This document shows, one piece after another, positions 1 through 64,000 of a stretch of 64,000 nt of DNA. Position 1 is the first letter of the stretch, and each line of letters starts with the position of its first letter. The DNA comes from Candidatus Moraniibacteriota bacterium (GTDB lineage Bacteria; Patescibacteriota; Minisyncoccia; Moranbacterales; GCA-2747515), in assembly GCA_040772365.1 (NCBI GenBank), contig JAXGYI010000007.1, forward strand, positions 5,752 through 69,751. The letters are read 5' to 3'. Below the pieces are notes generated by a model, which was not told the origin of the DNA, ran no database searches, and saw nothing but the letters and a program-made list of their open reading frames with translations. A program made the translations under genes and the position numbers.

Positions 1-828
1 TTAGGATTTTTCTCTGGTGATCTAATTGTCTACACTGATCCAAAAAACCGCACCATCCTTACAAATCTCAAGGATCTTCTTGATCGCTACTACACTCGAT
101 ACCACATCGTATATGGACGGCATGACTTGGAGTGTGGCGCACCGTGCTTTCATGCATGGCACGACGTCTTCTTTAAGACACCTGACGCAGAAAAACCCAC
201 AAATATAGCCCCGCCACAACAATCTCCACCACGGCAATCATCACAACCGCAAACGCCAGATGATCAAGCAATTGCCGCACTACAAATCCCCACAACAGAG
301 GTTGCTGGTGCTATTGCCGAGCCAATCACGCCACCCATTGCCGCACCACCAAAACCCTATCACTCCTTTGACTATGAACAAACGCACTTCATTCTCCTCT
401 CCTCTGATTACCCGGTCAAACATGGCATTGATGATGCGCAAATGGCATGGTTAGAGCACGATCTCGCAAATACACCTGCGCGTAACATCATCGTCTTCTC
501 TCACATACCACCAGTAAACTTTTTCAAAAAATCTGCTAAGGAGTGTCATGACATGACCTGTGACGAGCCACGACGACAGAAGCTTGTTGCTCTTTTTGAA
601 AAATACGGCGTTGACCTCGTCATCTCTGGACATGAACATGTTTTTGACCACAAAGTTGTTCATGGCATTGACTATGTGCTTGCCGGCAACACTGGCAATG
701 GTAAGCGTTATAAAAATACCACCTGGAAAGACAGTTTTCTCTTTGTGACTGTGGAAGAAAAGCGTATTATTCTACAATCACTCTTCGCTGATGGAACAGA
801 GAATCGTACAATTGAGATTGCTACCTAA
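1..828 (+). CDS. Calcineurin-like metallophosphoesterase. 5' end lies outside the window; the reading frame is open from nt 1.
   Basis: Frame 1 is open from position 1 (LGFFSGDLIVYTDP...GRHD...). It carries a GNHD-like motif (GRHD) and a GHEH motif (ISGHEHVFDH). The ORF track starts at a TTG at 127, but there is no upstream stop. A Pro/Gln/Thr-rich low-complexity insert lies in the middle. Confidence 0.6.
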   Translation, partial: LGFFSGDLIVYTDPKNRTILTNLKDLLDRYYTRYHIVYGRHDLECGAPCFHAWHDVFFKTPDAEKPTNIAPPQQSPPRQSSQPQTPDDQAIAALQIPTTEVAGAIAEPITPPIAAPPKPYHSFDYEQTHFILLSSDYPVKHGIDDAQMAWLEHDLANTPARNIIVFSHIPPVNFFKKSAKECHDMTCDEPRRQKLVALFEKYGVDLVISGHEHVFDHKVVHGIDYVLAGNTGNGKRYKNTTWKDSFLFVTVEEKRIILQSLFADGTENRTIEIAT

Positions 829-857
829 TCACGTAGTACCACGCATCTTTTCTCACA

Positions 858-2288
858 CTACGCAGCGCTACCGTTAGTGATGCGTGCGGAAAAATATGCG
901 TCAACCTCCTCTATGGCAACCTCTTCCTGTATACGTGTCTGTAAATCCTTGACCTGCATTACATCACGCGCATACTCGTCTTCGCCACAAATCACAGCAT
1001 AGCGCGCACCCGACTGCAGGGCATAGGCAAACTGCTGCTGAAACGTCATATCGCGAAGAAGTGCAACCTCTGTACGGATATCCGCCATACGGATACGATC
1101 TGCTAATTGTGCATAGAAAGCATTACGCTGTGGCATGATGCGCAACACAACTACACTGATTGGCGCATCTGTCGTCGTATCCTTACCAAGACTTTGCAAT
1201 GCAGCAAACAGCCGATCCACACCAATCGATGCGCCAACAGCTGGTAGATCTGACCCTGTAAAGCGTCGTACTAAGCCGTCGTACCGTCCGCCGGAAAACA
1301 CACTACCGAATTGCGGAGCGTCATCCAATGTTGTTTCCATTACTGTCCCTGTATAGTAATCCAGTCCCCGTGCAATTGTCACGTCAAGATCAACAACATC
1401 TGCTGTCATGCCAACAGCGCGTACGATAGTAAGAATTTCCGCTATATCCTCCACGCCACGCAGCGCATCCGGATCATCGGCAAAGAGCGTACGACACTGT
1501 GCAAGTATATCGTCTGTTGTTCCACGTAGTTCTAAAAATGCCATTACTGTCTGTGCCCCGGTGTCACCGAGCAGTGCCTGTAATTGCTCGCGTACAGCAT
1601 CGTGCCCAATCTTGTGTAGCTTATCAATACTACGCAACATACCCTGCATTTTTTCTGCATAGACTTTTGCATCCGTACGTGTGAGACCTGCCACCGCTCC
1701 AAGTCCTGTTAAAATGGACCGATGGTTAATACGTACACGAAAACGATCCACGCCCAATGCACGCATCGTCCGTACCATCATCATAACAATTTCTGCATCA
1801 GCAATCATCTCATCGGTTCCCGCAATATCAGCATCAAATTGCATAAATTGTCGATAACGCCCCTGCTGTGGCCGCTCACCACGAAAAACTGGCCCAACCA
1901 CCATGCGACGCCATGGCAAGCGAATACCCGTACGAGCTGTGGCATCATAGGGATTTTGAGCAATTAATCGTGCAAATGGCACTGTATGATCAAAACGTAG
2001 CGCCAATTCTTCCCCATGCACATCACGATTGACTACAGAAAAAATCTGCTTAGATGTTTCTCCGTCATCCGCCGCCAGTATACGACGAAACTCCACCATA
2101 GGCGTTTCAATGGCATCAAAACCAAATGTCGCAAAAGTTCGCGCAATAGTATCAAGCATGTCTTGACGTGCCGCATAGGTTTCTGGTAAATAGTCAAGAA
2201 ATCCACTTGGCCGCACCGCCTCCATCAATGTGTCCTGTGTCATAGTTCGTGCATATAGATTCATTAATACATTCACCACCTTCCCCAC
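858..2288 (-). CDS. hisS: Histidine--tRNA ligase (class II aaRS)
   Basis: 476 aa. HisRS motif GPVFRGERPQQGRYRQFMQFDADIAG. The C-terminal anticodon-binding-like region argues for HisS rather than HisZ. Confidence 0.8.
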   Translation of the reverse strand: MGKVVNVLMNLYARTMTQDTLMEAVRPSGFLDYLPETYAARQDMLDTIARTFATFGFDAIETPMVEFRRILAADDGETSKQIFSVVNRDVHGEELALRFDHTVPFARLIAQNPYDATARTGIRLPWRRMVVGPVFRGERPQQGRYRQFMQFDADIAGTDEMIADAEIVMMMVRTMRALGVDRFRVRINHRSILTGLGAVAGLTRTDAKVYAEKMQGMLRSIDKLHKIGHDAVREQLQALLGDTGAQTVMAFLELRGTTDDILAQCRTLFADDPDALRGVEDIAEILTIVRAVGMTADVVDLDVTIARGLDYYTGTVMETTLDDAPQFGSVFSGGRYDGLVRRFTGSDLPAVGASIGVDRLFAALQSLGKDTTTDAPISVVVLRIMPQRNAFYAQLADRIRMADIRTEVALLRDMTFQQQFAYALQSGARYAVICGEDEYARDVMQVKDLQTRIQEEVAIEEVDAYFSARITNGSAA

Positions 2289-2357
2289 TATACCACAACA
2301 TGAATATTCTACGCTATATTTTGACGATTACACAAAAATCCGCCATAATGAAGAGGT

Positions 2358-2870
2358 ATGACAACACTACACCAAACAACTGAACACAAAGAACAACTCC
2401 TCCCCGTGGCGCATCGTGGCGACGCAATGTTAACGCGTGTCGCAACACCAGTTACTGATCCGCAATCTGCCGATATACAAGAACTGATTCGCGATATGTT
2501 CTACACCATGCGCATTGAAAACGGTTGTGGATTAGCAGCGCCGCAGGTACGTAAAAATGTTCGTGTGATCACTATGGCTGTTGATGGAACACGCTATACA
2601 ATGATCAATCCGGAAATCACTAAACGCTCCTCACGTCTCGTTACTTTTGATGAAAGCTGCTTGAGTATTCCTAGCACAACACTGCGTATTATCCGCAATG
2701 AGAACGTTACTGTACGCTACCATGATCACAATGGCATTATCCGCATCATAGATGCACATGGATTCCTCTCTGTTGTTTGCCAACATGAAATTGATCACCT
2801 GGATGGTATTTTGATGACACAGCGCCATGCTGAACAGCAGGCTCTGCGAGCACAATACAACATTGATTAG
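2358..2870 (+). CDS. def: Peptide deformylase
   Basis: All three PDF motifs are present: GCGLAAPQ (GxGxAAxQ), ESCLSIP (EGCLS) and QHEIDHLDG (HExxH). It sits directly upstream of fmt in the classic def-fmt arrangement. Confidence 0.85.
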   Translation: MTTLHQTTEHKEQLLPVAHRGDAMLTRVATPVTDPQSADIQELIRDMFYTMRIENGCGLAAPQVRKNVRVITMAVDGTRYTMINPEITKRSSRLVTFDESCLSIPSTTLRIIRNENVTVRYHDHNGIIRIIDAHGFLSVVCQHEIDHLDGILMTQRHAEQQALRAQYNID

Positions 2871-2900
2871 TAAAGTCCATTAGATTTTTGCGCTACGTCT

Positions 2901-4079
2901 ATGAAAACATCAATTGACATTACACGAAAACCGCACTCCCCGCATCATGTGCCCGTACATGCTGCCACGACATCTCATGACACAGCAGAGGATTCTGTGC
3001 CTACACCTACAAGTAGCACACCTCCTGCAAAAACCGCACCGCACAAAGCTACTACACCACTGCCTGCATCGCCTACGACACATAATAGTACTGAAGATAC
3101 CCACCACACCGTAGTGTTTATGGGTACTGGTGTTTTTGCCGCGGAAATTCTCACTGCGCTACTCCATGCGCCGCACTACCATGTGACCCAGATTGTCACC
3201 CAACCCGACAAAAAAATCGGGAGAAAAAAGAAATCCACAATTCATCGCACGCTGGCAGCAAATCCCGTACGTGACATTGCGCATGAGCGCAACATCCCCC
3301 TCCTCCAACCTATAAAAATTGATCGTGATGCCATTGCAACAATTGCAGCCCAGAAACCTGATCTTCTCATCGTAGCATCATATGGACGTATCTTACCGCA
3401 AAAACTCCTTGATGTAGCTCGCATTGCACCAATCAACGTACACGCATCACTGCTCCCCCTACTACGCGGCGCCTCCCCCATTCACAATGCCATTCTGCAT
3501 GGACATACAGAAACCGGTATCACAATCATGTTGATGGACGCCGGTATGGATACGGGACCAATCCTTGCTCAGGAGCGCACAATGATTACAGCACACGAGA
3601 AAACCAACGAACTCTGCGCACGCCTCGCACACATTGGTGGTGCACTCCTCATCACAACACTAGATGCCTTGATTACTGAAAAGATCTCTCCACGACCACA
3701 AAACCACATGCGAGCCACGCTATGCCAACTCATCGATCGTGAAGATGGGCATATTCAGTGGACACAGACCACTACAGAAATTTACAATCGCTATCGCGCG
3801 CTCTACCCATGGCCAGGTATTTTTAGCTTCTGGGAAATTCATGAGTCCCAACTTCTGCGCATTCATTTTCGCTCTATCCTTCCGTCCACGGAACCACTAG
3901 ACCGTACTCTCGCACAGCTGATGCCTGGCACTGTTTTTATTGATCATGGACAACTATGTATTAAAACTGGAGATGGCGCCATTATCGTGGAAGCCCTCCA
4001 ACCAGAATGTAAAGTCGTCATGCCAGTCTATGACTTCCTCAACGGACACAAAAATTTTGAAGGTGCCGTATTAAAGTAA
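2901..4079 (+). CDS. fmt: Methionyl-tRNA formyltransferase with an N-terminal Pro/Thr-rich low-complexity extension of about 70 aa
   Basis: VVFMGTGVFAAEIL aligns to the Fmt N-terminus. The HASLLPLLRGASPIHNAIL motif (HxSLLPxxRG) is present. Only a 30-nt gap separates it from def. Confidence 0.8.
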   Translation: MKTSIDITRKPHSPHHVPVHAATTSHDTAEDSVPTPTSSTPPAKTAPHKATTPLPASPTTHNSTEDTHHTVVFMGTGVFAAEILTALLHAPHYHVTQIVTQPDKKIGRKKKSTIHRTLAANPVRDIAHERNIPLLQPIKIDRDAIATIAAQKPDLLIVASYGRILPQKLLDVARIAPINVHASLLPLLRGASPIHNAILHGHTETGITIMLMDAGMDTGPILAQERTMITAHEKTNELCARLAHIGGALLITTLDALITEKISPRPQNHMRATLCQLIDREDGHIQWTQTTTEIYNRYRALYPWPGIFSFWEIHESQLLRIHFRSILPSTEPLDRTLAQLMPGTVFIDHGQLCIKTGDGAIIVEALQPECKVVMPVYDFLNGHKNFEGAVLK

Positions 4080-4119
4080 TTGCGTAGATCTAGTAAGAGT
4101 ACGCACTCTCTACTCCATA

Positions 4120-4955
4120 TGAAAAAAACCGATCAATATCTCCTGTGGTGTACTATAATCATCATCATTGCAATTATGGTGTGGACGTTGTCCCGTTTTA
4201 TAGCAAGTACACAATCACCAGTGCCGCAGCAGCAGCACGCAGAATATCCTGCAGAATCCACAGATCTAGAAACCACATCGCAGGATCGCACAATCCCCAC
4301 AATCACAATACGAGATTTTTCAATGGCACTACAGGATAAGAGCACGCCAGCAGCCATCTACGACATCCGTCCAACAACAGCTTATGATGAGGGTCATATC
4401 CCCGGTAGCTTAACCAGTGAAACGTTTGACGTTGCGCACACTGGACGCCATATTGTCCTCATCACCGAAAATGGTGAAGAAACGGAGCATACACGCGCAC
4501 TCTTCCGTTCCATCGCTACAAACAATACGATCGCCCTCCTAGAAGGCGGTATCACCGCATGGCGTGCAGCAGGAAAGCCCATCGTCTCCATTGCAGTGCA
4601 GCCAGATTTTTTGACATCGGCAAAAGTGCAGTTTATTGAACCGCGCGATCTCTACGCAATGATTACTCAGCAACCTACGCCATCAGCACAGAATATCACG
4701 ATTATTGACACCCGTCGTTCTGGAAACTTTGCAAATGGACATATTGCCGGCGCTATCAATATCCCTCTCACAGAACTAGAGTTTCGCTATAGAGAAATCC
4801 CCCACAACACTCACATCATCATCTACGGCGCAACAGACATCAGCAGCTTTCAATCTGGCGTCGTACTCTATGATGTGAATATCCTAACCGCTAAAACTGT
4901 ACGTGGTGGATGGGAAGCGTGGGAAAAATATGGCTATCCTGTAGCACAGGAGTAG
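4120..4955 (+). CDS. Membrane-anchored tandem rhodanese-domain protein (sulfurtransferase-like)
   Basis: N-terminal TM segment (WCTIIIIIAIMVW) followed by two rhodanese-like repeats (YDIRPTTAYDEGHIPGS and IIDTRRSGNFANGHIAGAINIP). The ORF track starts at a TTG at 4080; the ATG at about 4120 (MKKTDQY) is the more plausible start. Confidence 0.6.
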
Positions 4956-4991
4956 CTACACTGCCAACAGCATAGCACCTCATCCACGATG

Positions 4992-6161
4992 CTAAAAGTA
5001 TTTGCCGTATTTCTCCAAGTCGTAGTAGCAGTGCGGATTAGGGTATTCATCGGGATCCAAGCAACACTCCATGTCCATGTGCTTCTTCTTATTCTTTTTA
5101 CTCTTCCTTGGCTTATCATTTTTTTTAGCACAAACCTTGCGTCCCAGCGCATCAACCTTGTACCACGCCGGATGCGGTGCATCTATAACAGGAGGTGCAA
5201 CCGGCTTTGGCTTTGGTCGCACAATGTCAGTATTGCGAAACTGTGATACGGCCGAGAAGTACTCTGGTACGCGATTGGTAACCGCAACCATCAGGTCTTC
5301 TTGCGTCACATCATCTTCATCTGTGCCAGTAATAACAGGTACAATGGTATAGATATAGCGCCCATCCACGAGCATAAAGAACAGCGTAGGCTCATAGCAC
5401 GGATCATCAGGTCCTACGTAAAACTCTTCTGCAGGATAATCACCTGTTTCATAGAGACGCCCTGCAATATCGTGACACGCTGCACGATCTGCTCCTGTGC
5501 GCAAACGTGGATACTCATCGGTATTCATGATTTGTGGCGTATCCCGCAGATCATATACCGCAACCTCAAACCCCCTACGATCCTGCATATGTCCTTCTCC
5601 ATCATCAGACTGCTCTGGTGTAAAAAAGCCCATGCGATATACCGCCTTACTCTTCTCATGTGTTTTATAGATCTGTCGGACACGCCAATCTGCAGGGTGC
5701 ATCATCGCAAAACCGTACCACGCACTGTGATAGGTCTTCCAGGTTGACGTATCAATACGATCTTGTATAGCTGCGATATCACGCATGTGTTGCTGTTCAA
5801 TCGCCTCTTCTTTTTCCGCTGCACGCATCAGTGTAGTACTGCGAAGATGCGCCTCGTGCCACCGCCCACCTGCATATGCTCCAAGAATCATTGCAACAAC
5901 AACGTACACAGTCGCCACAGAAAAGAGACCGTGAATTACACGATGCGCAGCATTGCTGTGATGTCTGTGACGTACACGATTTTTGACTGTCGTGAAAACA
6001 CCTTGCACGGCACAGGCGCCTTGCACACACACTCTGCGCAATGACGCTAGACGATTAGTTATTTTTTTTCTCCATAGTGTGGATGTGTTCGGGTCTTTTT
6101 CTGTAGAAAGAACGTCTTTTACGTGCTTTTTGGAAGAGGGACGCTTCTTTTTCTTATGCAT
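4992..6161 (-). CDS. Hypothetical membrane-anchored protein with a Lys-rich N-terminus, one TM segment and a C-terminal Cys-containing tail
   Basis: 389-aa ORF with one predicted TM segment (VATVYVVVAMILGAYAGG). I recognise no family. The K-rich N-terminus (MHKKKKRPSSKKH) and the C-terminal ...KKNKKKHMDMECCLDPDEYPNPHCYYDLEKYGKYF are visible in the translation. Confidence 0.4.
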   Translation of the reverse strand: MHKKKKRPSSKKHVKDVLSTEKDPNTSTLWRKKITNRLASLRRVCVQGACAVQGVFTTVKNRVRHRHHSNAAHRVIHGLFSVATVYVVVAMILGAYAGGRWHEAHLRSTTLMRAAEKEEAIEQQHMRDIAAIQDRIDTSTWKTYHSAWYGFAMMHPADWRVRQIYKTHEKSKAVYRMGFFTPEQSDDGEGHMQDRRGFEVAVYDLRDTPQIMNTDEYPRLRTGADRAACHDIAGRLYETGDYPAEEFYVGPDDPCYEPTLFFMLVDGRYIYTIVPVITGTDEDDVTQEDLMVAVTNRVPEYFSAVSQFRNTDIVRPKPKPVAPPVIDAPHPAWYKVDALGRKVCAKKNDKPRKSKKNKKKHMDMECCLDPDEYPNPHCYYDLEKYGKYF

Positions 6162-6239
6162 AAGATCTCTTTACGCCAACAAAATATGCCCCGTATTGTA
6201 ATACAGATCAAGGAAACGGTCAACTACCGCAAAATGACC

Positions 6240-7163
6240 TTATCGTTCCAAATAGCGCCGAATGCCAATGGCGCTACTCACAAAGCCGAGGAAAACACCT
6301 AGCAGCAACACACTGCCCATCATGATCACGAGGACACCACCATACATTGCTGACAGATCTACGCCTGTTAAAATGCGCTGCGCAAACGGATCAACGCCAT
6401 AAACTGTTGCCACGAGTGCAAGAATTGCAATCAGTGCACTTGCCGCACCGTAGAGAATACCCTCTACAAGGGTTGGCACCTTCACATAGAGATGTGACGC
6501 CCCCACAAGACGCATGACATCAAATTCTGCTCTATGCGCATAGAGGCTCATTCGCACGGTATTCAATGTCACTAAAACTGCAATCACCACAAAAATAACA
6601 CCGAGCGCCAGACCAATGTTGCGTACGAAGATAATGACTTTCTGGATGTCCTGCACCACTTTTTTATTGCGATCAAAACTAGTATTCATAATACGATCAC
6701 CGTATTCCTGATGCATATACGTATTGATATCTTCATATGAAGCTGCGTCATATGCTGTAATGACCAGTGATGCCGGAAGAGGATTCTCATTGGCAATCTT
6801 AAGGGCTTCTTGGATTTCTTTACTATCTCCTTCACGTGCCATAAAATCCTGCATTGCCTGCTCACGCGATACATACCGTATAGATGCAATCTGCTGAATG
6901 CGCTTATCCTCCAATGTTTTTTTAATATCCTCAATCTCCTCTGCCGGTACAGTGAGATCAAAATAAACGCTAATATTAATCCGATCCTCTACGGCATCAA
7001 TAGCATGCATCACGCCATAGCCAAGCAAAAGACCAATGCCAATTAAATAGAGCGCCAACGACATAATCACGACTGTCGCTAATGTTAACCACTTATCGCG
7101 ATAGAAATTGCGTACACCCTCACGCAAAACGCGTGCCAACTTAATCGTTTTCATAGCGCGCAT
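6240..7163 (-). CDS. ftsX: Cell division permease FtsX
   Basis: Four-TM FtsX-like topology, immediately downstream of ftsE. If the start is the ATG at 7152-7154 (MKTIK), it overlaps the ftsE TGA stop as ATGA, which is the usual translational coupling arrangement. Confidence 0.75.
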   Translation of the reverse strand: MRAMKTIKLARVLREGVRNFYRDKWLTLATVVIMSLALYLIGIGLLLGYGVMHAIDAVEDRINISVYFDLTVPAEEIEDIKKTLEDKRIQQIASIRYVSREQAMQDFMAREGDSKEIQEALKIANENPLPASLVITAYDAASYEDINTYMHQEYGDRIMNTSFDRNKKVVQDIQKVIIFVRNIGLALGVIFVVIAVLVTLNTVRMSLYAHRAEFDVMRLVGASHLYVKVPTLVEGILYGAASALIAILALVATVYGVDPFAQRILTGVDLSAMYGGVLVIMMGSVLLLGVFLGFVSSAIGIRRYLER

Positions 7164-7891
7164 GTTCCCTTAATGATATACCCACTCTGTGCAGTATCGC
7201 CAACAATACGACCACGATCCATGGCGATCACGCGACGGCGAATTTTATCCACAATGGTTGTATCGTGTGTTGCTAAAATGACTGTTGTGCCAAACGTATT
7301 GATCTTGTATAACAATCGTGCAATATCATCTGCGGAAACAGGATCAAGATTGCCCGTCGGCTCATCAGCGATAAGTACACGCGGTCGGTGAATGATTGCA
7401 CGTGCTACAGCAACCCGTTGCTGCTCCCCACCACTAATCTGATGTGGATACTTATGCGCATGGTCTACCATATTAATCACATGCAACATCTGCGTCACTT
7501 CGTCATAAATCTGTGCATCAGATTTGCCATGAAGTTCTAGTGTATATGCAATATTCTCAAAAACCGTCTTCTGTGGTAAAAGTTTAAAATCTTGGAACAC
7601 CGTACCAAAGTTGCGCCGAAAATACGGCAACAGCCGCCGCTTCGTAGATAAGATATCACGTCCCCCAAAAAATACCGATCCCTCGGTAGGAAATTCGTCA
7701 GCATAGATCATCTTGAGCAACGTGGACTTCCCCGCACCGCTCGCACCCACAACAGACACGAACTCCCCGTGATCAATAGCACACGTCACTTCGCGCAGCG
7801 CCACAAAGCCATCCGGATATTCTTTAGAAACACCTTCTACGTGAATCAGTTTCGGCGACTGCTGTGCAGTGCGCGACATATCCTGTTCCAT
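7151..7891 (-). CDS. ftsE: Cell division ATP-binding protein FtsE
   Basis: Walker A GASGAGKST and the ABC signature LSGGEQQRVAVARA are present. The ORF track extends to a GTG at 7999, but the conserved FtsE N-terminus begins near the ATG at about 7889-7891 (MEQDMSRT...IHVEGVSKEY). Confidence 0.8.
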   Translation of the reverse strand: MEQDMSRTAQQSPKLIHVEGVSKEYPDGFVALREVTCAIDHGEFVSVVGASGAGKSTLLKMIYADEFPTEGSVFFGGRDILSTKRRLLPYFRRNFGTVFQDFKLLPQKTVFENIAYTLELHGKSDAQIYDEVTQMLHVINMVDHAHKYPHQISGGEQQRVAVARAIIHRPRVLIADEPTGNLDPVSADDIARLLYKINTFGTTVILATHDTTIVDKIRRRVIAMDRGRIVGDTAQSGYIIKGTCAL

Positions 7892-8007
7892 GTGTATTTT
7901 TTCTAAACGATTGTGTAGTACATCCCCATCATTATAACATAATAATTCTGAAAATGTCACATCTGCTATGCTACGTGCAGATATACGCAGAGCTACCACG
8001 ACTGAAA

Positions 8008-9100
8008 CTATTGCCCTTGCGCCATCATCATCAAGTATGCTGTCATAAACGCCTCAAGGTCACCATCCAAAACCGCATCAACGTGTGCAGTCTCATGCTT
8101 CGTGCGATGATCCTTAACCATTTTATACGGATGTACAACATACGATCGAATTTGACTGCCCCACTGCGCATCTTTCACCTCGCCACGCAACGCATTTTGC
8201 TCCATCGCCTGCTCAGCAAGGCGGCGTTGGAGTAATTGTGCACGCAGTAATCGCAATGCCGCTTCCTTATTTTGCCCCTGTGATCGCTCATTTTGACACT
8301 GCGCCTGCAAGCCTGTCGGAAGGTGAGTGATACGCACGGCGCTATCAGTCGTATTGACATGCTGTCCACCAGCACCAGACGCGCGATACGTATCAATACG
8401 CAGATCTTCTGGTGCAAGGTGCACATCTAGATCATTGTGCACAACGGGAAGCACCTCCACACGCGCAAAAGATGTCTGGCGAAGATTGTCTGCATTGAAC
8501 GGCGACAAACGCACCAAGCGATGCACCCCCGCATCGGCACGCGCCCAACCATACGCCCATCGTCCGCGCACCTCTATTGTCATGCTCTTAATGCCAGCCT
8601 CTGCACCATCCACGCGGTCAAGGATGACTGCACGATAATTCTTACGCTCCGCCCATCGCAGATACATCCGCCCCAGCATATCCGCCCAGTCCTGCGCATC
8701 CACACCACCAGCACCAGCAACAATAGTAATAATAGCGTCATGAGCATCATATGTGCCAGAAAAATATGTATACAGTGTCAGTTTCCGCAAGTCTTCTTCC
8801 AACTGCCGTACCAATGCGGCCACATCTGCCTTCTCTACATCAGTTGTTGCCAAATCCTGTAAAATCGCAATGTCATCCAGAGTAGTGCGCAACGTATCAA
8901 AGCGCTCCACGTCACTACGTGCATCTTCCAGTTCACGCATAATACGTGTAGCACGTTCGTTATCATGCCAAAAATGCACATCTGCTGTGCGCGCTTCATG
9001 TTCTGCAATTACTGCACGCTTACTCGCAATGTCAAAGGGAGTCCTGCAGACGCAGGAGTTGTGATGTGAGAGTGGAATGTGACGGCACGCGATCAGACAT
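8008..9100 (-). CDS. prfB: Peptide chain release factor 2, with a programmed +1 ribosomal frameshift
   Basis: SPF tripeptide (VRLSPF) and GGQ motif (SGAGGQHVNTTDSAVRITH) are present. The main body is in the frame of ORF 8008..9114. An upstream ATG at 9098-9100 opens a 22-codon frame (MSDRVPSHSTLTSQLLRLQDSL) that ends in CTT TGA C at about 9032-9037. The body frame continues from GAC, and an AGGA SD-like element lies just upstream of the shift site. Confidence 0.8.
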
Positions 9101-9133
9101 AGGACACTATACACTATGAGATGAATTTCTCTG

Positions 9134-9206
9134 AGCCATCCATCGGGATTGAACCGATGACCTGCACGTTACGAATGTGCCGCTCTACCAACTGAGCTAG
9201 GATGGC
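9134..9206 (-). tRNA. tRNA-Thr (anticodon CGU)
   Basis: Cloverleaf read by hand. Acceptor GCCATCC/GGATGGC, D-arm GCTC..GAGC, anticodon loop TTCGTAA, T-arm ATCGG-TTCAATC-CCGAT, discriminator T. CCA is not encoded. It sits immediately upstream of prfB on the same strand. Confidence 0.8.
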
Positions 9207-9344
9207 AAATACGTCACTAAGTATACACGGCGCAGAAAGAAATAGCAAGATACTTCACACAGGTATGCTCCGCGGTGGAAACCAATGATTTTTTTCAAAA
9301 CTAGCAAAAAGTGCATTTGTCACAACACATGTAAACAACGCGCT

Positions 9345-10520
9345 TTACACACGTGATTGACGCGAGATATTGAGTAAAATACCAACAGCAGCAAGTGAAA
9401 AAATAATCGATGTGCCACCATAACTGATAAATGGCAACGGAATACCCGTCAAGGGGATAAGTGATGTAATGGCAGCAATATTCATCATTGCCTGACCGGT
9501 AATCCAAATCGTGATTCCACCGGCAACAAGTTTACCAAAAAGATCTGGGGCATGTGTTGCAATCATCATTCCGCGCCAAGCAAAGACAATAAAGAGTGCA
9601 AGAAGCATCAGTGCACCAATAAACCCAACTTCTTCAGCAATAATCGCAAAAATGGAATCCCCTACTGGCTCTGGAAGATACAATCCCTTCTGCTTACTAT
9701 GCCCTAGACCAACGCCAAACGGTCCACCACTACCAATAGCAATGAGCGCTTGTTGAATTTGATAACCGGACCCCTGTGGGTCCGCCATTGGATCAATAAA
9801 GGACTTGAAGCGTTCCATGCGATAGGGTGCAATGAGAACTAGCAGGAGTACACCGATTATACCAATACTCATGAGACCGCCGAGGTGTTTCAGCGAAGCG
9901 CCGGCAAGATAAAAGATGCCCACAGAAATAAAAGCGAGAATAATCATTGTACCAAGATTTGGCTGCATATATACAAGAATACACGGCGTAATAATAATAC
10001 CTAAAAACGGCAAGACGCCGTTGTGAAAATCACTGATCAGTTTTGTTCCCTTACCACTACACCATGCCGCCACATATAATACCAGTGCAAGCTTCATTGC
10101 TTCCGACGGCTGAAATGTCGGCAGCGGTCCAAGGTTGATCCACCGACTTGCACCATAGGATGTGATACCAACACCAGGGATGAGCACAATGATCAGCAAA
10201 GCAAGCCCCATCACGTAGATGAGAAGTGCCCACCGACGATAGATATGGTAGTCAATCCGACTTAGTAAAAAAAGTGCTATAAATCCAAGAATAACACCCA
10301 CCATCTGCCGCCTAAAAAAGAGATACGGATCGCCAAAGCGCACACTAGCATATACAATACCTGCTGATGCAATCATGAGCACACCACAGAGCACCAAAAT
10401 GCCCACTGTGCCAAAAAGCACGCGGTCTGGTGCTGCGCTAAAATAGAGCGTATCACGTGAAATTTTATTTTTGTTTTTTCTGCGTCCGGGGTTCATCACC
10501 GAACGTCTGCGCTTGATCAT
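9345..10520 (-). CDS. ftsW: SEDS-family peptidoglycan glycosyltransferase (FtsW/RodA)
   Basis: Ten-TM SEDS protein with a conserved C-terminal region (PLPFISYGGTSIIFSLAAVGILLNISRQ). The start may be the internal MNPGRRK. Confidence 0.75.
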   Translation of the reverse strand: MIKRRRSVMNPGRRKNKNKISRDTLYFSAAPDRVLFGTVGILVLCGVLMIASAGIVYASVRFGDPYLFFRRQMVGVILGFIALFLLSRIDYHIYRRWALLIYVMGLALLIIVLIPGVGITSYGASRWINLGPLPTFQPSEAMKLALVLYVAAWCSGKGTKLISDFHNGVLPFLGIIITPCILVYMQPNLGTMIILAFISVGIFYLAGASLKHLGGLMSIGIIGVLLLVLIAPYRMERFKSFIDPMADPQGSGYQIQQALIAIGSGGPFGVGLGHSKQKGLYLPEPVGDSIFAIIAEEVGFIGALMLLALFIVFAWRGMMIATHAPDLFGKLVAGGITIWITGQAMMNIAAITSLIPLTGIPLPFISYGGTSIIFSLAAVGILLNISRQSRV

Positions 10521-11187
10521 TGCTGTGATGATTACTGTGGCGCATGCGCCATGCCTCTATTTTAGCATGATCGCCAGATACAAGCACATCTGGTACGCGC
10601 CATCCATTATACACTTCCGGTTTAGTATAGTGTGGGTATTCCATATAGCCTGCAGTAGCATGCGACTCCTCTACAGCGCTTGCCGCATTGCCAAGTACAC
10701 CTGGCAACAATCGCACTACACTATCGGCAATCGCCAAAGCCCCCAACTCCCCACCAGTAAGCACATAGGGTCCCACGGCAATCTCCTCATTGGCAATATA
10801 CTGTGCCACACGCTCATCTACACCCTCATAGCGTCCACAAATCAAAATGAGATGCATGTACGTAGCGGCAAGACGTTGCGCATCTTGCTGTGTGTACTGC
10901 CGTCCTTTGGCGCTCAAGAGGATGATATGCCGTTTGTCCGGTGGCACCGCTGCCTCTTGTGTCGTGAGATGCGTCACTGCATCATGAATCGGCGCTACTT
11001 GCATCACCATGCCCGCACCACCACCGTACGGTGTGTCATCCACACGGCGCCACTTATCCGCACTGAAATCACGTAGATCCGTCACACCAAAAGTCACCGC
11101 ATCCGCCTGCTGTGCGCGCTTCATCATCGCCGCATCTGTATACGGACGCACTATATCGGGAAAAATTGTCACAATATCAATCTTCAT
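10465..11187 (-). CDS. trmD: tRNA (guanine37-N1)-methyltransferase
   Basis: MKIDIVTIFPD N-terminus and the GRYEGVDERV motif are present. The ORF track start at 11247 would overlap an upstream terminator, so the ATG at 11185-11187 is preferred. Confidence 0.8.
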   Translation of the reverse strand: MKIDIVTIFPDIVRPYTDAAMMKRAQQADAVTFGVTDLRDFSADKWRRVDDTPYGGGAGMVMQVAPIHDAVTHLTTQEAAVPPDKRHIILLSAKGRQYTQQDAQRLAATYMHLILICGRYEGVDERVAQYIANEEIAVGPYVLTGGELGALAIADSVVRLLPGVLGNAASAVEESHATAGYMEYPHYTKPEVYNGWRVPDVLVSGDHAKIEAWRMRHSNHHSNDQAQTFGDEPRTQKKQK

Positions 11188-11217
11188 ATGCACCATATGG
11201 AGTATATCGCACAGAGC

Positions 11218-11262
11218 GAAAAAGTAAATAAAAAGAGGCCTGCACATTAGTGTAAGCCTCTT
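11218..11262 (-). terminator. Rho-independent terminator (minus strand) after the 131-aa hypothetical gene
   Basis: Stem AAGAGGC/GCCTCTT with a 16-nt loop. On the minus strand it is followed by TTTTATTTACTTTTT. Confidence 0.5.
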
Positions 11263-11271
11263 CTCCTCTGA

Positions 11272-11667
11272 CTACAATCCCGCAACATAGTACTTTCCCC
11301 GCTTCTTCCGCGGAGGGGTACCTTTGTTGTTGTGCGGGCGATGTATGCACCCATCATGATGAACAATGGCATGCAGAACCTGCGCCTCACCGTCAATCAT
11401 GCACATTTCTCGCATACCACTATCGTTGATCCCACCCCCTTGTAATTGCATCATCAGCACTTTCTTGCGCGCCTGCACGGCGGCAAGACGTTTTTCCGCC
11501 TGCTCGCACGTCATGTGTGTGCCAGATCCAACGTCCGTATACACACATGTGCCGGCAATGCACTCAACAACAATGCGTGCATCATCGCTATCAAAGATGA
11601 CTTCGGCAATGGCGATATGCGGGAAAATCATCACAAAAAAAACGAGAGGATACATAAAATATGCCAT
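11272..11667 (-). CDS. Hypothetical secreted or membrane-anchored Cys-containing small protein
   Basis: N-terminal hydrophobic segment (MAYFMYPLVFFVMIFPHIAIA) followed by a soluble part with several Cys residues. No recognisable family. A terminator follows downstream. Confidence 0.45.
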   Translation of the reverse strand: MAYFMYPLVFFVMIFPHIAIAEVIFDSDDARIVVECIAGTCVYTDVGSGTHMTCEQAEKRLAAVQARKKVLMMQLQGGGINDSGMREMCMIDGEAQVLHAIVHHDGCIHRPHNNKGTPPRKKRGKYYVAGL

Positions 11668-11676
11668 ATTGACCCC

Positions 11677-12198
11677 CTACTCCATATATTCTGTAATGGT
11701 AAATTTTTCAGGAACAGTATCTTCCAGCCACCCAGACATCTCATCAGTGACAGAGAAAAGCCACTTCAGGACATTCGCATCCAATAGTATGGGGGCAATA
11801 CTGTATGTCCCCGTTGCAATATGACGCACGATGGAAGCATGATCACCGCGTACACCACTCTCCCGCAACAATTGCAGAAGTCGAGATTCCAACATATCGA
11901 CATGTGGAACCACATAATCAATATCCGGATATCGTGCACCCTCATGAAACAAAATTGACAGAAAAAGATCAACATCATCTTTTTCAAAATTAGTACATGC
12001 ACCCGTGTAGGCTTCGTGGAACGGTGAGAACTTAACGAAGCATTGGGAGAAAACATCGTTTGATCGACGAAAATGAATCTCCCATCCATCGCAGAACACT
12101 GCTTTTTGCGCAACAGCTGCTGCAAAAACCTTCCGCCCTGCGTCGGCGGCGTTGAACTTATCCACTGCAATCGGAATAATCACATCCCAGTCTTTCAT
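11677..12198 (-). CDS. Hypothetical protein (173 aa)
   Basis: ORF with no recognisable motifs. It is tightly packed, with a 9-nt gap to the downstream gene. Confidence 0.4.
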   Translation of the reverse strand: MKDWDVIIPIAVDKFNAADAGRKVFAAAVAQKAVFCDGWEIHFRRSNDVFSQCFVKFSPFHEAYTGACTNFEKDDVDLFLSILFHEGARYPDIDYVVPHVDMLESRLLQLLRESGVRGDHASIVRHIATGTYSIAPILLDANVLKWLFSVTDEMSGWLEDTVPEKFTITEYME

Positions 12199-12365
12199 TT
12201 CACTCCTCCATTGTTTTGTATTATGAAGTTGACAAAAAACAAACTATGGAAAGTATTATAGCACAATTTCACATCTTTGTCCATCATACGCGGTAATTTT
12301 AAAAAGCGTCATTTCGAACCCCTTGTTGATTTAGGTCGAGATACCTGGAGCTAATAGAACGAGTA

Positions 12366-12404
12366 TGTAAAAAAAATAAAACAGGACGTGATTCCGTCCT
12401 GTTT
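12366..12404 (-). terminator. Rho-independent terminator (minus strand) after the zinc-ribbon ORF
   Basis: Perfect stem AAACAGGACG/CGTCCTGTTT with loop TGATTC. On the minus strand it is followed by TTTTATTTTTTTT. Confidence 0.65.
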
Positions 12405-12416
12405 GTCCTCCATTTT

Positions 12417-12635
12417 TCAAAAAAACGCATGATGCATCTGACAGTCCGGACACATGCTGTACAGTTTATCCACAAGCTTTCGCACCGCCCTGTAAATTGG
12501 CGACGTCTCTGGAATGTGCGCCATTGTCTCTGCATCACACACCCCTTCAATGGTGATGGCAATGTCGAGCATTTCATCATGACACTCCACACAATAGCGT
12601 ACATTCGAATAATTAATTTCCTTGATGTAGTACAC
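12417..12635 (-). CDS. Small zinc-ribbon protein (C4: CxxC...CxxC)
   Basis: 72 aa with CVEC...CPDC. It is followed by a strong terminator. An AAGGGA SD-like element lies about 10 nt upstream of the GTG start. A 5-codon mini-ORF with a GGGGGA SD lies just upstream. Confidence 0.4.
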   Translation of the reverse strand: MYYIKEINYSNVRYCVECHDEMLDIAITIEGVCDAETMAHIPETSPIYRAVRKLVDKLYSMCPDCQMHHAFF

Positions 12636-12783
12636 CGAGAAAATTTTTCCCTTATGCTCAATATTTTCTTAACCGTAACTCACCATATCTTCCCCCTTAT
12701 ATGGCTTTGGCATTTGTTAAAAAACTACACTTTTACAATGTTAACACTTAATCTTATTACACAAAAACACTTGTGTCAATACC

Positions 12784-12810
12784 AAAAACCGCCCGATTTG
12801 GGCGGTTTTT
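12784..12810 (-). terminator. Rho-independent terminator (minus strand) after rplL
   Basis: AAAACCGCCC-GATTT-GGGCGGTTTT. The symmetric A/T flanks make it potentially bidirectional. Confidence 0.7.
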
Positions 12811-12836
12811 GCGTGCATGCGTTGTTGTTCGCAAAC

Positions 12837-13268
12837 TTATTTGAGGTTGATCGTTGCGCCAGCTTCTTCTAATTTGCCTTTAATAGTCTCCGCCTCTTCC
12901 TTGGCAACACCTTCTTTGATCACCTTTGGAGCAGCATCTACCAGATCCTTAGCATCCTTGAGTCCAAGACCCGTAATCTCACGTACTGCCTTAATCACGT
13001 TGATTTTTGATGCGCCTGCATCCGCAAGCTCTACATCAAAGGAAGACTGTTCTTCTGCTGCAGCTTCACCTGCACCTGCAACTGGCATTGCCATTGCAAC
13101 CGGTGCTGCAGCACTCACACCAAATTTGTCCTCTAAAACCGTAATGAGCTCTGAGAGATCTAGGACGCTCATCCCTTCAATCTCCTTGACAATTTTTTCA
13201 AACTTCTTGGGAACTGCTACCTCTTTTTTCTCTGCGGTGGCGTCCGCCTTCTTTGCTTCGTCTGTCAT
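12837..13268 (-). CDS. rplL: 50S ribosomal protein L7/L12
   Basis: N-terminal dimerisation helix, Ala/Glu-rich hinge and a C-terminal domain ending [26 protein letters not shown]. Confidence 0.9.
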
Positions 13269-13324
13269 AGTGGTTGTGTTAAAAAAATGAATAAATATAA
13301 TGTGTGACTGTACGCTGAGAACAT

Positions 13325-13843
13325 CTACGCCTCCTTGCTGTCACGCACTGCCGTAAGTGCCTGCACAAACGTGCGTGGCACACCAGCCAATGTGTTGACG
13401 AATCCGCTGATCGGAGCTTGCAATTGACCTAAGAGCTGTGCACGTAATTCATCACGCGACGGCAATTTTGCCAATGCATGCACCTCATCAACCGACATAA
13501 TCTGATCGCCTAAAACGCCACCAAGGATTTTGATGTGCTCATTTGCCTTTGTCGCATCAAAGATGATCTTCGCCGCTGTCACCTCATCGGGTGACACACT
13601 GACAGCGATCTGCCCATCTAGCGCCTTGGTATTCATAGTGATGTTATTGTTCTTGAGCGCAATCGCCAAGAGCGTCTTTTTGATCACCTGAAACGTAGAT
13701 CCGGATTCACGCAGCTGCTTTTTGAGTGCAACCATATCATTGGCACTCACGCCTTTGAAGTCGGCGATGACACATGCCGGCGATTCCTGCATTTGCGCAC
13801 TCAGTGTATGGACAATCTCTTCTTTCTGTTTCCGTGTGAGCAT
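13325..13843 (-). CDS. rplJ: 50S ribosomal protein L10
   Basis: [46 protein letters not shown], which is typical of L10. rplL follows directly. Confidence 0.9.
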
Positions 13844-14204
13844 AGTGCTTATCGTTGATTAGTAGATTTGTTGTAGTATCACCTGCACATACAAAAAGTC
13901 TGCGCACGTCATTGGCGCAGAACATAGCAAGAGAAAGCACAGTCGACCTGTGAATTTTCAGTGCTCCTCGCACGGACCTCTGCGCCCCATTGGGGCACTG
14001 CCGTGTGTCTGCGGATATGCGTTAGTATGTGTGGTTAAAACCACGTGCCTATAGTGTAGCGGAAACCGAGACAGTTGTCAATTGCTCTGGCATCGTCTAG
14101 GGAGCTGGAGGCCTTTTACTGGCGTAGACGCCTCCTCTGTAAAAAACACAACTTGAGTGCTATCCCCAAGCTGTGTTTCTCTATGTAGTATTTTTCTGGC
14201 AACA
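13844..14204 (-). promoter_or_regulatory. Candidate L10 (rplJ) leader or autoregulatory region between rpsP and rplJ
   Basis: 361 nt with no plausible ORF, upstream of rplJ. It contains GC-rich hairpins, for example GGAGGC...GCCTCC at about 14107-14135. L10-L12 operons are usually controlled by a structured leader. I could not assign the structure by eye. Confidence 0.3.
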
Positions 14205-14618
14205 CTACTTCTTTTCTTTCGTCGTAGCATCCACTTTCGCATCATCTTTTGCATCTACCGTAGTTTCTGCCTTTGCATTATCTGTGCCATCCGCCGTTGA
14301 CGCAGCGTCTGCTGCTTTCTCCTGCGTATTGTCCGCTGGGGCCTCTTCTTTCTTTGGTGGCACCTTAACAGCGCGCTTTGCGCCATCAATTAGCCCATTT
14401 TTCACTAAAAGGTTATGCACTGTATCTGATGGTTGCGCACCATCGGCGAGGAACTTCTTGATCAAATCCTCCTTGAGCACTGTATGCTTACTGTGTGGAT
14501 CATAACTCCCCACCACGGCAATGTGCTTTCCCGTCGGCGCTTTGGTTTTTTCCTGCACAACAACGTGGTACTGTGCGTGATTATGTCGTCCCACGCGACT
14601 CAATCGTATAACAAGCAT
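14205..14618 (-). CDS. rpsP: 30S ribosomal protein S16 with a C-terminal Lys/Ala/Asp-rich extension
   Basis: The conserved N-terminus begins at MLVIRLSRVGRHNHAQYHVVV (ATG 14616-14618). The TTG-start extension given in the ORF track runs through the gene's own -10/-35 elements and the upstream terminator, so I reject it. Confidence 0.85.
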   Translation of the reverse strand: MLVIRLSRVGRHNHAQYHVVVQEKTKAPTGKHIAVVGSYDPHSKHTVLKEDLIKKFLADGAQPSDTVHNLLVKNGLIDGAKRAVKVPPKKEEAPADNTQEKAADAASTADGTDNAKAETTVDAKDDAKVDATTKEKK

Positions 14619-14699
14619 AATATTCAAAAATATTTTATGACAACTAACAGCACGCCGGGCATGTACTCCCGCACGTGACTTCGTAGCATGTATGGCATC

Positions 14700-14729
14700 A
14701 TTGTACTCGCACTGCGACATTTTGTCAAA
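14700..14729 (-). promoter_or_regulatory. Sigma70-like promoter for rpsP (minus strand): TTGACA-N17-TACAAT
   Basis: The minus strand reads TTGACAaaatgtcgcagtgcgagTACAAT. -35 at 14723-14728 and -10 at 14700-14705. Confidence 0.5.
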
Positions 14730-14766
14730 CAAAAAAAATCGCCCATGCGAACATGAGACGATTTTC
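14730..14766 (-). terminator. Rho-independent terminator (minus strand) after the UDP-sugar dehydrogenase gene
   Basis: Stem AAAATCG/CGATTTT with a 17-nt loop. On the minus strand it is followed by TTTTTTTTGTTTGAC. Confidence 0.5.
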
Positions 14767-14908
14767 GGTCAAGAGAATTAATCATGGAAACGATCTCTCG
14801 GTATCTGCCAATATTATTTTTTTAACGCCCTAAACACCACCCGTGCACATATCCCTATTAAAGAATGGGAGGTTTTATTGCTGTACTCGAATCTATTCCA
14901 TGATCATC

Positions 14909-16183
14909 CTATAAACGCCCATGAGAATCTGTTTTCTTGTATATAGATTTAAGATCATAGATCACACTGTTTTTTTTGCCAAATGCTTTGATCGCCTTGA
15001 TACCAAGGCTGGCAAATTGCTTGTGCATTACGGCAATGACAATTGCATCATAGGTATCCTCCTTTGGCTTCTTGATCAGTGAAAAACCGTAGTATTTTTT
15101 GACATCATGTGGATCAGCTACAGGGTCATATACATCTACCTTTGCACCGTATTGTTCTAGCGATTCCTTGATATCCAGCGGGCGCGCATTACGAATGTCA
15201 GGACAATTTTCTTTGAATGTCGCGCCCAATAGCAACACACGCGACGTCGCAATGTTAATTTTCTTTTTTGCCATCAATTTTACAATTTGCCCAGCAATAT
15301 AAAAACCCATACTGTCATTCATGGTACGCGTCGCCTTGACGATACCCATATTGTGACCCACCGACTGTGCTTTATGCACCAAGTAATAAGGATCGATGCC
15401 GATACAGTGCCCACCGACGAGACCGGGAACGAAAGAGAGTGCATTCCACTTGGTCTTCATCGCCTGCAATACTTCTTTTGTATCAATATCCAATTTATTC
15501 ATTAAGATCGCCACCTCATTCATAAATCCAATATTAACGTCGCGCTGCGCATTCTCAATAACCTTACATGCCTCCGCAACCTCCAAGCTACTAACAGGAA
15601 ACGTGCCTGCTGTAATAATTTCCTTGTACACTGCATCAACGAGCTTTGCCGCTTCTTTTGTCGATCCGGACGTTACCTTCACAATATCAGAAACTTTGCT
15701 TTTATCTGCTGGTGAAATACGCTCAGGACTATATCCAACAAAAAAATCTTTATTAAAGACGAGACCGGACGTGCGCTCCAAAACCGGTACGCATACTTCA
15801 CGTGTCGCACCGGGATATACCGTAGATTCATACACCACAACATCACCCTTTGTGAGATGTCTTGCCACGGTCTCACTAGCGCTCACCAACGAATCAAAGT
15901 CCGGAACATTAAACTCATTCACGGGTGTCGGTAATGCAAGAATATAAAAATTCGCACACGCTAAATCTTTTTCGTCAGCAGTAAAAACCGCCTGCTGTGC
16001 GCTACGTAGTTCTTCCGGTGATATCTCTTTGGTGCGATCATGTCCACGTTGTAATTCTGCTACGCGCTCTGCATTGATGTCATATCCAATCACGGATCGT
16101 TTTTTACCAAATGCAATCGCCAGAGGTAGCCCTACATAGCCGAGCCCAATAACAGCGATCTTTACATCCTGAATTTTATGCAT
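14909..16183 (-). CDS. UDP-N-acetyl-sugar / nucleotide-sugar 6-dehydrogenase (UDP-glucose/GDP-mannose dehydrogenase family)
   Basis: The N-terminal Rossmann motif VKIAVIGLGYVGLPLAIAFG is followed by the characteristic dehydrogenase body. I place the start at the internal MHKIQ (ATG 16181-16183). Confidence 0.75.
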   Translation of the reverse strand: MHKIQDVKIAVIGLGYVGLPLAIAFGKKRSVIGYDINAERVAELQRGHDRTKEISPEELRSAQQAVFTADEKDLACANFYILALPTPVNEFNVPDFDSLVSASETVARHLTKGDVVVYESTVYPGATREVCVPVLERTSGLVFNKDFFVGYSPERISPADKSKVSDIVKVTSGSTKEAAKLVDAVYKEIITAGTFPVSSLEVAEACKVIENAQRDVNIGFMNEVAILMNKLDIDTKEVLQAMKTKWNALSFVPGLVGGHCIGIDPYYLVHKAQSVGHNMGIVKATRTMNDSMGFYIAGQIVKLMAKKKINIATSRVLLLGATFKENCPDIRNARPLDIKESLEQYGAKVDVYDPVADPHDVKKYYGFSLIKKPKEDTYDAIVIAVMHKQFASLGIKAIKAFGKKNSVIYDLKSIYKKTDSHGRL

Positions 16184-16408
16184 AAAAAACACATTACTAA
16201 AAACCATCATCTTCGCTTTTACGAAAGCACTGTTATACTACTCCACAATAATGATTACTGCAAATTCTCCAAACCACACGTAAACTTCAAAAAAAGCACA
16301 CTGTACATGCACCACAATCTCATTGCCGCACAGTGGAAATCATGATACACTTCCCACTAGCAAGCGCATATCTTTCGCGCTGTAATTCGTATCTACTTAT
16401 CACACTGT

Positions 16409-17365
16409 ATGAAGCGATTGATTGTGAATCTCCCCGCGTTTAACGAAGAAAGGAATATTGGTAAAACCATTGCACGTATCCCTCGCACGATTGCTGGTGT
16501 GGATGAAGTGATCATCCAAGTGCAAGATGATGGTTCCACCGATCGCACGATTGCCGTGGCAAAGGAAGCCGGTGCGGACGCCGTCTACACCAACGGCATT
16601 AATCGTGGCATTGGCATCACTTTCAAAAATGCGGCAGAGCATGCACTGGATAACGGTGCGGATATTTTTGTCAATATGGACGCCGACGGACAGTTTGATC
16701 CCAATGACATCGGAACTCTCATTAAGCCGATTCTGGACAACCAGGCAGACATTGTCAGTGCAAGCCGTTTCGGTGACAAGACAGCAAAAGATATGCCAAA
16801 AGTCAAATACTATTTAAATCTCATTGCCGCGCGCATCATCGGGTGGTTTTTAAGCCACCCCATTGATGATCTCACCTGTGGGTATCGCGCCTACAGCCGC
16901 GCAGCACTACTGCGCCTCAACATCACGCCGGGTTTTACCTATACACAAGAAACCATCATTGACGCTATTGGCAAAAACTTGCGCTTGCAGTGGATTCCCA
17001 TCACGGTGACGTATTTCGCCAGCCGTAAATCCCGCGTTGTGAAAAGTGTCACGAACTATGTTGGCAACAGTGGTAAAATTATCCTAGAGACAGTACGTGA
17101 TATTCGCCCGATGAAATTTTTTGGATTTCCAGCATTCGTCTTGCTGTTTGCTGCACTAATTGGGTTTATCTATTTTCTCATACAGTATATCGGCGACGGT
17201 TTCAAAATCACGCCGCACCTCAACGTCCTCCTCATCACCATTGCCCTCCTCATTGTTGGCATCCAGTTCCTCGTTTTTGCGTTCCTTGCTGATATGATTA
17301 AGTCGCTACGCAAACTTGTGGAGGATCAAGGACATGCCATGCGCAAGTGGCATTACAGGAAATAA
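16409..17365 (+). CDS. GT2 polyprenyl-phosphate glycosyltransferase (GtrB/ArnC/DPM1-like) with two C-terminal TM helices
   Basis: GT-A DxD region (VQDDGSTDRT...NMDADGQ) followed by a C-terminal pair of TM helices (FGFPAFVLLFAALIGFIYFLI ... LLITIALLIVGIQFLVFAFLA). This matches the enzymes that make lipid-linked monosaccharide donors. Confidence 0.7.
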   Translation: MKRLIVNLPAFNEERNIGKTIARIPRTIAGVDEVIIQVQDDGSTDRTIAVAKEAGADAVYTNGINRGIGITFKNAAEHALDNGADIFVNMDADGQFDPNDIGTLIKPILDNQADIVSASRFGDKTAKDMPKVKYYLNLIAARIIGWFLSHPIDDLTCGYRAYSRAALLRLNITPGFTYTQETIIDAIGKNLRLQWIPITVTYFASRKSRVVKSVTNYVGNSGKIILETVRDIRPMKFFGFPAFVLLFAALIGFIYFLIQYIGDGFKITPHLNVLLITIALLIVGIQFLVFAFLADMIKSLRKLVEDQGHAMRKWHYRK

Positions 17366-17389
17366 TCAGGAAGGAATGTATCTGTATAG

Positions 17390-18562
17390 GTGAGTGTCGT
17401 AATAAGCTCTCTAATATTATCTATGAAAGGACCCCTGCGCATTCTCTTTATCTCCCGCGCCTATCCGCCAGTTTTTGGAGGTATTGAAAACCAAAACTAC
17501 GGTATTGCAAAGGCGCTCGGGGCCATCACCCCCACCACCGTCATTGCCAATACCAAAGGCAAAAAACTCCTTCCATTTTTTTTGCCATATGCGTTTGTGA
17601 AAATGCTCGTGCTACTACCGCGACACGACGCCGTACTTTTTGGTGACGGCGTACTTACCCCGTTGGGACACGTCGCACGATGGTTTTTCCCGCATAAGAC
17701 CTTTACCTGCATTATCCACGGCTTAGACGTGACCTATGCTACAAAAAAATCCGTGATGGGAAAAATCTACCGCGCGTTTAACCTTCCCGCACTGCGCAAC
17801 ATGCACCTCCTGATTGCCGTCGGCCGTCAAACGATTGAAGAAGCTGTAAAACACGACATTGATCGCAATCGTTGCGTATTTATCCCTAATGGTATTGATC
17901 CGGAAGAGTACTACCACCCAATATCCACACGTGCCAATCTAGATGCGTTGCTCGGGATGGATACCTCCGACAAAAAAGTGATCCTGCGCATGGGACGCTT
18001 TGTGCCACATAAAGGTCTGGTGTGGTTTATTGAAAACGTCATGCCACTTTTGCCAGAAGAGATCATCCTCGTCGCCATGGGTGGCGCGCCAGCAAAAACT
18101 ACTGCCGGCGATAACAGCATCCTTGCCGTCGCACGGCGTGCCGCACAAAAACACGGCATCGCCAATCGCGTCATCCTCCTCCCCAACCGTCCTGACAGTG
18201 AAAAAATCACCCTATTCAACACTGTTGATCTCGTCGTCTCACCCAACATCCACGTACCGGGATCCATTGAGGGCTTCGGCATCAATGCCATTGAAGTCGC
18301 TGCGTGTGAACGCGTCGTTCTCGCTTCCGACTTTCAAGGTCTACCAGACGCCGTGCACGACGGTGAAAATGGATTTCTTTTGCCACGTGAAGACGCCGTG
18401 GCGTGGCGCGACAAAATCCTGGAAACGCTCGCTGATGACTTTGATCGCATCGCCTTTGGCAAAAAGGCGCGCGCCTATACTATTACACACTTCGGCTGGC
18501 CAGGTATTGCACAGCGGTACTATAATGCCATTACCGTTTCACATACCAAACATCGTAATTAA
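17390..18562 (+). CDS. GT4 family glycosyltransferase
   Basis: GT-B retaining family with the EX7E motif region (SIEGFGINAIEVAACERVVLASDFQGLPDAV). Confidence 0.7.
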   Translation: MSVVISSLILSMKGPLRILFISRAYPPVFGGIENQNYGIAKALGAITPTTVIANTKGKKLLPFFLPYAFVKMLVLLPRHDAVLFGDGVLTPLGHVARWFFPHKTFTCIIHGLDVTYATKKSVMGKIYRAFNLPALRNMHLLIAVGRQTIEEAVKHDIDRNRCVFIPNGIDPEEYYHPISTRANLDALLGMDTSDKKVILRMGRFVPHKGLVWFIENVMPLLPEEIILVAMGGAPAKTTAGDNSILAVARRAAQKHGIANRVILLPNRPDSEKITLFNTVDLVVSPNIHVPGSIEGFGINAIEVAACERVVLASDFQGLPDAVHDGENGFLLPREDAVAWRDKILETLADDFDRIAFGKKARAYTITHFGWPGIAQRYYNAITVSHTKHRN

Positions 18563-18578
18563 TCTACAAGCATTTCTC

Positions 18579-20591
18579 ATGGACATGACACTTCTCACAG
18601 ACAGCCTTCTTTTTCTCGTAGTATTAAGCGGTATACTCTTCCTACCCGGCTACATCCTCCTGCGCACCTGTTTTCCCACGCGCGCATTTGCAACGGTAGA
18701 ACGTGTCATTCTTGCCCCAGCGCTCTCATTTATTATAATGACACTTATTTTGATTGTTGCCGATCGCTGTGCTATACCACTTGATCGCATTACCGTCATT
18801 CTCATTACGGCATGCACTACAGCACTTCTGTTCACCATCGGTATCATCATGCGACGCATCAAACCACACATCTACAGAACAAAAGCACGGCAGCAGCATG
18901 ACACAATCTTCTCACGCCTCACACCCCTACACACTGCCATCATCGTCTTACTTATTGTCCTCACCGTCGGTATTAAAGGCTACTACTTGGTCAACACCAT
19001 CTTCCCTACAGCCACCGATCTCGGACACCACCTCTACTGGGTTGCCAAAGCCATTCATGATCACACACTTCCACACTATACCGCGCAAGAAATTATTACT
19101 CATGATACTGGACATTACGGATTTAGCGATCCTGTTGCCATACCAGACTTCATCGTCGGCGAACACGCACTGCTTGCTGCTCTCTTTGTCGTCACAGGAC
19201 TGCCTCTTGTTAGTGTATTTCCATCACTTTTTCTCTTTGTGATCAACATCTTTACCGTACTTCTGCTCTTTGTGCTTGCACGACGCATGTTTGACCGCAC
19301 GCACTACGGCACAGCCATCGCCATCCTCACACTTCTGATTGCCGGACCGCTCTGGGCAATCGGCGGCGCACAAGCAAAATTTGTCAGTGGCGGCGTCATC
19401 GGTAATATCATCGGCAACCTCCTCATCCCCACAACATTCTACTTCCTTCTGCGCGCCCTGCGCGAAAAGCGCACAGCATTTCTCATCCTCGCGATTATAA
19501 GCGGCACAGCACTAGCCTACACGCACCACCTCAGCGCATTCATCTTTGGCTATAGCCTCATTTTTACTATTGCCATCTTTCTCATTCTCAATCCAGTTAC
19601 CCACCGCTATAGCAACATCCTCCGTCTCATGCTTCATCCTGCTGTAATCGCTGTACTCCTCACTGTCACAGCATGGCTCGTCTGGATTCAGCCCCCACCT
19701 TACCTGAACACCGCTACCATTACATCTTCCATTGGCACACCAACCAAATCCACGCGCATTGGCATTCCTGTTGGACAACTACCTACCCTACTTGGTGAAG
19801 CGCGCTTTGCTCTCGGCATTGTCGGTGTTGTTCTCATCGGCGTCACACTACTCCTACGCCGCGTCGCACGCTACCGCAACCTACCGCTTCTACCATCTAC
19901 CTATGCCGGCACCATCCTCCTCGGCTGGAGTACTGCCATCATTGCCATGAGTGTTGTACCGCACCTCCTCCACGTCAATATCCTTTCCGCGCGCATCATC
20001 ACCTATGCTGCATTCCCCCTATCCATCGCCGCCGCCTATGCCATCACGTGGGCAGTTGCCGCCGCACTGCGCGATGATGCCACACTGCGCGTGCCGCGCT
20101 ATGCACTGTCACTGCTACTTGCCGTGTGCATCACCTATCTCTTTGCTTCCGGTATGAAAGACAACGCCAATGCTATGCGCCCCGTACCACGCACCAACAG
20201 CGCCCTGCAAACATTCCACGCCGGCGCCTATGCCGCCGACACCTTTGCTGTGCATGCCGAGCACGGGGACTTCTGGATGCTCAAAGACCACAACTACATC
20301 ACTGCCGACACATGGCTCAAAATTTTCTTTGCCTACGATTATGCTTATCCACTCTCCCGCGCCTACTTCGCGCGCTACGAATCCAACCCCGACCGCGAAA
20401 CGTGTACACTAGACATGATTACCGACCCCGTATCTGACCACGCACGTACCTGCTTTGCCGACCTGCACGTACGCGTTGTCCTCGTTGCCACAGAACAGGA
20501 TGCAGCGCAATTCCTCACTGACCCTGTATTCTCACGCATCTACCACAACAACACCCTTAGCATGTTCATACGCAATACTTATGAAAAATAA
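18579..20591 (+). CDS. Large polytopic membrane protein, putative GT-C-type or YfhO-like glycosyltransferase
   Basis: About 670 aa with 12 or more predicted TM helices plus soluble loops. It lies downstream of the GtrB-like GT2 and the GT4. The ORF track start at 18000 overlaps the GT4 gene in another frame and is rejected. The start is the ATG at 18579 (MDMTLLTDSLLFLVV). Confidence 0.5.
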   Translation: MDMTLLTDSLLFLVVLSGILFLPGYILLRTCFPTRAFATVERVILAPALSFIIMTLILIVADRCAIPLDRITVILITACTTALLFTIGIIMRRIKPHIYRTKARQQHDTIFSRLTPLHTAIIVLLIVLTVGIKGYYLVNTIFPTATDLGHHLYWVAKAIHDHTLPHYTAQEIITHDTGHYGFSDPVAIPDFIVGEHALLAALFVVTGLPLVSVFPSLFLFVINIFTVLLLFVLARRMFDRTHYGTAIAILTLLIAGPLWAIGGAQAKFVSGGVIGNIIGNLLIPTTFYFLLRALREKRTAFLILAIISGTALAYTHHLSAFIFGYSLIFTIAIFLILNPVTHRYSNILRLMLHPAVIAVLLTVTAWLVWIQPPPYLNTATITSSIGTPTKSTRIGIPVGQLPTLLGEARFALGIVGVVLIGVTLLLRRVARYRNLPLLPSTYAGTILLGWSTAIIAMSVVPHLLHVNILSARIITYAAFPLSIAAAYAITWAVAAALRDDATLRVPRYALSLLLAVCITYLFASGMKDNANAMRPVPRTNSALQTFHAGAYAADTFAVHAEHGDFWMLKDHNYITADTWLKIFFAYDYAYPLSRAYFARYESNPDRETCTLDMITDPVSDHARTCFADLHVRVVLVATEQDAAQFLTDPVFSRIYHNNTLSMFIRNTYEK

Positions 20592-20922
20592 TACAATCAT
20601 CATCACGGCAATTTTTGGCAGCATCATCCTCAGTGTCTTCATGCTTTCCTACGTAGAAAATCGCCAGGTGCGCAACGGCGAAAACTTCTGGAGTGTCGCT
20701 TTTGTTGATCCGTTGGGCGCCACCAACAACATCGCAATTGACAATCGCACCCGCACCGACACCGTCTTTCACTACACCATCCGCGACGCCGCCGGCGCTA
20801 TACTCATGGAATCAGACATCACCATCCCCACCCGCACAACACAAACCGTCGCCATCCCCCATCCCGCACCACTCACCGTTACTGTCACTGCGGACGATAC
20901 AACGCTTACCGTAGAAAAATAA
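20581..20922 (+). CDS. Hypothetical small exported protein (signal/TM segment then beta-rich)
   Basis: Its start MKNNTIIITAIFGSIILSVFMLSY overlaps the upstream stop as ATGAAAAATAA. No family recognised. Confidence 0.4.
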   Translation: MKNNTIIITAIFGSIILSVFMLSYVENRQVRNGENFWSVAFVDPLGATNNIAIDNRTRTDTVFHYTIRDAAGAILMESDITIPTRTTQTVAIPHPAPLTVTVTADDTTLTVEK

Positions 20923-20952
20923 AAAACCGTAACACACTAGTGTATGTTACGG
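20918..20952 (-). terminator. Rho-independent terminator (minus strand) after ORF 20980..21282
   Basis: Stem CCGTAACA...TGTTACGG around a palindromic loop CACTAGTG. On the minus strand it is followed by TTTTTTATTTTTC. Confidence 0.5.
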
Positions 20953-20979
20953 CTTCTGTGAAAAAGCGGTCTTTCTACT

Positions 20980-21282
20980 CTACTTCATCAACCACTCCTT
21001 CACATCTTCCACCATCGCCCGCCGTTTACTGCGGCGATGGTTTTGTTGCACCTCTTTTATGATGCTGGAGGTGTAGTTAATGACCCCCCCAGCAATGGAA
21101 TTGCGTGCTTGATTTTCACGTTCAGTATGCCAACGCGCAACAGAACAACGTTGCCACTCGCCCAGAAAAAGAGCAAGGAGACTCATGCCTCCAAAGAGCA
21201 CAACGCCGACGAGGCATACCAGGGCATACTCAAAAAATTTTGCCATGATAATTGTTTCCATGTCCACCATAGCACCCTCCAC
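20980..21282 (-). CDS. Hypothetical small membrane protein
   Basis: 100-aa ORF with one TM segment (YALVCLVGVVLFGGMSLLALFLG) and a downstream terminator. The start may be an internal Met. Confidence 0.35.
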   Translation of the reverse strand: MEGAMVDMETIIMAKFFEYALVCLVGVVLFGGMSLLALFLGEWQRCSVARWHTERENQARNSIAGGVINYTSSIIKEVQQNHRRSKRRAMVEDVKEWLMK

Positions 21283-21415
21283 AAAGTTGCAAAAATCCCC
21301 TCCCTCCGGGAATTTTTTAGTTTTGTTAAATCAACGACGAATTTGTATTATATCATCTTTTTACAAAAAAGTCAATAGTTCATTTTCCGCATCAATATGC
21401 GCTTTTTTCACTTTT

Positions 21416-21448
21416 CCAAAAAAAATGCACTGCGGATAATGCAGTGCA
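21416..21448 (-). terminator. Rho-independent terminator (minus strand) after the 37-aa peptide gene
   Basis: Perfect 8-bp stem TGCACTGC/GCAGTGCA with loop GGATAAT. On the minus strand it is followed by an 8-T run. Confidence 0.65.
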
Positions 21449-21461
21449 ACTTCATCATTTT

Positions 21462-21575
21462 TCATATGGAGCTAACACTCATCCAGATGATCGCTCCAAA
21501 TAGGAAGAGTGTGATTACCATAGCAGAAACTCCAATCATGGCTTTTTCCCATAGAGAAAATGGATATTTTTTCAT
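21462..21575 (-). CDS. Small hydrophobic peptide (37 aa, single TM)
   Basis: MKKYPFSLWEKAMIGVSAMVITLFLFGAIIWMSVSSI. A GGAGGA SD lies 5 nt upstream of the ATG, a TGA stop is present, and a strong terminator follows. It is divergent from the GT4 gene that starts at 21646. Confidence 0.55.
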   Translation of the reverse strand: MKKYPFSLWEKAMIGVSAMVITLFLFGAIIWMSVSSI

Positions 21576-21645
21576 GGTGTCCTCCTCGCCCAATGGGTTA
21601 GTATATGATAGGATGCTAATGAACAATGTTTTCAGTATATCCACT

Positions 21646-22767
21646 ATGTCTACAAAACACAAGATTCTCTTTGTCACGCGACCCCTTGCACCGCCGTGGG
21701 ATGAGGCGAGTAAAAACTTTGCATATGATTTGGCGGTGCATGCTACTGCCGGCGACATCACCATTCTCACAAACGCGCCTGTGCCCGGACTGCCGTCACA
21801 CATCACACAAAAGCGCATCTACACTGCCAACCGTTTTTCCCTGTGGCAAAAAATACGTCTTGTGTGGTGGCTCACACGTCACGCTAAACACTACGACATC
21901 GCTCACCTCTTGTTCACGCCCACCCCATTCAATAGTGCTATTTTGCGATGTATCCTGCATCGCGCCCGCCTCACCGTCGTGCAAACTATCGCCACCGTAC
22001 GCGACGATCTGTACACACCCCGCCAACTGCGCGCACTGTTTTTCGGCGATGCGTTAGTCGTCTATTCGCAGTGGGGCGCAAACAAGCTCCGCGCACTAGA
22101 ATTCACAAACGTGCACCACATCTATCCGGGCATTGACACAGCCCGCTTCCGCCCCGCACCAAAAGACCCACTCCTGCTCCAAAAGTGGAATATTGCGCCC
22201 GATGCCACTGTCGTTACATATCCGGGAGAATTTGTGCGCTTGGGCGCCACAGATATGATCATTGACGCCTTTGCACAGATTTGGCGCAATGGCGCTAACC
22301 GCGAGATCATCTATCTGTGCGCATGCCGTATCAAAAATGCCGCTGACGCGGCAAAAAAGCGCGACGTCATGGAACGCCTTACGCAATTGGGCATTGCCGA
22401 CCGCGTGCGCTTCACCGACACCTACAACAACATGAATGCCGTGTATAATCTCTCTGACATTATTATCTTTCCCGTCGCTGACATGCGCGGAAAATTTGAC
22501 GTACCGTTGGCAATGGTAGAGCCCTACCTATGTGAAAAGCCAGTCATTGCATCTCATCTTCCACAGCTAGCGGAGTTTTCAAGCCCCGCAATTAATGTTA
22601 TACTTCCCACATTAAGTGCCAATGCGTTGGCTGGTGCTATTGTGCGCCTTGCACATGACCCCGCCGCACGTGCACACCTCGGCAAAAACGCCTCCACATT
22701 TGCCCGTTCTACATTTACTATCCCCATGATTGCCCACGCCTATGAAGACCTCTACAACAAATTTTAG
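21646..22767 (+). CDS. GT4 family glycosyltransferase
   Basis: MSTKHKILFVTRPLAPPWDEASKNFAYDLA... matches a GT-B N-domain, and the C-domain carries an EX7E-like region. The ORF track start at 21397 is rejected because it overlaps the antisense peptide gene and its terminator. Confidence 0.65.
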   Translation: MSTKHKILFVTRPLAPPWDEASKNFAYDLAVHATAGDITILTNAPVPGLPSHITQKRIYTANRFSLWQKIRLVWWLTRHAKHYDIAHLLFTPTPFNSAILRCILHRARLTVVQTIATVRDDLYTPRQLRALFFGDALVVYSQWGANKLRALEFTNVHHIYPGIDTARFRPAPKDPLLLQKWNIAPDATVVTYPGEFVRLGATDMIIDAFAQIWRNGANREIIYLCACRIKNAADAAKKRDVMERLTQLGIADRVRFTDTYNNMNAVYNLSDIIIFPVADMRGKFDVPLAMVEPYLCEKPVIASHLPQLAEFSSPAINVILPTLSANALAGAIVRLAHDPAARAHLGKNASTFARSTFTIPMIAHAYEDLYNKF

Positions 22768-24262
22768 CGCACACATCACCGAACAATCGCCGCACCGCTT
22801 CACTTTCAAAACACCGGGAATGGACGTGCCGGCAACATTTTTCATGAGTCGCGATTTGTTACCAGATGCGGAGACATTTGCCAAAGTGGAAGACATCGCG
22901 TCTAATAAAGACACGTTATTCCGCTATACCGTCGCCATGCCCGATGTCAGCTCCAAGCCAGGACGTAAAAACGCTTCCGGAACAACAATTGTGTCCGAAA
23001 AATACATTCTCCCACAGGTGAACGATTCCGACCCCAACTGTGGCATGCGCCTTGTTGCTACATCATTGAGTGACGCCAATACTACCCCCGAAGAATTAGA
23101 CCGCCTGTTCCAAGAACTCACCACCGTCGTGCCTACTAAAAAATTCATCGGCACTTATGCGCCGTTTCGCACAATCGTAGACATTTGCCGTCGTGGCACC
23201 ATTGCCGCCATAGAACACTTTGGTATTACCACTGCCGATGAGCTGCGCAATACACAGAGCGGCGGTAATTTCTTTGATCGCGAAATGACGCGGCAAGACA
23301 TCTTTGATGCCATCCCCCGCCTATACATGCATTTTGCACAACTGCGGCTGGGCGTAATCGGCGCAGCTGGCAATCACTTCCTGGATCTCATGAAAGTCAC
23401 CGACATCGTCGATCACGAAAAGGCTAAGTTGCTGGGCATCACAAAGGGGCAGTATTTGTTCATGATCCACACGGGATCCGGCATCTTGGGACAATACACC
23501 ATGTACACGCATACAGCGAAAAAACCCGAACACCTCTCACAGGCACTGATGGTGGCACTGGGGCGACTGACATTTCGCACTACTAAAAAGGCCGTCTACA
23601 AAAAAATGCAAGAGAAAATTACGCGCCACATGCACGATGATCATCGCTTGCTAACCTATGATGGCGACGGCCCCGATGGCGAGCTCTATATGCGCGCCCG
23701 CGCAGCAGCGTCCAATTTCGGCACAGCAAACCGCGCCGTCATCACGCACAACATTGCCACTACTGTACGCAACGTCCTCAAACGTAATGCACAAATGCGC
23801 CTTATCTACGACATGCCGCATATCTCCATCACGCGCGAACACCACTTTGGTGCAGATGTGTGGGTACATCGATCCAACACATCACGTGCATTTGGTCCGT
23901 CACAGATGCAGCACCACCCCATCTTTGCCAAAACAGGTGAGCCGGCATTTATCCCCTCATCCATGAGCACTGATGCATACATCTGTGTCGGCACAGACCA
24001 CAATCACGATAGTTTCTTTTCCGCACCGCACGGCACTGGTAAAGGTATTAACACCGATGAGCAGTCCATAACTACGAAAGAGGAGCTCTTTGCAAAGATG
24101 AAAGAAAAAGGTGTTGCACTACACAACGCCAAGTCATCTATCGTCATCAATCAAGATTCCGCTCGCTATAAGAATATCGCGCGCGTCATTGAAGGTGTGG
24201 AAGCTAATAGCATCGCACACGTCGTCGCGACCATGCGCCCCGTGCATGTAATCATGTATTAA
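22730..24262 (+). CDS. rtcB: RtcB-family RNA 3'-phosphate ligase homolog
   Basis: Three RtcB signature blocks: FRYTVAMPDVSSKPG (compare hIAVMPDVHlGkG), DPNCGMRL (compare DiGCGM) and IGAAGNHFLDLM with MIHTGSGILG (compare GTGNHFiEi and HSGSRGiG). The C-terminal FSAPHGTGKG retains the His of the HGAGR motif. The start is ambiguous (22730, 22742 or 22820) and overlaps the GT4 stop. Confidence 0.65.
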   Translation: MPTPMKTSTTNFSAHITEQSPHRFTFKTPGMDVPATFFMSRDLLPDAETFAKVEDIASNKDTLFRYTVAMPDVSSKPGRKNASGTTIVSEKYILPQVNDSDPNCGMRLVATSLSDANTTPEELDRLFQELTTVVPTKKFIGTYAPFRTIVDICRRGTIAAIEHFGITTADELRNTQSGGNFFDREMTRQDIFDAIPRLYMHFAQLRLGVIGAAGNHFLDLMKVTDIVDHEKAKLLGITKGQYLFMIHTGSGILGQYTMYTHTAKKPEHLSQALMVALGRLTFRTTKKAVYKKMQEKITRHMHDDHRLLTYDGDGPDGELYMRARAAASNFGTANRAVITHNIATTVRNVLKRNAQMRLIYDMPHISITREHHFGADVWVHRSNTSRAFGPSQMQHHPIFAKTGEPAFIPSSMSTDAYICVGTDHNHDSFFSAPHGTGKGINTDEQSITTKEELFAKMKEKGVALHNAKSSIVINQDSARYKNIARVIEGVEANSIAHVVATMRPVHVIMY

Positions 24263-24292
24263 CATAGTAATTTTCTTAGTACCACGGACCCT

Positions 24293-24604
24293 ATGAACGT
24301 CGTCACACTCAAAGAATACATCATTACCACATTGCATCTGAATGATCTAGATCAGCCTCGTAAGGATAAAATCGCCCAAGACCTCGTCATGCTAGCAACA
24401 GAGAAAACGTTTGATGACCTATTAGAAAATATGAGCAGTGCAGATTTGGACAGTCTGCAACAATATGCCGATGTGCAATCAGATCATCTTCCTGCAATGC
24501 TACAGGAAACTGACAAGCATCTTCAGCAATTCTCTCTTATCTTTAACAAACACCTTCATGAACTCCTTCGAAAATCCCAAGCAGTAGCCGGAGCATCACA
24601 GTGA
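24293..24604 (+). CDS. Hypothetical protein (103 aa)
   Basis: ORF only. It ends at a TGA immediately before an A7 homopolymer. Confidence 0.3.
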   Translation: MNVVTLKEYIITTLHLNDLDQPRKDKIAQDLVMLATEKTFDDLLENMSSADLDSLQQYADVQSDHLPAMLQETDKHLQQFSLIFNKHLHELLRKSQAVAGASQ

Positions 24605-24638
24605 AAAAAATCATACGCCAGAGACAGACAGTGCCGCC

Positions 24639-24887
24639 GTGCGTGAAAAAACTCCTGCAGAAAATCGAGCTGCACATGTTGAAAACATCCTTACTGCGGA
24701 ATTAGATCAATATCACGATGCACGAGAAGATGTAAAACTTGGAGATGTGCAGGACTGTCGTGTATTTTTAGAAGTCATTGGAAGTGATAGTGTGGGAAAT
24801 CTCGCAGAAACGCTGGTGAATCTGCCTATGCATGAAACACCGAAAGAACAGCTTTATAAGGAGTCGTGGGCCCAAAGAGCACAATAG
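24639..24887 (+). CDS. Hypothetical protein (82 aa). It may be the 3' part of the same gene as 24293..24604 if the A7 run carries a frameshift.
   Basis: Adjacent ORF in a different frame. Its frame is open back to 24588, so it overlaps the end of the previous ORF. Confidence 0.3.
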   Translation: MREKTPAENRAAHVENILTAELDQYHDAREDVKLGDVQDCRVFLEVIGSDSVGNLAETLVNLPMHETPKEQLYKESWAQRAQ

Positions 24888-24913
24888 CTCACCGTACTAC
24901 GGCATTATGATTC

Positions 24914-26065
24914 ATGGAACTTTTTAAGAAAAGTAACAAAGAGTATATGCAATCTTTTGAGCACCAAATCCTGCAAAAAAAGAATGAGGAAGAAAATGTA
25001 CCACCTGCTGAACAAGAACGCCACCTGCCGGAAGATGCCGTAGAACAACATCGCGTTGAAGAGCACGCGAAGAGGATTGACGAATTTCTTGCCCAAGAAA
25101 AAATCACACGTGACGAACGCGCACAAGAAACCACACTGCACAAAGTCATCGGACGTAGAGTTATAGCAGCTGCGGCAGCTGGTCTTTTTCTCTTTGGCGC
25201 AGCAGAACGTACACATGGTGCACAAGAACCGCACCCCGCTACTACAGTACAAAAAGAATGGACGACACATGACGATGAGCAGGACACTCTCAGGCCTCTC
25301 AAAGAAGTGTTACCAGAGCCACCAACACTACGCAGTGAATTGGCGCAGATAGCAAAGGACCTTGAAAATCTCAAAAATGACGAACACCGCAACCCTCTTG
25401 AGGACATGCTCTCCGTGTCTCTGCCAGCAGACATCTCTTTCACATTGACAGTGGATCAGATAGAAGTATTATCTGCACAGATCACAGATGCGCGCGTCAA
25501 AGCAGCTCATCAATTGTTTAATCCCAGCGGCACCACAGAACACCCCGAAAAAGCATATCGTCGTACCACCACCGAATCTGCAGAAAAAACACCAGTAATA
25601 CCACCCGTCGAAGAACGTATTGCTGATATCAAAAGTACATTGCGCGAGCAGATCCATAGCCTCCTCCCTGAAAAAACCATACGTGCTGTATCGCCCAAGT
25701 CTCTCGCAGATTTTCTAGAAGATATGTCAGATATTGAAGATATGTCAGATATTGCAGAAGAACTCTCCCACTACGACTGGAACCGTCAATACCCCTTAGA
25801 AAAGGAGCAGCGGGGCTCCATTGTTGCAAGCATTGGAACATTGCCGTACAATCTCGATACCGCACCACAGGAAACTTACGACGCCACTTCTAATATAGGC
25901 TCAGACGAAGCAGGAACTCTTCTTGGTATACATATCTCTGGCGACCTTAATAATCTTCCTTCGGATGCACTCAGTGAGGCATTCAATAAAGAAATAAATC
26001 TTATTAAGAAAAATCCCCTAGGAAAAGTCGCTGCTGAGTTACTAGGCTGGACAATCACACGCTAG
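24914..26065 (+). CDS. Hypothetical acidic membrane-anchored protein with a short tandem repeat
   Basis: 383 aa, Glu/Asp-rich, with one TM segment (VIAAAAAGLFLFGAA). An exact 18-nt tandem duplication at about 25719-25754 encodes EDMSDIEDMSDI. Confidence 0.45.
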   Translation: MELFKKSNKEYMQSFEHQILQKKNEEENVPPAEQERHLPEDAVEQHRVEEHAKRIDEFLAQEKITRDERAQETTLHKVIGRRVIAAAAAGLFLFGAAERTHGAQEPHPATTVQKEWTTHDDEQDTLRPLKEVLPEPPTLRSELAQIAKDLENLKNDEHRNPLEDMLSVSLPADISFTLTVDQIEVLSAQITDARVKAAHQLFNPSGTTEHPEKAYRRTTTESAEKTPVIPPVEERIADIKSTLREQIHSLLPEKTIRAVSPKSLADFLEDMSDIEDMSDIAEELSHYDWNRQYPLEKEQRGSIVASIGTLPYNLDTAPQETYDATSNIGSDEAGTLLGIHISGDLNNLPSDALSEAFNKEINLIKKNPLGKVAAELLGWTITR

Positions 26066-26112
26066 TATAATCACGGCATACACTATCCATAGTTGCGGTG
26101 TGTACATTTTTT

Positions 26113-27180
26113 CTATGGTTTTTGTGCACATGCCAATGTTAATAATTTTATCATCAAACGTTTTTGTGACAGTCCGCTTGCTTCCCAGAGTTTTGGGTAC
26201 ATGCTGATTGCCGTGAAGCCGGGAATCGTGTTGATCTCGTTGACATAAATCTCATTTTTTATCGTCACAAAAAAATCCACGCGCGCCATACCGTCGCAGC
26301 ATAGTGTTTCCATGACTTTTGCTGCCATCGTTTGCACAGCACGCGCTGTACTAACGGGAATACGCGCCGGAATTGCCATTGTAGCTCCATGGTCATCATT
26401 GTACTTTGCATCGTAGGAGTAAAAATCATGCGTAGGCACAATTTCACCCGGCACTGATACGGTAAGTGCACTACTACTGCCAAGCACTGCACACTCAACC
26501 TCCTTACCATCGATATACTGCTCTACGAGAATCTTCTCATCGTGACGAAATGCATCTGCTAGCGCCGCCGCAAACTCACCCTGCTTGGCTACCTTGTGCA
26601 CACCAACTGATGATCCAGCGTTTGCCGGTTTTACAAAAAACGGCACGCCAAGCGCACGCGCAACACGCCCATAGGTGATTGTTTTTTTCTCTGCACGCGT
26701 AAATACCAAAAAATCTGCAATCGGTAGGTCTGCATCGCGAAGAAGACGCTTTGCCACATCCTTATCCATGCCCACCGCCGATCCCAAGACACTAGGGCCG
26801 ACGCACGGCACGCCGTACATCTGACACAGCCCTTGCAACGATCCATCCTCGCCGTTGCGTCCATGCAGCACAGGAAACACGGCACTAATTTTTGTAGTGC
26901 GATCACCTTTGCGCAACACACATACACTTTTTTCATAGTCCACCACCACATGCGCCCGCCCGTCATGTACATCAATCGCGCCACGCTGTAAATCACGTCG
27001 TCGCCCCTCCCACCAATGCCCATCACGATCAATCGCCACCAAAACAACGCGATACTTTTTCTCATCAATCGCCGCTACAACATTTTTTGCCGACATGAGT
27101 GATATGTCATGCTCCGATGATTTACCACCATAGAGCACTGCTATGGTGATTTTTTTTGTCCGGCGCGCACGTTTTTTCAT
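26113..27180 (-). CDS. ddl: D-alanine--D-alanine ligase
   Basis: KITIAVLYGGKSSEHDISLMSAKNV N-domain and an ATP-grasp body (YDAKYND ... NEINTIPGFT). Confidence 0.85.
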   Translation of the reverse strand: MKKRARRTKKITIAVLYGGKSSEHDISLMSAKNVVAAIDEKKYRVVLVAIDRDGHWWEGRRRDLQRGAIDVHDGRAHVVVDYEKSVCVLRKGDRTTKISAVFPVLHGRNGEDGSLQGLCQMYGVPCVGPSVLGSAVGMDKDVAKRLLRDADLPIADFLVFTRAEKKTITYGRVARALGVPFFVKPANAGSSVGVHKVAKQGEFAAALADAFRHDEKILVEQYIDGKEVECAVLGSSSALTVSVPGEIVPTHDFYSYDAKYNDDHGATMAIPARIPVSTARAVQTMAAKVMETLCCDGMARVDFFVTIKNEIYVNEINTIPGFTAISMYPKLWEASGLSQKRLMIKLLTLACAQKP

Positions 27181-27565
27181 AGAAGATATCCATTACCGTA
27201 TAACAATTACCTCCTCCATCTTTCAGTGTACAGTATCCCCACTTTTTAGGGAAATAGACCAACATTTCCCTACGCAAAAAATTACGCGTCACATACATTT
27301 ATTTTCCAGTATACCCACGACCAAATGACACCCATATCCCCAACGCCATGGTGTTGCAATATATGGCACACCAAAGGCGCGTATGACGACATATGAGACA
27401 TTGCCGATGACGACACCATTCATCCGATTGATGATACACAAACGGAACTGCTGATCTACACGCCGCCGATCTGCAGACGATCCGCCGTTCCAGTATACAT
27501 AATCACCATCATAGTACTAACAGTAATTATAACTTTTTTTTATCTGCATACAATCATCGGCTATG

Positions 27566-27982
27566 TTACAGATCTTCCTCACTGACAACGGAAATACCGT
27601 GCTTTTTGAGCAGCTCCGTCGTTACGCCATCGCCGCGCACCACATGCCCTGCAAACGTCCCATCATACACCTGCCCGCATCCGCACGAAGGGCTACGTTG
27701 CTTAAGGATCGCGCCTATCACATCGTACTGTTTGGCAATGCGCAAAGTCTCTTCGGCGCCGCGCGTAAACTGCACTGTCACATCATTCCCGTCTTTCGTC
27801 ACCACACGATCACCGCGACGCTCGGCTTCCGTGCGAGGTGTCGGCAAACCACCTAATTGCTCGGGACACACAGGAATCAACATTTCTTTTTGTGCAATCT
27901 TCAGCACACGATCATTAGCCTTTGATTGCCCATCATATCGACACCGCACACCGAGCAAACATGCACTACAAAGTCGTGCCAT
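27566..27982 (-). CDS. DUF523-family protein (TudS-like [4Fe-4S] 2-thiouracil desulfidase family)
   Basis: SACLLGVRCRYDGQSK...CPEQLGGLPTPR...QRSPSCGCGQVY matches the DUF523 Cys pattern. Confidence 0.6.
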   Translation of the reverse strand: MARLCSACLLGVRCRYDGQSKANDRVLKIAQKEMLIPVCPEQLGGLPTPRTEAERRGDRVVTKDGNDVTVQFTRGAEETLRIAKQYDVIGAILKQRSPSCGCGQVYDGTFAGHVVRGDGVTTELLKKHGISVVSEEDL

Positions 27983-28134
27983 AAACTATATAATGATGCT
28001 ATTTCTTTATAACCATGTTACCATACTACTGTTCACAATACCATCATACCATACACATATAACAGCCCTAGGGTGTAGGACTTTTTTTGTCACCCACTTT
28101 GAAAAAAAGCCATTTCCCTCTACAATAGTAGTAT

Positions 28135-28737
28135 ATGCAGATTATCACCATTTCCGGTCTGGACGGTTCGGGAAAATCTACACAGGCACGATTGATGCAG
28201 CACTGCCTCCGTCGCCACGGCGCGCACGTGCGCTATTTCAACGCGACGCAGTTTTCCATCGCGCGCGTTCTCACCACCGGGCAAAAACGTAGTGCCGACG
28301 GCAAAACCCGCGACGTCACACAGGCGACGCCGTTTGCCATTTGGTTGCGAACAGTGGCACTTTTTGTAGACGTAGTGCGTTTTCGCATCTGGATCTCGTG
28401 GCTTGGCAGGATGCACGGTGTCACACACATCATCTCCGACCGCTACTTCTACGACAGTATTGTCAACATCGCCTACCTCTCCAAACAAACCTACATGCCG
28501 TGGTTTCGGTCGCTTATTGTGCCACCGACTTATGCTTTTCTTTTATCCGTTCCACCCGATACCATCATGACACGTAGCACTCCACCGGCGCAAGGCACGG
28601 ACTACCTCATCCACAAAGACATCCTCTACCGCGACTATGCGCCCACGTTTACTCTACGCCGTATTGATGGTAATCGTTCACAAGAAGTTATTGCGGCGGA
28701 TTTCTGCGCCATCATCACCTCTCACAAAACCCTATGA
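28135..28737 (+). CDS. tmk: Thymidylate kinase-like P-loop NMP kinase (divergent)
   Basis: ITISGLDGSGKST P-loop and ISDRYFYDS (a DRY motif) are present. The lid region is divergent. Confidence 0.5.
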   Translation: MQIITISGLDGSGKSTQARLMQHCLRRHGAHVRYFNATQFSIARVLTTGQKRSADGKTRDVTQATPFAIWLRTVALFVDVVRFRIWISWLGRMHGVTHIISDRYFYDSIVNIAYLSKQTYMPWFRSLIVPPTYAFLLSVPPDTIMTRSTPPAQGTDYLIHKDILYRDYAPTFTLRRIDGNRSQEVIAADFCAIITSHKTL

Positions 28738-30221
28738 AACATTTTTCCCGCTCACTGATCTGGCTAACGATCTCCGAAGTGATTTTCAATGTCGCTGGCT
28801 ACATCATTCACTCCGCTCTCGGTCGTATTCTTACGCCAAGTGACTACGGGCGCTACAGTCTTGTCATTACCCTCACCACCATGATCATTGTCCTGATTGG
28901 CAATGGTATTCCCACAGCAATGGCAAAATACCTGAGCGAGATTATTAGCAAGAATCCACAGAACATTCAGCCAATCAAGCGCAAAGCTATACGTATGCAA
29001 GCGACACTCATGCTTGGTGTAACAGCAGTATTTTTCTTTGCCGCACCATTCATTGCCCGCCTCTTGGGCGACCCTACACTCACGCCGCTTTTCCGCTTCT
29101 CCACACTCATCATCCCAGCATTTGCTGCCGCATCGTTCTACTTTTCCTTTTTCACTGGATTGCACTTCTTCCGCCTACAAGCAACCCTTAAAACCGTCCG
29201 TGCACTTGGACGTGTTGTTTTCATTATCACATTGGCATATTTTTTTGGCGTGCCTGGTGCCATTGGTGGCTACATTGCCGCGCCCCTCGTAGTATTTGCC
29301 GTCGCCGTTGTGCTCGACATCTTCTATACCGGCAAAGTTTATCCCGCTGTGCGTGCAAAAAAATCCATTACACTCAACTCCGCATTCTCCACGCGCGCCA
29401 TTATCGCATTTGCGTGGCCGCTTACACTCTTCCTCCTCTTCTACCAACTCATTTCCAGTGTTGACCTCTACCTCGTCAAAGCCTTATTACACGACGATCA
29501 CCTCACTGGACTCTACAATGCCGTCATCACATCCGGTGGCATCCCCTACTTCCTCTTCTATGCACTCACCATCATCCTCTTACCCGCTATTTCCAAAACA
29601 ACCGCAGAACGTAATACTGCAGAAACTACCAGACTTCTCACAAAATCCCTGCGCCTCATGATTTTTCTTCTCGTGCCGCTCGTGACACTGCTTGCGCTCT
29701 ACAGCGCGCAAACACTGCACCTCATCTACGGCAACGCCTACAGTGTCGCCGCTGACTCAATGCGCATCTACACAATCGGCATCGGCATGCTCACCGTGTT
29801 CTACGTCCTCAGTTTTGCCCTCAATGGTGCTGGATTTGTCAAGATACCGATGCGCATCGCCCTTGTTGGATTGATCATCAACAGTGTCATCAACATCTTC
29901 CTCATCCCACGCTACAATTTAACTGGTGCTGCTGTTGCTGAGTGCGTTACAGGACTCTTTCTGATGATTGCTGCACTATGGAGTGTACATCGCCGCTTTA
30001 CTGTTTGCATTCCGCTGCGCCTGTGGTGGGCAGCAGCGCTCGGTATTGTCACCATGCTCCTGATCGCACGTATCCTTCCGCAACATGCGCTCTGGTTCAT
30101 CTTCTCTAGTAGCGTTCTGACTGCACTCTATTTTCTTGTTCTGCGTTTTTGCGGCGCTCTCACCAATGCCGATATCCGCATGTTTTTACCGCGTACAAAA
30201 TCTCGCACATCAACGCCATAA
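28734..30221 (+). CDS. MOP-superfamily flippase (Wzx/MurJ-like polysaccharide biosynthesis protein)
   Basis: 495 aa with about 14 TM helices. The N-terminal pattern ILTPSDYGRYSLVITLTTMIIVLIGNGIPTAMAKYLSE is typical of the PF01943/MurJ-like fold. Overlaps the tmk stop by 4 nt. Confidence 0.6.
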   Translation: MKHFSRSLIWLTISEVIFNVAGYIIHSALGRILTPSDYGRYSLVITLTTMIIVLIGNGIPTAMAKYLSEIISKNPQNIQPIKRKAIRMQATLMLGVTAVFFFAAPFIARLLGDPTLTPLFRFSTLIIPAFAAASFYFSFFTGLHFFRLQATLKTVRALGRVVFIITLAYFFGVPGAIGGYIAAPLVVFAVAVVLDIFYTGKVYPAVRAKKSITLNSAFSTRAIIAFAWPLTLFLLFYQLISSVDLYLVKALLHDDHLTGLYNAVITSGGIPYFLFYALTIILLPAISKTTAERNTAETTRLLTKSLRLMIFLLVPLVTLLALYSAQTLHLIYGNAYSVAADSMRIYTIGIGMLTVFYVLSFALNGAGFVKIPMRIALVGLIINSVINIFLIPRYNLTGAAVAECVTGLFLMIAALWSVHRRFTVCIPLRLWWAAALGIVTMLLIARILPQHALWFIFSSSVLTALYFLVLRFCGALTNADIRMFLPRTKSRTSTP

Positions 30222-30281
30222 AAACTGCGACAGGTATTTCTACCTGCCGCATATCACGTGTAGATCGTGATCGAGATCCGC

Positions 30282-31049
30282 TTACCGAATCGTAAACGTC
30301 ACATGCACTCTGGTTACAAGATTATTCTCACCTGTAGGAATCACTGCTGCTGCACTTTCTTTTACTTCATCCATCGCACGCATACCGGCGGCATAGAGTG
30401 GTCGCGGCACATCGCCACTGCGATCTTCGTTAAAACTCACGACGTTGCCCAGTTGCACATCCAAATCCTTAGCAATCTCCTTGGCCTTACGTCGCGCATC
30501 GGCAATAGCATCGGTACGCAACTGTTCACGTACAGCATCTTCATCATCCACAAAAAAGGTAAGCTGAGATACATCATCCACACCCGCACTATTCACAAGA
30601 TCTAGAACTGCCGACACTGTATCTAGATCGCGAATGGTAATTTCCACGCGCTGTGAAACCCGATAACCATCAAAACGCTGTGCATTGTCTGTATAAGTGT
30701 ATTCTGGTGACAGTGTATAAGAGATCGTTTTAACATCCTTCTTCTCCACACCTGTTTTTTCCAGTGCGTCTACAAGGTTTTGCATACGCTCATTAACTGA
30801 CTGCGTCGCAACCGTCGTGCTGCGATTTTTTGCCGTTACACCAAATGATACCTTCGCCGTATCCGGCACAACAAACGCCTCTGCCATACCATCCACAGTA
30901 ATCACCTGGTCTGCCGTCATCGTATTAGTGTGCACAGTAATCTCGCGATTGACAAAAACCCCGTACACCACAAGTACAAATGTGGCGATAATGCATCCAT
31001 AGACAATCATATGTACTACTCCATGGTCACGTTGCTGTTGTTCGTTCAT
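30282..31049 (-). CDS. SIMPL/DUF541-domain protein (membrane-anchored periplasmic protein)
   Basis: An N-terminal TM segment followed by VITVDGMAEAFVVPDTAKVSFGVTAKNRSTTVATQSVNERMQNLVDAL, which matches the SIMPL pattern. Confidence 0.55.
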   Translation of the reverse strand: MNEQQQRDHGVVHMIVYGCIIATFVLVVYGVFVNREITVHTNTMTADQVITVDGMAEAFVVPDTAKVSFGVTAKNRSTTVATQSVNERMQNLVDALEKTGVEKKDVKTISYTLSPEYTYTDNAQRFDGYRVSQRVEITIRDLDTVSAVLDLVNSAGVDDVSQLTFFVDDEDAVREQLRTDAIADARRKAKEIAKDLDVQLGNVVSFNEDRSGDVPRPLYAAGMRAMDEVKESAAAVIPTGENNLVTRVHVTFTIR

Positions 31050-31078
31050 AGTGTTCTATGTTAAAAATACTACACAAT

Positions 31079-32086
31079 TTAATTTATTATGCGCTTGCGA
31101 TCACTCGTAGTGCGTCGTCGACGCACAGCACGCCACAGACCACGTGCAGCTATAACGACAAGCCACAGTAACACGCCGTACATCACTAGCATCGGCACGA
31201 TACGCACGATCAGTATAATGAGAAGGTTGACAAAGCCCTGCATATCTACAAAAAGTCCATGCACACCTTCTTTCACAATTTGTAGCGGGCGCCACTGGTC
31301 CGATAGTGTCACCGTGCGATCTTCACTCAGCGTAACAGTAATGCGCGCGTAATCTGTTTGTGATGCCATAAACGTCAATTGCGCCTGCATCCGTTCAATA
31401 TCTCCTCGCACGCGCTGCACCTGACGCGTCACTTCCAAAATATCAGAAATTTTTTTCGCCTGATCCAGTACCTTAATATACGCCTGCTCCTCTGCCATGG
31501 CATTGGCAATACGTTTCTCCAAATCACGATATGCGAGTGTCACATCTTCACTGCCCGTAGATTCCTGTGTAACAACCGTTGCCACTTTTTTGATCGCCGT
31601 AAATGCATCCGCGAATTGTGCTACAGGCACATGTACTGTTACTGTACCGCTCTTCACATCATCTGTGCGACGCGTAAAAGAAGTTGTAACGACACTGCCG
31701 CCATATTGTTCGGCGATAGCTGTAATGGCCGCCACAGCGTTATCCACTCTGTCCACACGCATGTATATCTGCCCATCTTTGATTTCTTTTTTGTCCTGCG
31801 CCACTTCCGCATTGTTCACATCTGCATCCATTGATACGTCCATGGTCGCATCAATACTATTCATCGGCATCTCACGAGATGCCATGCCCGCACCTTTTGT
31901 AGACGATTGCAGTGCCAAAGATGTCTTGCCATGTGTATCGTATATATCCTCACTCCATGGTGCCACATGTCCATGATACGCACGCAACCCAATTACTACT
32001 ATGACGAACAGCACGATGACGCCTGCAATACCTGCAAGAACTATCCCGGCAATTATTTTTCCCATATGCCTCTTTTCTGCGTGCAT
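31079..32086 (-). CDS. Hypothetical membrane protein (N-terminal TM, coiled-coil middle, C-terminal TM; DUF4349-like)
   Basis: The architecture is visible in the translation. Family assignment is tentative. Confidence 0.35.
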   Translation of the reverse strand: MHAEKRHMGKIIAGIVLAGIAGVIVLFVIVVIGLRAYHGHVAPWSEDIYDTHGKTSLALQSSTKGAGMASREMPMNSIDATMDVSMDADVNNAEVAQDKKEIKDGQIYMRVDRVDNAVAAITAIAEQYGGSVVTTSFTRRTDDVKSGTVTVHVPVAQFADAFTAIKKVATVVTQESTGSEDVTLAYRDLEKRIANAMAEEQAYIKVLDQAKKISDILEVTRQVQRVRGDIERMQAQLTFMASQTDYARITVTLSEDRTVTLSDQWRPLQIVKEGVHGLFVDMQGFVNLLIILIVRIVPMLVMYGVLLWLVVIAARGLWRAVRRRRTTSDRKRIIN

Positions 32087-32174
32087 ATTTTTATGTTATC
32101 TACTTACCTTTATGCTGTAAGTATACCACAGAAAGCTATATACTGTGAAAAGCTATGCCACCTCATCACCATCG

Positions 32175-33959
32175 TCACTCCTCTGTCCACACCTGTCGCC
32201 AGAGATAGCGAATCTGCACACCGCTGGCGAAAACAGGATCGCGTTGTGACGGTGCAAAGATTTTTTCTTCCTCTGTGACAGCCTCTGGCTTAGCCCGTAA
32301 GTAATATGCTGTTAACGTGCCGAATGCCTTTCGCTCTACAATATCCAGACCCGGCATAAATTTCGCTAAAAATGCCTCCTGATCGGATTGTGCACGAACT
32401 ACAACAAAATAGTTCCCCTTACGGTACAGAGGTGAAAGATCCAGGGCAATCGGATCACGTGGAATACCTCGTACATCAATACGCTCCCACAGTGCGCGCT
32501 TATACTCTGGCTGCGCATGCACAAACACTGCTTCACCATTACTCATATGTATCTCCTCTATCCAATCTACAATCGCCATCATTTGTCCGAATGTGACGCG
32601 TACACGCTCTTTGAGCACGCGATCACGGTGCATAATCTCCGCAGTTGGATCAGTAGCTGCTGCACGCAACTCGCCAAAATACCGCAACACAAAAAACATA
32701 TTACACGCAATACACAGAAGCACGATTGTCACACCAAGAGTATATCCGCCGCGCGGTAACCACAGACGTACACCACTCACCACAAATCCTACGACAAGAA
32801 TTGCCACCGGCGCCACAAGCAAGAAAAATCGCGGCGCAATGTCATAGGCAAGCGGCGTGAAGAAGAGAAAAACCACACCGACCCATAATACAATCATGCG
32901 CAGAAAATCACGCTCCTGATTAAGCGATGTATAACGATAGAATTGCCACAGCGCACTCAATGCCGCGACAAGACACCCTAAAGCAATCATGCCGCGTCCA
33001 AAACCATGGCGACAGTCGTAGTCACAGCGAATATCCATACCGGAAAGCGTTGGCATACCTGCAAGTTGATCCCCTGTAGCAATCATCCAGTAGTATTGCA
33101 CGTGCAGACCTGTATTTGTCACGATCTTTTCAATTACTGTATGCTTTGCCGTGTCTTTTCCTTCGCCTTCTTCATCGCTGTCATCCACACCGCCCCGCGC
33201 AAGCAGTGTCTGCATAAATGCCTGCGCATTATCACCACCTGTTTTGATATCATTCACAATTAGTGGTGTATTTAATATGACAAAAACACCTATAGCACCA
33301 ACCCAATAGCGCCAATTGATCCTCGTCCGCGTCCACATGAGGTAGAGCACCGCCACAAGTGGCATCGTAACAAATGCCACAAAATGCATACTCATAAGAA
33401 ATGCTAAGGCTGCTGCCGCCACAACCAGCCACCAACCCCGCCGTGCGTCTTCTGTGTCACTTGTGCGCAACAATGCATAAATAAAAAGGAGTGTAAACGG
33501 CGTCAAGAGGTTCGGATTCCATCCAAAGCGACTATAGGATATCAGAAAAAGTGACGTAGCAAAAATCGTACTAAGCCCCAACGATAGACGTGGACCAAAG
33601 AACCGTCGCGACAATGCAAAAAACAGCCCAATCGCGGCAATATTGAGAAGTGCAATGATCATAACACTGCCAGCCGGTGTATTACCAAAGATCAGTGCAC
33701 TAACATACTCCACATAGTACAACCACGGCCCGAGCCGTAAAAATGATCCCGCAGCACGAGGACCCTGCAACGGCAATTCTCCTGGACCATATTCCATTGC
33801 TGCATACACTACCCGAAAATCCCGTGCCTGATCCAGCTGATAGTGCATCCAATCTTCAAAGTGATACAGGCGCAAGAATGCACCAACAGCAATAACCACA
33901 CTTAGTGCATAGATCCAGCGATGACGCAGGATGTGTTCTTTCATAATACATCGATCCAT
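32175..33959 (-). CDS. GT-C fold membrane glycosyltransferase (PMT/ArnT-like, GT39/GT83-type), paralog A1
   Basis: 594 aa, polytopic. The first-loop acidic motif is FLRLYHFEDWMHYQLDQARD. There is strong N-terminal similarity to ORF 40108..41718 (FLRL..F.D...NDQ.RD ... GP.AGG.F.LGP..YY ... SRF.WNPN). Confidence 0.6.
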   Translation of the reverse strand: MDRCIMKEHILRHRWIYALSVVIAVGAFLRLYHFEDWMHYQLDQARDFRVVYAAMEYGPGELPLQGPRAAGSFLRLGPWLYYVEYVSALIFGNTPAGSVMIIALLNIAAIGLFFALSRRFFGPRLSLGLSTIFATSLFLISYSRFGWNPNLLTPFTLLFIYALLRTSDTEDARRGWWLVVAAAALAFLMSMHFVAFVTMPLVAVLYLMWTRTRINWRYWVGAIGVFVILNTPLIVNDIKTGGDNAQAFMQTLLARGGVDDSDEEGEGKDTAKHTVIEKIVTNTGLHVQYYWMIATGDQLAGMPTLSGMDIRCDYDCRHGFGRGMIALGCLVAALSALWQFYRYTSLNQERDFLRMIVLWVGVVFLFFTPLAYDIAPRFFLLVAPVAILVVGFVVSGVRLWLPRGGYTLGVTIVLLCIACNMFFVLRYFGELRAAATDPTAEIMHRDRVLKERVRVTFGQMMAIVDWIEEIHMSNGEAVFVHAQPEYKRALWERIDVRGIPRDPIALDLSPLYRKGNYFVVVRAQSDQEAFLAKFMPGLDIVERKAFGTLTAYYLRAKPEAVTEEEKIFAPSQRDPVFASGVQIRYLWRQVWTEE

Positions 33960-34003
33960 AAAACCTTCTTATAACGGATGAAAACGTGCCACGATAATAC
34001 TAC

Positions 34004-35605
34004 CTATTTAGTGCCCCCATGTAAGTCCCAGTGATACACCGTCACCTTACCACGCACGAGATCAGAGTCCGTGACCGCTGTGGCATGCTGTGCCAGATAA
34101 GCACGTGCCGCCTTTTCCACAAACACATTATCATTGTCAGCCAGCACTACCCAGCCGCGCGGATGCTGTACCATGATCTCCTGCACATACACCGCCGTGA
34201 TCTTTTTGACTTTACCCTCTTTTGCCAACAGCGACTCGTCGCGCTCCGAACCGAAATCAAATACCGGAATGCCCATGCCGCGCCAATAGAAGTTGCGAAA
34301 ATTACGCGTGATCATCACATCGCCGGGCTTCGCATTGTCGCGCACATAGGTGAATACTTTGCGATAGTTTGCGCGATCTGCCGTCATAGTGATGTGGTAG
34401 GTGGTATTTTTCTGAAAGAAGTAGCCGTAGTACGGTAGCAGCAGTGCGGCAACAAGTAGCGTACCAATAAATGCTGCACGCCTACGCGTTGCCCGCGCCA
34501 TCCACCGCGCCGCCGCCACAACACCCGCCGCTGCCACCATCATGGCAAGCGGTTGTAGGAAAAAGATATATTGCGCACCCACATTGCGATCCCACAGAAA
34601 AATCGCTGCTGTAAGTCCCACGATAAATGTACTCACCAACCACGCACCTGCAGGCGCTACATCACGAAACCGCACCAGAGCAACGCTCCCGCCAACCAGC
34701 GCCGCCGCCGCAATCAACGGATGCCAATACGAACGCGCAAGATGTGCAAGGTATCCCCAGTGATCATCAAAAAATACCATACCACTCGCCAACTGTACCC
34801 ACACCGACGGAAGAAAAACGGCACACGCCACTGCACCAGCCGCACACACGCCAAGATACACAACATAGCGCCAGCGCATCAGTGGCGCGCGCGACACCAC
34901 CGCCATCCAGAAAAAATACCCTACAACCATCAATGCAAGATTGCCCGCCAGCGGATGAAGATGTAAGGCAAGTACCGCCATCACTACAACTACAATAGCA
35001 TACGCCCAATTGACATGCAGCGCTGCAGAAACCACACGGCGCAACGTCACACGGTCCGCGGGATGTATAGTAAGACGCGGCACATGCTCCACAAACCGAA
35101 ACGCACTCCACCACAACATCAAAAACACCGGCGCAAACATACTGTACATACGTACTGCGCGATTGATCTCAATTGCTGGTACAGACACTGCCCACAAGAA
35201 TGCCGCCACAACACCAATGGCACGCGAACGCAATAAACTTACCGTGACTCCATAGATTAAAACCGTCGTGATAATGCCCCACAGTGCACTTACCACGCGC
35301 GCCGTAGATTCGGCAAGCGGCAATACGCGATACATCTGTGCCACCTGCCACCGATACAGCCATGCGCGTTCATCACTCGCCTTGTTGTCGCGCACACTTG
35401 GTGCGTCGTGATTGAAGTCCCACGCCTGCCAAACACCTGTCTTGTAGTAACCATAGGTTGCATTCACGTCCAGAAATTCATCGGCATTGAGCGGGACATT
35501 GCCCAACTGCCATAGTCGCAAACCCGCCGCCAGCGCTACCACTACCACAAGAATCCACGTCACATCCCGCCGCGACCACGATCGTTCTAAAAAATTTTTG
35601 ATCAT
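34004..35605 (-). CDS. GT-C fold membrane glycosyltransferase (ArnT/PMT_2-like)
   Basis: 533 aa, polytopic. First-loop RLWQLGNVPLNADEFLDVNATYGYY carries the canonical GT-C DE motif of polyprenyl-phosphate-sugar-dependent transferases. Confidence 0.6.
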   Translation of the reverse strand: MIKNFLERSWSRRDVTWILVVVVALAAGLRLWQLGNVPLNADEFLDVNATYGYYKTGVWQAWDFNHDAPSVRDNKASDERAWLYRWQVAQMYRVLPLAESTARVVSALWGIITTVLIYGVTVSLLRSRAIGVVAAFLWAVSVPAIEINRAVRMYSMFAPVFLMLWWSAFRFVEHVPRLTIHPADRVTLRRVVSAALHVNWAYAIVVVVMAVLALHLHPLAGNLALMVVGYFFWMAVVSRAPLMRWRYVVYLGVCAAGAVACAVFLPSVWVQLASGMVFFDDHWGYLAHLARSYWHPLIAAAALVGGSVALVRFRDVAPAGAWLVSTFIVGLTAAIFLWDRNVGAQYIFFLQPLAMMVAAAGVVAAARWMARATRRRAAFIGTLLVAALLLPYYGYFFQKNTTYHITMTADRANYRKVFTYVRDNAKPGDVMITRNFRNFYWRGMGIPVFDFGSERDESLLAKEGKVKKITAVYVQEIMVQHPRGWVVLADNDNVFVEKAARAYLAQHATAVTDSDLVRGKVTVYHWDLHGGTK

Positions 35606-35886
35606 ACTGTCTTAGTCACTGGTAATTAAGATTTAAAAAAATTACGCCTTCTCTTAATTATAAACAACTATTGATTTTTTGGCAGATTGACAATATTTTT
35701 AATATATGCTGTAATCTATAATTTATAATGTGGAACTAGCCATCTACGCCAATCAGACATGTAGTCTGTGCATACGTATTGTGTCATGAAAATGATGAGA
35801 AAATATCGCCCCTGTTTTTTTGTGATACGCACTCGCAAAGTAAGAATCAAACAAAGATTGAAAAAATGCCCACTGCCTAGTATTCT

Positions 35887-35915
35887 TTTACATTATATCC
35901 ATTTTTCGCTATACT
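35887..35915 (+). promoter_or_regulatory. Sigma70-like promoter TTTACA-N17-TATACT, 7 nt upstream of the ATG of ORF 35922 (candidate leaderless mRNA)
   Basis: -35 at 35887-35892, -10 at 35910-35915, start codon at 35922. There is no SD. The divergent intergenic region is AT-rich. Confidence 0.45.
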
Positions 35916-35921
35916 GAAGCC

Positions 35922-38201
35922 ATGCATACATCTCCGGACGACAAAAAACCTGCACTACCACACCTGATGCGTACGCGCACCTTTGTGGCGACAATGCTGT
36001 GCGCAACCATCTGTGCCCTTCTCTTTATTGTCCAAAAAACCGACGCCTTGGACCACATGCGCCTTTTGGCGTCCGCCACGCCACTATATGGCATATTTCT
36101 GGTACTCTTTGGATGGGCACTGTGGTGGGCGTGGCGTCACAGCACCAAATACATAGACCGCGCACTACTGATTGCTGGTATCTTCTTACCAGCATCACTA
36201 CTCATCACCCTTGCACCTTTTTTTGCCACTACACATATTACCGCCACCATCACGGCACTTACGGGATTTCATATTTGCATCTATGGCATCCTCGCCATCT
36301 CCTACTACATACGTACTACACAATCAAACGATTGGCAAAAACCCGTCACTACACGCATTGCCCTGTGGCAGTGGGCGCTTTTAGGAGCTGTGATGATCAT
36401 CTACAGCTGGTTTGCCTTTCATCATCTCGGCAATGCGTTTTATGTGGATGAAAAGCTCTGGGTCTATGAACGCATTGAAAACTATTGGGACAATCTCCGT
36501 GAGCGCGATTGGCTTAATACGCGTCCTAGTGACAAGCCCGGTATTACCACCGCCCTTGTCACTGGTCCCGGACTCCTCTTCCACGATCCCAGCGATTTCA
36601 AAAAAGGCAAGCTACACAAAGAGCTTTTGCCGGATATGTTTTTTGCCCTTCGCGCACCACAGGTTATCGCCATTCTCCTGATGATCATCGCTGCATTCTT
36701 CCTCACACGCCACATCATCGGCACACGCACAGCGCTGATGTATAGTATTTTCCTCACACTGTCTCCACTTTTACTCGGCATCTCGCGCATCATCAATCCA
36801 GATGCACTCTTATGGATTTTCTTTATTCTCGGATTCCTGTGGATCATACGCTATCTGCAACACGAAAGACCCTCCGCGATCATTACCGCCGGAGTTTTCG
36901 TGGGACTCGCACTGTTGACAAAGTACATTGCCAACATCTTCATTCTTTTTTTCCTCCTCATTCTTTTTATAGACCTTGCATTGCGTGACCATGACAATAC
37001 TGATGCCGCATTACGCACACAGCGTTTACGAAAACGCGCCATCCACGCTGCTGCAATGGTGTGGATCGCACTCAGTGTTTTCTATGCACTCTATCCTGGC
37101 GCATGGGTGAAACACGATCGAATGCTCCTTGCTACCATTCACTCCGAAGCATTCCTCTCCACATGGAAATTTTTTGCTATCATCGTCGCCTTTTTTGTTG
37201 CTGATCTTTGTTTGTGGCATGCGCGTATCACGCGTGCCTTACTCACAGCTGTATACCGCACACGCACATGGCTTGCACGTGGCGTCTATGGTGTCTTTGG
37301 TATTGCCGTCATCATCGTTTTTTTTAATGTTCTCACAGATATGTCGCTCTATAATTTTACCGCCATTATTGAGTCACCAAAATCGTCTTACACTTCAACG
37401 TCACCGATTGCTTTTTTCCTCGCATCTTTCTATCCTCTCCTCTTTGGCGTCACCCCACTTGTACTCATCGGCGCGCTCATTGCCTATGCACGCCGTGCCT
37501 ATCGCCCACAGTGGCACATCACTGACCGCATCGTATTGTACGGCGCGCTCTTCATCCTCATCTACTATACTGCTTCACTCATGAACCATGTTGCACCGAT
37601 TATCCGCTACCAAATTATCATCTACCCACTCTTCATTCTCACTGCTGCCATCGGCTGGAACGACATTCTACGTGCACGACACCTACAGCGTACAGCCGCA
37701 ATAACGATATTCATCGTATTCCTCTGCATCGGCAGCTTGCAACTTGCAACGATTGCGCCATTTTACTTTTCCTATAACAGCCCACTCCTGCCTCAACAGT
37801 TCATTATTAATACCAAAGACATGGGCGACGGTAACTACGAAATTGCACAATGGCTCAACGCACGCCCAGCTGCTGCAGATATGGTTGTATGGACTGATAA
37901 GGCCGGTGTCTGCCAATTTTTCATCGGGACATGCATTACAATGACGCGCGGTGACGCTCTCTTGACCTACGCACCACGTATTGACTACTACATTGTCTCC
38001 CAAAACCGACGTGGCTTTTTCCAGCGCACGGCTGCCGCATACCGTGCCGCAGATCCCACTTATCCCATCCACCTCGACAGACTCTACGACCCCGAGCTCC
38101 CCACAGTATATACACTCCACCCAAGCGGACGGCAAGAAAACTTCATGCGTATCATTGACAGCAATGCTGTCTCCATTACATCCAACAATCATATCCATTA
38201 A
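35922..38201 (+). CDS. GT-C fold membrane glycosyltransferase, paralog B1 (759 aa)
   Basis: Polytopic. First-loop motif FHHLGNAFYVDEKLWVYERIENYWDNLRERDWLNTRPSDKPGITTALVTG is paralogous to ORF 38214. Confidence 0.6.
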   Translation: MHTSPDDKKPALPHLMRTRTFVATMLCATICALLFIVQKTDALDHMRLLASATPLYGIFLVLFGWALWWAWRHSTKYIDRALLIAGIFLPASLLITLAPFFATTHITATITALTGFHICIYGILAISYYIRTTQSNDWQKPVTTRIALWQWALLGAVMIIYSWFAFHHLGNAFYVDEKLWVYERIENYWDNLRERDWLNTRPSDKPGITTALVTGPGLLFHDPSDFKKGKLHKELLPDMFFALRAPQVIAILLMIIAAFFLTRHIIGTRTALMYSIFLTLSPLLLGISRIINPDALLWIFFILGFLWIIRYLQHERPSAIITAGVFVGLALLTKYIANIFILFFLLILFIDLALRDHDNTDAALRTQRLRKRAIHAAAMVWIALSVFYALYPGAWVKHDRMLLATIHSEAFLSTWKFFAIIVAFFVADLCLWHARITRALLTAVYRTRTWLARGVYGVFGIAVIIVFFNVLTDMSLYNFTAIIESPKSSYTSTSPIAFFLASFYPLLFGVTPLVLIGALIAYARRAYRPQWHITDRIVLYGALFILIYYTASLMNHVAPIIRYQIIIYPLFILTAAIGWNDILRARHLQRTAAITIFIVFLCIGSLQLATIAPFYFSYNSPLLPQQFIINTKDMGDGNYEIAQWLNARPAAADMVVWTDKAGVCQFFIGTCITMTRGDALLTYAPRIDYYIVSQNRRGFFQRTAAAYRAADPTYPIHLDRLYDPELPTVYTLHPSGRQENFMRIIDSNAVSITSNNHIH

Positions 38202-38213
38202 CACTACAGCCCT

Positions 38214-40124
38214 ATGCCTCTCTTCACACGTACAAATGTCCCATCACTCATCGGTATCACTTGTGCCGTAATAATATTTGGTATAGCCGGATTCTTCCAT
38301 CTTGGACAATTTGAAACTGCCGACGAGCATCTATGGAAATATGATCGTGTTCCACAATACTGGCAGGCACTTGCAGCCCGTGATTGGGCGAAAACGTACA
38401 TCAACGACAAGCCTGGTGTTACCGTGGCACTATTTTCCGGTATTGGCTTACTATATGAACCCAACCCAAACGCCACACAATTCGCACCACACCCACACAG
38501 CACATCCGACGATGCGCCATCGTTCAAAAAATACGACACAATCAAATCGGAAGCTGTCAATGTCGCATTTCGTGCCCCCATCATTATTCTCGGAATGCTC
38601 ACCATCATTGGGATCTTCCTCCTGTTGCGCATTGCCTTTGACACACGCGTTGCAGCGCTTGCTGCGCTTCTCATCGGCACCAACCCTATCCTCATCGGCA
38701 TGTCACAGATCATCAATCCGGACGCATTTTTTTGGATGTTTGGCGCATTAGGTATTGCCGCCTATTTGGCGCTAGTGCGCACTAGCGCCACACGCTATGT
38801 GCTATTGACTGGTATTTTCACAGGATTTGCCCTGCTCTCCAAATACACGTCATTCACCCTCTTTGTATTTTACATCCTCATCAGCATCAGTGCCCTCCTT
38901 TTTGACAAACCGCTTAAAAAAACAACTATTGCGACATACGTCACGACATTCACGATCCGGCTTTCTGCTATTGCGGCTATTGCCTTTAGCACATTCATCA
39001 TCTTTCTTCCCGCGTCTATTGCAAGACCGGAAATCATTCTGCGTGGCATTGGACAGTTTTTACCAGAAGGAAGAGCAGTGCCAGTAGTCCTTGCTCTTAT
39101 GGCAGTAATTATTGGCGCATGGTACATACTCACACGCTATGGCGAACGCATATTACACACTCTACGTACCTATGCCATGCACAGTGCCGTTGTTGTAAGC
39201 ATGCTCTTCCTTGGCACAATTGGTTTCGCTCTGCTCAACACCTGGACCGGACAACGCATCATTCCATTTGACAATCTCCGTGGTGCCGTCTATGCCAATG
39301 AGCCAGCACGATTTAACTTCAAGCCCTACATTCACTCTACTGCAAAAAAAGAAAAGCGCGTTAAAGCCTACTTCACCAACGCTTACCCCCTCACGTTCTC
39401 CCTCACACCGATCATCTTTTTTTCTGCCATACTTGGCGGCGCGTGGTTCACACTACATCGACGTCACGCTAATCAGCGCATTCGGATATTCTTTGTCACC
39501 CTTGCCACATTCACGCTCATCTATCTCCTCCTTACTGTGAAGGCAAAGGTGATTATTAATGTGCGCTATACCATTCTCCTCTATCCACTTTTTGCCATCC
39601 TTGCGGCACTAGTCATCGATCACCTCGTCACACGCTATAGTGCAAGAATACACCATGCTACATCATGGACCCTTGCCATCCTCCTACTCATTGGTGCTGG
39701 CACGCTCTGGCACATTGCGCCATTCTACTTTAGCTACGCCACAAATCTCTTGCCACGCGCATTTTCCATTCATGACTCGTGGGGGCATGGTGGTTATGAA
39801 GCAGCGCAGTACCTCAACAACCTCCCCAATGCACAAGATCTCATCATCTACTCCAACAGCAGCGCTCCCTGTCGCTTCTTTGTTGGCACGTGCCTCACAA
39901 GCCGTAAAATTGACCTTGCTGTCGTTACGCCGGATTACTTTGTCATGAACAAGCGTGATATCCTTAAAGAGCGCAATCGCATCATCCTCCTCAACAATCC
40001 CGAGCCAGAAAAAGACGCCAACTACTATATTGATAACCTCTCAACCAAAGCCATCTGGCGCCTAGACATCCTCAATCGACCAACAAACTTCGTTTCCATT
40101 ATTCCTTATGAGCGTCCCCACTAA
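38214..40124 (+). CDS. GT-C fold membrane glycosyltransferase, paralog B2 (636 aa)
   Basis: FFHLGQFETADEHLWKYDRVPQYWQALAARDWAKTYINDKPGVTVALFSG, which is paralogous to ORF 35922. The two genes are in tandem, 12 nt apart. Confidence 0.6.
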   Translation: MPLFTRTNVPSLIGITCAVIIFGIAGFFHLGQFETADEHLWKYDRVPQYWQALAARDWAKTYINDKPGVTVALFSGIGLLYEPNPNATQFAPHPHSTSDDAPSFKKYDTIKSEAVNVAFRAPIIILGMLTIIGIFLLLRIAFDTRVAALAALLIGTNPILIGMSQIINPDAFFWMFGALGIAAYLALVRTSATRYVLLTGIFTGFALLSKYTSFTLFVFYILISISALLFDKPLKKTTIATYVTTFTIRLSAIAAIAFSTFIIFLPASIARPEIILRGIGQFLPEGRAVPVVLALMAVIIGAWYILTRYGERILHTLRTYAMHSAVVVSMLFLGTIGFALLNTWTGQRIIPFDNLRGAVYANEPARFNFKPYIHSTAKKEKRVKAYFTNAYPLTFSLTPIIFFSAILGGAWFTLHRRHANQRIRIFFVTLATFTLIYLLLTVKAKVIINVRYTILLYPLFAILAALVIDHLVTRYSARIHHATSWTLAILLLIGAGTLWHIAPFYFSYATNLLPRAFSIHDSWGHGGYEAAQYLNNLPNAQDLIIYSNSSAPCRFFVGTCLTSRKIDLAVVTPDYFVMNKRDILKERNRIILLNNPEPEKDANYYIDNLSTKAIWRLDILNRPTNFVSIIPYERPH

Positions 40125-41718
40125 TACACCTACAACATCACCACGCTTCCGTGCACAGTCACTATTTGTACTGGCGCTACTTGCTGTAATTGTTTGTGGA
40201 TCCTTCCTACGTCTTGACGATTTTCACGATCGTATACGCTTCAATAACGATCAAGTACGCGACACCGGTATCGTGATAGACATGCTGACAACGGGCACTA
40301 TGCCCCTCCTGGGTCCAAAGGCTGGCGGCACAACGTTTCAGCTCGGCCCCGCCTTCTACTACATCCTTGCTTTTTCCGGTGCCGTCTTTGGCGCCACACC
40401 GGAAGGCATTGCGTTCATCGTCCCACTTCTCTCCATTGCGACACTTCCACTCCTCTTTCTCTTTCTGCGTCGCTGCTTTGCTACGCGCATCGCACTACCA
40501 CTCACGCTCCTCGCCGCTACATCGTTTTTTCTCATTAAATACAGCCGCTTTGTGTGGAATCCCAATGTGATTCCCTTTTTCCTCCTCGCATTCCTTCTGA
40601 CGCTTCTGCGTACCATGGACCTCCCCGCTACAAAGCACACGTCGCTGTGGTGGTGGATCCTCCTCGGCGTCGTCACCGGCATCAGTATGCAGTTGCACAC
40701 CACACTCCTCATCATCATGCCACTTACCATCCTCATCATGCATATCGCCCGTCGCTTTTTACACGCCCAGCCCCTTCCCATTGCGCGACTTCTCTTGACC
40801 TTTGCCATCATTGTACTCCTCTTGTCTCCCATGATCATTTTTGACGTACGTAACAATGGTGCCAACAGCGCTGCATTTTTTGCTGGATCCGCCAAAAAAA
40901 CATCCCTCGGATCTACCGTCAACAATGCCATTCATGTTGCACAATTCTTTGGACAAGGCAGTATCTATGTCCTCACTGGCACGGAACCCACACGTGACTG
41001 GACGGCACCGCGCAAACTCATTGCTCACCCATTTCAACTTCTACTCGCTGGATGTGGCATCATGCTATGCACCGTGGGCACCATTGTCACATTCTTCGCC
41101 ATGCGTCACAGCGGCAATACCCGACGCACACATGCGCTCGCCGCCACCCTCTGCATCAGTGCCTTGCACATCCTCATCCTCTTCCCCATCGGCGATACCC
41201 TGCAAACACGCTTTTTCCTTACGCTCTTCTTTGTCCCATTTGTGTGGCTGGGACTGTTCGCCGAACACCTCATTCTTCGCATCCGCGGAACCGTATCTAC
41301 GCGCATCATCTATAGCACACTCGCTATTGCATACCTCGCACTCATTGCTGGAAACCTCTCCACCTACCGTACTGCATATGCCTTTGATCCAAAAACAAAA
41401 AATGCTAGTCTCTACGGTGGTATTAGTCTCGGCGAACTACACGGTATCGTTGATGTCATAACGCAAAACACGAAAACGAACACTCCCGCCTATCTTCTCC
41501 CACACGCCTATGGACGCTCCGTGCGCTTTATTGCCACACATCGCGGTGATGTACGCGTGGAAACTGCCGATGCGGAAACCCTCCCTTCCGGCACAATAGC
41601 ATTTTTCCTCTCCGATAAACCGGATGCCCGCTTATCGGACACTCTTGCAGAAGCGTTCACAGAAAAACACCACGACACCGTAAAACGGTGGCACGTATTT
41701 ACACTTGAAAAGCGCTAG
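40108..41718 (+). CDS. GT-C fold membrane glycosyltransferase, paralog A2 (536 aa)
   Basis: FLRLDDFHDRIRFNNDQVRDTGIV...GPKAGGTTFQLGPAFYY...SRFVWNPN. A close paralog of ORF 32175. Overlaps the upstream gene by 17 nt. Confidence 0.6.
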   Translation: MSVPTNTPTTSPRFRAQSLFVLALLAVIVCGSFLRLDDFHDRIRFNNDQVRDTGIVIDMLTTGTMPLLGPKAGGTTFQLGPAFYYILAFSGAVFGATPEGIAFIVPLLSIATLPLLFLFLRRCFATRIALPLTLLAATSFFLIKYSRFVWNPNVIPFFLLAFLLTLLRTMDLPATKHTSLWWWILLGVVTGISMQLHTTLLIIMPLTILIMHIARRFLHAQPLPIARLLLTFAIIVLLLSPMIIFDVRNNGANSAAFFAGSAKKTSLGSTVNNAIHVAQFFGQGSIYVLTGTEPTRDWTAPRKLIAHPFQLLLAGCGIMLCTVGTIVTFFAMRHSGNTRRTHALAATLCISALHILILFPIGDTLQTRFFLTLFFVPFVWLGLFAEHLILRIRGTVSTRIIYSTLAIAYLALIAGNLSTYRTAYAFDPKTKNASLYGGISLGELHGIVDVITQNTKTNTPAYLLPHAYGRSVRFIATHRGDVRVETADAETLPSGTIAFFLSDKPDARLSDTLAEAFTEKHHDTVKRWHVFTLEKR

Positions 41719-42458
41719 TGCGTGCCGTCGCTACGTCGCCTGTGACGATATGCTAACCGCGCATATGGGCGCGGCTGTACTACCTCGCACCAATGCCGGT
41801 ACTGTTGCACAAGACCCCATAAACCAAGTCCGTGCGAATGATAAACGCTGAAGCGCGCATCGCACACAATTGTATAGCCGCGCTCTATCCAGTGACGCGC
41901 CCACGCACGATCCTCGCCACCACCAGCATACGCTTCATCAATTGGATACTGCTCCCATAGATCTCGTCGAATCAGCGCATTGGTAAATCCCAAAACACCC
42001 ATACCAGCGCGATGCACATAGCGAACGCGCCCGCGCGCAATCTGTCGGCGCCCTCTATATTCATTAAACAAGAATTTTTCCCATATGCCAGCATCCTGAT
42101 GCGCCCACACATTGCCATACACACCGGCAATGCTTTGATGCGTAAAATGCGCAATGCCATCAGCAAGCCATGTTGCAGATATTGGTATGCTGTGTCCGCT
42201 TAAAATAAGGAAATACGTTGTCGCTCGCGCCGCACGACACCCGACGTTGATGGCATGCGGATACGTGAATGATTCTGGCGCAATGTGCACAATGCGTGCG
42301 CCATGCACCCGCGCAATCTCCAGCGTGGCATCTGTGGAGCCCGAGTCCACTACAAGCACCTCAAAATCGCGATCCGTCTGTTGCGCCAACATCTCCATCA
42401 CGTGCGGCAATTTCTGCGCTTCATTTTTTGTGCGAATGATGATGCTTGTACGAGCCAT
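41715..42458 (-). CDS. GT2 family glycosyltransferase (soluble GT-A)
   Basis: N-terminal SIIIRTKNEAQKLPHVMEMLAQQTDRDFEVLVVDSGSTDAT, which is typical of GT2. No C-terminal TM region. Confidence 0.65.
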   Translation of the reverse strand: MARTSIIIRTKNEAQKLPHVMEMLAQQTDRDFEVLVVDSGSTDATLEIARVHGARIVHIAPESFTYPHAINVGCRAARATTYFLILSGHSIPISATWLADGIAHFTHQSIAGVYGNVWAHQDAGIWEKFLFNEYRGRRQIARGRVRYVHRAGMGVLGFTNALIRRDLWEQYPIDEAYAGGGEDRAWARHWIERGYTIVCDARFSVYHSHGLGLWGLVQQYRHWCEVVQPRPYARLAYRHRRRSDGTH

Positions 42459-42467
42459 AACACTTCT

Positions 42468-43073
42468 TTACTTCACCACCTCCTCAAACACCTCTGCCGT
42501 TGTGCGCTTCTTGAACACGCTCATGATAGTGATGATGAGAATCGCCACACCAAACGCCACCCACCCGGCATAAGTAATGTACTTCTCAATTTGCACATAC
42601 ATGTATCCAAAAAAGTATCCCAATACCACAAGCGCACTACTCCACGCAATGCCTCCCAAAAAGGAAAACCACACAAAACGCCATAACGGCATTTTCACTA
42701 CACCGGCCGTCACAAATGCCGCCCAGCACAACCCCGTCGTCGCCTTGACCATGATAATTGTCTTGCCGCCGTGTTGTTCGAAAAATTTCTCCAAACGAAA
42801 GATGAGGAGGTGCGTCATGCCAATATACTTGCCCACCGTCGTCACAAACCGCATCCCCCACCGATAGCCCATGCCATACAGCACCACGTCGCCAATAATA
42901 TCGCCCGCAATGGACAGCACCAGCACTACCCACACATTCAGCATACCAATAGACGCCAAAAACGCGCCGATGAGTGTCACAATCGGCCCCTCAATGATCA
43001 TCAGCGGCAGCAATATCGCATAGCCGTATGTACTCACATACGTCGCAATAACTTGTTCCGTCATAAAACTCAA
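42468..43073 (-). CDS. DedA-family membrane protein (TVP38/TMEM64/SNARE-associated domain)
   Basis: DedA signature region GDIIGDVVLYGMGYRWG and the expected TM topology. Confidence 0.65.
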   Translation of the reverse strand: MSFMTEQVIATYVSTYGYAILLPLMIIEGPIVTLIGAFLASIGMLNVWVVLVLSIAGDIIGDVVLYGMGYRWGMRFVTTVGKYIGMTHLLIFRLEKFFEQHGGKTIIMVKATTGLCWAAFVTAGVVKMPLWRFVWFSFLGGIAWSSALVVLGYFFGYMYVQIEKYITYAGWVAFGVAILIITIMSVFKKRTTAEVFEEVVK

Positions 43074-43418
43074 TCAATTACTGCCTCTACAGCAAGTATA
43101 GAGAATAACACACTCTTGTGCAAGAACTCTACAATAAAAAACATCCCTATCTGCGCACAGATAGGGGTTTTGCTTATACATTCGTTTACTTCCGGTGCTC
43201 ACAACATTATATTTCCCCCATCCCTTTGGAGCGGGTTTACATATGATAGTGTGAGTGCCGCAATAAATATATGTGTCATCTTTAGAAGCAGTGGTAACTG
43301 CTGTTCTTCCGGCAACTGTGATGGTTTTATGCAGAATAATGCGCGGTATCTTGCCATTTTCATCTGGTGTATAATAATTTTTTGTAATATCAAACCAGTC
43401 CGTTGTGCGGATACTCAC
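43074..43418 (-). CDS. Hypothetical Cys-rich small protein
   Basis: 114-aa ORF. No family recognised. Confidence 0.3.
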   Translation of the reverse strand: MSIRTTDWFDITKNYYTPDENGKIPRIILHKTITVAGRTAVTTASKDDTYIYCGTHTIICKPAPKGWGKYNVVSTGSKRMYKQNPYLCADRDVFYCRVLAQECVILYTCCRGSN

Positions 43419-43635
43419 AGATGAATTTCAACGCGGATTTTCACGTTCTTTTATGATAACAACAAACCGTCGCAGCGTATCTATTTCTACTTGTCGCTGC
43501 CGCCTGTACTATTTTTTCTGGTCCGATCTTGCAGATCGGATCATGTGTTCACATCAGTGGACCCTGCTCCGACAAAAATCCGGTCCGAAAAAGCATATGT
43601 TCTATATGGCAGTGGACATCATTGTGCCACAATAT

Positions 43636-43668
43636 AAAACACCGCATGTAACGTGCGGTGTTTTTTTG
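43636..43668. terminator. Bidirectional rho-independent terminator at the end of the ribosomal protein operon, immediately after rplO
   Basis: AAAACACCGCA-tgtaacg-TGCGGTGTTTTTTT. The A-run and T-run on either side make it usable in both directions. Confidence 0.65.
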
Positions 43669-43678
43669 GTGTGTAAGA

Positions 43679-44101
43679 TTATTTTTTGCCAAACGCTTTC
43701 TGTGCAGCCGTGGTCGCCTTCACCGTTTCTGTGTCAATGGTGAGCTTCTTGGTCAGCTTTCCCGTGGCAACCACCTTCACACCGTGACGCGCCGTCTTGG
43801 TGCGCACGAGACCTTTGTCAAGTAGTGTGGCAAGTGATACCGTTTCGCCGTCGCTGTAGGCGCGATCAATGTGCGCCAATGTGATCACATTCATCTTGGG
43901 ATGCGGTGATGCAAAACCACGAATTTTTTTCATCGTGTCCACAAGACTGGTGCGACCGCCTTCAAAGAGTGGATTCACATTGCCACCACTACGCGCTTTT
44001 TGCCCTTTGCAGCCGCGTCCGCTATATGTGCCGCGCTTACCGCCACGTCCGATGGTTTTCTTTGTCTTGCGTGCGGGCGCTGTGACTTCATGAATTTGCA
44101 T
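43679..44101 (-). CDS. rplO: 50S ribosomal protein L15
   Basis: MQIHEVTAPARKTKKTIGRGGKRGTYSGRGCKGQKARSGG. Confidence 0.9.
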   Translation of the reverse strand: MQIHEVTAPARKTKKTIGRGGKRGTYSGRGCKGQKARSGGNVNPLFEGGRTSLVDTMKKIRGFASPHPKMNVITLAHIDRAYSDGETVSLATLLDKGLVRTKTARHGVKVVATGKLTKKLTIDTETVKATTAAQKAFGKK

Positions 44102-44106
44102 ATCGT

Positions 44107-44781
44107 TTACGCTTTACGAGTTGATGTGGTGCGCTTAGTTGTCACCTTCTTTACTGATGATTTTTTAGTAGATACTTTTTTTGCTGGTGCTTTTTTCTTT
44201 GACTCTGATGCACTTACAGCTTTTTTTGTAACTTTTTTTGCAGCCATCTTCTTCCCCTTGACTGCCTGTGTACGCTGCGATTTCACTTCTTCTACGCCAT
44301 CGGCACTGTCCAATGTTTTGAGTGCCTCCACTGTTGCACGCGCCACATTGAGCTTATTGGAACAACCAAGTGATTTCGATACAACATCGCGAATGCCCAC
44401 AAGGTCCATCACCGCGCGAATTGCACCACCAGCGATCACACCACGCCCCTCTTTATTTGGTTTAAGAATCACGCGGGCACTTCCAAGTTTTGCAGACGTT
44501 TCATAAGGAATTGTCGTACCAGAGAGAGGGACGGTAATCATATTTTTTTTAGCATCTGCAGTCGCCTTCTGCATTGCTGTTGAAACATCAGCACCCTTTG
44601 CCACACCAACACCAACCTTGCCTTTGCGATTACCTACAACAACCGTTGCACGAAAGCGAAAACGACGACCGCCCTTCACCACACGCGTCACGCGCGCGAG
44701 GTCAAGCATCTGCGTATCAAATTCTGATTTTGGTCGGCGACCGGGTCTTCCTGATTTTTTGTGATCTTTCTTAAATGCCAT
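44107..44781 (-). CDS. rpsE: 30S ribosomal protein S5 with a C-terminal Lys/Ala-rich tail
   Basis: GGRRFRFRATVVVGN...VAKG...ILKPNKEGRGVIAGGAIRAVMDLVGIRD. Only 5 nt separate it from rplO, so there is no L30 gene. Confidence 0.9.
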   Translation of the reverse strand: MAFKKDHKKSGRPGRRPKSEFDTQMLDLARVTRVVKGGRRFRFRATVVVGNRKGKVGVGVAKGADVSTAMQKATADAKKNMITVPLSGTTIPYETSAKLGSARVILKPNKEGRGVIAGGAIRAVMDLVGIRDVVSKSLGCSNKLNVARATVEALKTLDSADGVEEVKSQRTQAVKGKKMAAKKVTKKAVSASESKKKAPAKKVSTKKSSVKKVTTKRTTSTRKA

Positions 44782-44814
44782 AGAGTGTTAATTTAGTATG
44801 CAAATATGCAAAAA

Positions 44815-45165
44815 TTAAAATTGCAACCCACCTTTGCGTGCGGCTTCTGCAAGTGCTTTGACTTTACCATGATATTTATAGCCAGCGCGATCAAATACGA
44901 CGGTAGTAATATGATGGTCTTTTGCTTTCTTGGCAATGAGTGCACCAAGCTGCGCTGCGCCATCTACAGTATGACGTGCACCTTTCACTTCTGCCAGATG
45001 CGCACTCACAAGCGTTGTCTGCGTTGTATCATCAATAATTTGCGCTGATAGAGAACGTAGAGAACGGAAAACGCGCAAACGCGGCCGTTCTGGTGTGCCT
45101 GTCACTGTTGCGCGTGCACGTCGTGCACGGTGGAGTCTTTTACTGTTGCGAGTCATAATGTTCAT
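44815..45165 (-). CDS. rplR: 50S ribosomal protein L18
   Basis: RARRARATVTGTPERPRLRVFRSLR.... Confidence 0.9.
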   Translation of the reverse strand: MNIMTRNSKRLHRARRARATVTGTPERPRLRVFRSLRSLSAQIIDDTTQTTLVSAHLAEVKGARHTVDGAAQLGALIAKKAKDHHITTVVFDRAGYKYHGKVKALAEAARKGGLQF

Positions 45166-45203
45166 ACGTATATACTACTAGAGACGAGAATAAATAAATG
45201 GAA

Positions 45204-45743
45204 CTAGGCTGCGGACGCTTTTTTACCCTCCTTACGCCGCACCTGCTCATCGACATACTTGAAGCCCTTGCCTTTATAGGGCTCCATTTTTTTCAACGCG
45301 CGAATGTCAGCAGCAAATTGCCCAACATGTTGCTTATCAATACCGGCAATCGTCATCACATGCCCTTCAATCGTCACGGTAAGATCATCCGGAATTGGCA
45401 CAACAACTGGATGAGAAAACCCTAAGGCTAAATCTACTGTCTTACCCTTCACTGCCATACGGTATCCCACACCACTCAGCTCTAGCTGCTTTGTAAAACC
45501 TTCTGTCACACCGACAATCATGTTCTCAATGATGCGCGCCATTGTGCCCCACATTGCCTGTGCAATTTGCGCATTATGCTTTTTTTCCACGATTACACCA
45601 TCATCCGTCACTTTTACAGTAACAGCATTGTGCACCGGCGCAGAAAGTGTGCCTTTCGTACCTTTTACTTCCACTGTAGTTGGTGTAGCCGTCACGGTCA
45701 CACCACTCGGGATTGCAATTGTTCTTTGTCCAATACGACTCAT
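45204..45743 (-). CDS. rplF: 50S ribosomal protein L6
   Basis: MSRIGQRTIAIPSGVTVTATPTTVEVKGTKGTL. Confidence 0.9.
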   Translation of the reverse strand: MSRIGQRTIAIPSGVTVTATPTTVEVKGTKGTLSAPVHNAVTVKVTDDGVIVEKKHNAQIAQAMWGTMARIIENMIVGVTEGFTKQLELSGVGYRMAVKGKTVDLALGFSHPVVVPIPDDLTVTIEGHVMTIAGIDKQHVGQFAADIRALKKMEPYKGKGFKYVDEQVRRKEGKKASAA

Positions 45744-45767
45744 ACGCTTATACGTTGTACTTTTGAA

Positions 45768-46202
45768 TTACCACAACTCACAAATCAACTCGCCACCCAA
45801 TCCGCGCTTACGCGCTTCTTTGCCACTCATCACACCCTGCGATGTCGATACCACTGCGAGTCCGTAACCACTACGCACCTGATGCAGGTCTGTTTTTTTG
45901 ACATACCTACGCTGTCCCTGACGGCTAACTTGTCGTAAGCCCTCAATACCCGGGCGACGACGCGTTGCGCTGACTTGCTCATACTTCAATGTGATGCGAA
46001 TCATCTCACGACCAGCAGTTGTCTCATCACAAACTACGTCTACGTTTTCCACAAAGCCCTCTTTTGCAAAGACCGTGGCAACGGCAAGTTTCAGTTTTGA
46101 CTTCGGCACAAGAACCGTCGCATGCCCTGCAGCGTGCGCGTTACGGATTCGTGTCAACATGTCGCTAATTGCATCGATCATAACCTTCGTATCATTAAAC
46201 AA
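45768..46202 (-). CDS. rpsH: 30S ribosomal protein S8
   Basis: MIDAISDMLTRIRNAHAAGHATV. The start may be the internal MIDA at about 46181. Confidence 0.9.
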   Translation of the reverse strand: MFNDTKVMIDAISDMLTRIRNAHAAGHATVLVPKSKLKLAVATVFAKEGFVENVDVVCDETTAGREMIRITLKYEQVSATRRRPGIEGLRQVSRQGQRRYVKKTDLHQVRSGYGLAVVSTSQGVMSGKEARKRGLGGELICELW

Positions 46203-46215
46203 ATATCATTGCGTA

Positions 46216-46401
46216 TTACCAACTACTTTTCTTTACGCCTGGCAATTCGCCTTTGCTCGCCAACTCACGGAAGCAAATCCGGCAGATCCCAAAATAGCGA
46301 AGATAGCCTTGCTTGCGGCCGCACTTCCAACAGCGCCGCACCTCCCGTGTGGAGAATTTCGGTTTCTTTTTTGCGCGAGCTTTGACTGATGTTTTTGCCA
46401 T
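46216..46401 (-). CDS. rpsZ: 30S ribosomal protein S14, zinc-binding type Z
   Basis: 61 aa, [23 protein letters not shown] (C4 motif). Confidence 0.9.
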
Positions 46402-46427
46402 ACGTCGTATACTAAATATCTAATAAA

Positions 46428-46985
46428 TTATTTCTTTTGCGTGAGAGGAAATCCCAACGCGCGAAAGAGTTTTTCCGCATCTTCCTTGGATTGTGCAGAA
46501 GTGACAATTGTTATCTGCATACCAAATGGATTTCGCACGTGCTCTGCAACAATTTCTGGAAAAATCGTGTGCTCTTTAATACCGATATTGAGATTGCCGC
46601 CCTGATCCACCGCTGTTGATGCAATACCCTGAAAATCACGAACACGTGGCAGTGCAGCGCCAACCAACCGATCCAGAAAATGCCACATACGCGCACCACG
46701 CAATGTCACTTTCATGCCAACATCCTGCCCCTCGCGAATTTTAAACCCTGCAATAGACTTCGCTGCCTTGGTATACACGGCCTTCTGTCCCGTAATTGCT
46801 GCGAGCGCTTCCTCCACCTCATCTAATCCTTCTGTATTTTTAAGAAATTTCCCAACACCAGTATTAATGACAACTTTACGAATCTTCGGCACAAGCATCA
46901 CATTCGCAAGACCGAGATCCTTTTGCAGATCCTTTTGGACATCATGATAGTGTTGTTTGATGGGTTTTACCATACTCATACTCAT
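46428..46985 (-). CDS. rplE: 50S ribosomal protein L5
   Basis: NVMLVPKIRKVVINTGVGK... Confidence 0.9.
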   Translation of the reverse strand: MSMSMVKPIKQHYHDVQKDLQKDLGLANVMLVPKIRKVVINTGVGKFLKNTEGLDEVEEALAAITGQKAVYTKAAKSIAGFKIREGQDVGMKVTLRGARMWHFLDRLVGAALPRVRDFQGIASTAVDQGGNLNIGIKEHTIFPEIVAEHVRNPFGMQITIVTSAQSKEDAEKLFRALGFPLTQKK

Positions 46986-46988
46986 GTA

Positions 46989-47300
46989 TTAGTCAATTTC
47001 TTTACCACTCTTTTTGGAAATACGCACCTTTGTGCCGTTCTTTACAACAAAACCTACGCGCGTCGGCTTGTCCGTATGCGGACACACCAGTGCAACATTG
47101 GATAGATCTAATGCAGACTCTGCTGTAATACGCTCACCTTTCGTCATATTCTTGCGTGCCTTCATGTGTCGCACTGCCATATTGACGCCTTTAACGACAA
47201 CTCTGCCGCTACGAGCATCCACAGCCAGTACCTCACCACGTTTTCCCTTATCTTTTCCGGCAATCACATGCACTGTATCGCCTTTCTTAATTTTATACAT
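46989..47300 (-). CDS. rplX: 50S ribosomal protein L24
   Basis: MYKIKKGDTVHVIAGKDKGKRGEVL. Confidence 0.9.
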   Translation of the reverse strand: MYKIKKGDTVHVIAGKDKGKRGEVLAVDARSGRVVVKGVNMAVRHMKARKNMTKGERITAESALDLSNVALVCPHTDKPTRVGFVVKNGTKVRISKKSGKEID

Positions 47301-47320
47301 AACTATTCTTAACTACGCGA

Positions 47321-47692
47321 TTACAATACCTCCGGCGCCAGCGATATAATCTTCCCGAATCCCTTTTCACGCAATTCACGTGCAACCGGTCCAAAAATAC
47401 GCGTTGCACGCGGCTCTTTGGTATTAGGGTCTACGATCACCGCAGCATTTTCATCAAAACGAATGTAGGAACCATCTTTCCGGCGCAGTGCTTTTTTTTG
47501 ACGCACAATCACAGCTTTCACCACATCACCAGATTTCACATTACCACGCGGCTCCGCTGACTTCACTGAAGCAACAATGATGTCACCGATCTGTGCATAG
47601 CGGCGCTTTGATCCACCAAGCACCTTAAAGCACTCAATGCTTTTCGCTCCCGAATTGTCGGCTACTGTGAGCCATGTTTCCGCCTGAATCAT
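47321..47692 (-). CDS. rplN: 50S ribosomal protein L14
   Basis: [17 protein letters not shown]. Confidence 0.9.
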
Positions 47693-47715
47693 ACAAACTG
47701 TGATTTACCTTAAAA

Positions 47716-47958
47716 TTACTTTGACACAACGACGAATCTCTTCTCTTTGCTTAATGGTCGGCATGCTGCAATCGTTACCACGTCACCTACTGCACAAGCA
47801 TTATCCTCATCATGCGCCTTGTACTTTTTAGTAGAGACGTATTTCTTCAAATACTTCGGATGCGTCTTAAAAGTATCCACAGCGACCACAACTGTTTTGT
47901 CCATTGCCGTGGACACCACTGTTCCCTTAAATGTCACTTTTTTTACTTCCTGTGTCAT
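47716..47958 (-). CDS. rpsQ: 30S ribosomal protein S17
   Basis: [31 protein letters not shown]. Confidence 0.9.
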
Positions 47959-47983
47959 ACGTGATTCGTAATTATCTAAAACG

Positions 47984-48169
47984 TTACTTCGTGCGCTTCT
48001 CGTGCAAAACCGTCAGAACGCGCGCCAAATCCTTTTTGCGTGTACCAATGTGCGCATGTTCACCGCGGCTCTGCGCATCCAACACCATCTGTGCCATATC
48101 CTTTTTGATGTGGTCACTCATGATGTGGAGTTCTTCTATTGACTTGTCGCGTAATTCTGATACGTTCAT
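47984..48169 (-). CDS. rpmC: 50S ribosomal protein L29
   Basis: [28 protein letters not shown]. Confidence 0.85.
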
Positions 48170-48205
48170 AGTTTCTTTTCTTTACCTTCAACATTAAATA
48201 CTACG

Positions 48206-48616
48206 TTATTGCTTTGCCACAAAGCGTGTGCGCACAGAAAGTTTATGTCCTGCTAACCGAAATGCTTCACGCGCTGTTTTCTCATCAATACCATCTACTT
48301 CAAAAAGAATCTTACCAGCACGCACCTTAGCAACATAGTAATCCACAGAACCCTTTCCCTTTCCCATTGGCGTTTCATCACCTTTCTTCGTCATTGGATG
48401 GTCCGGAAAAATGCGAATCCAATACTTTCCTGATCGCTGCATATAGCGCGTAATCGTCCGCCGTGCAGATTCGATTTGTCGCGCTGTCACTAATCCCGAG
48501 GTTTCCGCCTTGAGACCAAAATTACCGTAACTGACAATCGTGCCGCGCGTAGCATTGCCTTTTAGCTTTCCGCCGCGGTGCATTTTGCGATGTTTGACTT
48601 TTCGTGGCATTAACAT
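48206..48616 (-). CDS. rplP: 50S ribosomal protein L16
   Basis: [20 protein letters not shown]. Confidence 0.9.
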
Positions 48617-48640
48617 ATGCGTTCCTCACTAAAATTTCAA

Positions 48641-49300
48641 TTATGCGGTGCGTTCGCTACGAGCAAACTTTTCACCTTTATACACCCATACCTTCACACC
48701 AATCGCACCATATGTCGTACGTGCCGTATCACGCGCAAAATCAATATCTGCACGCAGTGTGTGCAATGGAATTGTTCCCTCAGATAACCACTCTACACGC
48801 GACATCTCCGCGCCATTCAAGCGACCACCCACCTGCACCTTAATCCCTTTCACGTTGCGATTCTTCATTGCCGATTCAATTGTCATCTTCAACACACGGC
48901 GAAATGACATGCGTTTCTCTAGTTGCTCTGCAACATTCTGTGCAATAATTGCTGCACTCTCCTCTGATTGCTTGATCTCCTTCACCTCTACCTTAATATC
49001 CATCTTGCGTCCTGGAAAAATTGTCTCACGAATAAAGCGCGTCAGGTCTTCAATACCGCTACCGCCACGTCCGATCAACATACCTGGGCGTGCTGTCCGC
49101 ACAATAACAGTAATAGATTTCTCATTACGCTCCACTTCAACATCGGCAATTGCCGCATGGCGATATTTCTTCATTACGGCGCGTCGCAAAAACACATCCT
49201 GTTCTAGGATTTCTGCATAGTTATTGCCACCAAACCACCGCGAACGCCAGTCTGTTGTAATACCTAATCTGAGACTTTTTGGATTGACTTTGTGACCCAT
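48641..49300 (-). CDS. rpsC: 30S ribosomal protein S3
   Basis: MGHKVNPKSLRLGITTDWRSRWFG, with a KH domain. Confidence 0.9.
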   Translation of the reverse strand: MGHKVNPKSLRLGITTDWRSRWFGGNNYAEILEQDVFLRRAVMKKYRHAAIADVEVERNEKSITVIVRTARPGMLIGRGGSGIEDLTRFIRETIFPGRKMDIKVEVKEIKQSEESAAIIAQNVAEQLEKRMSFRRVLKMTIESAMKNRNVKGIKVQVGGRLNGAEMSRVEWLSEGTIPLHTLRADIDFARDTARTTYGAIGVKVWVYKGEKFARSERTA

Positions 49301-49311
49301 AGTAATGAATG

Positions 49312-49758
49312 TTATTTAGCTTTGCGTGTAACAGTTTTCTTTTTCGTAATCTTTACTGCTGCCTTCTTTGTTGCTCGTGCCGCCTTCTTCGTAGATGCTT
49401 TTTGCGCCGGTGCTGCAACATCCTCTGGCGCAACCAGCGTTACCCGAATTGTTGCTGTACGCTTGAGAATTTGTGTCGCACGCCCCTGCGCGCGTGGCAT
49501 CCATCGCTTGAGGACTGGTCCACTGCTCACGGTAATATCCTCAATCGTGAGACGATCCTGACTAATCTGGTGATTGTGCTGCGCATTTGCCACAGCGCTC
49601 TGCAGAAGCTTACGCAACGGCGCTGCCGCCGCACGCACATCAAACTGTAAGACACTGATGGCCTCTGCTGCCGATTTTCCACGAACTGTCCGCGTCACCA
49701 AACGCACCTTCTGCGGTGACATACGAAAATTGGTGAGTTGTGCTGTTACTTTTGTCAT
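49312..49758 (-). CDS. rplV: 50S ribosomal protein L22 with a C-terminal Lys/Ala-rich extension
   Basis: MSPQKVRLVTRTVRGKSAAEAISVLQF. Confidence 0.9.
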   Translation of the reverse strand: MTKVTAQLTNFRMSPQKVRLVTRTVRGKSAAEAISVLQFDVRAAAAPLRKLLQSAVANAQHNHQISQDRLTIEDITVSSGPVLKRWMPRAQGRATQILKRTATIRVTLVAPEDVAAPAQKASTKKAARATKKAAVKITKKKTVTRKAK

Positions 49759-49786
49759 AGATCGTTACTAAAATTGCCTTGTCTGA

Positions 49787-50122
49787 TTATTTTGTTGCTG
49801 GTGTTGCGGATTTCTTAGCAGAGTCCACTTCACGCTGTTTTGCGGCCTGCTCTAACTCTTTCTGCATTTTACCACCATGACGTGAAAACTTTCGTGTTGG
49901 TGCAAACTCTCCAAGCTTATGTCCAACCATTTCCTCTGTGACAAATACATTATGAAAATCCTTACCGGTATGCACAGAAAAGGTAAATCCGATCATCTCT
50001 GGTGCAATCGTACACGCGCGCGACCACGTCTTAATCACACCTGCCTGCTGCGGCGTCTTTCCTGCAATTTTCTTTAACACACGTTCATCAACGTATAGTC
50101 CTTTTTTTACTGATCGGCTCAT
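49787..50122 (-). CDS. rpsS: 30S ribosomal protein S19 with a short C-terminal extension
   Basis: [19 protein letters not shown]...[23 protein letters not shown]. Confidence 0.9.
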
Positions 50123-50142
50123 GTTCGTTGCATCAAAACAAA

Positions 50143-50973
50143 TTATTTCTTATGGCGTGATTTGACAATGTATTTCGTACTTGGCTTCGTCGCTTTACGC
50201 GTACGCACGCCCAGGGCTGGCTGCCCCCATGGTGTTTTAGGGTACTTCAATCCAATTGGCTGACGCCCTTCACCACCACCATGTGGGTGATCCACAGGAT
50301 TCATCGCTGATCCACGTACCGCTGGACGCTTGCCCATGTGACGTGCACGCCCTGCCTTACCGATTTTCACTGCATTATGCTCAAAATTACTCACCTGCCC
50401 AATCGTCGCATAGCATTCCTTGTCAATCAGACGAATCTCTCCTGATGGCATTTTTATCTGTGCGTAACGCTCATCCACACCCATTACCGTTGCACTACTG
50501 CCGGCACTACGTACAATTTGCCCACCTTTGCCACGACGCATCTCAATATTACTAACTGCTGTTCCTGCAATAATCCGCTTGAGTGGTGTCCGATTGCCCT
50601 CATCCATTGGAACATTCGGGCCTGCTACAATTGTCATGCCAACACGCATATGCTCCGTTGCAAGAATATAGCGCTTCTCCCCATCTGCGTACACAACCAA
50701 TGCAATCAATGCACTCCGAAAGGGATCCTTTTCAATTGCTACAATTTTTCCGACAATATCATATTTATTTTGCTTGAAATCAATCAGGCGATACAATTTC
50801 TTACTCCCCGCACTTCTGTGGCGAACAGAAATCTTGCCCCAGCTACGCCCGGCCTTTTGGTGGATTGCTCGCAGTAGCGACTTCTCCGGCTTTGTCTTTG
50901 TCACTGCTGCCGGCTTAATCATAGTCATATTGCGCCGCGCTGCATGATTTCTTTTATATACTTTGATTGCCAT
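50143..50973 (-). CDS. rplB: 50S ribosomal protein L2
   Basis: [17 protein letters not shown]...[10 protein letters not shown].... Confidence 0.9.
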
Positions 50974-51001
50974 ACGTTTCGGTTAGTAATGCAAATGGGA
51001 A

Positions 51002-51412
51002 TTACGATGCGTGAAATAAGTCAATTGACTGTCCTTTGGCAAGTGTTACAATTGCCTTTTTATATTTCTTTTGATAGCCACGATCATACTTCATCGTGCG
51101 CCGCTTTGGTTTCACAACAATGATACGCACTGCCTCTACCGTAACACCATAGGTGTGTGCAATCGCAGTTTTGATAGCGCGCGACGATGCAGTTGTGGCT
51201 ACGCGAAAAACATACTGCCCATTACTGCTCAGGAGGTGTGATTTTTCCGTCACAATCGGTGCAAGGAGAACGCCATAAGTCTGTGCTGTCGCTGTAAATG
51301 TGCTATCCGCAGCCTTCTTCTTTGCTGTCGTTGTCTTTTCTGATGCACCAGTGCTTTCACTTGCCTGCGCCGCAGTATCCTTGTTATCACTTTTTTTACT
51401 AAAAATTCCCAT
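51002..51412 (-). CDS. rplW: 50S ribosomal protein L23 with an N-terminal low-complexity extension
   Basis: VLLAPIVTEKSHLLSSNGQYVFRVATTASSRAIKTAIAHTYGV.... Confidence 0.85.
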   Translation of the reverse strand: MGIFSKKSDNKDTAAQASESTGASEKTTTAKKKAADSTFTATAQTYGVLLAPIVTEKSHLLSSNGQYVFRVATTASSRAIKTAIAHTYGVTVEAVRIIVVKPKRRTMKYDRGYQKKYKKAIVTLAKGQSIDLFHAS

Positions 51413-51442
51413 AATATATCGTATTATATAGTGCTACACGCG

Positions 51443-52090
51443 CTATCCCACGTATTTTGCATCAAGCTGCTTCAGTGCATCAAGACTTAACACAAGATAT
51501 TGCGCATTCATCACATCGTACACATTGAGCTTTTCTGCCTCCATCGGCACAACACGTGCAATATTGCGCACTGCCTTATAACTCTCTGTTTCTTGTGGGG
51601 CTAGGGCTACAACAGCACTAGCGTCTACACCCATAGCGCGCAAGAGCGCTGCCATCGGTTTGGTTTTGACATCCTCCATCACAAGGCTTTCTACGACGCG
51701 AATCTTGTCAGCCTGTGCTTTTTTTGTCAACGCAAGTGCAATCGCCTTTTTCTTCACCTTACTATTAATATCTTGTGTGTAATTCTTGTCCTTTGTTGGC
51801 CCAAAAATAACACCGCCGCCCTTCCACAACGGATTACGAATGGATCCCGTACGTGCATTACCCGTGCCCTTCTGTCGCCATGGCTTTCTACCACCACCGC
51901 GCACTTCTGAACGAATTTTCGTGTGTGCATGTCCACTTCTACGATTCGCCGCTTGCGCAACATATACATGGTGGATGATCGCATCACTGCCCTGCACATC
52001 AAACACTGCAGCATTCAGATCAGTCGTCGCCACTTTTTTGCCTTCCAGGTTGTATACATCAATTTTTTTCATACGTATCAGATTAGGCAA
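51443..52090 (-). CDS. rplD: 50S ribosomal protein L4
   Basis: RGGGRKPWRQKGTGNARTGSIRNPLWKGGGVIFGP. Confidence 0.9.
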   Translation of the reverse strand: MPNLIRMKKIDVYNLEGKKVATTDLNAAVFDVQGSDAIIHHVYVAQAANRRSGHAHTKIRSEVRGGGRKPWRQKGTGNARTGSIRNPLWKGGGVIFGPTKDKNYTQDINSKVKKKAIALALTKKAQADKIRVVESLVMEDVKTKPMAALLRAMGVDASAVVALAPQETESYKAVRNIARVVPMEAEKLNVYDVMNAQYLVLSLDALKQLDAKYVG

Positions 52091-52646
52091 GACTTACAAT
52101 TTCCACAATGCGCCCAGCTACACCAGGCACACTGCCTTTTACAGCAATGGTCCCTGCCTGCGCATCTACATGAACAACGCGCAGCCCACGTGATGTCGCG
52201 CGCACGCCACCCATACGACCAGCCATGCGCTTACCCTTCATCACGTGCTGAGGAAACGCACTTCCAATAGATCCCGCTTGGCGCAGTACATGACGATGTC
52301 CGTGTGACTTCGGTCCACCACCAAATCCATGGCGCTTAACAACACCCTGAAAGCCCTTTGCTTTTGTGATGCCGCTAACACGAACAATATCACCAACAGA
52401 GAAAACATCCGCACCAATCGCTGTATCCGTAGTGTACGCAGATGTATCACCTACACGAAATTCTCTGTGACAGGACTTCTTTGCCGTACGCGGTGTCGTA
52501 ACACGTACAGCGCTATAGCCATCTTTTTCTGCCGTACGCAACACATCCACCGTATTTGGCGTAATGGCAATCAACGTCACATTCTGCGCACCCGCATCGT
52601 CGTAGATTGTTGTCATGCCCAATTTTTTTCCCAGTGCGAATTTCAT
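52083..52646 (-). CDS. rplC: 50S ribosomal protein L3
   Basis: MKFALGKKLGMTTIYDDAGAQNVTLI. Confidence 0.9.
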   Translation of the reverse strand: MKFALGKKLGMTTIYDDAGAQNVTLIAITPNTVDVLRTAEKDGYSAVRVTTPRTAKKSCHREFRVGDTSAYTTDTAIGADVFSVGDIVRVSGITKAKGFQGVVKRHGFGGGPKSHGHRHVLRQAGSIGSAFPQHVMKGKRMAGRMGGVRATSRGLRVVHVDAQAGTIAVKGSVPGVAGRIVEIVSLA

Positions 52647-52999
52647 ACAATTTTATAGAGATTATGCCACTGCGGCATCCCATCGCTCAGATTATATGTC
52701 AAATAAAAAACGGCTTATCGCAAGCCAGATGATTTTCTTATAGAATCTTATAGAAAAATCACATGTTTGTCAAGATCGAACATGTCGACCGTAACAAACA
52801 CCCTCGCTCGCTGAGTATCCCCATCTCATGCAAGATTTGCATACCATGCAATATCTGGATCCTGGGACTTTAACGAAACTGTGTTGATACACACACGAGA
52901 CGCTGCAACACTGCGAGACGCCTCCTATCTGTGAATATACTACATGAAAATTTGCAAACGCGCAAGTGTGCTCTGAAGAAGCACGGTGCACACGCACCT
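52647..52999 (-). promoter_or_regulatory. Unusual 353-nt spacer between rpsJ and rplC carrying promoter-like elements and hairpins
   Basis: No credible ORF; the 75-aa Cys-rich ORF on the track is rejected. Three TTGACA hexamers lie on the minus strand, one followed by TATAAT. A TGgCATAAT extended -10 lies about 17 nt upstream of the rplC ATG. Two small hairpins follow the rpsJ stop. A direct repeat TTCTATAAGA occurs twice. Confidence 0.4.
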
Positions 53000-53323
53000 T
53001 TACATCTTCACCTCGATGCTTACGCCTGCCGGCAAATCAAGGTTCGTCAAATCCTCAATCGTCTTCTGTGACGGATTGATGATGTCAATGAGACGCTTAT
53101 GGATACGCATCTCAAACTGCTCTCGTGCATCCTTGTGGACAAACGTGGAGCGATTGACTGTGACTTTCTTGATCTGCGTCGGAAGCGGTACCGGACCGGT
53201 CACCTGTGACCCTGTACGGACTGCCGCCTCAACAATTTGTCGTGCAGATTTGTCAATGACCTTGCTGTCGTACGCTTTAATTTTAATGCGTACGCGCGTT
53301 GACACTTCTTCTTTCTTCGCCAT
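53000..53323 (-). CDS. rpsJ: 30S ribosomal protein S10
   Basis: [38 protein letters not shown]. Confidence 0.9.
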
Positions 53324-53431
53324 GGCGAACTGACTCCTGCGTTACAAATTACATGTTTCCCTAATGATTTTAGAGGGAAAGGAGAACGTCACAGAATACG
53401 CTGCAACGCTCCACCTTTGCTTCCAAAGGCT

Positions 53432-54622
53432 CTATTTTACAATCTTTGTTACCACACCAGCGCCAACAGTACGACCGCCCTCGCGAATTGCAAAACGCAT
53501 ACCATCTTCCATCGCTACTGCCGCACCAAGTTTCACGGAAAGTGACACAGTGTCACCAGGCATCACCATTTCTGTGCCCTCCGGCAAAATTACCTCACCG
53601 GTAACATCCGTCGTACGCACGTAGAACTGTGGCTTATACCCCTTGAAAAACGGTGTGTGACGTCCACCCTCTTCCTTTGTCAAAACATAAACTTCAGATT
53701 CAAACTCCGTATGTGGAGTAATGGAGCCTGGTTTTGCCAATACCTGTCCGCGCTCAACATCTTCTTTTTTCACGCTGCGCAAGAGGAGACCAGCATTGTC
53801 ACCAGCCTCACCATGATCAAGTGACTTATTGAACATCTCAATACCCGTTACAGCTGTTTTTGTGGTCGGGCGCAAACCAACGATTTCTACTTCCTCGTTG
53901 ATGTTGATTTGTCCGCGCTCAATACGTCCTGTAACAACAGTACCACGACCCTCAATTGAGAAAATATCCTCAATCGGCATCAAAAATGGCTTATCCGTGT
54001 CACGCTCTGGCTGTGGAATCTTTGCATCAAGAGCAGCAACGAGATCGATAATCGGCTTTGCGCTCTCATCATCTGCCGTTTTTGCCTCAAGTGCCTTGAG
54101 TGCGCTACCACGAATCACCGCAGCATTATCACCATTAAACTCGTACTTCGTCAAAAGTTCACGCACTTCTGCCTCGACAAGTTCGATCAGCTCCGGATCA
54201 TCAACCATATCAACCTTATTGATGAACACAACGATCTCTGGTACACCAACCTGACGCGCCAAAAGAATGTGCTCACGTGTCTGCGGCATCGGACCGTCTG
54301 TTGCAGAAACTACAAGAATTGCACCATCCATCTGTGCAGCACCTGTGATCATGTTTTTGATATAATCAGCATGTCCTGGGCAGTCAACGTGTGCATAGTG
54401 ACGCGCATCAGACTCATACTCACAGTGAGATGTTGCAATGGTAATACCGCGCTCGCGCTCCTCAGGTGCCTTGTCGATGTCATCGACATTGCGCCCCTTT
54501 GCGAAACCCTTCATTGACAACACGTGCAATAGTGCAGCGGTTGTCGTTGTCTTGCCATGGTCCACATGACCAATGGTGCCCACATTTACGTGTGGCTTGC
54601 TCCGATCGAATGCTTCTGCCAT
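53432..54622 (-). CDS. tuf: Elongation factor Tu
   Basis: [17 protein letters not shown] ... [25 protein letters not shown]. Confidence 0.95.
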
Positions 54623-54871
54623 ATCTTTTATTTTGCACGCAACGTCCGGTCATTGATTGTGCGACCGTCCGTCCGTACGCATATGGTGATTATTTAATTA
54701 AAACAATAAAATACACGAACACCGACACACGGGGCACGAAAGACTGTTCGCATGCCACATGTGTCTGAACCTGCAACAGGAAAACATCCCAAAATACAGT
54801 ATTGCAACTGTAGCACGGCATTTTTTTCTTGTCAAATTTTTTGAAACAAGTACTGTTGCGCAAAAAATCAC

Positions 54872-55474
54872 TTATTCCAAAATGCCGTCCAGGTTCACAT
54901 CATACAGGATTTGCTCTCCTACCAAACGATAGTTTATGATATCCTTTTGATCAAACCAGATGCCAATCTCGCGCCGTGCCTCATCCGGCGCATCGGAACA
55001 GTGAATGAGATTACGCACAGCACGCCCATCAATACCAGAGAGATCGTAGGAGTCTACTGTATAATCACCACGAATCGTCCCAACGTCGGATGTTAGTGGC
55101 TCCGTACCACCAACAATTTTCTTTACCACGCCAACCGCTTCATTTCCTTCCCAGATCATCATGACGACAGGGCCTGACATCATAAATGCTACTAACTGCT
55201 GAATAATGTCACGCCCATACTCTACTGCTTCCTTTTCTATCGGTAACCCAGCATCTTTGCGTCCTGCCACAATACGCGTGCCCTTTTCCAAAAACCACTG
55301 CTCATCTTTATTATAATGCTCCCAGCATTTTTTTTCCTCCATCATGCAAAATTTCATAGCCGCTAACTTGAGTCCTGTGCGCTCAAAACGATGAATAATT
55401 TCACCCACCAATGCCCGCTGCACACCATCCGGCTTTACAATGACAAATGATTGTTCACGCTGTACCTGTGTCAT
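54872..55474 (-). CDS. ndk: Nucleoside diphosphate kinase (with an internal insertion)
   Basis: FVIVKPDGVQRALVGEII...GPVV.MIWEGNEAV...NLIHCSD, which includes the active-site His (NxxHxSD). Confidence 0.75.
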   Translation of the reverse strand: MTQVQREQSFVIVKPDGVQRALVGEIIHRFERTGLKLAAMKFCMMEEKKCWEHYNKDEQWFLEKGTRIVAGRKDAGLPIEKEAVEYGRDIIQQLVAFMMSGPVVMMIWEGNEAVGVVKKIVGGTEPLTSDVGTIRGDYTVDSYDLSGIDGRAVRNLIHCSDAPDEARREIGIWFDQKDIINYRLVGEQILYDVNLDGILE

Positions 55475-55642
55475 AAAAAATATTCTTTAATAAAAAACTA
55501 AATATAGGACCTGCACTATATTTATGTAGGTAAAGTATAGCCTATCTTTGCGTTTATGCCAAGACCACGCTGTGTGGTATTCCATCTTTACAGGAGATGC
55601 AAAAATTGCCAGAATGTCTATAAGTAGTATCATTGCCATACA

Positions 55643-56248
55643 ATGACACACCAACTTCCACAATCTTTTTTTGCACGCAGTGCAGAAACCGTGGCGCGTG
55701 ATCTCCTCGGCACGATCGTGACACGACGTAGTGACACCGCGCCACTGCGTAGCGGCATCATCGTAGAAACAGAAGCATACGTTAGCGCTGATGATATGGC
55801 ATCACACGCCTACCGCGGACGCACACCGCGCACAGAGGTGATGTTTGGTCCGGCAGGTATATGGTACATCTACCTCATCTACGGCATACACCACCAACTG
55901 AATATTGTGACGGATCTGCCGGGTACACCAGCTGGCGTACTGATTCGTGCCATTGAACCCATAGAGGGTATTGCCACCATGCGTACCCTGCGCACAGCTG
56001 CACGCACCGACCACGACCTCACAAACGGTCCCGGTAAACTCTGTCAAGCACTTTCTATTGACCGTTCCCTCAACGGCACATCAGCAGTCGATCGCACAGC
56101 ACGTATTGTTATTCGCAGCGGTACCCAGCACATCCCGTCATCACACATCATCGCCACACCACGCATCGGCATCCCCTATGCCGGTGCATGGAAAAATCGT
56201 CTCTTGCGCTTCTATCTCAAGGATAATCCTTTCGTGTCTGATCAATAG
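55643..56248 (+). CDS. mpg: DNA-3-methyladenine glycosylase (Mpg/AAG family)
   Basis: ETEAYVSADDMASHAYRGRTPRTEVMFGPAG.WYIYLIYGIHHQLNIV. Confidence 0.75.
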   Translation: MTHQLPQSFFARSAETVARDLLGTIVTRRSDTAPLRSGIIVETEAYVSADDMASHAYRGRTPRTEVMFGPAGIWYIYLIYGIHHQLNIVTDLPGTPAGVLIRAIEPIEGIATMRTLRTAARTDHDLTNGPGKLCQALSIDRSLNGTSAVDRTARIVIRSGTQHIPSSHIIATPRIGIPYAGAWKNRLLRFYLKDNPFVSDQ

Positions 56249-56262
56249 ATCATCTGTAGATG

Positions 56263-57945
56263 TTATTCTTCCACGACAAGTGCTTGCGTGCCATCAATGC
56301 TCTTCAGTGCAAAAATAGTATCGCGTGTGAAGTCGATTTTTTTGGTATACGTCATACCATCTGCGCTAATCACCGTTACCGTCAGCGGGATCGTGCCAAT
56401 GCCGGATTGCTTTTGTATTTTCAATGTATAACCCTCTTCTGTGATATGGTGTGGTAATGTATACTGCAGCATCGTTGGGATTTTCTGCCCAAGCAGTACA
56501 TCAACCTTATAACTATACGCCTGCTTGTCACCAAAGACATTTTTCTCCACACTCGGCGGCTCAAACCACTCACGCACATACCACGTGCTACCCTGCGGCA
56601 CATAGAGACGTGTATACGCGTGATAGTCACTATTAAAATAACTTGGTTCCGTCGCCGTGTTCTCATAAGTCATCCGCATTGTGGCAAGTGGCGCCGTAGT
56701 ACGAAATGTACCTGCCGCCACACGCGCCTTCACATCGTCAGTGAGGTAACGCACCATGCGCCCAGCCGCTGCGTCATTTACCTCTGCACTTCTTCCCGTA
56801 AAGTCCACCGTATATTCCATTGATCGTCGCATATAGAAGTCTGACTTCAGCGCACCAACATTAGCATCGGATACCATCACATAATCACCTGTCCACGCCT
56901 GATCCACTTCGCCTGCCCACTGCTCCTCTGTCGCTATGCTCTGCAGTCGCTCATCTTTAAACCACAGCTGGATATCTTTGCGCGTTAAGCTTTCCGTGAG
57001 CATTGTGATTAGTGGCTCAATATTGTCAATCTTTGCTAGTTGCGGCACGAGATTCTTTGCAAGCACGTGAATAATTTTCTTGCGATCCGCCTCCTCACCA
57101 TGATCCATTAATTTCATCTTCTTTCCCTCCGCATCATACTGGCATGCCTTCCACCGTGGATCATCTTCTGGCACCTTTGCCGTCCGCAAGGACTTCTCAC
57201 ACTTCTTGCGCTCCTCGCTACGAAAAACTGGCTCCTCTACAATTTTCTGTAACTTCATCAATCCACCATCAGCGTGGAATGCACCGTATTTTTCAAAGTC
57301 ACGGAACGTCACTGTGACCGGTCCCGTGATTCGCAAGAGATCTTCAAAAACAGACGCATTCACGGCAATGACGCCGTCAAAATTGGCATCTTGATTTGCA
57401 AGTTGATAGAAATAGAGTGCATTTTGTACATTATCTGGAAAGTGCGGTGAGTGATTACTGTCACGGAACTTCATTTTTTTGGTATCGCTAAGATATTTTT
57501 GTAGTGCAGGTGGGAGTGGACGATCTGACTTATACGTACCATCCAACACATTGGCATCTTCCACCACGAAATCAAGAACCTCACCATTTCGCATCTTAAC
57601 AACGCCATACTGCCCCAAAAAACCACCGCCAGGGCGTAACTCTAAATTGTTTTGTAGTAGTATAAGATAGCGTCGCGTCACGCCATCTTGCACGAGAATG
57701 GCATTAGCGAGATCCTGAATGGCGCCAAATTGCGCACGCGTAGAGGGATCAAGCTGCTTAAACGACGGCAGTGCATCGAGAGAGCTAATGGTTTTTTGTA
57801 GCACGGCACCCTTATGCCGCACAGCATACCATAGAAGACCGCCTATAACTGCAAGACTGATGGCGCAGATTATTGCCACCGTACGCCATAATTTTCCTGT
57901 ACGCACATAGCGTGATGTGCTGTGTGGTGCTGTTCTCATACGCAT
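56263..57945 (-). CDS. DUF4012-domain membrane-anchored protein
   Basis: N-terminal TM segment, then RYLILLQNNLELRPGGGFLGQYGVV, which matches the DUF4012 core pattern. Confidence 0.5.
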   Translation of the reverse strand: MRMRTAPHSTSRYVRTGKLWRTVAIICAISLAVIGGLLWYAVRHKGAVLQKTISSLDALPSFKQLDPSTRAQFGAIQDLANAILVQDGVTRRYLILLQNNLELRPGGGFLGQYGVVKMRNGEVLDFVVEDANVLDGTYKSDRPLPPALQKYLSDTKKMKFRDSNHSPHFPDNVQNALYFYQLANQDANFDGVIAVNASVFEDLLRITGPVTVTFRDFEKYGAFHADGGLMKLQKIVEEPVFRSEERKKCEKSLRTAKVPEDDPRWKACQYDAEGKKMKLMDHGEEADRKKIIHVLAKNLVPQLAKIDNIEPLITMLTESLTRKDIQLWFKDERLQSIATEEQWAGEVDQAWTGDYVMVSDANVGALKSDFYMRRSMEYTVDFTGRSAEVNDAAAGRMVRYLTDDVKARVAAGTFRTTAPLATMRMTYENTATEPSYFNSDYHAYTRLYVPQGSTWYVREWFEPPSVEKNVFGDKQAYSYKVDVLLGQKIPTMLQYTLPHHITEEGYTLKIQKQSGIGTIPLTVTVISADGMTYTKKIDFTRDTIFALKSIDGTQALVVEE

Positions 57946-57966
57946 GATCGATCAGTGAAATGGTAT

Positions 57967-58416
57967 TTATCGCGCTGCTAAAACCGCAGCAATGATTGGC
58001 AGAAGTACGAAATAAAAATAGTGTTCCGTAAAAAGTGTATAGATATCTTTCGTAATAATGACATCTGGCAGTGCGCGTAGTGCAACAAGCATACATACTG
58101 TCGCTGCAACAAAAAAGGCGAAACAGATACTGAAGAAAAAAACACGTGGACTAAAGCGCTCTGCGTGCCAATGATCTGCATCAAAAAATCGCCACTGATG
58201 CGCTGCCAAAAAAAACACCGTGATCGCCGCAAATATAAGCACCGGTCCGTACGTGCCAAGCGTCCACTGCTCCGGCAGCACAAAGACGATCAAGAGCGCG
58301 ATCAGTGACGCAATAAATGTTCGCATCAGCCACACCGATTGTACAATCGGCGCTATCAATGTACCAATGCCAATAATTGCTGCGAGAATAAGTAGCGATG
58401 CCACAGAAATCATCAT
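57967..58416 (-). CDS. Hypothetical four-TM small membrane protein
   Basis: 149 aa with four predicted helices. No family recognised. Confidence 0.4.
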   Translation of the reverse strand: MMISVASLLILAAIIGIGTLIAPIVQSVWLMRTFIASLIALLIVFVLPEQWTLGTYGPVLIFAAITVFFLAAHQWRFFDADHWHAERFSPRVFFFSICFAFFVAATVCMLVALRALPDVIITKDIYTLFTEHYFYFVLLPIIAAVLAAR

Positions 58417-58524
58417 GTGTGTATATTACAAATTGCCTTCTCCAGTATACACTACTCAGCAATTGATTTGTAGTGCCGCATACGCTATAATGCGTGATGA
58501 CACCGTAAAATCCTAGCATATTGT

Positions 58525-59994
58525 ATGAAAACACCCCTACCCCGACGCCTCTTCTTCTGGACGCTGGTTGCGTCATACATCTGTATGACGACACTGGTTT
58601 TACTCTACGTCTTCGGTTATCACCGAGATTTTGCCGCAAAAATTTTTGTCTACACAGGATCTATTAGCATTAAAACCAATCCATCCAACACCACGATTCT
58701 CATCGATGGTCACAGCCCGCGCTCCCGCCTCATAAACATCATCAACAACACCTATCACATCCGCAACTTACGTGCACGTAAATACACCGTTACCGTCACA
58801 GCTGATGGCTACAAGCCGTGGTATAAAGAGGCAATTGTCCACAGTGGTGTAGCAACAGAATTCTGGAATGTGATTTTGGTACGTGATACCTATGAACGCA
58901 CATACTATAACCTCGATCACGTTGACACTTTTTTCCCGGCACCGAAAGAACACCTCTTTGCCGCAACACGCCAGGTTAATAACTTACATACCGTACGTAT
59001 TTTTAACGTTGATACTGACACAACAACACATACGTTTCTCTTTAGTGATATGCGCTTCACAAGCGATCCGCGCGCAAATATTGAGTGGTCTCCGGATAGT
59101 CGCGCTATCGCCATTCCACTGGAAAAAACGGCAGATGGTACTTCAGATTACGCTGTTGCATTTATGGAAAACAACACGACACACCTTCTCTCACAGATTC
59201 TGCCGCACCCCACGATCCGCGCAGTACGGTGGGATCCCAAGGAAAAGAATTCTCTCTACTATATCGCTGATACCACACTGTACCGCACAGCTCTCAACAC
59301 AGCACAACAACCAGCTATCACAGCACCGACTACTGTCGCTACTGACGTTCTCGCATACGACTTCACGGATGACGGTATCTATATCCTCACGACTACACAC
59401 ACACTTCTCCACGATCGCGATGTGCGTGGCACGAACACAAAAGAGCTCACAACCTTTGATCTTCCACCGACAGCACGTGACGTACGCTTAGATGCCTATG
59501 ACAATACGCGCATCATCGTTCTCAATGATACCGATCACGAACTCTTCCTCTACAATCGCGGCGCATACAACATCTATAAGAAAAAACTTTCTCACAATAT
59601 TGTAGGCGCGCACTTCTCCGATGATGGGAAAAAACTCCTCTACTACTCACCCTTCGAAATCTTCATCTACTACACACGTGATTGGGACGCACAGCCGCAG
59701 CCAAAGGAAGACACTGTGCAGCCTATCATTCGCTACAGCCAAGTGTTAGATAATATCAACTTCTCCAAAGACTATGCGCACGTCCTCTATACTGTTGGCA
59801 CAGATCTCAAGATTACAGAACTAGATAATCGCGCCGGCACAACAACAGAAACCATCCTCACAACGCACACTGCGCAAACAAAAATGATCAATCGTCATAA
59901 GCAAAACCTACTCTACATCATTGACCGTGATGACGATATGCCACGGCGACTACAATCCATCGTATTCCCTGAAAAGCAGTTTTTGCAATTCTAG
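58525..59994 (+). CDS. Membrane-anchored PEGA-domain plus beta-propeller (TolB-like) protein
   Basis: N-terminal TM segment. PEGA-like segment YTVTVTADGYKPWYKEAIV. A long C-terminal region has repeated aromatic/Asp-rich beta-strand motifs. A terminator follows. Confidence 0.45.
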   Translation: MKTPLPRRLFFWTLVASYICMTTLVLLYVFGYHRDFAAKIFVYTGSISIKTNPSNTTILIDGHSPRSRLINIINNTYHIRNLRARKYTVTVTADGYKPWYKEAIVHSGVATEFWNVILVRDTYERTYYNLDHVDTFFPAPKEHLFAATRQVNNLHTVRIFNVDTDTTTHTFLFSDMRFTSDPRANIEWSPDSRAIAIPLEKTADGTSDYAVAFMENNTTHLLSQILPHPTIRAVRWDPKEKNSLYYIADTTLYRTALNTAQQPAITAPTTVATDVLAYDFTDDGIYILTTTHTLLHDRDVRGTNTKELTTFDLPPTARDVRLDAYDNTRIIVLNDTDHELFLYNRGAYNIYKKKLSHNIVGAHFSDDGKKLLYYSPFEIFIYYTRDWDAQPQPKEDTVQPIIRYSQVLDNINFSKDYAHVLYTVGTDLKITELDNRAGTTTETILTTHTAQTKMINRHKQNLLYIIDRDDDMPRRLQSIVFPEKQFLQF

Positions 59995-60012
59995 CACAAG
60001 TCATCATCCACA

Positions 60013-60050
60013 ATCAAAAACAGGAATGGACCACTGCCAATCCTGTTTTT
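60013..60050. terminator. Bidirectional rho-independent terminator between the PEGA gene (+) and tRNA-Ile (-)
   Basis: AAAAACAGGAaTGG-accactg-CCAaTCCTGTTTTTT. Confidence 0.55.
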
Positions 60051-60063
60051 TACTGCTACTGCC

Positions 60064-60137
60064 GTGGGCGATCGAAGACTTGAACTTCGGACCTCGTCAT
60101 TATCAGTGACGCGCTCTAACCACCTGAGCTAATCGCC
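60064..60137 (-). tRNA. tRNA-Ile (anticodon GAU)
   Basis: Acceptor GGGCGAT/ATCGCCC. Anticodon stem CGTCA/TGACG, loop CTGATAA. T-arm CGAAG-TTCAAGT-CTTCG. Discriminator A. Confidence 0.8.
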
Positions 60138-60170
60138 CAAAACACCCTCACGTTATCACAGCCTGCCATT

Positions 60171-60243
60171 GTGGACCGAACAGGACTTGAACCCGCTACC
60201 TCCTCGGTGCAAACGAGGCGCTCTACCAGATGAGCTATCGGCC
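60171..60243 (-). tRNA. tRNA-Ala (anticodon UGC), with the G3:U70 identity pair
   Basis: Acceptor GGGCCGA/TCGGTCC, which gives a G3-U70 wobble. Anticodon stem CCTCG/CGAGG, loop TTTGCAC. T-arm GGGTTCAAGTCC context. Confidence 0.8.
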
Positions 60244-60308
60244 CAAAAAATTTAATACAAGGCTTATTATATCAAAAACAGAAAATAACGCAAGAGTCCT
60301 AGCATGCC

Positions 60309-60551
60309 TCATTGCACAACATATACCTTGTGTCGCGAGGTGTGCCCACGCACAATACACACCCTGCTTTTCGCCACCTGTAAATGTGCAGCAAGCAAAG
60401 CGGCAACAGCGGTATTAGCCTTGCCATCGGTTGGCGTAGCAGTGGTACGTACCACATACGTCCCGTCTGGCGCAGCTGTCACGCTACTCTCCTTGCTACG
60501 CGGCACAACCTTCACATGTACTTTTCTTCCCTCACTTTTTCGTGTGCGCAT
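60309..60551 (-). CDS. DUF167 (YggU/UPF0235) family protein
   Basis: VKVVPRSKESSVTAAPDGTYVVRTTATPTDGKANTAVAALLAAHLQVAKSRVCIVRGHTSRHKVYVV matches the DUF167 pattern. Confidence 0.5.
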   Translation of the reverse strand: MRTRKSEGRKVHVKVVPRSKESSVTAAPDGTYVVRTTATPTDGKANTAVAALLAAHLQVAKSRVCIVRGHTSRHKVYVVQ

Positions 60552-60565
60552 GATGTCGTATTGTA

Positions 60566-61021
60566 TTACTCTTTCATCATCTCCGCAATGACACGCTGGA
60601 AGCTGTCCGCACTGCCGATGGACTTGTACACACTGGCAAAGCGAATAAACGCCACGTCATCCACGTCGCGCAGCTTGTCCATAATGATCTTGCCAATCGT
60701 GCGACTTTTGATTTCGCGCTTCTCCTTGGCTTGGATAGCATATTCAATATCCGTGATCAGTTTCTGGATACGCTCCTCCGACACAGGACGCTTCTCTAGC
60801 GCCTTGCGCAGTCCGCCTTCAATCTTGTCGCGGTCATATTCTTCCACGGCGCCATCGCGCTTGATCACACGCAAACGCAAAATCTCTACTTCCTCATATG
60901 TCGTAAATCGCTGCGCACATTTCAAACACTCACGTCGCCGACGCACCGCACGTCCGCGCTTTACCATCCGTGAATCCAACACCTTCGTTCCGTATGGCTT
61001 TTTACAAAAAATACACTGCAT
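60566..61021 (-). CDS. nrdR: Transcriptional repressor NrdR
   Basis: MQCIFCKKPYGTKVLDSR...RRRRECLKC.RFTTYEEVE (zinc ribbon) followed by an ATP-cone. Confidence 0.85.
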   Translation of the reverse strand: MQCIFCKKPYGTKVLDSRMVKRGRAVRRRRECLKCAQRFTTYEEVEILRLRVIKRDGAVEEYDRDKIEGGLRKALEKRPVSEERIQKLITDIEYAIQAKEKREIKSRTIGKIIMDKLRDVDDVAFIRFASVYKSIGSADSFQRVIAEMMKE

Positions 61022-61155
61022 ACTGTGGCATTGATACTACCTTACCACAACAAGTATACATGATACTGAATATGATTGCAAAAATATACCACCTGTTGTA
61101 GAATAATGGCAATCAAAACGTTACTTTAACATCAAGACTACCTGGGAGACCTGTC

Positions 61156-61428
61156 ATGAAAACGAAATTCCCTGCAACAGTGGAGATGCACAAGCACGTT
61201 AAAAAGTATAGTCCTGCAACGGCACAGAGGCTACGCAATTTAATCGCAGCACTACACCGTCCACTAGCACCCCTATCAACGTACAGTACCACAACAGATG
61301 AAGTGGTGCAGACTGTTACAGATCTCTATCTTAGTTCAGCCGAAAACTACAATGGGGATTTGGTTTTTCAGTTCCGTAGAGAAATCTACGGACTGCATGA
61401 CATGTACATCATGCAGCGCAGCAATTGA
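61156..61428 (+). CDS. Hypothetical small protein (90 aa)
   Basis: ORF only. Confidence 0.3.
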   Translation: MKTKFPATVEMHKHVKKYSPATAQRLRNLIAALHRPLAPLSTYSTTTDEVVQTVTDLYLSSAENYNGDLVFQFRREIYGLHDMYIMQRSN

Positions 61429-61478
61429 TATATAGGTATATCTACCCTACCGCCATCATGCACACATGAGGCGGTTTT

Positions 61479-62714
61479 TTATTTTTCCCGTAGATACTTT
61501 TTCCCCACAAGCTCTTCCGGTAAAAATGTCTGTACCGCATTCTCCTCTTCCGTCGCCAGCGGCGTATACTTATAATCCTTGCCGTAGTCAAGATCTTTCA
61601 TGAGTTTCGTCGGCGCATTGCGGATGTGCAACGGCACGGGGAGATTGCCACGTTCGCGTACATCCGACGTGGCAGCGTTATATCCTTCGTACACGGCAAT
61701 ACTCTTCTTGCTCTTCGCCATATACACCACCGCCTGCGCAAGATTTACCCCACACTCCGGCATCCCAATAAAGCGACATGCATCATATGCCGCAACCGCC
61801 TGCGGCAAGGCAAAGGAATTCGCCATGCCGATGTCCTCCGATGCGAAGCGGATGATGCGCCGCGCGATATAGAGTGGATCCTCCCCGCCAACAAGCATGC
61901 GCGCAAGATAGTAGAGTGCCGCATCCGCATCACCGCCACGCATAGACTTGTGCAAGGCGGAAATAACATTGTAGTGCTCCTCTCCGTTTTTATCATAGAG
62001 CAGATGCGCCTGCTGCATCGCCTGTTCAATATGCGCCTTTGTCACTGTGACCTTTTTTGGATTGTGCACATGTGCAAGATGCACGGCAACCTCCAGCGCA
62101 TTGAGCAGCGATCGCGCGTCACCGTTTGCCATCATCGCTGCATAGGCGCGCACCGATTGTGCCATTGTCACTCGCGACACACCAAGTAGCTCGTCCGACC
62201 GTTGCAGCACGGTTGCAAGAATGCGCTCCAGCGCCTCCGGCGTTAGCGCGTGCAACGTGAACACACGCGCACGCGACAGTAGCGCGTTATTGACATTAAA
62301 ACTGGGATTCTCCGTCGTTGCCCCAATAAAAATAATCGTACCATTTTCCACGCTTGGCAAAAACGCATCCTGTTGCGCCTTGTTGAAGCGATGAACCTCA
62401 TCAATAAACAGGATCGTCCGCGTCCCCAGCCGCGCATAGCTCGCAGCGTCATCAATTGCCGCACGTACATCCTTGACGCCAGCATTGATGGCAGAAAGCT
62501 GCACGAAATGTGCCGCCGTGACGCGGGCAATAATTCGCGCCAGCGTAGTCTTACCCGTACCGGGCGGTCCCCATAAAATCAGTGACGGAATTGAGTCAGA
62601 GGCGATCAGTGTACGCAACACACCATCATCCCCCACAAGGTGATCTTGCCCATAAAAATCGTCTAATGTTGTCGGTCGCATGCGCTCAGCAAGCGGCACC
62701 GTATGCTGCACCAT
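61479..62714 (-). CDS. rarA: Replication-associated recombination protein A (AAA+ ATPase RarA/MgsA)
   Basis: LAERMRP N-terminus, Walker [16 protein letters not shown] and Walker [13 protein letters not shown]. The ORF track start at 62807 would leave only 12 nt before the divergent relA gene. The start at about 62714 ([14 protein letters not shown]) is preferred. Confidence 0.8.
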
Positions 62715-62819
62715 AGTACGTGTATTATGCCACATCATCGCCAAAAATGCGACGCTTGTCAAAGTGCACATGAAAACGTATAGTGAAAGTATAATGCATC
62801 TTGTCATTTTACTGCACCT

Positions 62820-64000
62820 ATGCCCCTCCTCACAAAATCATCTACTCCAATTACGCAACTAGAAGATGTCTTCACAGCATTCAAAACACCGCCAAGTAGC
62901 GATGCGCGCAAATTGATTGCGCGCGCCTATGAGTTTGCGGCAATCGCACATGCCGATCAAAAGCGCGCCAACGGCGATCCCTACATCACGCACTGCCTTG
63001 CTACCGGTGCAATTTTAGCGCGAATCGGCATGGACGCACGTACTGTTGCCGCCGGTATCATGCATGATGTCCCAGAAGACACATCCGTTACACTTGCAGA
63101 GATTAAAGAAAAGTTTGGTCCAGATATCGCACAAATGATTGAAGGCATCACAAAACTCGGACGCATAAAATTGCGCGGTACAAAAGAAGAATACAAACTA
63201 GAAAACTGGCGTCGCATGTTCCTCGCCATGGGATCTGATATTCGCACCGTGATCATCAAACTTGCCGATCGTACGCACAACATGCACACCTTGGGCAATC
63301 TCCGTCCTGATAAACAAAAACGTATTGCGCATGAAACCATGGAGATCTACGTTCCTATCGCTAGCCGCCTCGGCATCGGCGAAATTCGCGGTGAACTTAC
63401 TGACCTGTGCTTTATGTATCTCATGCCAGAAGAATACACCAAAACAAAACTTCTGAGCGACACGAAGATCAAAGAGAAGGAGCGTTACGTAGACACGGCA
63501 ATCACAGAAATCGGTATTGCCCTCAAGAATGAAGGTGTCACAGCCATCGATATTCATGGGCGTGCAAAAAATATCTATAGCCTCTACGTCAAATTACAAC
63601 GCTACGATATGGATATTAACCGAATCTATGATCTGGTCGCACTGCGTATTATCGTTGGCAGTGTTGCTGACTGCTATGAGACACTCGGTATTGTCCATAA
63701 GAAATACCACCCCATGATCGGTCGCATCAAAGACTACATCTCTCTTCCTAAGCCCAATGGCTATCAATCACTACACACCACTGTCTTTGGTCCGGACGGC
63801 CGACTCCTAGAAGTACAGATCCGCACGCAGAAAATGCATGATGAGGCGGAATTTGGAATTGCTGCACATTGGCTCTACGAATCGCGTAAAAAAACCGGAT
63901 GGAAAAATTATTTCCTTCCGAAGAAAGATGACGTGTCCACCAAAGAAGTTGAGTGGGTCAAGCAGCTGCAGGAGTGGCAGAAAGAGTTGGGCAATAATCC
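62820..64000 (+). CDS. relA: Bifunctional (p)ppGpp synthetase/hydrolase RelA/SpoT family. 3' end lies outside the window.
   Basis: Frame 0 is open from the ATG at 62820 to the window end. HD hydrolase motifs (HDVPED, DRTHNMHTL) and synthetase motifs (DLVALRIIV, KDYISLPKPNGYQSLHTTV) are present. It is not on the ORF track because no stop falls inside the window. Confidence 0.8.
   Translation, partial: MPLLTKSSTPITQLEDVFTAFKTPPSSDARKLIARAYEFAAIAHADQKRANGDPYITHCLATGAILARIGMDARTVAAGIMHDVPEDTSVTLAEIKEKFGPDIAQMIEGITKLGRIKLRGTKEEYKLENWRRMFLAMGSDIRTVIIKLADRTHNMHTLGNLRPDKQKRIAHETMEIYVPIASRLGIGEIRGELTDLCFMYLMPEEYTKTKLLSDTKIKEKERYVDTAITEIGIALKNEGVTAIDIHGRAKNIYSLYVKLQRYDMDINRIYDLVALRIIVGSVADCYETLGIVHKKYHPMIGRIKDYISLPKPNGYQSLHTTVFGPDGRLLEVQIRTQKMHDEAEFGIAAHWLYESRKKTGWKNYFLPKKDDVSTKEVEWVKQLQEWQKELGNN

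Follow-up and report, generated by a model that had tools for sequence, protein, structure and literature searches.

Six GT-C-type membrane proteins in a conserved gene cluster of Moranbacteria: a putative transmembrane glycosylation pathway

Why does an ultra-small member of the Moranbacteria (Moraniibacteriota, CPR/Patescibacteria) carry five intact GT-C genes side by side and a sixth one nearby, and do they belong to one pathway? The genes lie in the window, by which we mean the whole 64,000 nt stretch of DNA that was analysed. An earlier note had read the array and its neighbours as a single system decorating the cell surface with several different sugars. A literature search on the array proteins found no publications.

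Layout, identity and age of the array

The coordinates and lengths described before were confirmed by an ORF check. A (594 aa, 32175-33959) and B (533 aa, 34004-35605) are located on the minus strand, C (759 aa, 35922-38201), D (636 aa, 38214-40124) and E (536 aa, 40108-41718) on the plus strand. Both groups show operon-like packing: B and A are separated by 44 nt, C and D by 12 nt, and D and E overlap by 17 nt. The AT-rich divergent region between B-A and C-D-E (35606-35921) is a probable bidirectional promoter region. Sigma-70-like hexamers occur there on both strands (plus, 35887-35915; minus, 35685-35657). Their number is not above shuffled expectation, hence they point only weakly to promoters.

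A short-read contig of the same species (L002) is 99.9% identical and gap-free, with ORFs identical to those of the window; in this comparison neither frameshifts nor pseudogenes are seen among A-E. A and D are fragmented in an NCBI MAG of the same species (L001), which shows 39 indels distributed over all genes including the essential ddl, 18 of them in homopolymers. As none of these is found in the short-read contig, we ascribe the fragmentation to assembly errors.

PMT_2 (PF13231) is matched above its gathering score by A (33.7 bits, cut-off 26.1), C (54.1 bits), D (51.7 bits) and E (37.2 bits), and PMT (PF02366) by C (37.4 bits) and D (43.2 bits). B is matched by no Pfam or NCBIfam model; it shows a high-confidence GT-C fold, and distant relatives of its family pass PMT_2. 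All five proteins are polytopic as proposed, with 8-17 candidate TM segments by crude hydropathy. C has an extra N-terminal extension of ~140 aa with four TM helices.

The acidic motif postulated for the first loop is found directly after the first core TM helix and is conserved in every family. In A, D43-Q-x-R-D47 is kept at no less than 90%, while R144-F-x-W-N-P and H192 are invariant (59 sequences). The invariant positions are D42-E43-F-L-D46 in B (38 sequences), D176-E177, D204-K-P-G, N292-P-D, K334-Y and R562-Y-Q in C (52 sequences), D37-E38, D65-K-P-G, N168-P-D, K210-Y and R451-Y in D, and D48-Q-x-R-D52, R147-F-x-W-N-P-N and H197 in E (10 sequences). Such (near-)invariance of acidic loop-1 residues together with Arg, Lys, Tyr, His and NPD positions, among 10-59 orthologs per family, argues for purifying selection on catalysis. 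Since the N-termini before TM1 are positively charged in A-E and the extra helices of C are even in number, loop 1 is placed outside in all five; by the positive-inside rule and by analogy, the acidic motifs are thus predicted to be oriented outward. The loop-1 residues can be equated with the known catalytic Asp/Glu by position, not by alignment, and none of the profiles for A/E, B, C/D or F reached a solved structure.

Two recently duplicated pairs had been suggested. The pairing of A with E and of C with D holds (BLASTP 1e-35 and 1e-65, hhalign 100%), but the duplications are ancient. Identity is 26% for A/E and 31% for C/D. In NJ trees each gene of the window groups with orthologs from many genomes, the A clade is separate from the E clade, and the C clade has a median length of 756 aa. 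As orthologs are closer than paralogs (37-42% identity within versus 26-29% between clades) and the clades separate cleanly, a recent origin does not apply. B has no paralog within the array and is remotely related to A/E (hhalign 96%). A-E fall into three groups whose sequences diverged long ago: A/E, C/D and B.

Conserved neighbourhood and donor supply

A relative of B is present in 172 species genomes. Synteny was counted in 49 loci, each 20 kb or longer. Three or more GT-Cs of the A-E classes lie within 10 kb either side of B in 44 of these loci. Array orthologs were found for A in 47, C in 41 and D in 27, and E is the best match in 6. The MOP flippase is located beside the array in 46 of the 49 loci, a GT4 is found in 33 and F in 25, the count for F being limited by the flanks. 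The conserved core consists of A, B, C (often D) and the MOP flippase, followed by the GT4, F and the GtrB-like GT2 at 16409. We regard the array as the core of a lineage-wide envelope-glycan cluster (~14.9-41.7 kb), which adds F, the GtrB-type GT2, the GT4, a UDP-sugar dehydrogenase and the MOP protein.

The GtrB/DPMS-type GT2 (318 aa, 16409-17365, plus strand; Glycos_transf_2 64.7 bits) sits 15 kb from the array. Two C-terminal TM helices (240-258 and 273-291) give it the GtrB topology that had been assumed. Over its full length it resembles the NCBIfam models AglJ (115 bits) and PpgS (77.5 bits) without reaching either cut-off, and its orthologs (52-63% identity) adjoin F in 11 flank-limited loci. 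Judged by its sequence it is a candidate polyprenyl-phosphate-sugar synthase that would supply the donor. Divergent from it lies an enzyme of the UDP-glucose/GDP-mannose dehydrogenase family (14909-16210, minus strand) with all three UDPG_MGDP_dh domains above cut-offs.

F is a GT-C-fold membrane protein of ~669 aa (~18582-20591, plus strand) from the DUF6541/DUF1616 family; the ORF starting from TTG at 18000 is over-extended. This sixth GT-C had been overlooked before. It has an AglB-like C-terminal globular domain, and a motif and profile check gave neither a WWDxG motif nor an STT3 sequence signal. Downstream of F a cytoplasmic GT4 with GT-B fold is encoded (21397-22767, plus strand; Glyco_trans_1_4 and Glycos_transf_1 above cut-offs). 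The window thus has one GtrB-like synthase for six GT-Cs. The transfer of several different sugars finds no support here; it is simpler to assume a single donor that serves several acceptors or linkages.

Profile searches support the annotation of the flanking genes as MOP flippase, SIMPL, soluble GT2 and DedA/VTT. The MOP-superfamily protein (495 aa, 28734-30221, plus strand; Polysacc_synt 90.6 bits, MurJ 51 bits) ranks SpoVB before MurJ and WzxE in NCBIfam, all below cut-off, matches MurJ (2e-6) and WzxE (6e-3) in the PDB, and its gene shares 4 bp with the housekeeping gene tmk. It may be a glycan or lipid-sugar flippase; given the SpoVB/MurJ-type similarity, the MurJ match in the PDB and the tmk overlap, a lipid II flippase is equally consistent.

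Membership of SIMPL, the soluble GT2 and DedA in the system was not borne out, as they are lineage-specific neighbours in 0-4 of the 49 loci. SIMPL (30282-31049, minus strand, 168.9 bits; 4/49) and DUF4349 (31079-32086, minus strand, 158.1 bits; 2/49) are exported proteins with a single-TM anchor, inserted between A and the MOP gene in this sub-lineage only. The soluble GT2 (247 aa, 41715-42458, minus strand, convergent with E; Glycos_transf_2 58.5 bits, no TM helix) adjoins the array only in a sister species of the same genus (L007) and in none of the 49 larger loci. The DedA/VTT-domain membrane protein (42468-43073, minus strand; VTT_dom 45.3 bits, cut-off 33.9) likely starts at the ATG at 43064, giving 198 aa as also called in L002. 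Its position beside the array is genus-specific (L007; 1/49). In NCBIfam it comes closest to UptA, although at 54.7 bits it remains far from the cut-off of 250, and it is a candidate polyprenyl-phosphate recycling flippase. A terminator-like hairpin (43143-43168) lies between DedA and the ribosomal operon.

Proposed pathway and known systems

We consider it rather probable that the cluster encodes a multi-component transmembrane glycosylation pathway with six GT-Cs, of which A-E are intact and predicted to be catalytically competent. At the cytoplasmic face, the GtrB-type GT2 would charge polyprenyl phosphate with the sugar of a nucleotide sugar, and the lipid-linked sugar would be flipped by the MOP protein or by another flippase. 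Each GT-C, using its loop-1 acidic residues on the outer face, would deliver the sugar to its own extracytoplasmic acceptor or linkage position, possibly on a wall or membrane glycopolymer or on surface proteins. Recycling of the freed polyprenyl phosphate would follow, a step for which the DedA protein next to the array is a plausible candidate in this genus. That all enzymes act in one pathway is what we infer. Points against it are the single GtrB-like synthase at 15 kb from the array, the possible role of the MOP protein as lipid II flippase, and the fact that neither an initiating phosphoglycosyl transferase nor a polymerase, a ligase (LCP) or an obvious acceptor gene was recognised.

In the literature, such systems are defined as combining a GT-A linked to the membrane, a flippase of the GtrA or Wzx type and a GT-C that carries an acidic motif in an extracellular loop (PMC8035078; PMC11127046). 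Known three-component systems of monoderms are CsbB/GtcA/YfhO, GtlA/GtlB, CsdAB/CD/EF with CflA and GacI/J/K/L (PMC8035078). The Moranbacteria cluster resembles them by a GT-A anchored in the membrane through C-terminal TM helices (16409), by PMT_2-type or unassigned GT-Cs of 500-760 aa with the acidic motif in an extracellular loop, and by a Wzx/MOP-type flippase candidate. In contrast to their mostly one-to-one ratio of GT-A to GT-C, six GT-Cs face one GT-A in the window, which moreover contains no GtrA-type flippase; B and F come from families without functional annotation, and teichoic acids are not established in CPR bacteria. That several GT-Cs share one flippase or donor has a precedent in CflA of L. 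lactis (PMC8035078).

ArnT (GT83) and the Rhizobium GalA transferases RgtA/B/C/D (PMC4402001 for RgtA/B) are PMT_2-family GT-Cs as well, and there too several paralogs use one Und-P/Dod-P sugar from a GtrB/ArnC-like GT2. The UDP-sugar dehydrogenase gene beside the GT2 (14909/16409) is reminiscent of uronic-acid-derived donors whose supply depends on Ugd. However, they modify lipid A or the LPS core, and CPR bacteria are thought to lack LPS. No homologues of ArnA, ArnB or ArnD are found in the window, and the similarity of the GT2 at 16409 to ArnC is negligible (24.5 bits versus a cut-off of 529).

Factors of Und-P economy provide further parallels. The DedA gene next to the array in this genus recalls DedA/UptA (PMC11474028, PMC12893004), although the protein stays well short of the equivalog cut-off. 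Related genomes often encode an exported phosphodiesterase beside these GT-Cs or as a fusion with them. Being a membrane-anchored metallophosphoesterase it recalls carrier-lipid liberation by UpsH (PMC11898649), but it belongs to the CpdA/SpdA type and, unlike the cytoplasm-facing UpsH, is predicted to be oriented to the outside. Three different GT-C families of the cluster have this same phosphodiesterase beside them or fused to them, a recurrence that speaks for a common chemistry.

Alternative explanations

It is possible, if only tentatively proposed, that the GT-Cs act in turn, using one or two polyprenyl-phosphate sugars to build a single glycopolymer or lipoglycan outside the cytoplasm. 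GT4 and GT2 enzymes would make a primer in the cytoplasm, to be flipped by the MOP protein, and F would carry out the last transfer, resembling the synthesis of mycobacterial lipomannan, LAM or arabinan or the lumenal ALG steps of the ER. The ratio of one synthase to six GT-Cs is in line with this, as are the contiguity of GT4, GT2, dehydrogenase, MOP and GT-C genes in typical loci (L059, L006) and the stable number and families of GT-Cs across the lineage. EmbA/B/C, AftA-D, PimE and MptA-C as well as ALG3/9/12 are likewise divergent GT-C paralogs that assemble or branch a glycan outside the cytoplasm from one lipid-linked donor, partially clustered in mycobacteria and corynebacteria (embCAB), and B and F are similar in fold to AftA, AftB, AftD, Emb, ALG9 and ALG12. 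On the other hand, a sequence relationship to these sets is not detectable, neither a UbiA-type DPPR synthase nor a DprE-like epimerase was found here, and the organism has a genome of ~1.3 Mb and no mycolate envelope. Moreover, the cluster showed no initiating phosphoglycosyl transferase, F has no STT3-like signature, and the linkage between the enzyme products is presumed.

We deem it doubtful that the GT-Cs serve unrelated pathways, with the MOP protein as lipid II flippase and the gene order simply conserved as is general in reduced genomes. The unrelated housekeeping genes tmk, rtcB and ddl lie scattered through this conserved block, and in genomes this small, conserved order alone does not prove shared function. 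The MOP gene with its tmk overlap and SpoVB/MurJ-type similarity fits this explanation, and so does the variation of DedA, soluble GT2, SIMPL and DUF4349 between lineages. It is opposed by the operon-like packing of C-D-E and of B-A, by the phosphodiesterase shared among three GT-C families and by the strong over-representation of glycan genes in the block: a 21-kb stretch of L059 contains three GT4, three GT2, a dehydrogenase, MOP and four GT-Cs.

Protein glycosylation, by which some or all GT-Cs and especially C and D would be PMT-like O-glycosyltransferases on pilins, S-layer or other exported proteins, appears unlikely. C and D pass PMT, and the six GT-Cs share with PMT (GT39) and the oligosaccharyltransferases (GT66 STT3/PglB/AglB) the GT-C_A fold, the loop-1 DE motif (B, C and D) and, in F, the globular domain known from AglB. 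The best PDB profile match of C/D is Pmt4, though non-significant, and the conserved Cys pairs of their C-terminal extracytoplasmic domains (C664/C671 and C553/C560) would fit substrate-binding domains. However, the PMT match covers part of the profile only, the profile search of the array proteins gave no match to PMT_4TMC or MIR, and the WWDxG motif and an STT3 profile match are missing. Characterised monoderm PMT_2-type enzymes mostly modify teichoic acids or polysaccharides (PMC8035078), and no acceptor protein accompanies the cluster from genome to genome.

That some copies are non-catalytic subunits (PIG-U/GAB1-like), flippase-associated proteins (archaeal Agl23-like), transporters or pseudogenes is highly improbable and largely refuted: A, C and E are closest in NCBIfam to TIGR03663 (Agl23), yet well below cut-off, the loop-1 acidic and further polar residues are conserved in every family, Foldseek returns transporters only at E > 0.1 with TM-scores near 0.1, and the short-read contig is intact despite the fragmented A and D of L001.

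Returning to the glycosylation pathway with six GT-Cs, the lineage-wide conservation of the core array fits an important role in surface biology. The lipid-carried sugars are most likely attached to the outer cell surface, an expected chemistry in a poorly known organism.

Gene layout and intactness of the array

A six-frame ORF list returns the five large ORFs at the coordinates claimed by an earlier note made from the sequence alone. A (32175-33959, 594 aa) and B (34004-35605, 533 aa) are located on the minus strand, spaced by 44 nt. C (35922-38201, 759 aa), D (38214-40124, 636 aa) and E (40108-41718, 536 aa) are located on the plus strand, with a gap of 12 nt between C and D and an overlap of 17 nt between D and E. 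The B-A and C-D-E groups diverge from an AT-rich spacer of 316 nt. The GC content of the array (0.47-0.52) is the same as in the remainder of the window. The flanking annotations were borne out by Pfam, i.e. a MOP flippase-superfamily protein (28734), a SIMPL protein (30282), a soluble GT2 (41715) and a DedA/VTT protein (42468); a DUF4349 protein at 31079 is an additional neighbour.

The array of a same-species NCBI MAG (L001; GCA_040769235.1, JAXGLK010000006.1), compared with window positions 24000-40307, is broken: A is in three pieces and D in two, and MOP, SIMPL and ddl are fragmented as well. However, every gene is hit by the 39 indels in these 16 kb; three of them fall in the essential ddl and eight in MOP, and 18 are located in homopolymers. 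Moreover, the short-read Logan contig L002 matches the window at 99.9% identity without gaps and has exactly the same ORFs. Hence the fragmentation is almost certainly an assembly artefact as judged from these alignments, and A and D are not to be regarded as pseudogenes. The array is intact.

Elsewhere in the window S5 (44107-44781) is directly followed by L15 (43679-44101) with no L30 gene between them. A missing L30 is a hallmark of CPR bacteria, so this fits a CPR genome. A terminator-like hairpin at 43636-43664 apparently closes the ribosomal protein operon; secY is missing downstream of it. GC skew is uniformly negative over the whole window (1-64000; -0.09 to -0.28 per 2-kb bin) and independent of gene strand, which indicates that the two strands differ markedly in composition and that neither an origin nor a terminus of replication lies in the window. 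An Rfam scan of the window detected three tRNAs alone and no rRNA. tRNA-Ile(GAT) and tRNA-Ala(TGC) are adjacent (60064-60244, minus strand), an arrangement typical of the rRNA spacer.

Fold, motifs and family membership of the six GT-C proteins

A, C, D and E pass the Pfam gathering score of PMT_2, and C and D additionally that of PMT (PF02366), which is not matched by A, B and E. B has no match in Pfam or NCBIfam. A homologue search for B found 197 homologues at E ≤0.001 among 8000 scored candidates. The best 120 of the 197 are listed; among these, nearly all are unnamed, the few named ones belong to Candidatus Moranbacteria or Parcubacteria, and PF13231 or "GT39" appears as a label in a handful. 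Remoter relatives of B from a library of 1.84 billion proteins pass PMT_2, and a profile comparison by hhalign connects B with A and E at 96% probability. The structure of B was modelled using AlphaFold2 and a 38-member alignment, resulting in a confident model (pLDDT 92, pTM 0.91). The best 36 Foldseek matches of this model in the PDB are all GT-C enzymes, among them STT3, AglB, PglB, ArnT, ALG9/12, DPY19, AftB, Emb and Pmt4. Transporters appear at E >0.1 only and with TM-scores near 0.1, so that a transporter identity is rejected. Based on the predicted fold of B, its hhalign link, its PMT_2-passing relatives and the Pfam matches of the others, all five proteins are GT-C-type, as the earlier note had proposed. 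A polytopic N-terminal membrane module with GT-C fold, characteristic of GT-C_A, was found.

Orthologs for motif analysis were gathered from 80 genome loci and their alignments curated (10-59 orthologs per family). B exhibits an invariant D42-E43-F44-L45-D46 right after TM1 (n=38). In the C family (n=52) D176-E177, D204-K-P-G, N292-P-D, K334-Y and R562-Y-Q are all invariant, and the D family (n=18) shows a homologous, equally invariant set (D37-E38, D65-K-P-G, N168-P-D, K210-Y, R451-Y). D48-Q-x-R-D52, R147-F-x-W-N-P-N and H197 are invariant in the E family (n=10). The A family (n=59) has D43-Q-x-R-D47 at ≥90%, combined with an invariant R144-F-x-W-N-P and H192. The acidic motif claimed for loop 1 is thus kept in every family, as DE in B, C and D and as DQxRD in A and E. 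Each of A-E has a Lys/Arg-rich N-terminus ahead of TM1. C carries ~140 extra N-terminal residues (35922-36350) forming four additional TM helices, which are missing in its paralog D and retained throughout the C clade (median 756 aa vs 626 aa for D). According to the positive-inside rule, the Lys/Arg-rich N-termini and the even helix number of the C extension suggest that loop 1 faces outward in all five.

The sixth protein, F, is contained in an ORF at 18000 (863 aa) that is over-extended. In alignments with its orthologs (~660 aa) the match begins at residue 196, so the start of F is put near 18582 (18582-20591, plus strand). F matches DUF6541 and DUF1616; the literature found on DUF1616 states no function. 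F was placed in GT-C by fold search alone, and hhalign gave no link to A-E (below 8% probability). The GtrB-like GT2 (16409) and a GT4 (21397) flank F, an arrangement conserved in relatives.

Assignment to a more narrowly defined family was considered as well. Membership of A-E in GT39 (PMT) draws on PF02366, but this match is partial in C and D (profile positions 46-205 and 77-230 of 245) and absent in A, B and E, and neither the C-terminal PMT_4TMC domain nor MIR, which eukaryotic members carry, is matched by any of A-E at E up to 0.01; the domain make-up of GT39 is not seen. PMT_2 would also fit GT83 (ArnT), but the genes of the Arn pathway (ArnA/B/C/D/E/F), which has lipid A as acceptor, were not found, the ArnC model gives the GT2 at 16409 24.5 bits (cut-off 529), and ArnT in the PDB was not reached by the profiles. 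Membership of B or F in the oligosaccharyltransferases (GT66) is rejected, the resemblance being one of fold: WWDxG is absent from A-F (no WWD), the STT3 Pfam model matches neither A-E nor F family members, and Pfam, motif and profile comparisons gave no sequence-level link of F to STT3. Phmmer searches of the single A-E sequences against the PDB yielded nothing meaningful, and the family profiles (B, F, C/D, A/E) nothing significant (best Pmt4 at E 0.27, for C/D). Hence the catalytic residues are not mappable by alignment. GT-C transfer from polyprenyl-phosphate sugars is well-known chemistry, and by analogy the donor of A-F would be a polyprenyl-(pyro)phosphate-linked sugar.

Conservation of the cluster and age of the duplications

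A genome scan with one genome per species revealed 172 genomes with a B relative, of which 80 loci were fetched. The gene counts refer to 49 loci with a length of ≥20 kb and cover 10 kb on either side of B. A (47/49), MOP (46/49), tmk (44/49), C (41/49), rtcB (38/49) and a GT4 (33/49) are frequent neighbours of B, followed by D (27/49), F (25/49) and the GtrB-like GT2 (11/49), the latter two counts being bounded by the 10-kb flank. E was found in 6, SIMPL in 4 and DUF4349 in 2 of the loci. At least three GT-Cs of the A-E classes are present in 44 of 49. Usually (E)-(D)-C diverges from A-B, and MOP-tmk-rtcB-GT4-F-(GT4)-GtrB comes next. As tmk, rtcB and ddl are interleaved in this conserved block, synteny alone is no proof of shared function. 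A promoter scan did not exceed shuffled expectation. The soluble GT2 and DedA had been proposed as parts of the system; they occur near B in none and one of the 49 loci, respectively, and as a pair adjoin E only in the sister species L007 (B 87% identical), which does not support their inclusion.

In a typical, fully annotated locus (L059) the region beyond C encodes a second GtrB-like GT2, a nucleotide-sugar dehydrogenase, a GT4 and an LPG_synthase_TM protein (PF03706, MprF-flippase-like). The latter is seen beyond the C/D/E side at L059:4815-5750, L005:966-1886 and L006:1-668. Of the 49 loci, 34 have a homologue close to the array; the window has none, its place being taken by the soluble GT2 and DedA. 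Many third-party MAG loci (TPA_asm; L007, L008, L013, L019, L026, L030 and ~25 more) are titled "uncultured Bdellovibrionales", "Micavibrio" or "Pseudobdellovibrionaceae". Their cluster (B, A, C, MOP, tmk, rtcB) is of the same Moranbacteria type, with similar identities, and their taxonomic labels look wrong.

The pairs A/E and C/D had been described as recently duplicated. This turned out to be wrong. A and E share 26% and C and D 31% identity; Moranbacteria orthologs are 32-56% identical to their window counterparts. In midpoint-rooted NJ trees the promoter-proximal C-type genes and the downstream D-type genes form two clean clades, and so do A and E, each clade consisting of one window gene and genes of many genomes. 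Mean identity is 37-42% inside clades and 26-29% between them. Judged from these trees and identities, both duplications are older than the radiation of the sampled lineage.

Phosphodiesterases are a recurrent companion of the array. Four close B orthologs from metagenomes carry a calcineurin-like phosphoesterase domain at the C-terminus, and homologous phosphodiesterases are found within 10 kb of B in 16 of 80 loci (e.g. L031:11549-12631, L048:11518-12606, L071:11457-12530, L074:3262-4203, L043:8951-9994, L023:4062-5126, L032:1297-3738, L056:73-2499 and L069:2843-5581). Some are stand-alone proteins with a single N-terminal signal-anchor helix, encoded directly before or after B or among C and D, with DxH/GD/GNH[DE] motifs intact in most. 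In other cases they form a C-terminal fusion with A/E-type (L032, L056, L039) or D-type GT-Cs (L069). They are predicted to be exported and signal-anchored, and nearest to CpdA/SpdA-type in NCBIfam, far below cut-off. The window homologue (1-828, plus strand) is cut by the 5' end of the window and located 31 kb from the array. In B. subtilis, Und-P is set free from Und-PP-linked precursors of wall polymers by UpsH, a metallophosphoesterase of the membrane (PMC11898649). Given this precedent and the recurrent adjacency and fusion, a coupling of GT-C transfer to phosphoester or carrier-lipid chemistry is plausible, though unproven.

A putative transmembrane glycosylation pathway

The GT2 at 16409 consists of a cytoplasmic GT-A domain followed by TM helices 240-258 and 273-291. 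Over its full length it is similar to AglJ (115 bits) and PpgS (77.5 bits), neither score reaching the NCBIfam equivalog cut-off. Located 15 kb from the array and syntenic in relatives, it is a good candidate for a polyprenyl-phosphate-sugar synthase. A divergent UDP-sugar dehydrogenase gene adjoins it.

MOP is most similar to SpoVB (66.9 bits) and MurJ (48 bits) in NCBIfam, ahead of WzxE, and among PDB sequences MurJ (2e-6) precedes WzxE (6e-3). Its gene is overlapped by tmk (28135-28737) by 4 bp (ATGA, 28734-28737), an adjacency kept in 44 of 49 loci. This similarity and gene context suggest a housekeeping flippase, which may be that of lipid II. A GtrA-type flippase was not found in the window using Pfam on small ORFs, a scan for 3-TM ORFs and tblastn with the GtrA of L006. 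The LPG_synthase_TM protein could be an alternative lipid flippase of the pathway. DedA belongs to the DedA/VTT family by its domain score (VTT_dom 45.3, cut-off 33.9) and is a candidate for UptA-type function (54.7 bits, cut-off 250); DedA proteins have an established role in Und-P recycling (PMC11474028, PMC12893004). Genes for acceptor synthesis (LTA, WTA, SCWP or O-antigen polymer) were not recognised in the window.

[quoted passage not shown] Such a pathway is the best-supported reading of the cluster. The GtrB-like enzyme would charge polyprenyl phosphate with a sugar, the lipid-linked sugar would be flipped across the membrane, and the six GT-Cs would move it, outside the membrane, onto different acceptors or positions. 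In the described systems (PMC8035078) a membrane-linked GT-A makes the C55-P sugar; the GT2 at 16409, with its GT-A domain, two C-terminal TM helices and below-cut-off similarity, is a candidate for this part. These systems also have a dedicated GtrA- or Wzx-type flippase; no GtrA was found in the window, and the MOP protein, adjacent in 46 of 49 loci, is at least as SpoVB/MurJ-like as Wzx-like.

The earlier note assumed that several different sugars are attached. Since one lipid-sugar synthase candidate is present in the window (two in many relatives) for six GT-Cs, several acceptors or linkages served from one or two donors are more parsimonious. The same logic is seen in mycobacterial Emb/Aft/Mpt and the ER ALG enzymes, and Rhizobium RgtA/B is a further precedent (PMC4402001). 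Within this pathway the GT-Cs may decorate independent targets, may act sequentially on one polymer or may glycosylate proteins.

A more elaborate, ER-like route would lead in five steps to a surface glycan or glycoconjugate of Moranbacteria that would be essential and lineage-defining. Cytoplasmic GT4 and GT2 would prime a lipid-linked glycan, which MOP would flip. Four to six ancient GT-C paralogs would extend it outside from polyprenyl-phosphate sugars. F (DUF6541/DUF1616, with an AglB-like C-terminal domain) would transfer it to the final acceptor, and the exported phosphodiesterase, often GT-C-fused, would reclaim the scarce carrier lipid together with DedA. That all five steps hold jointly seems quite improbable to us. 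If true, F and B would be founders of new GT-C families and the GT-C-phosphodiesterase fusion a new coupling of transfer to carrier-lipid recycling.

Returning to the simpler transmembrane glycosylation pathway, the enzyme class is already known and the proposed mechanism conventional. The new points are that a very small genome has a six-enzyme set conserved lineage-wide, that B and F, two families lacking functional annotation, are assigned to the GT-C fold, and that fusions to a phosphodiesterase recur. Our literature search for GT-C, PMT_2 or glycosyltransferase arrays in CPR bacteria or Moranbacteria found nothing relevant. The envelope of CPR/Patescibacteria mediates attachment to hosts and is, to our knowledge, almost uncharacterised. 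A genome of ~1.3 Mb keeps six GT-Cs, and the five-gene array of 9.2 kb makes up ~0.7% of it. Taken together with the A-B-C-MOP core kept across the sampled loci, this points to a conserved and probably important extracytoplasmic glycosylation pathway in Moranbacteria, for which the catalytic motifs of each family, the candidate donor synthase, the families B and F and the recurrent phosphodiesterase fusion provide handles.
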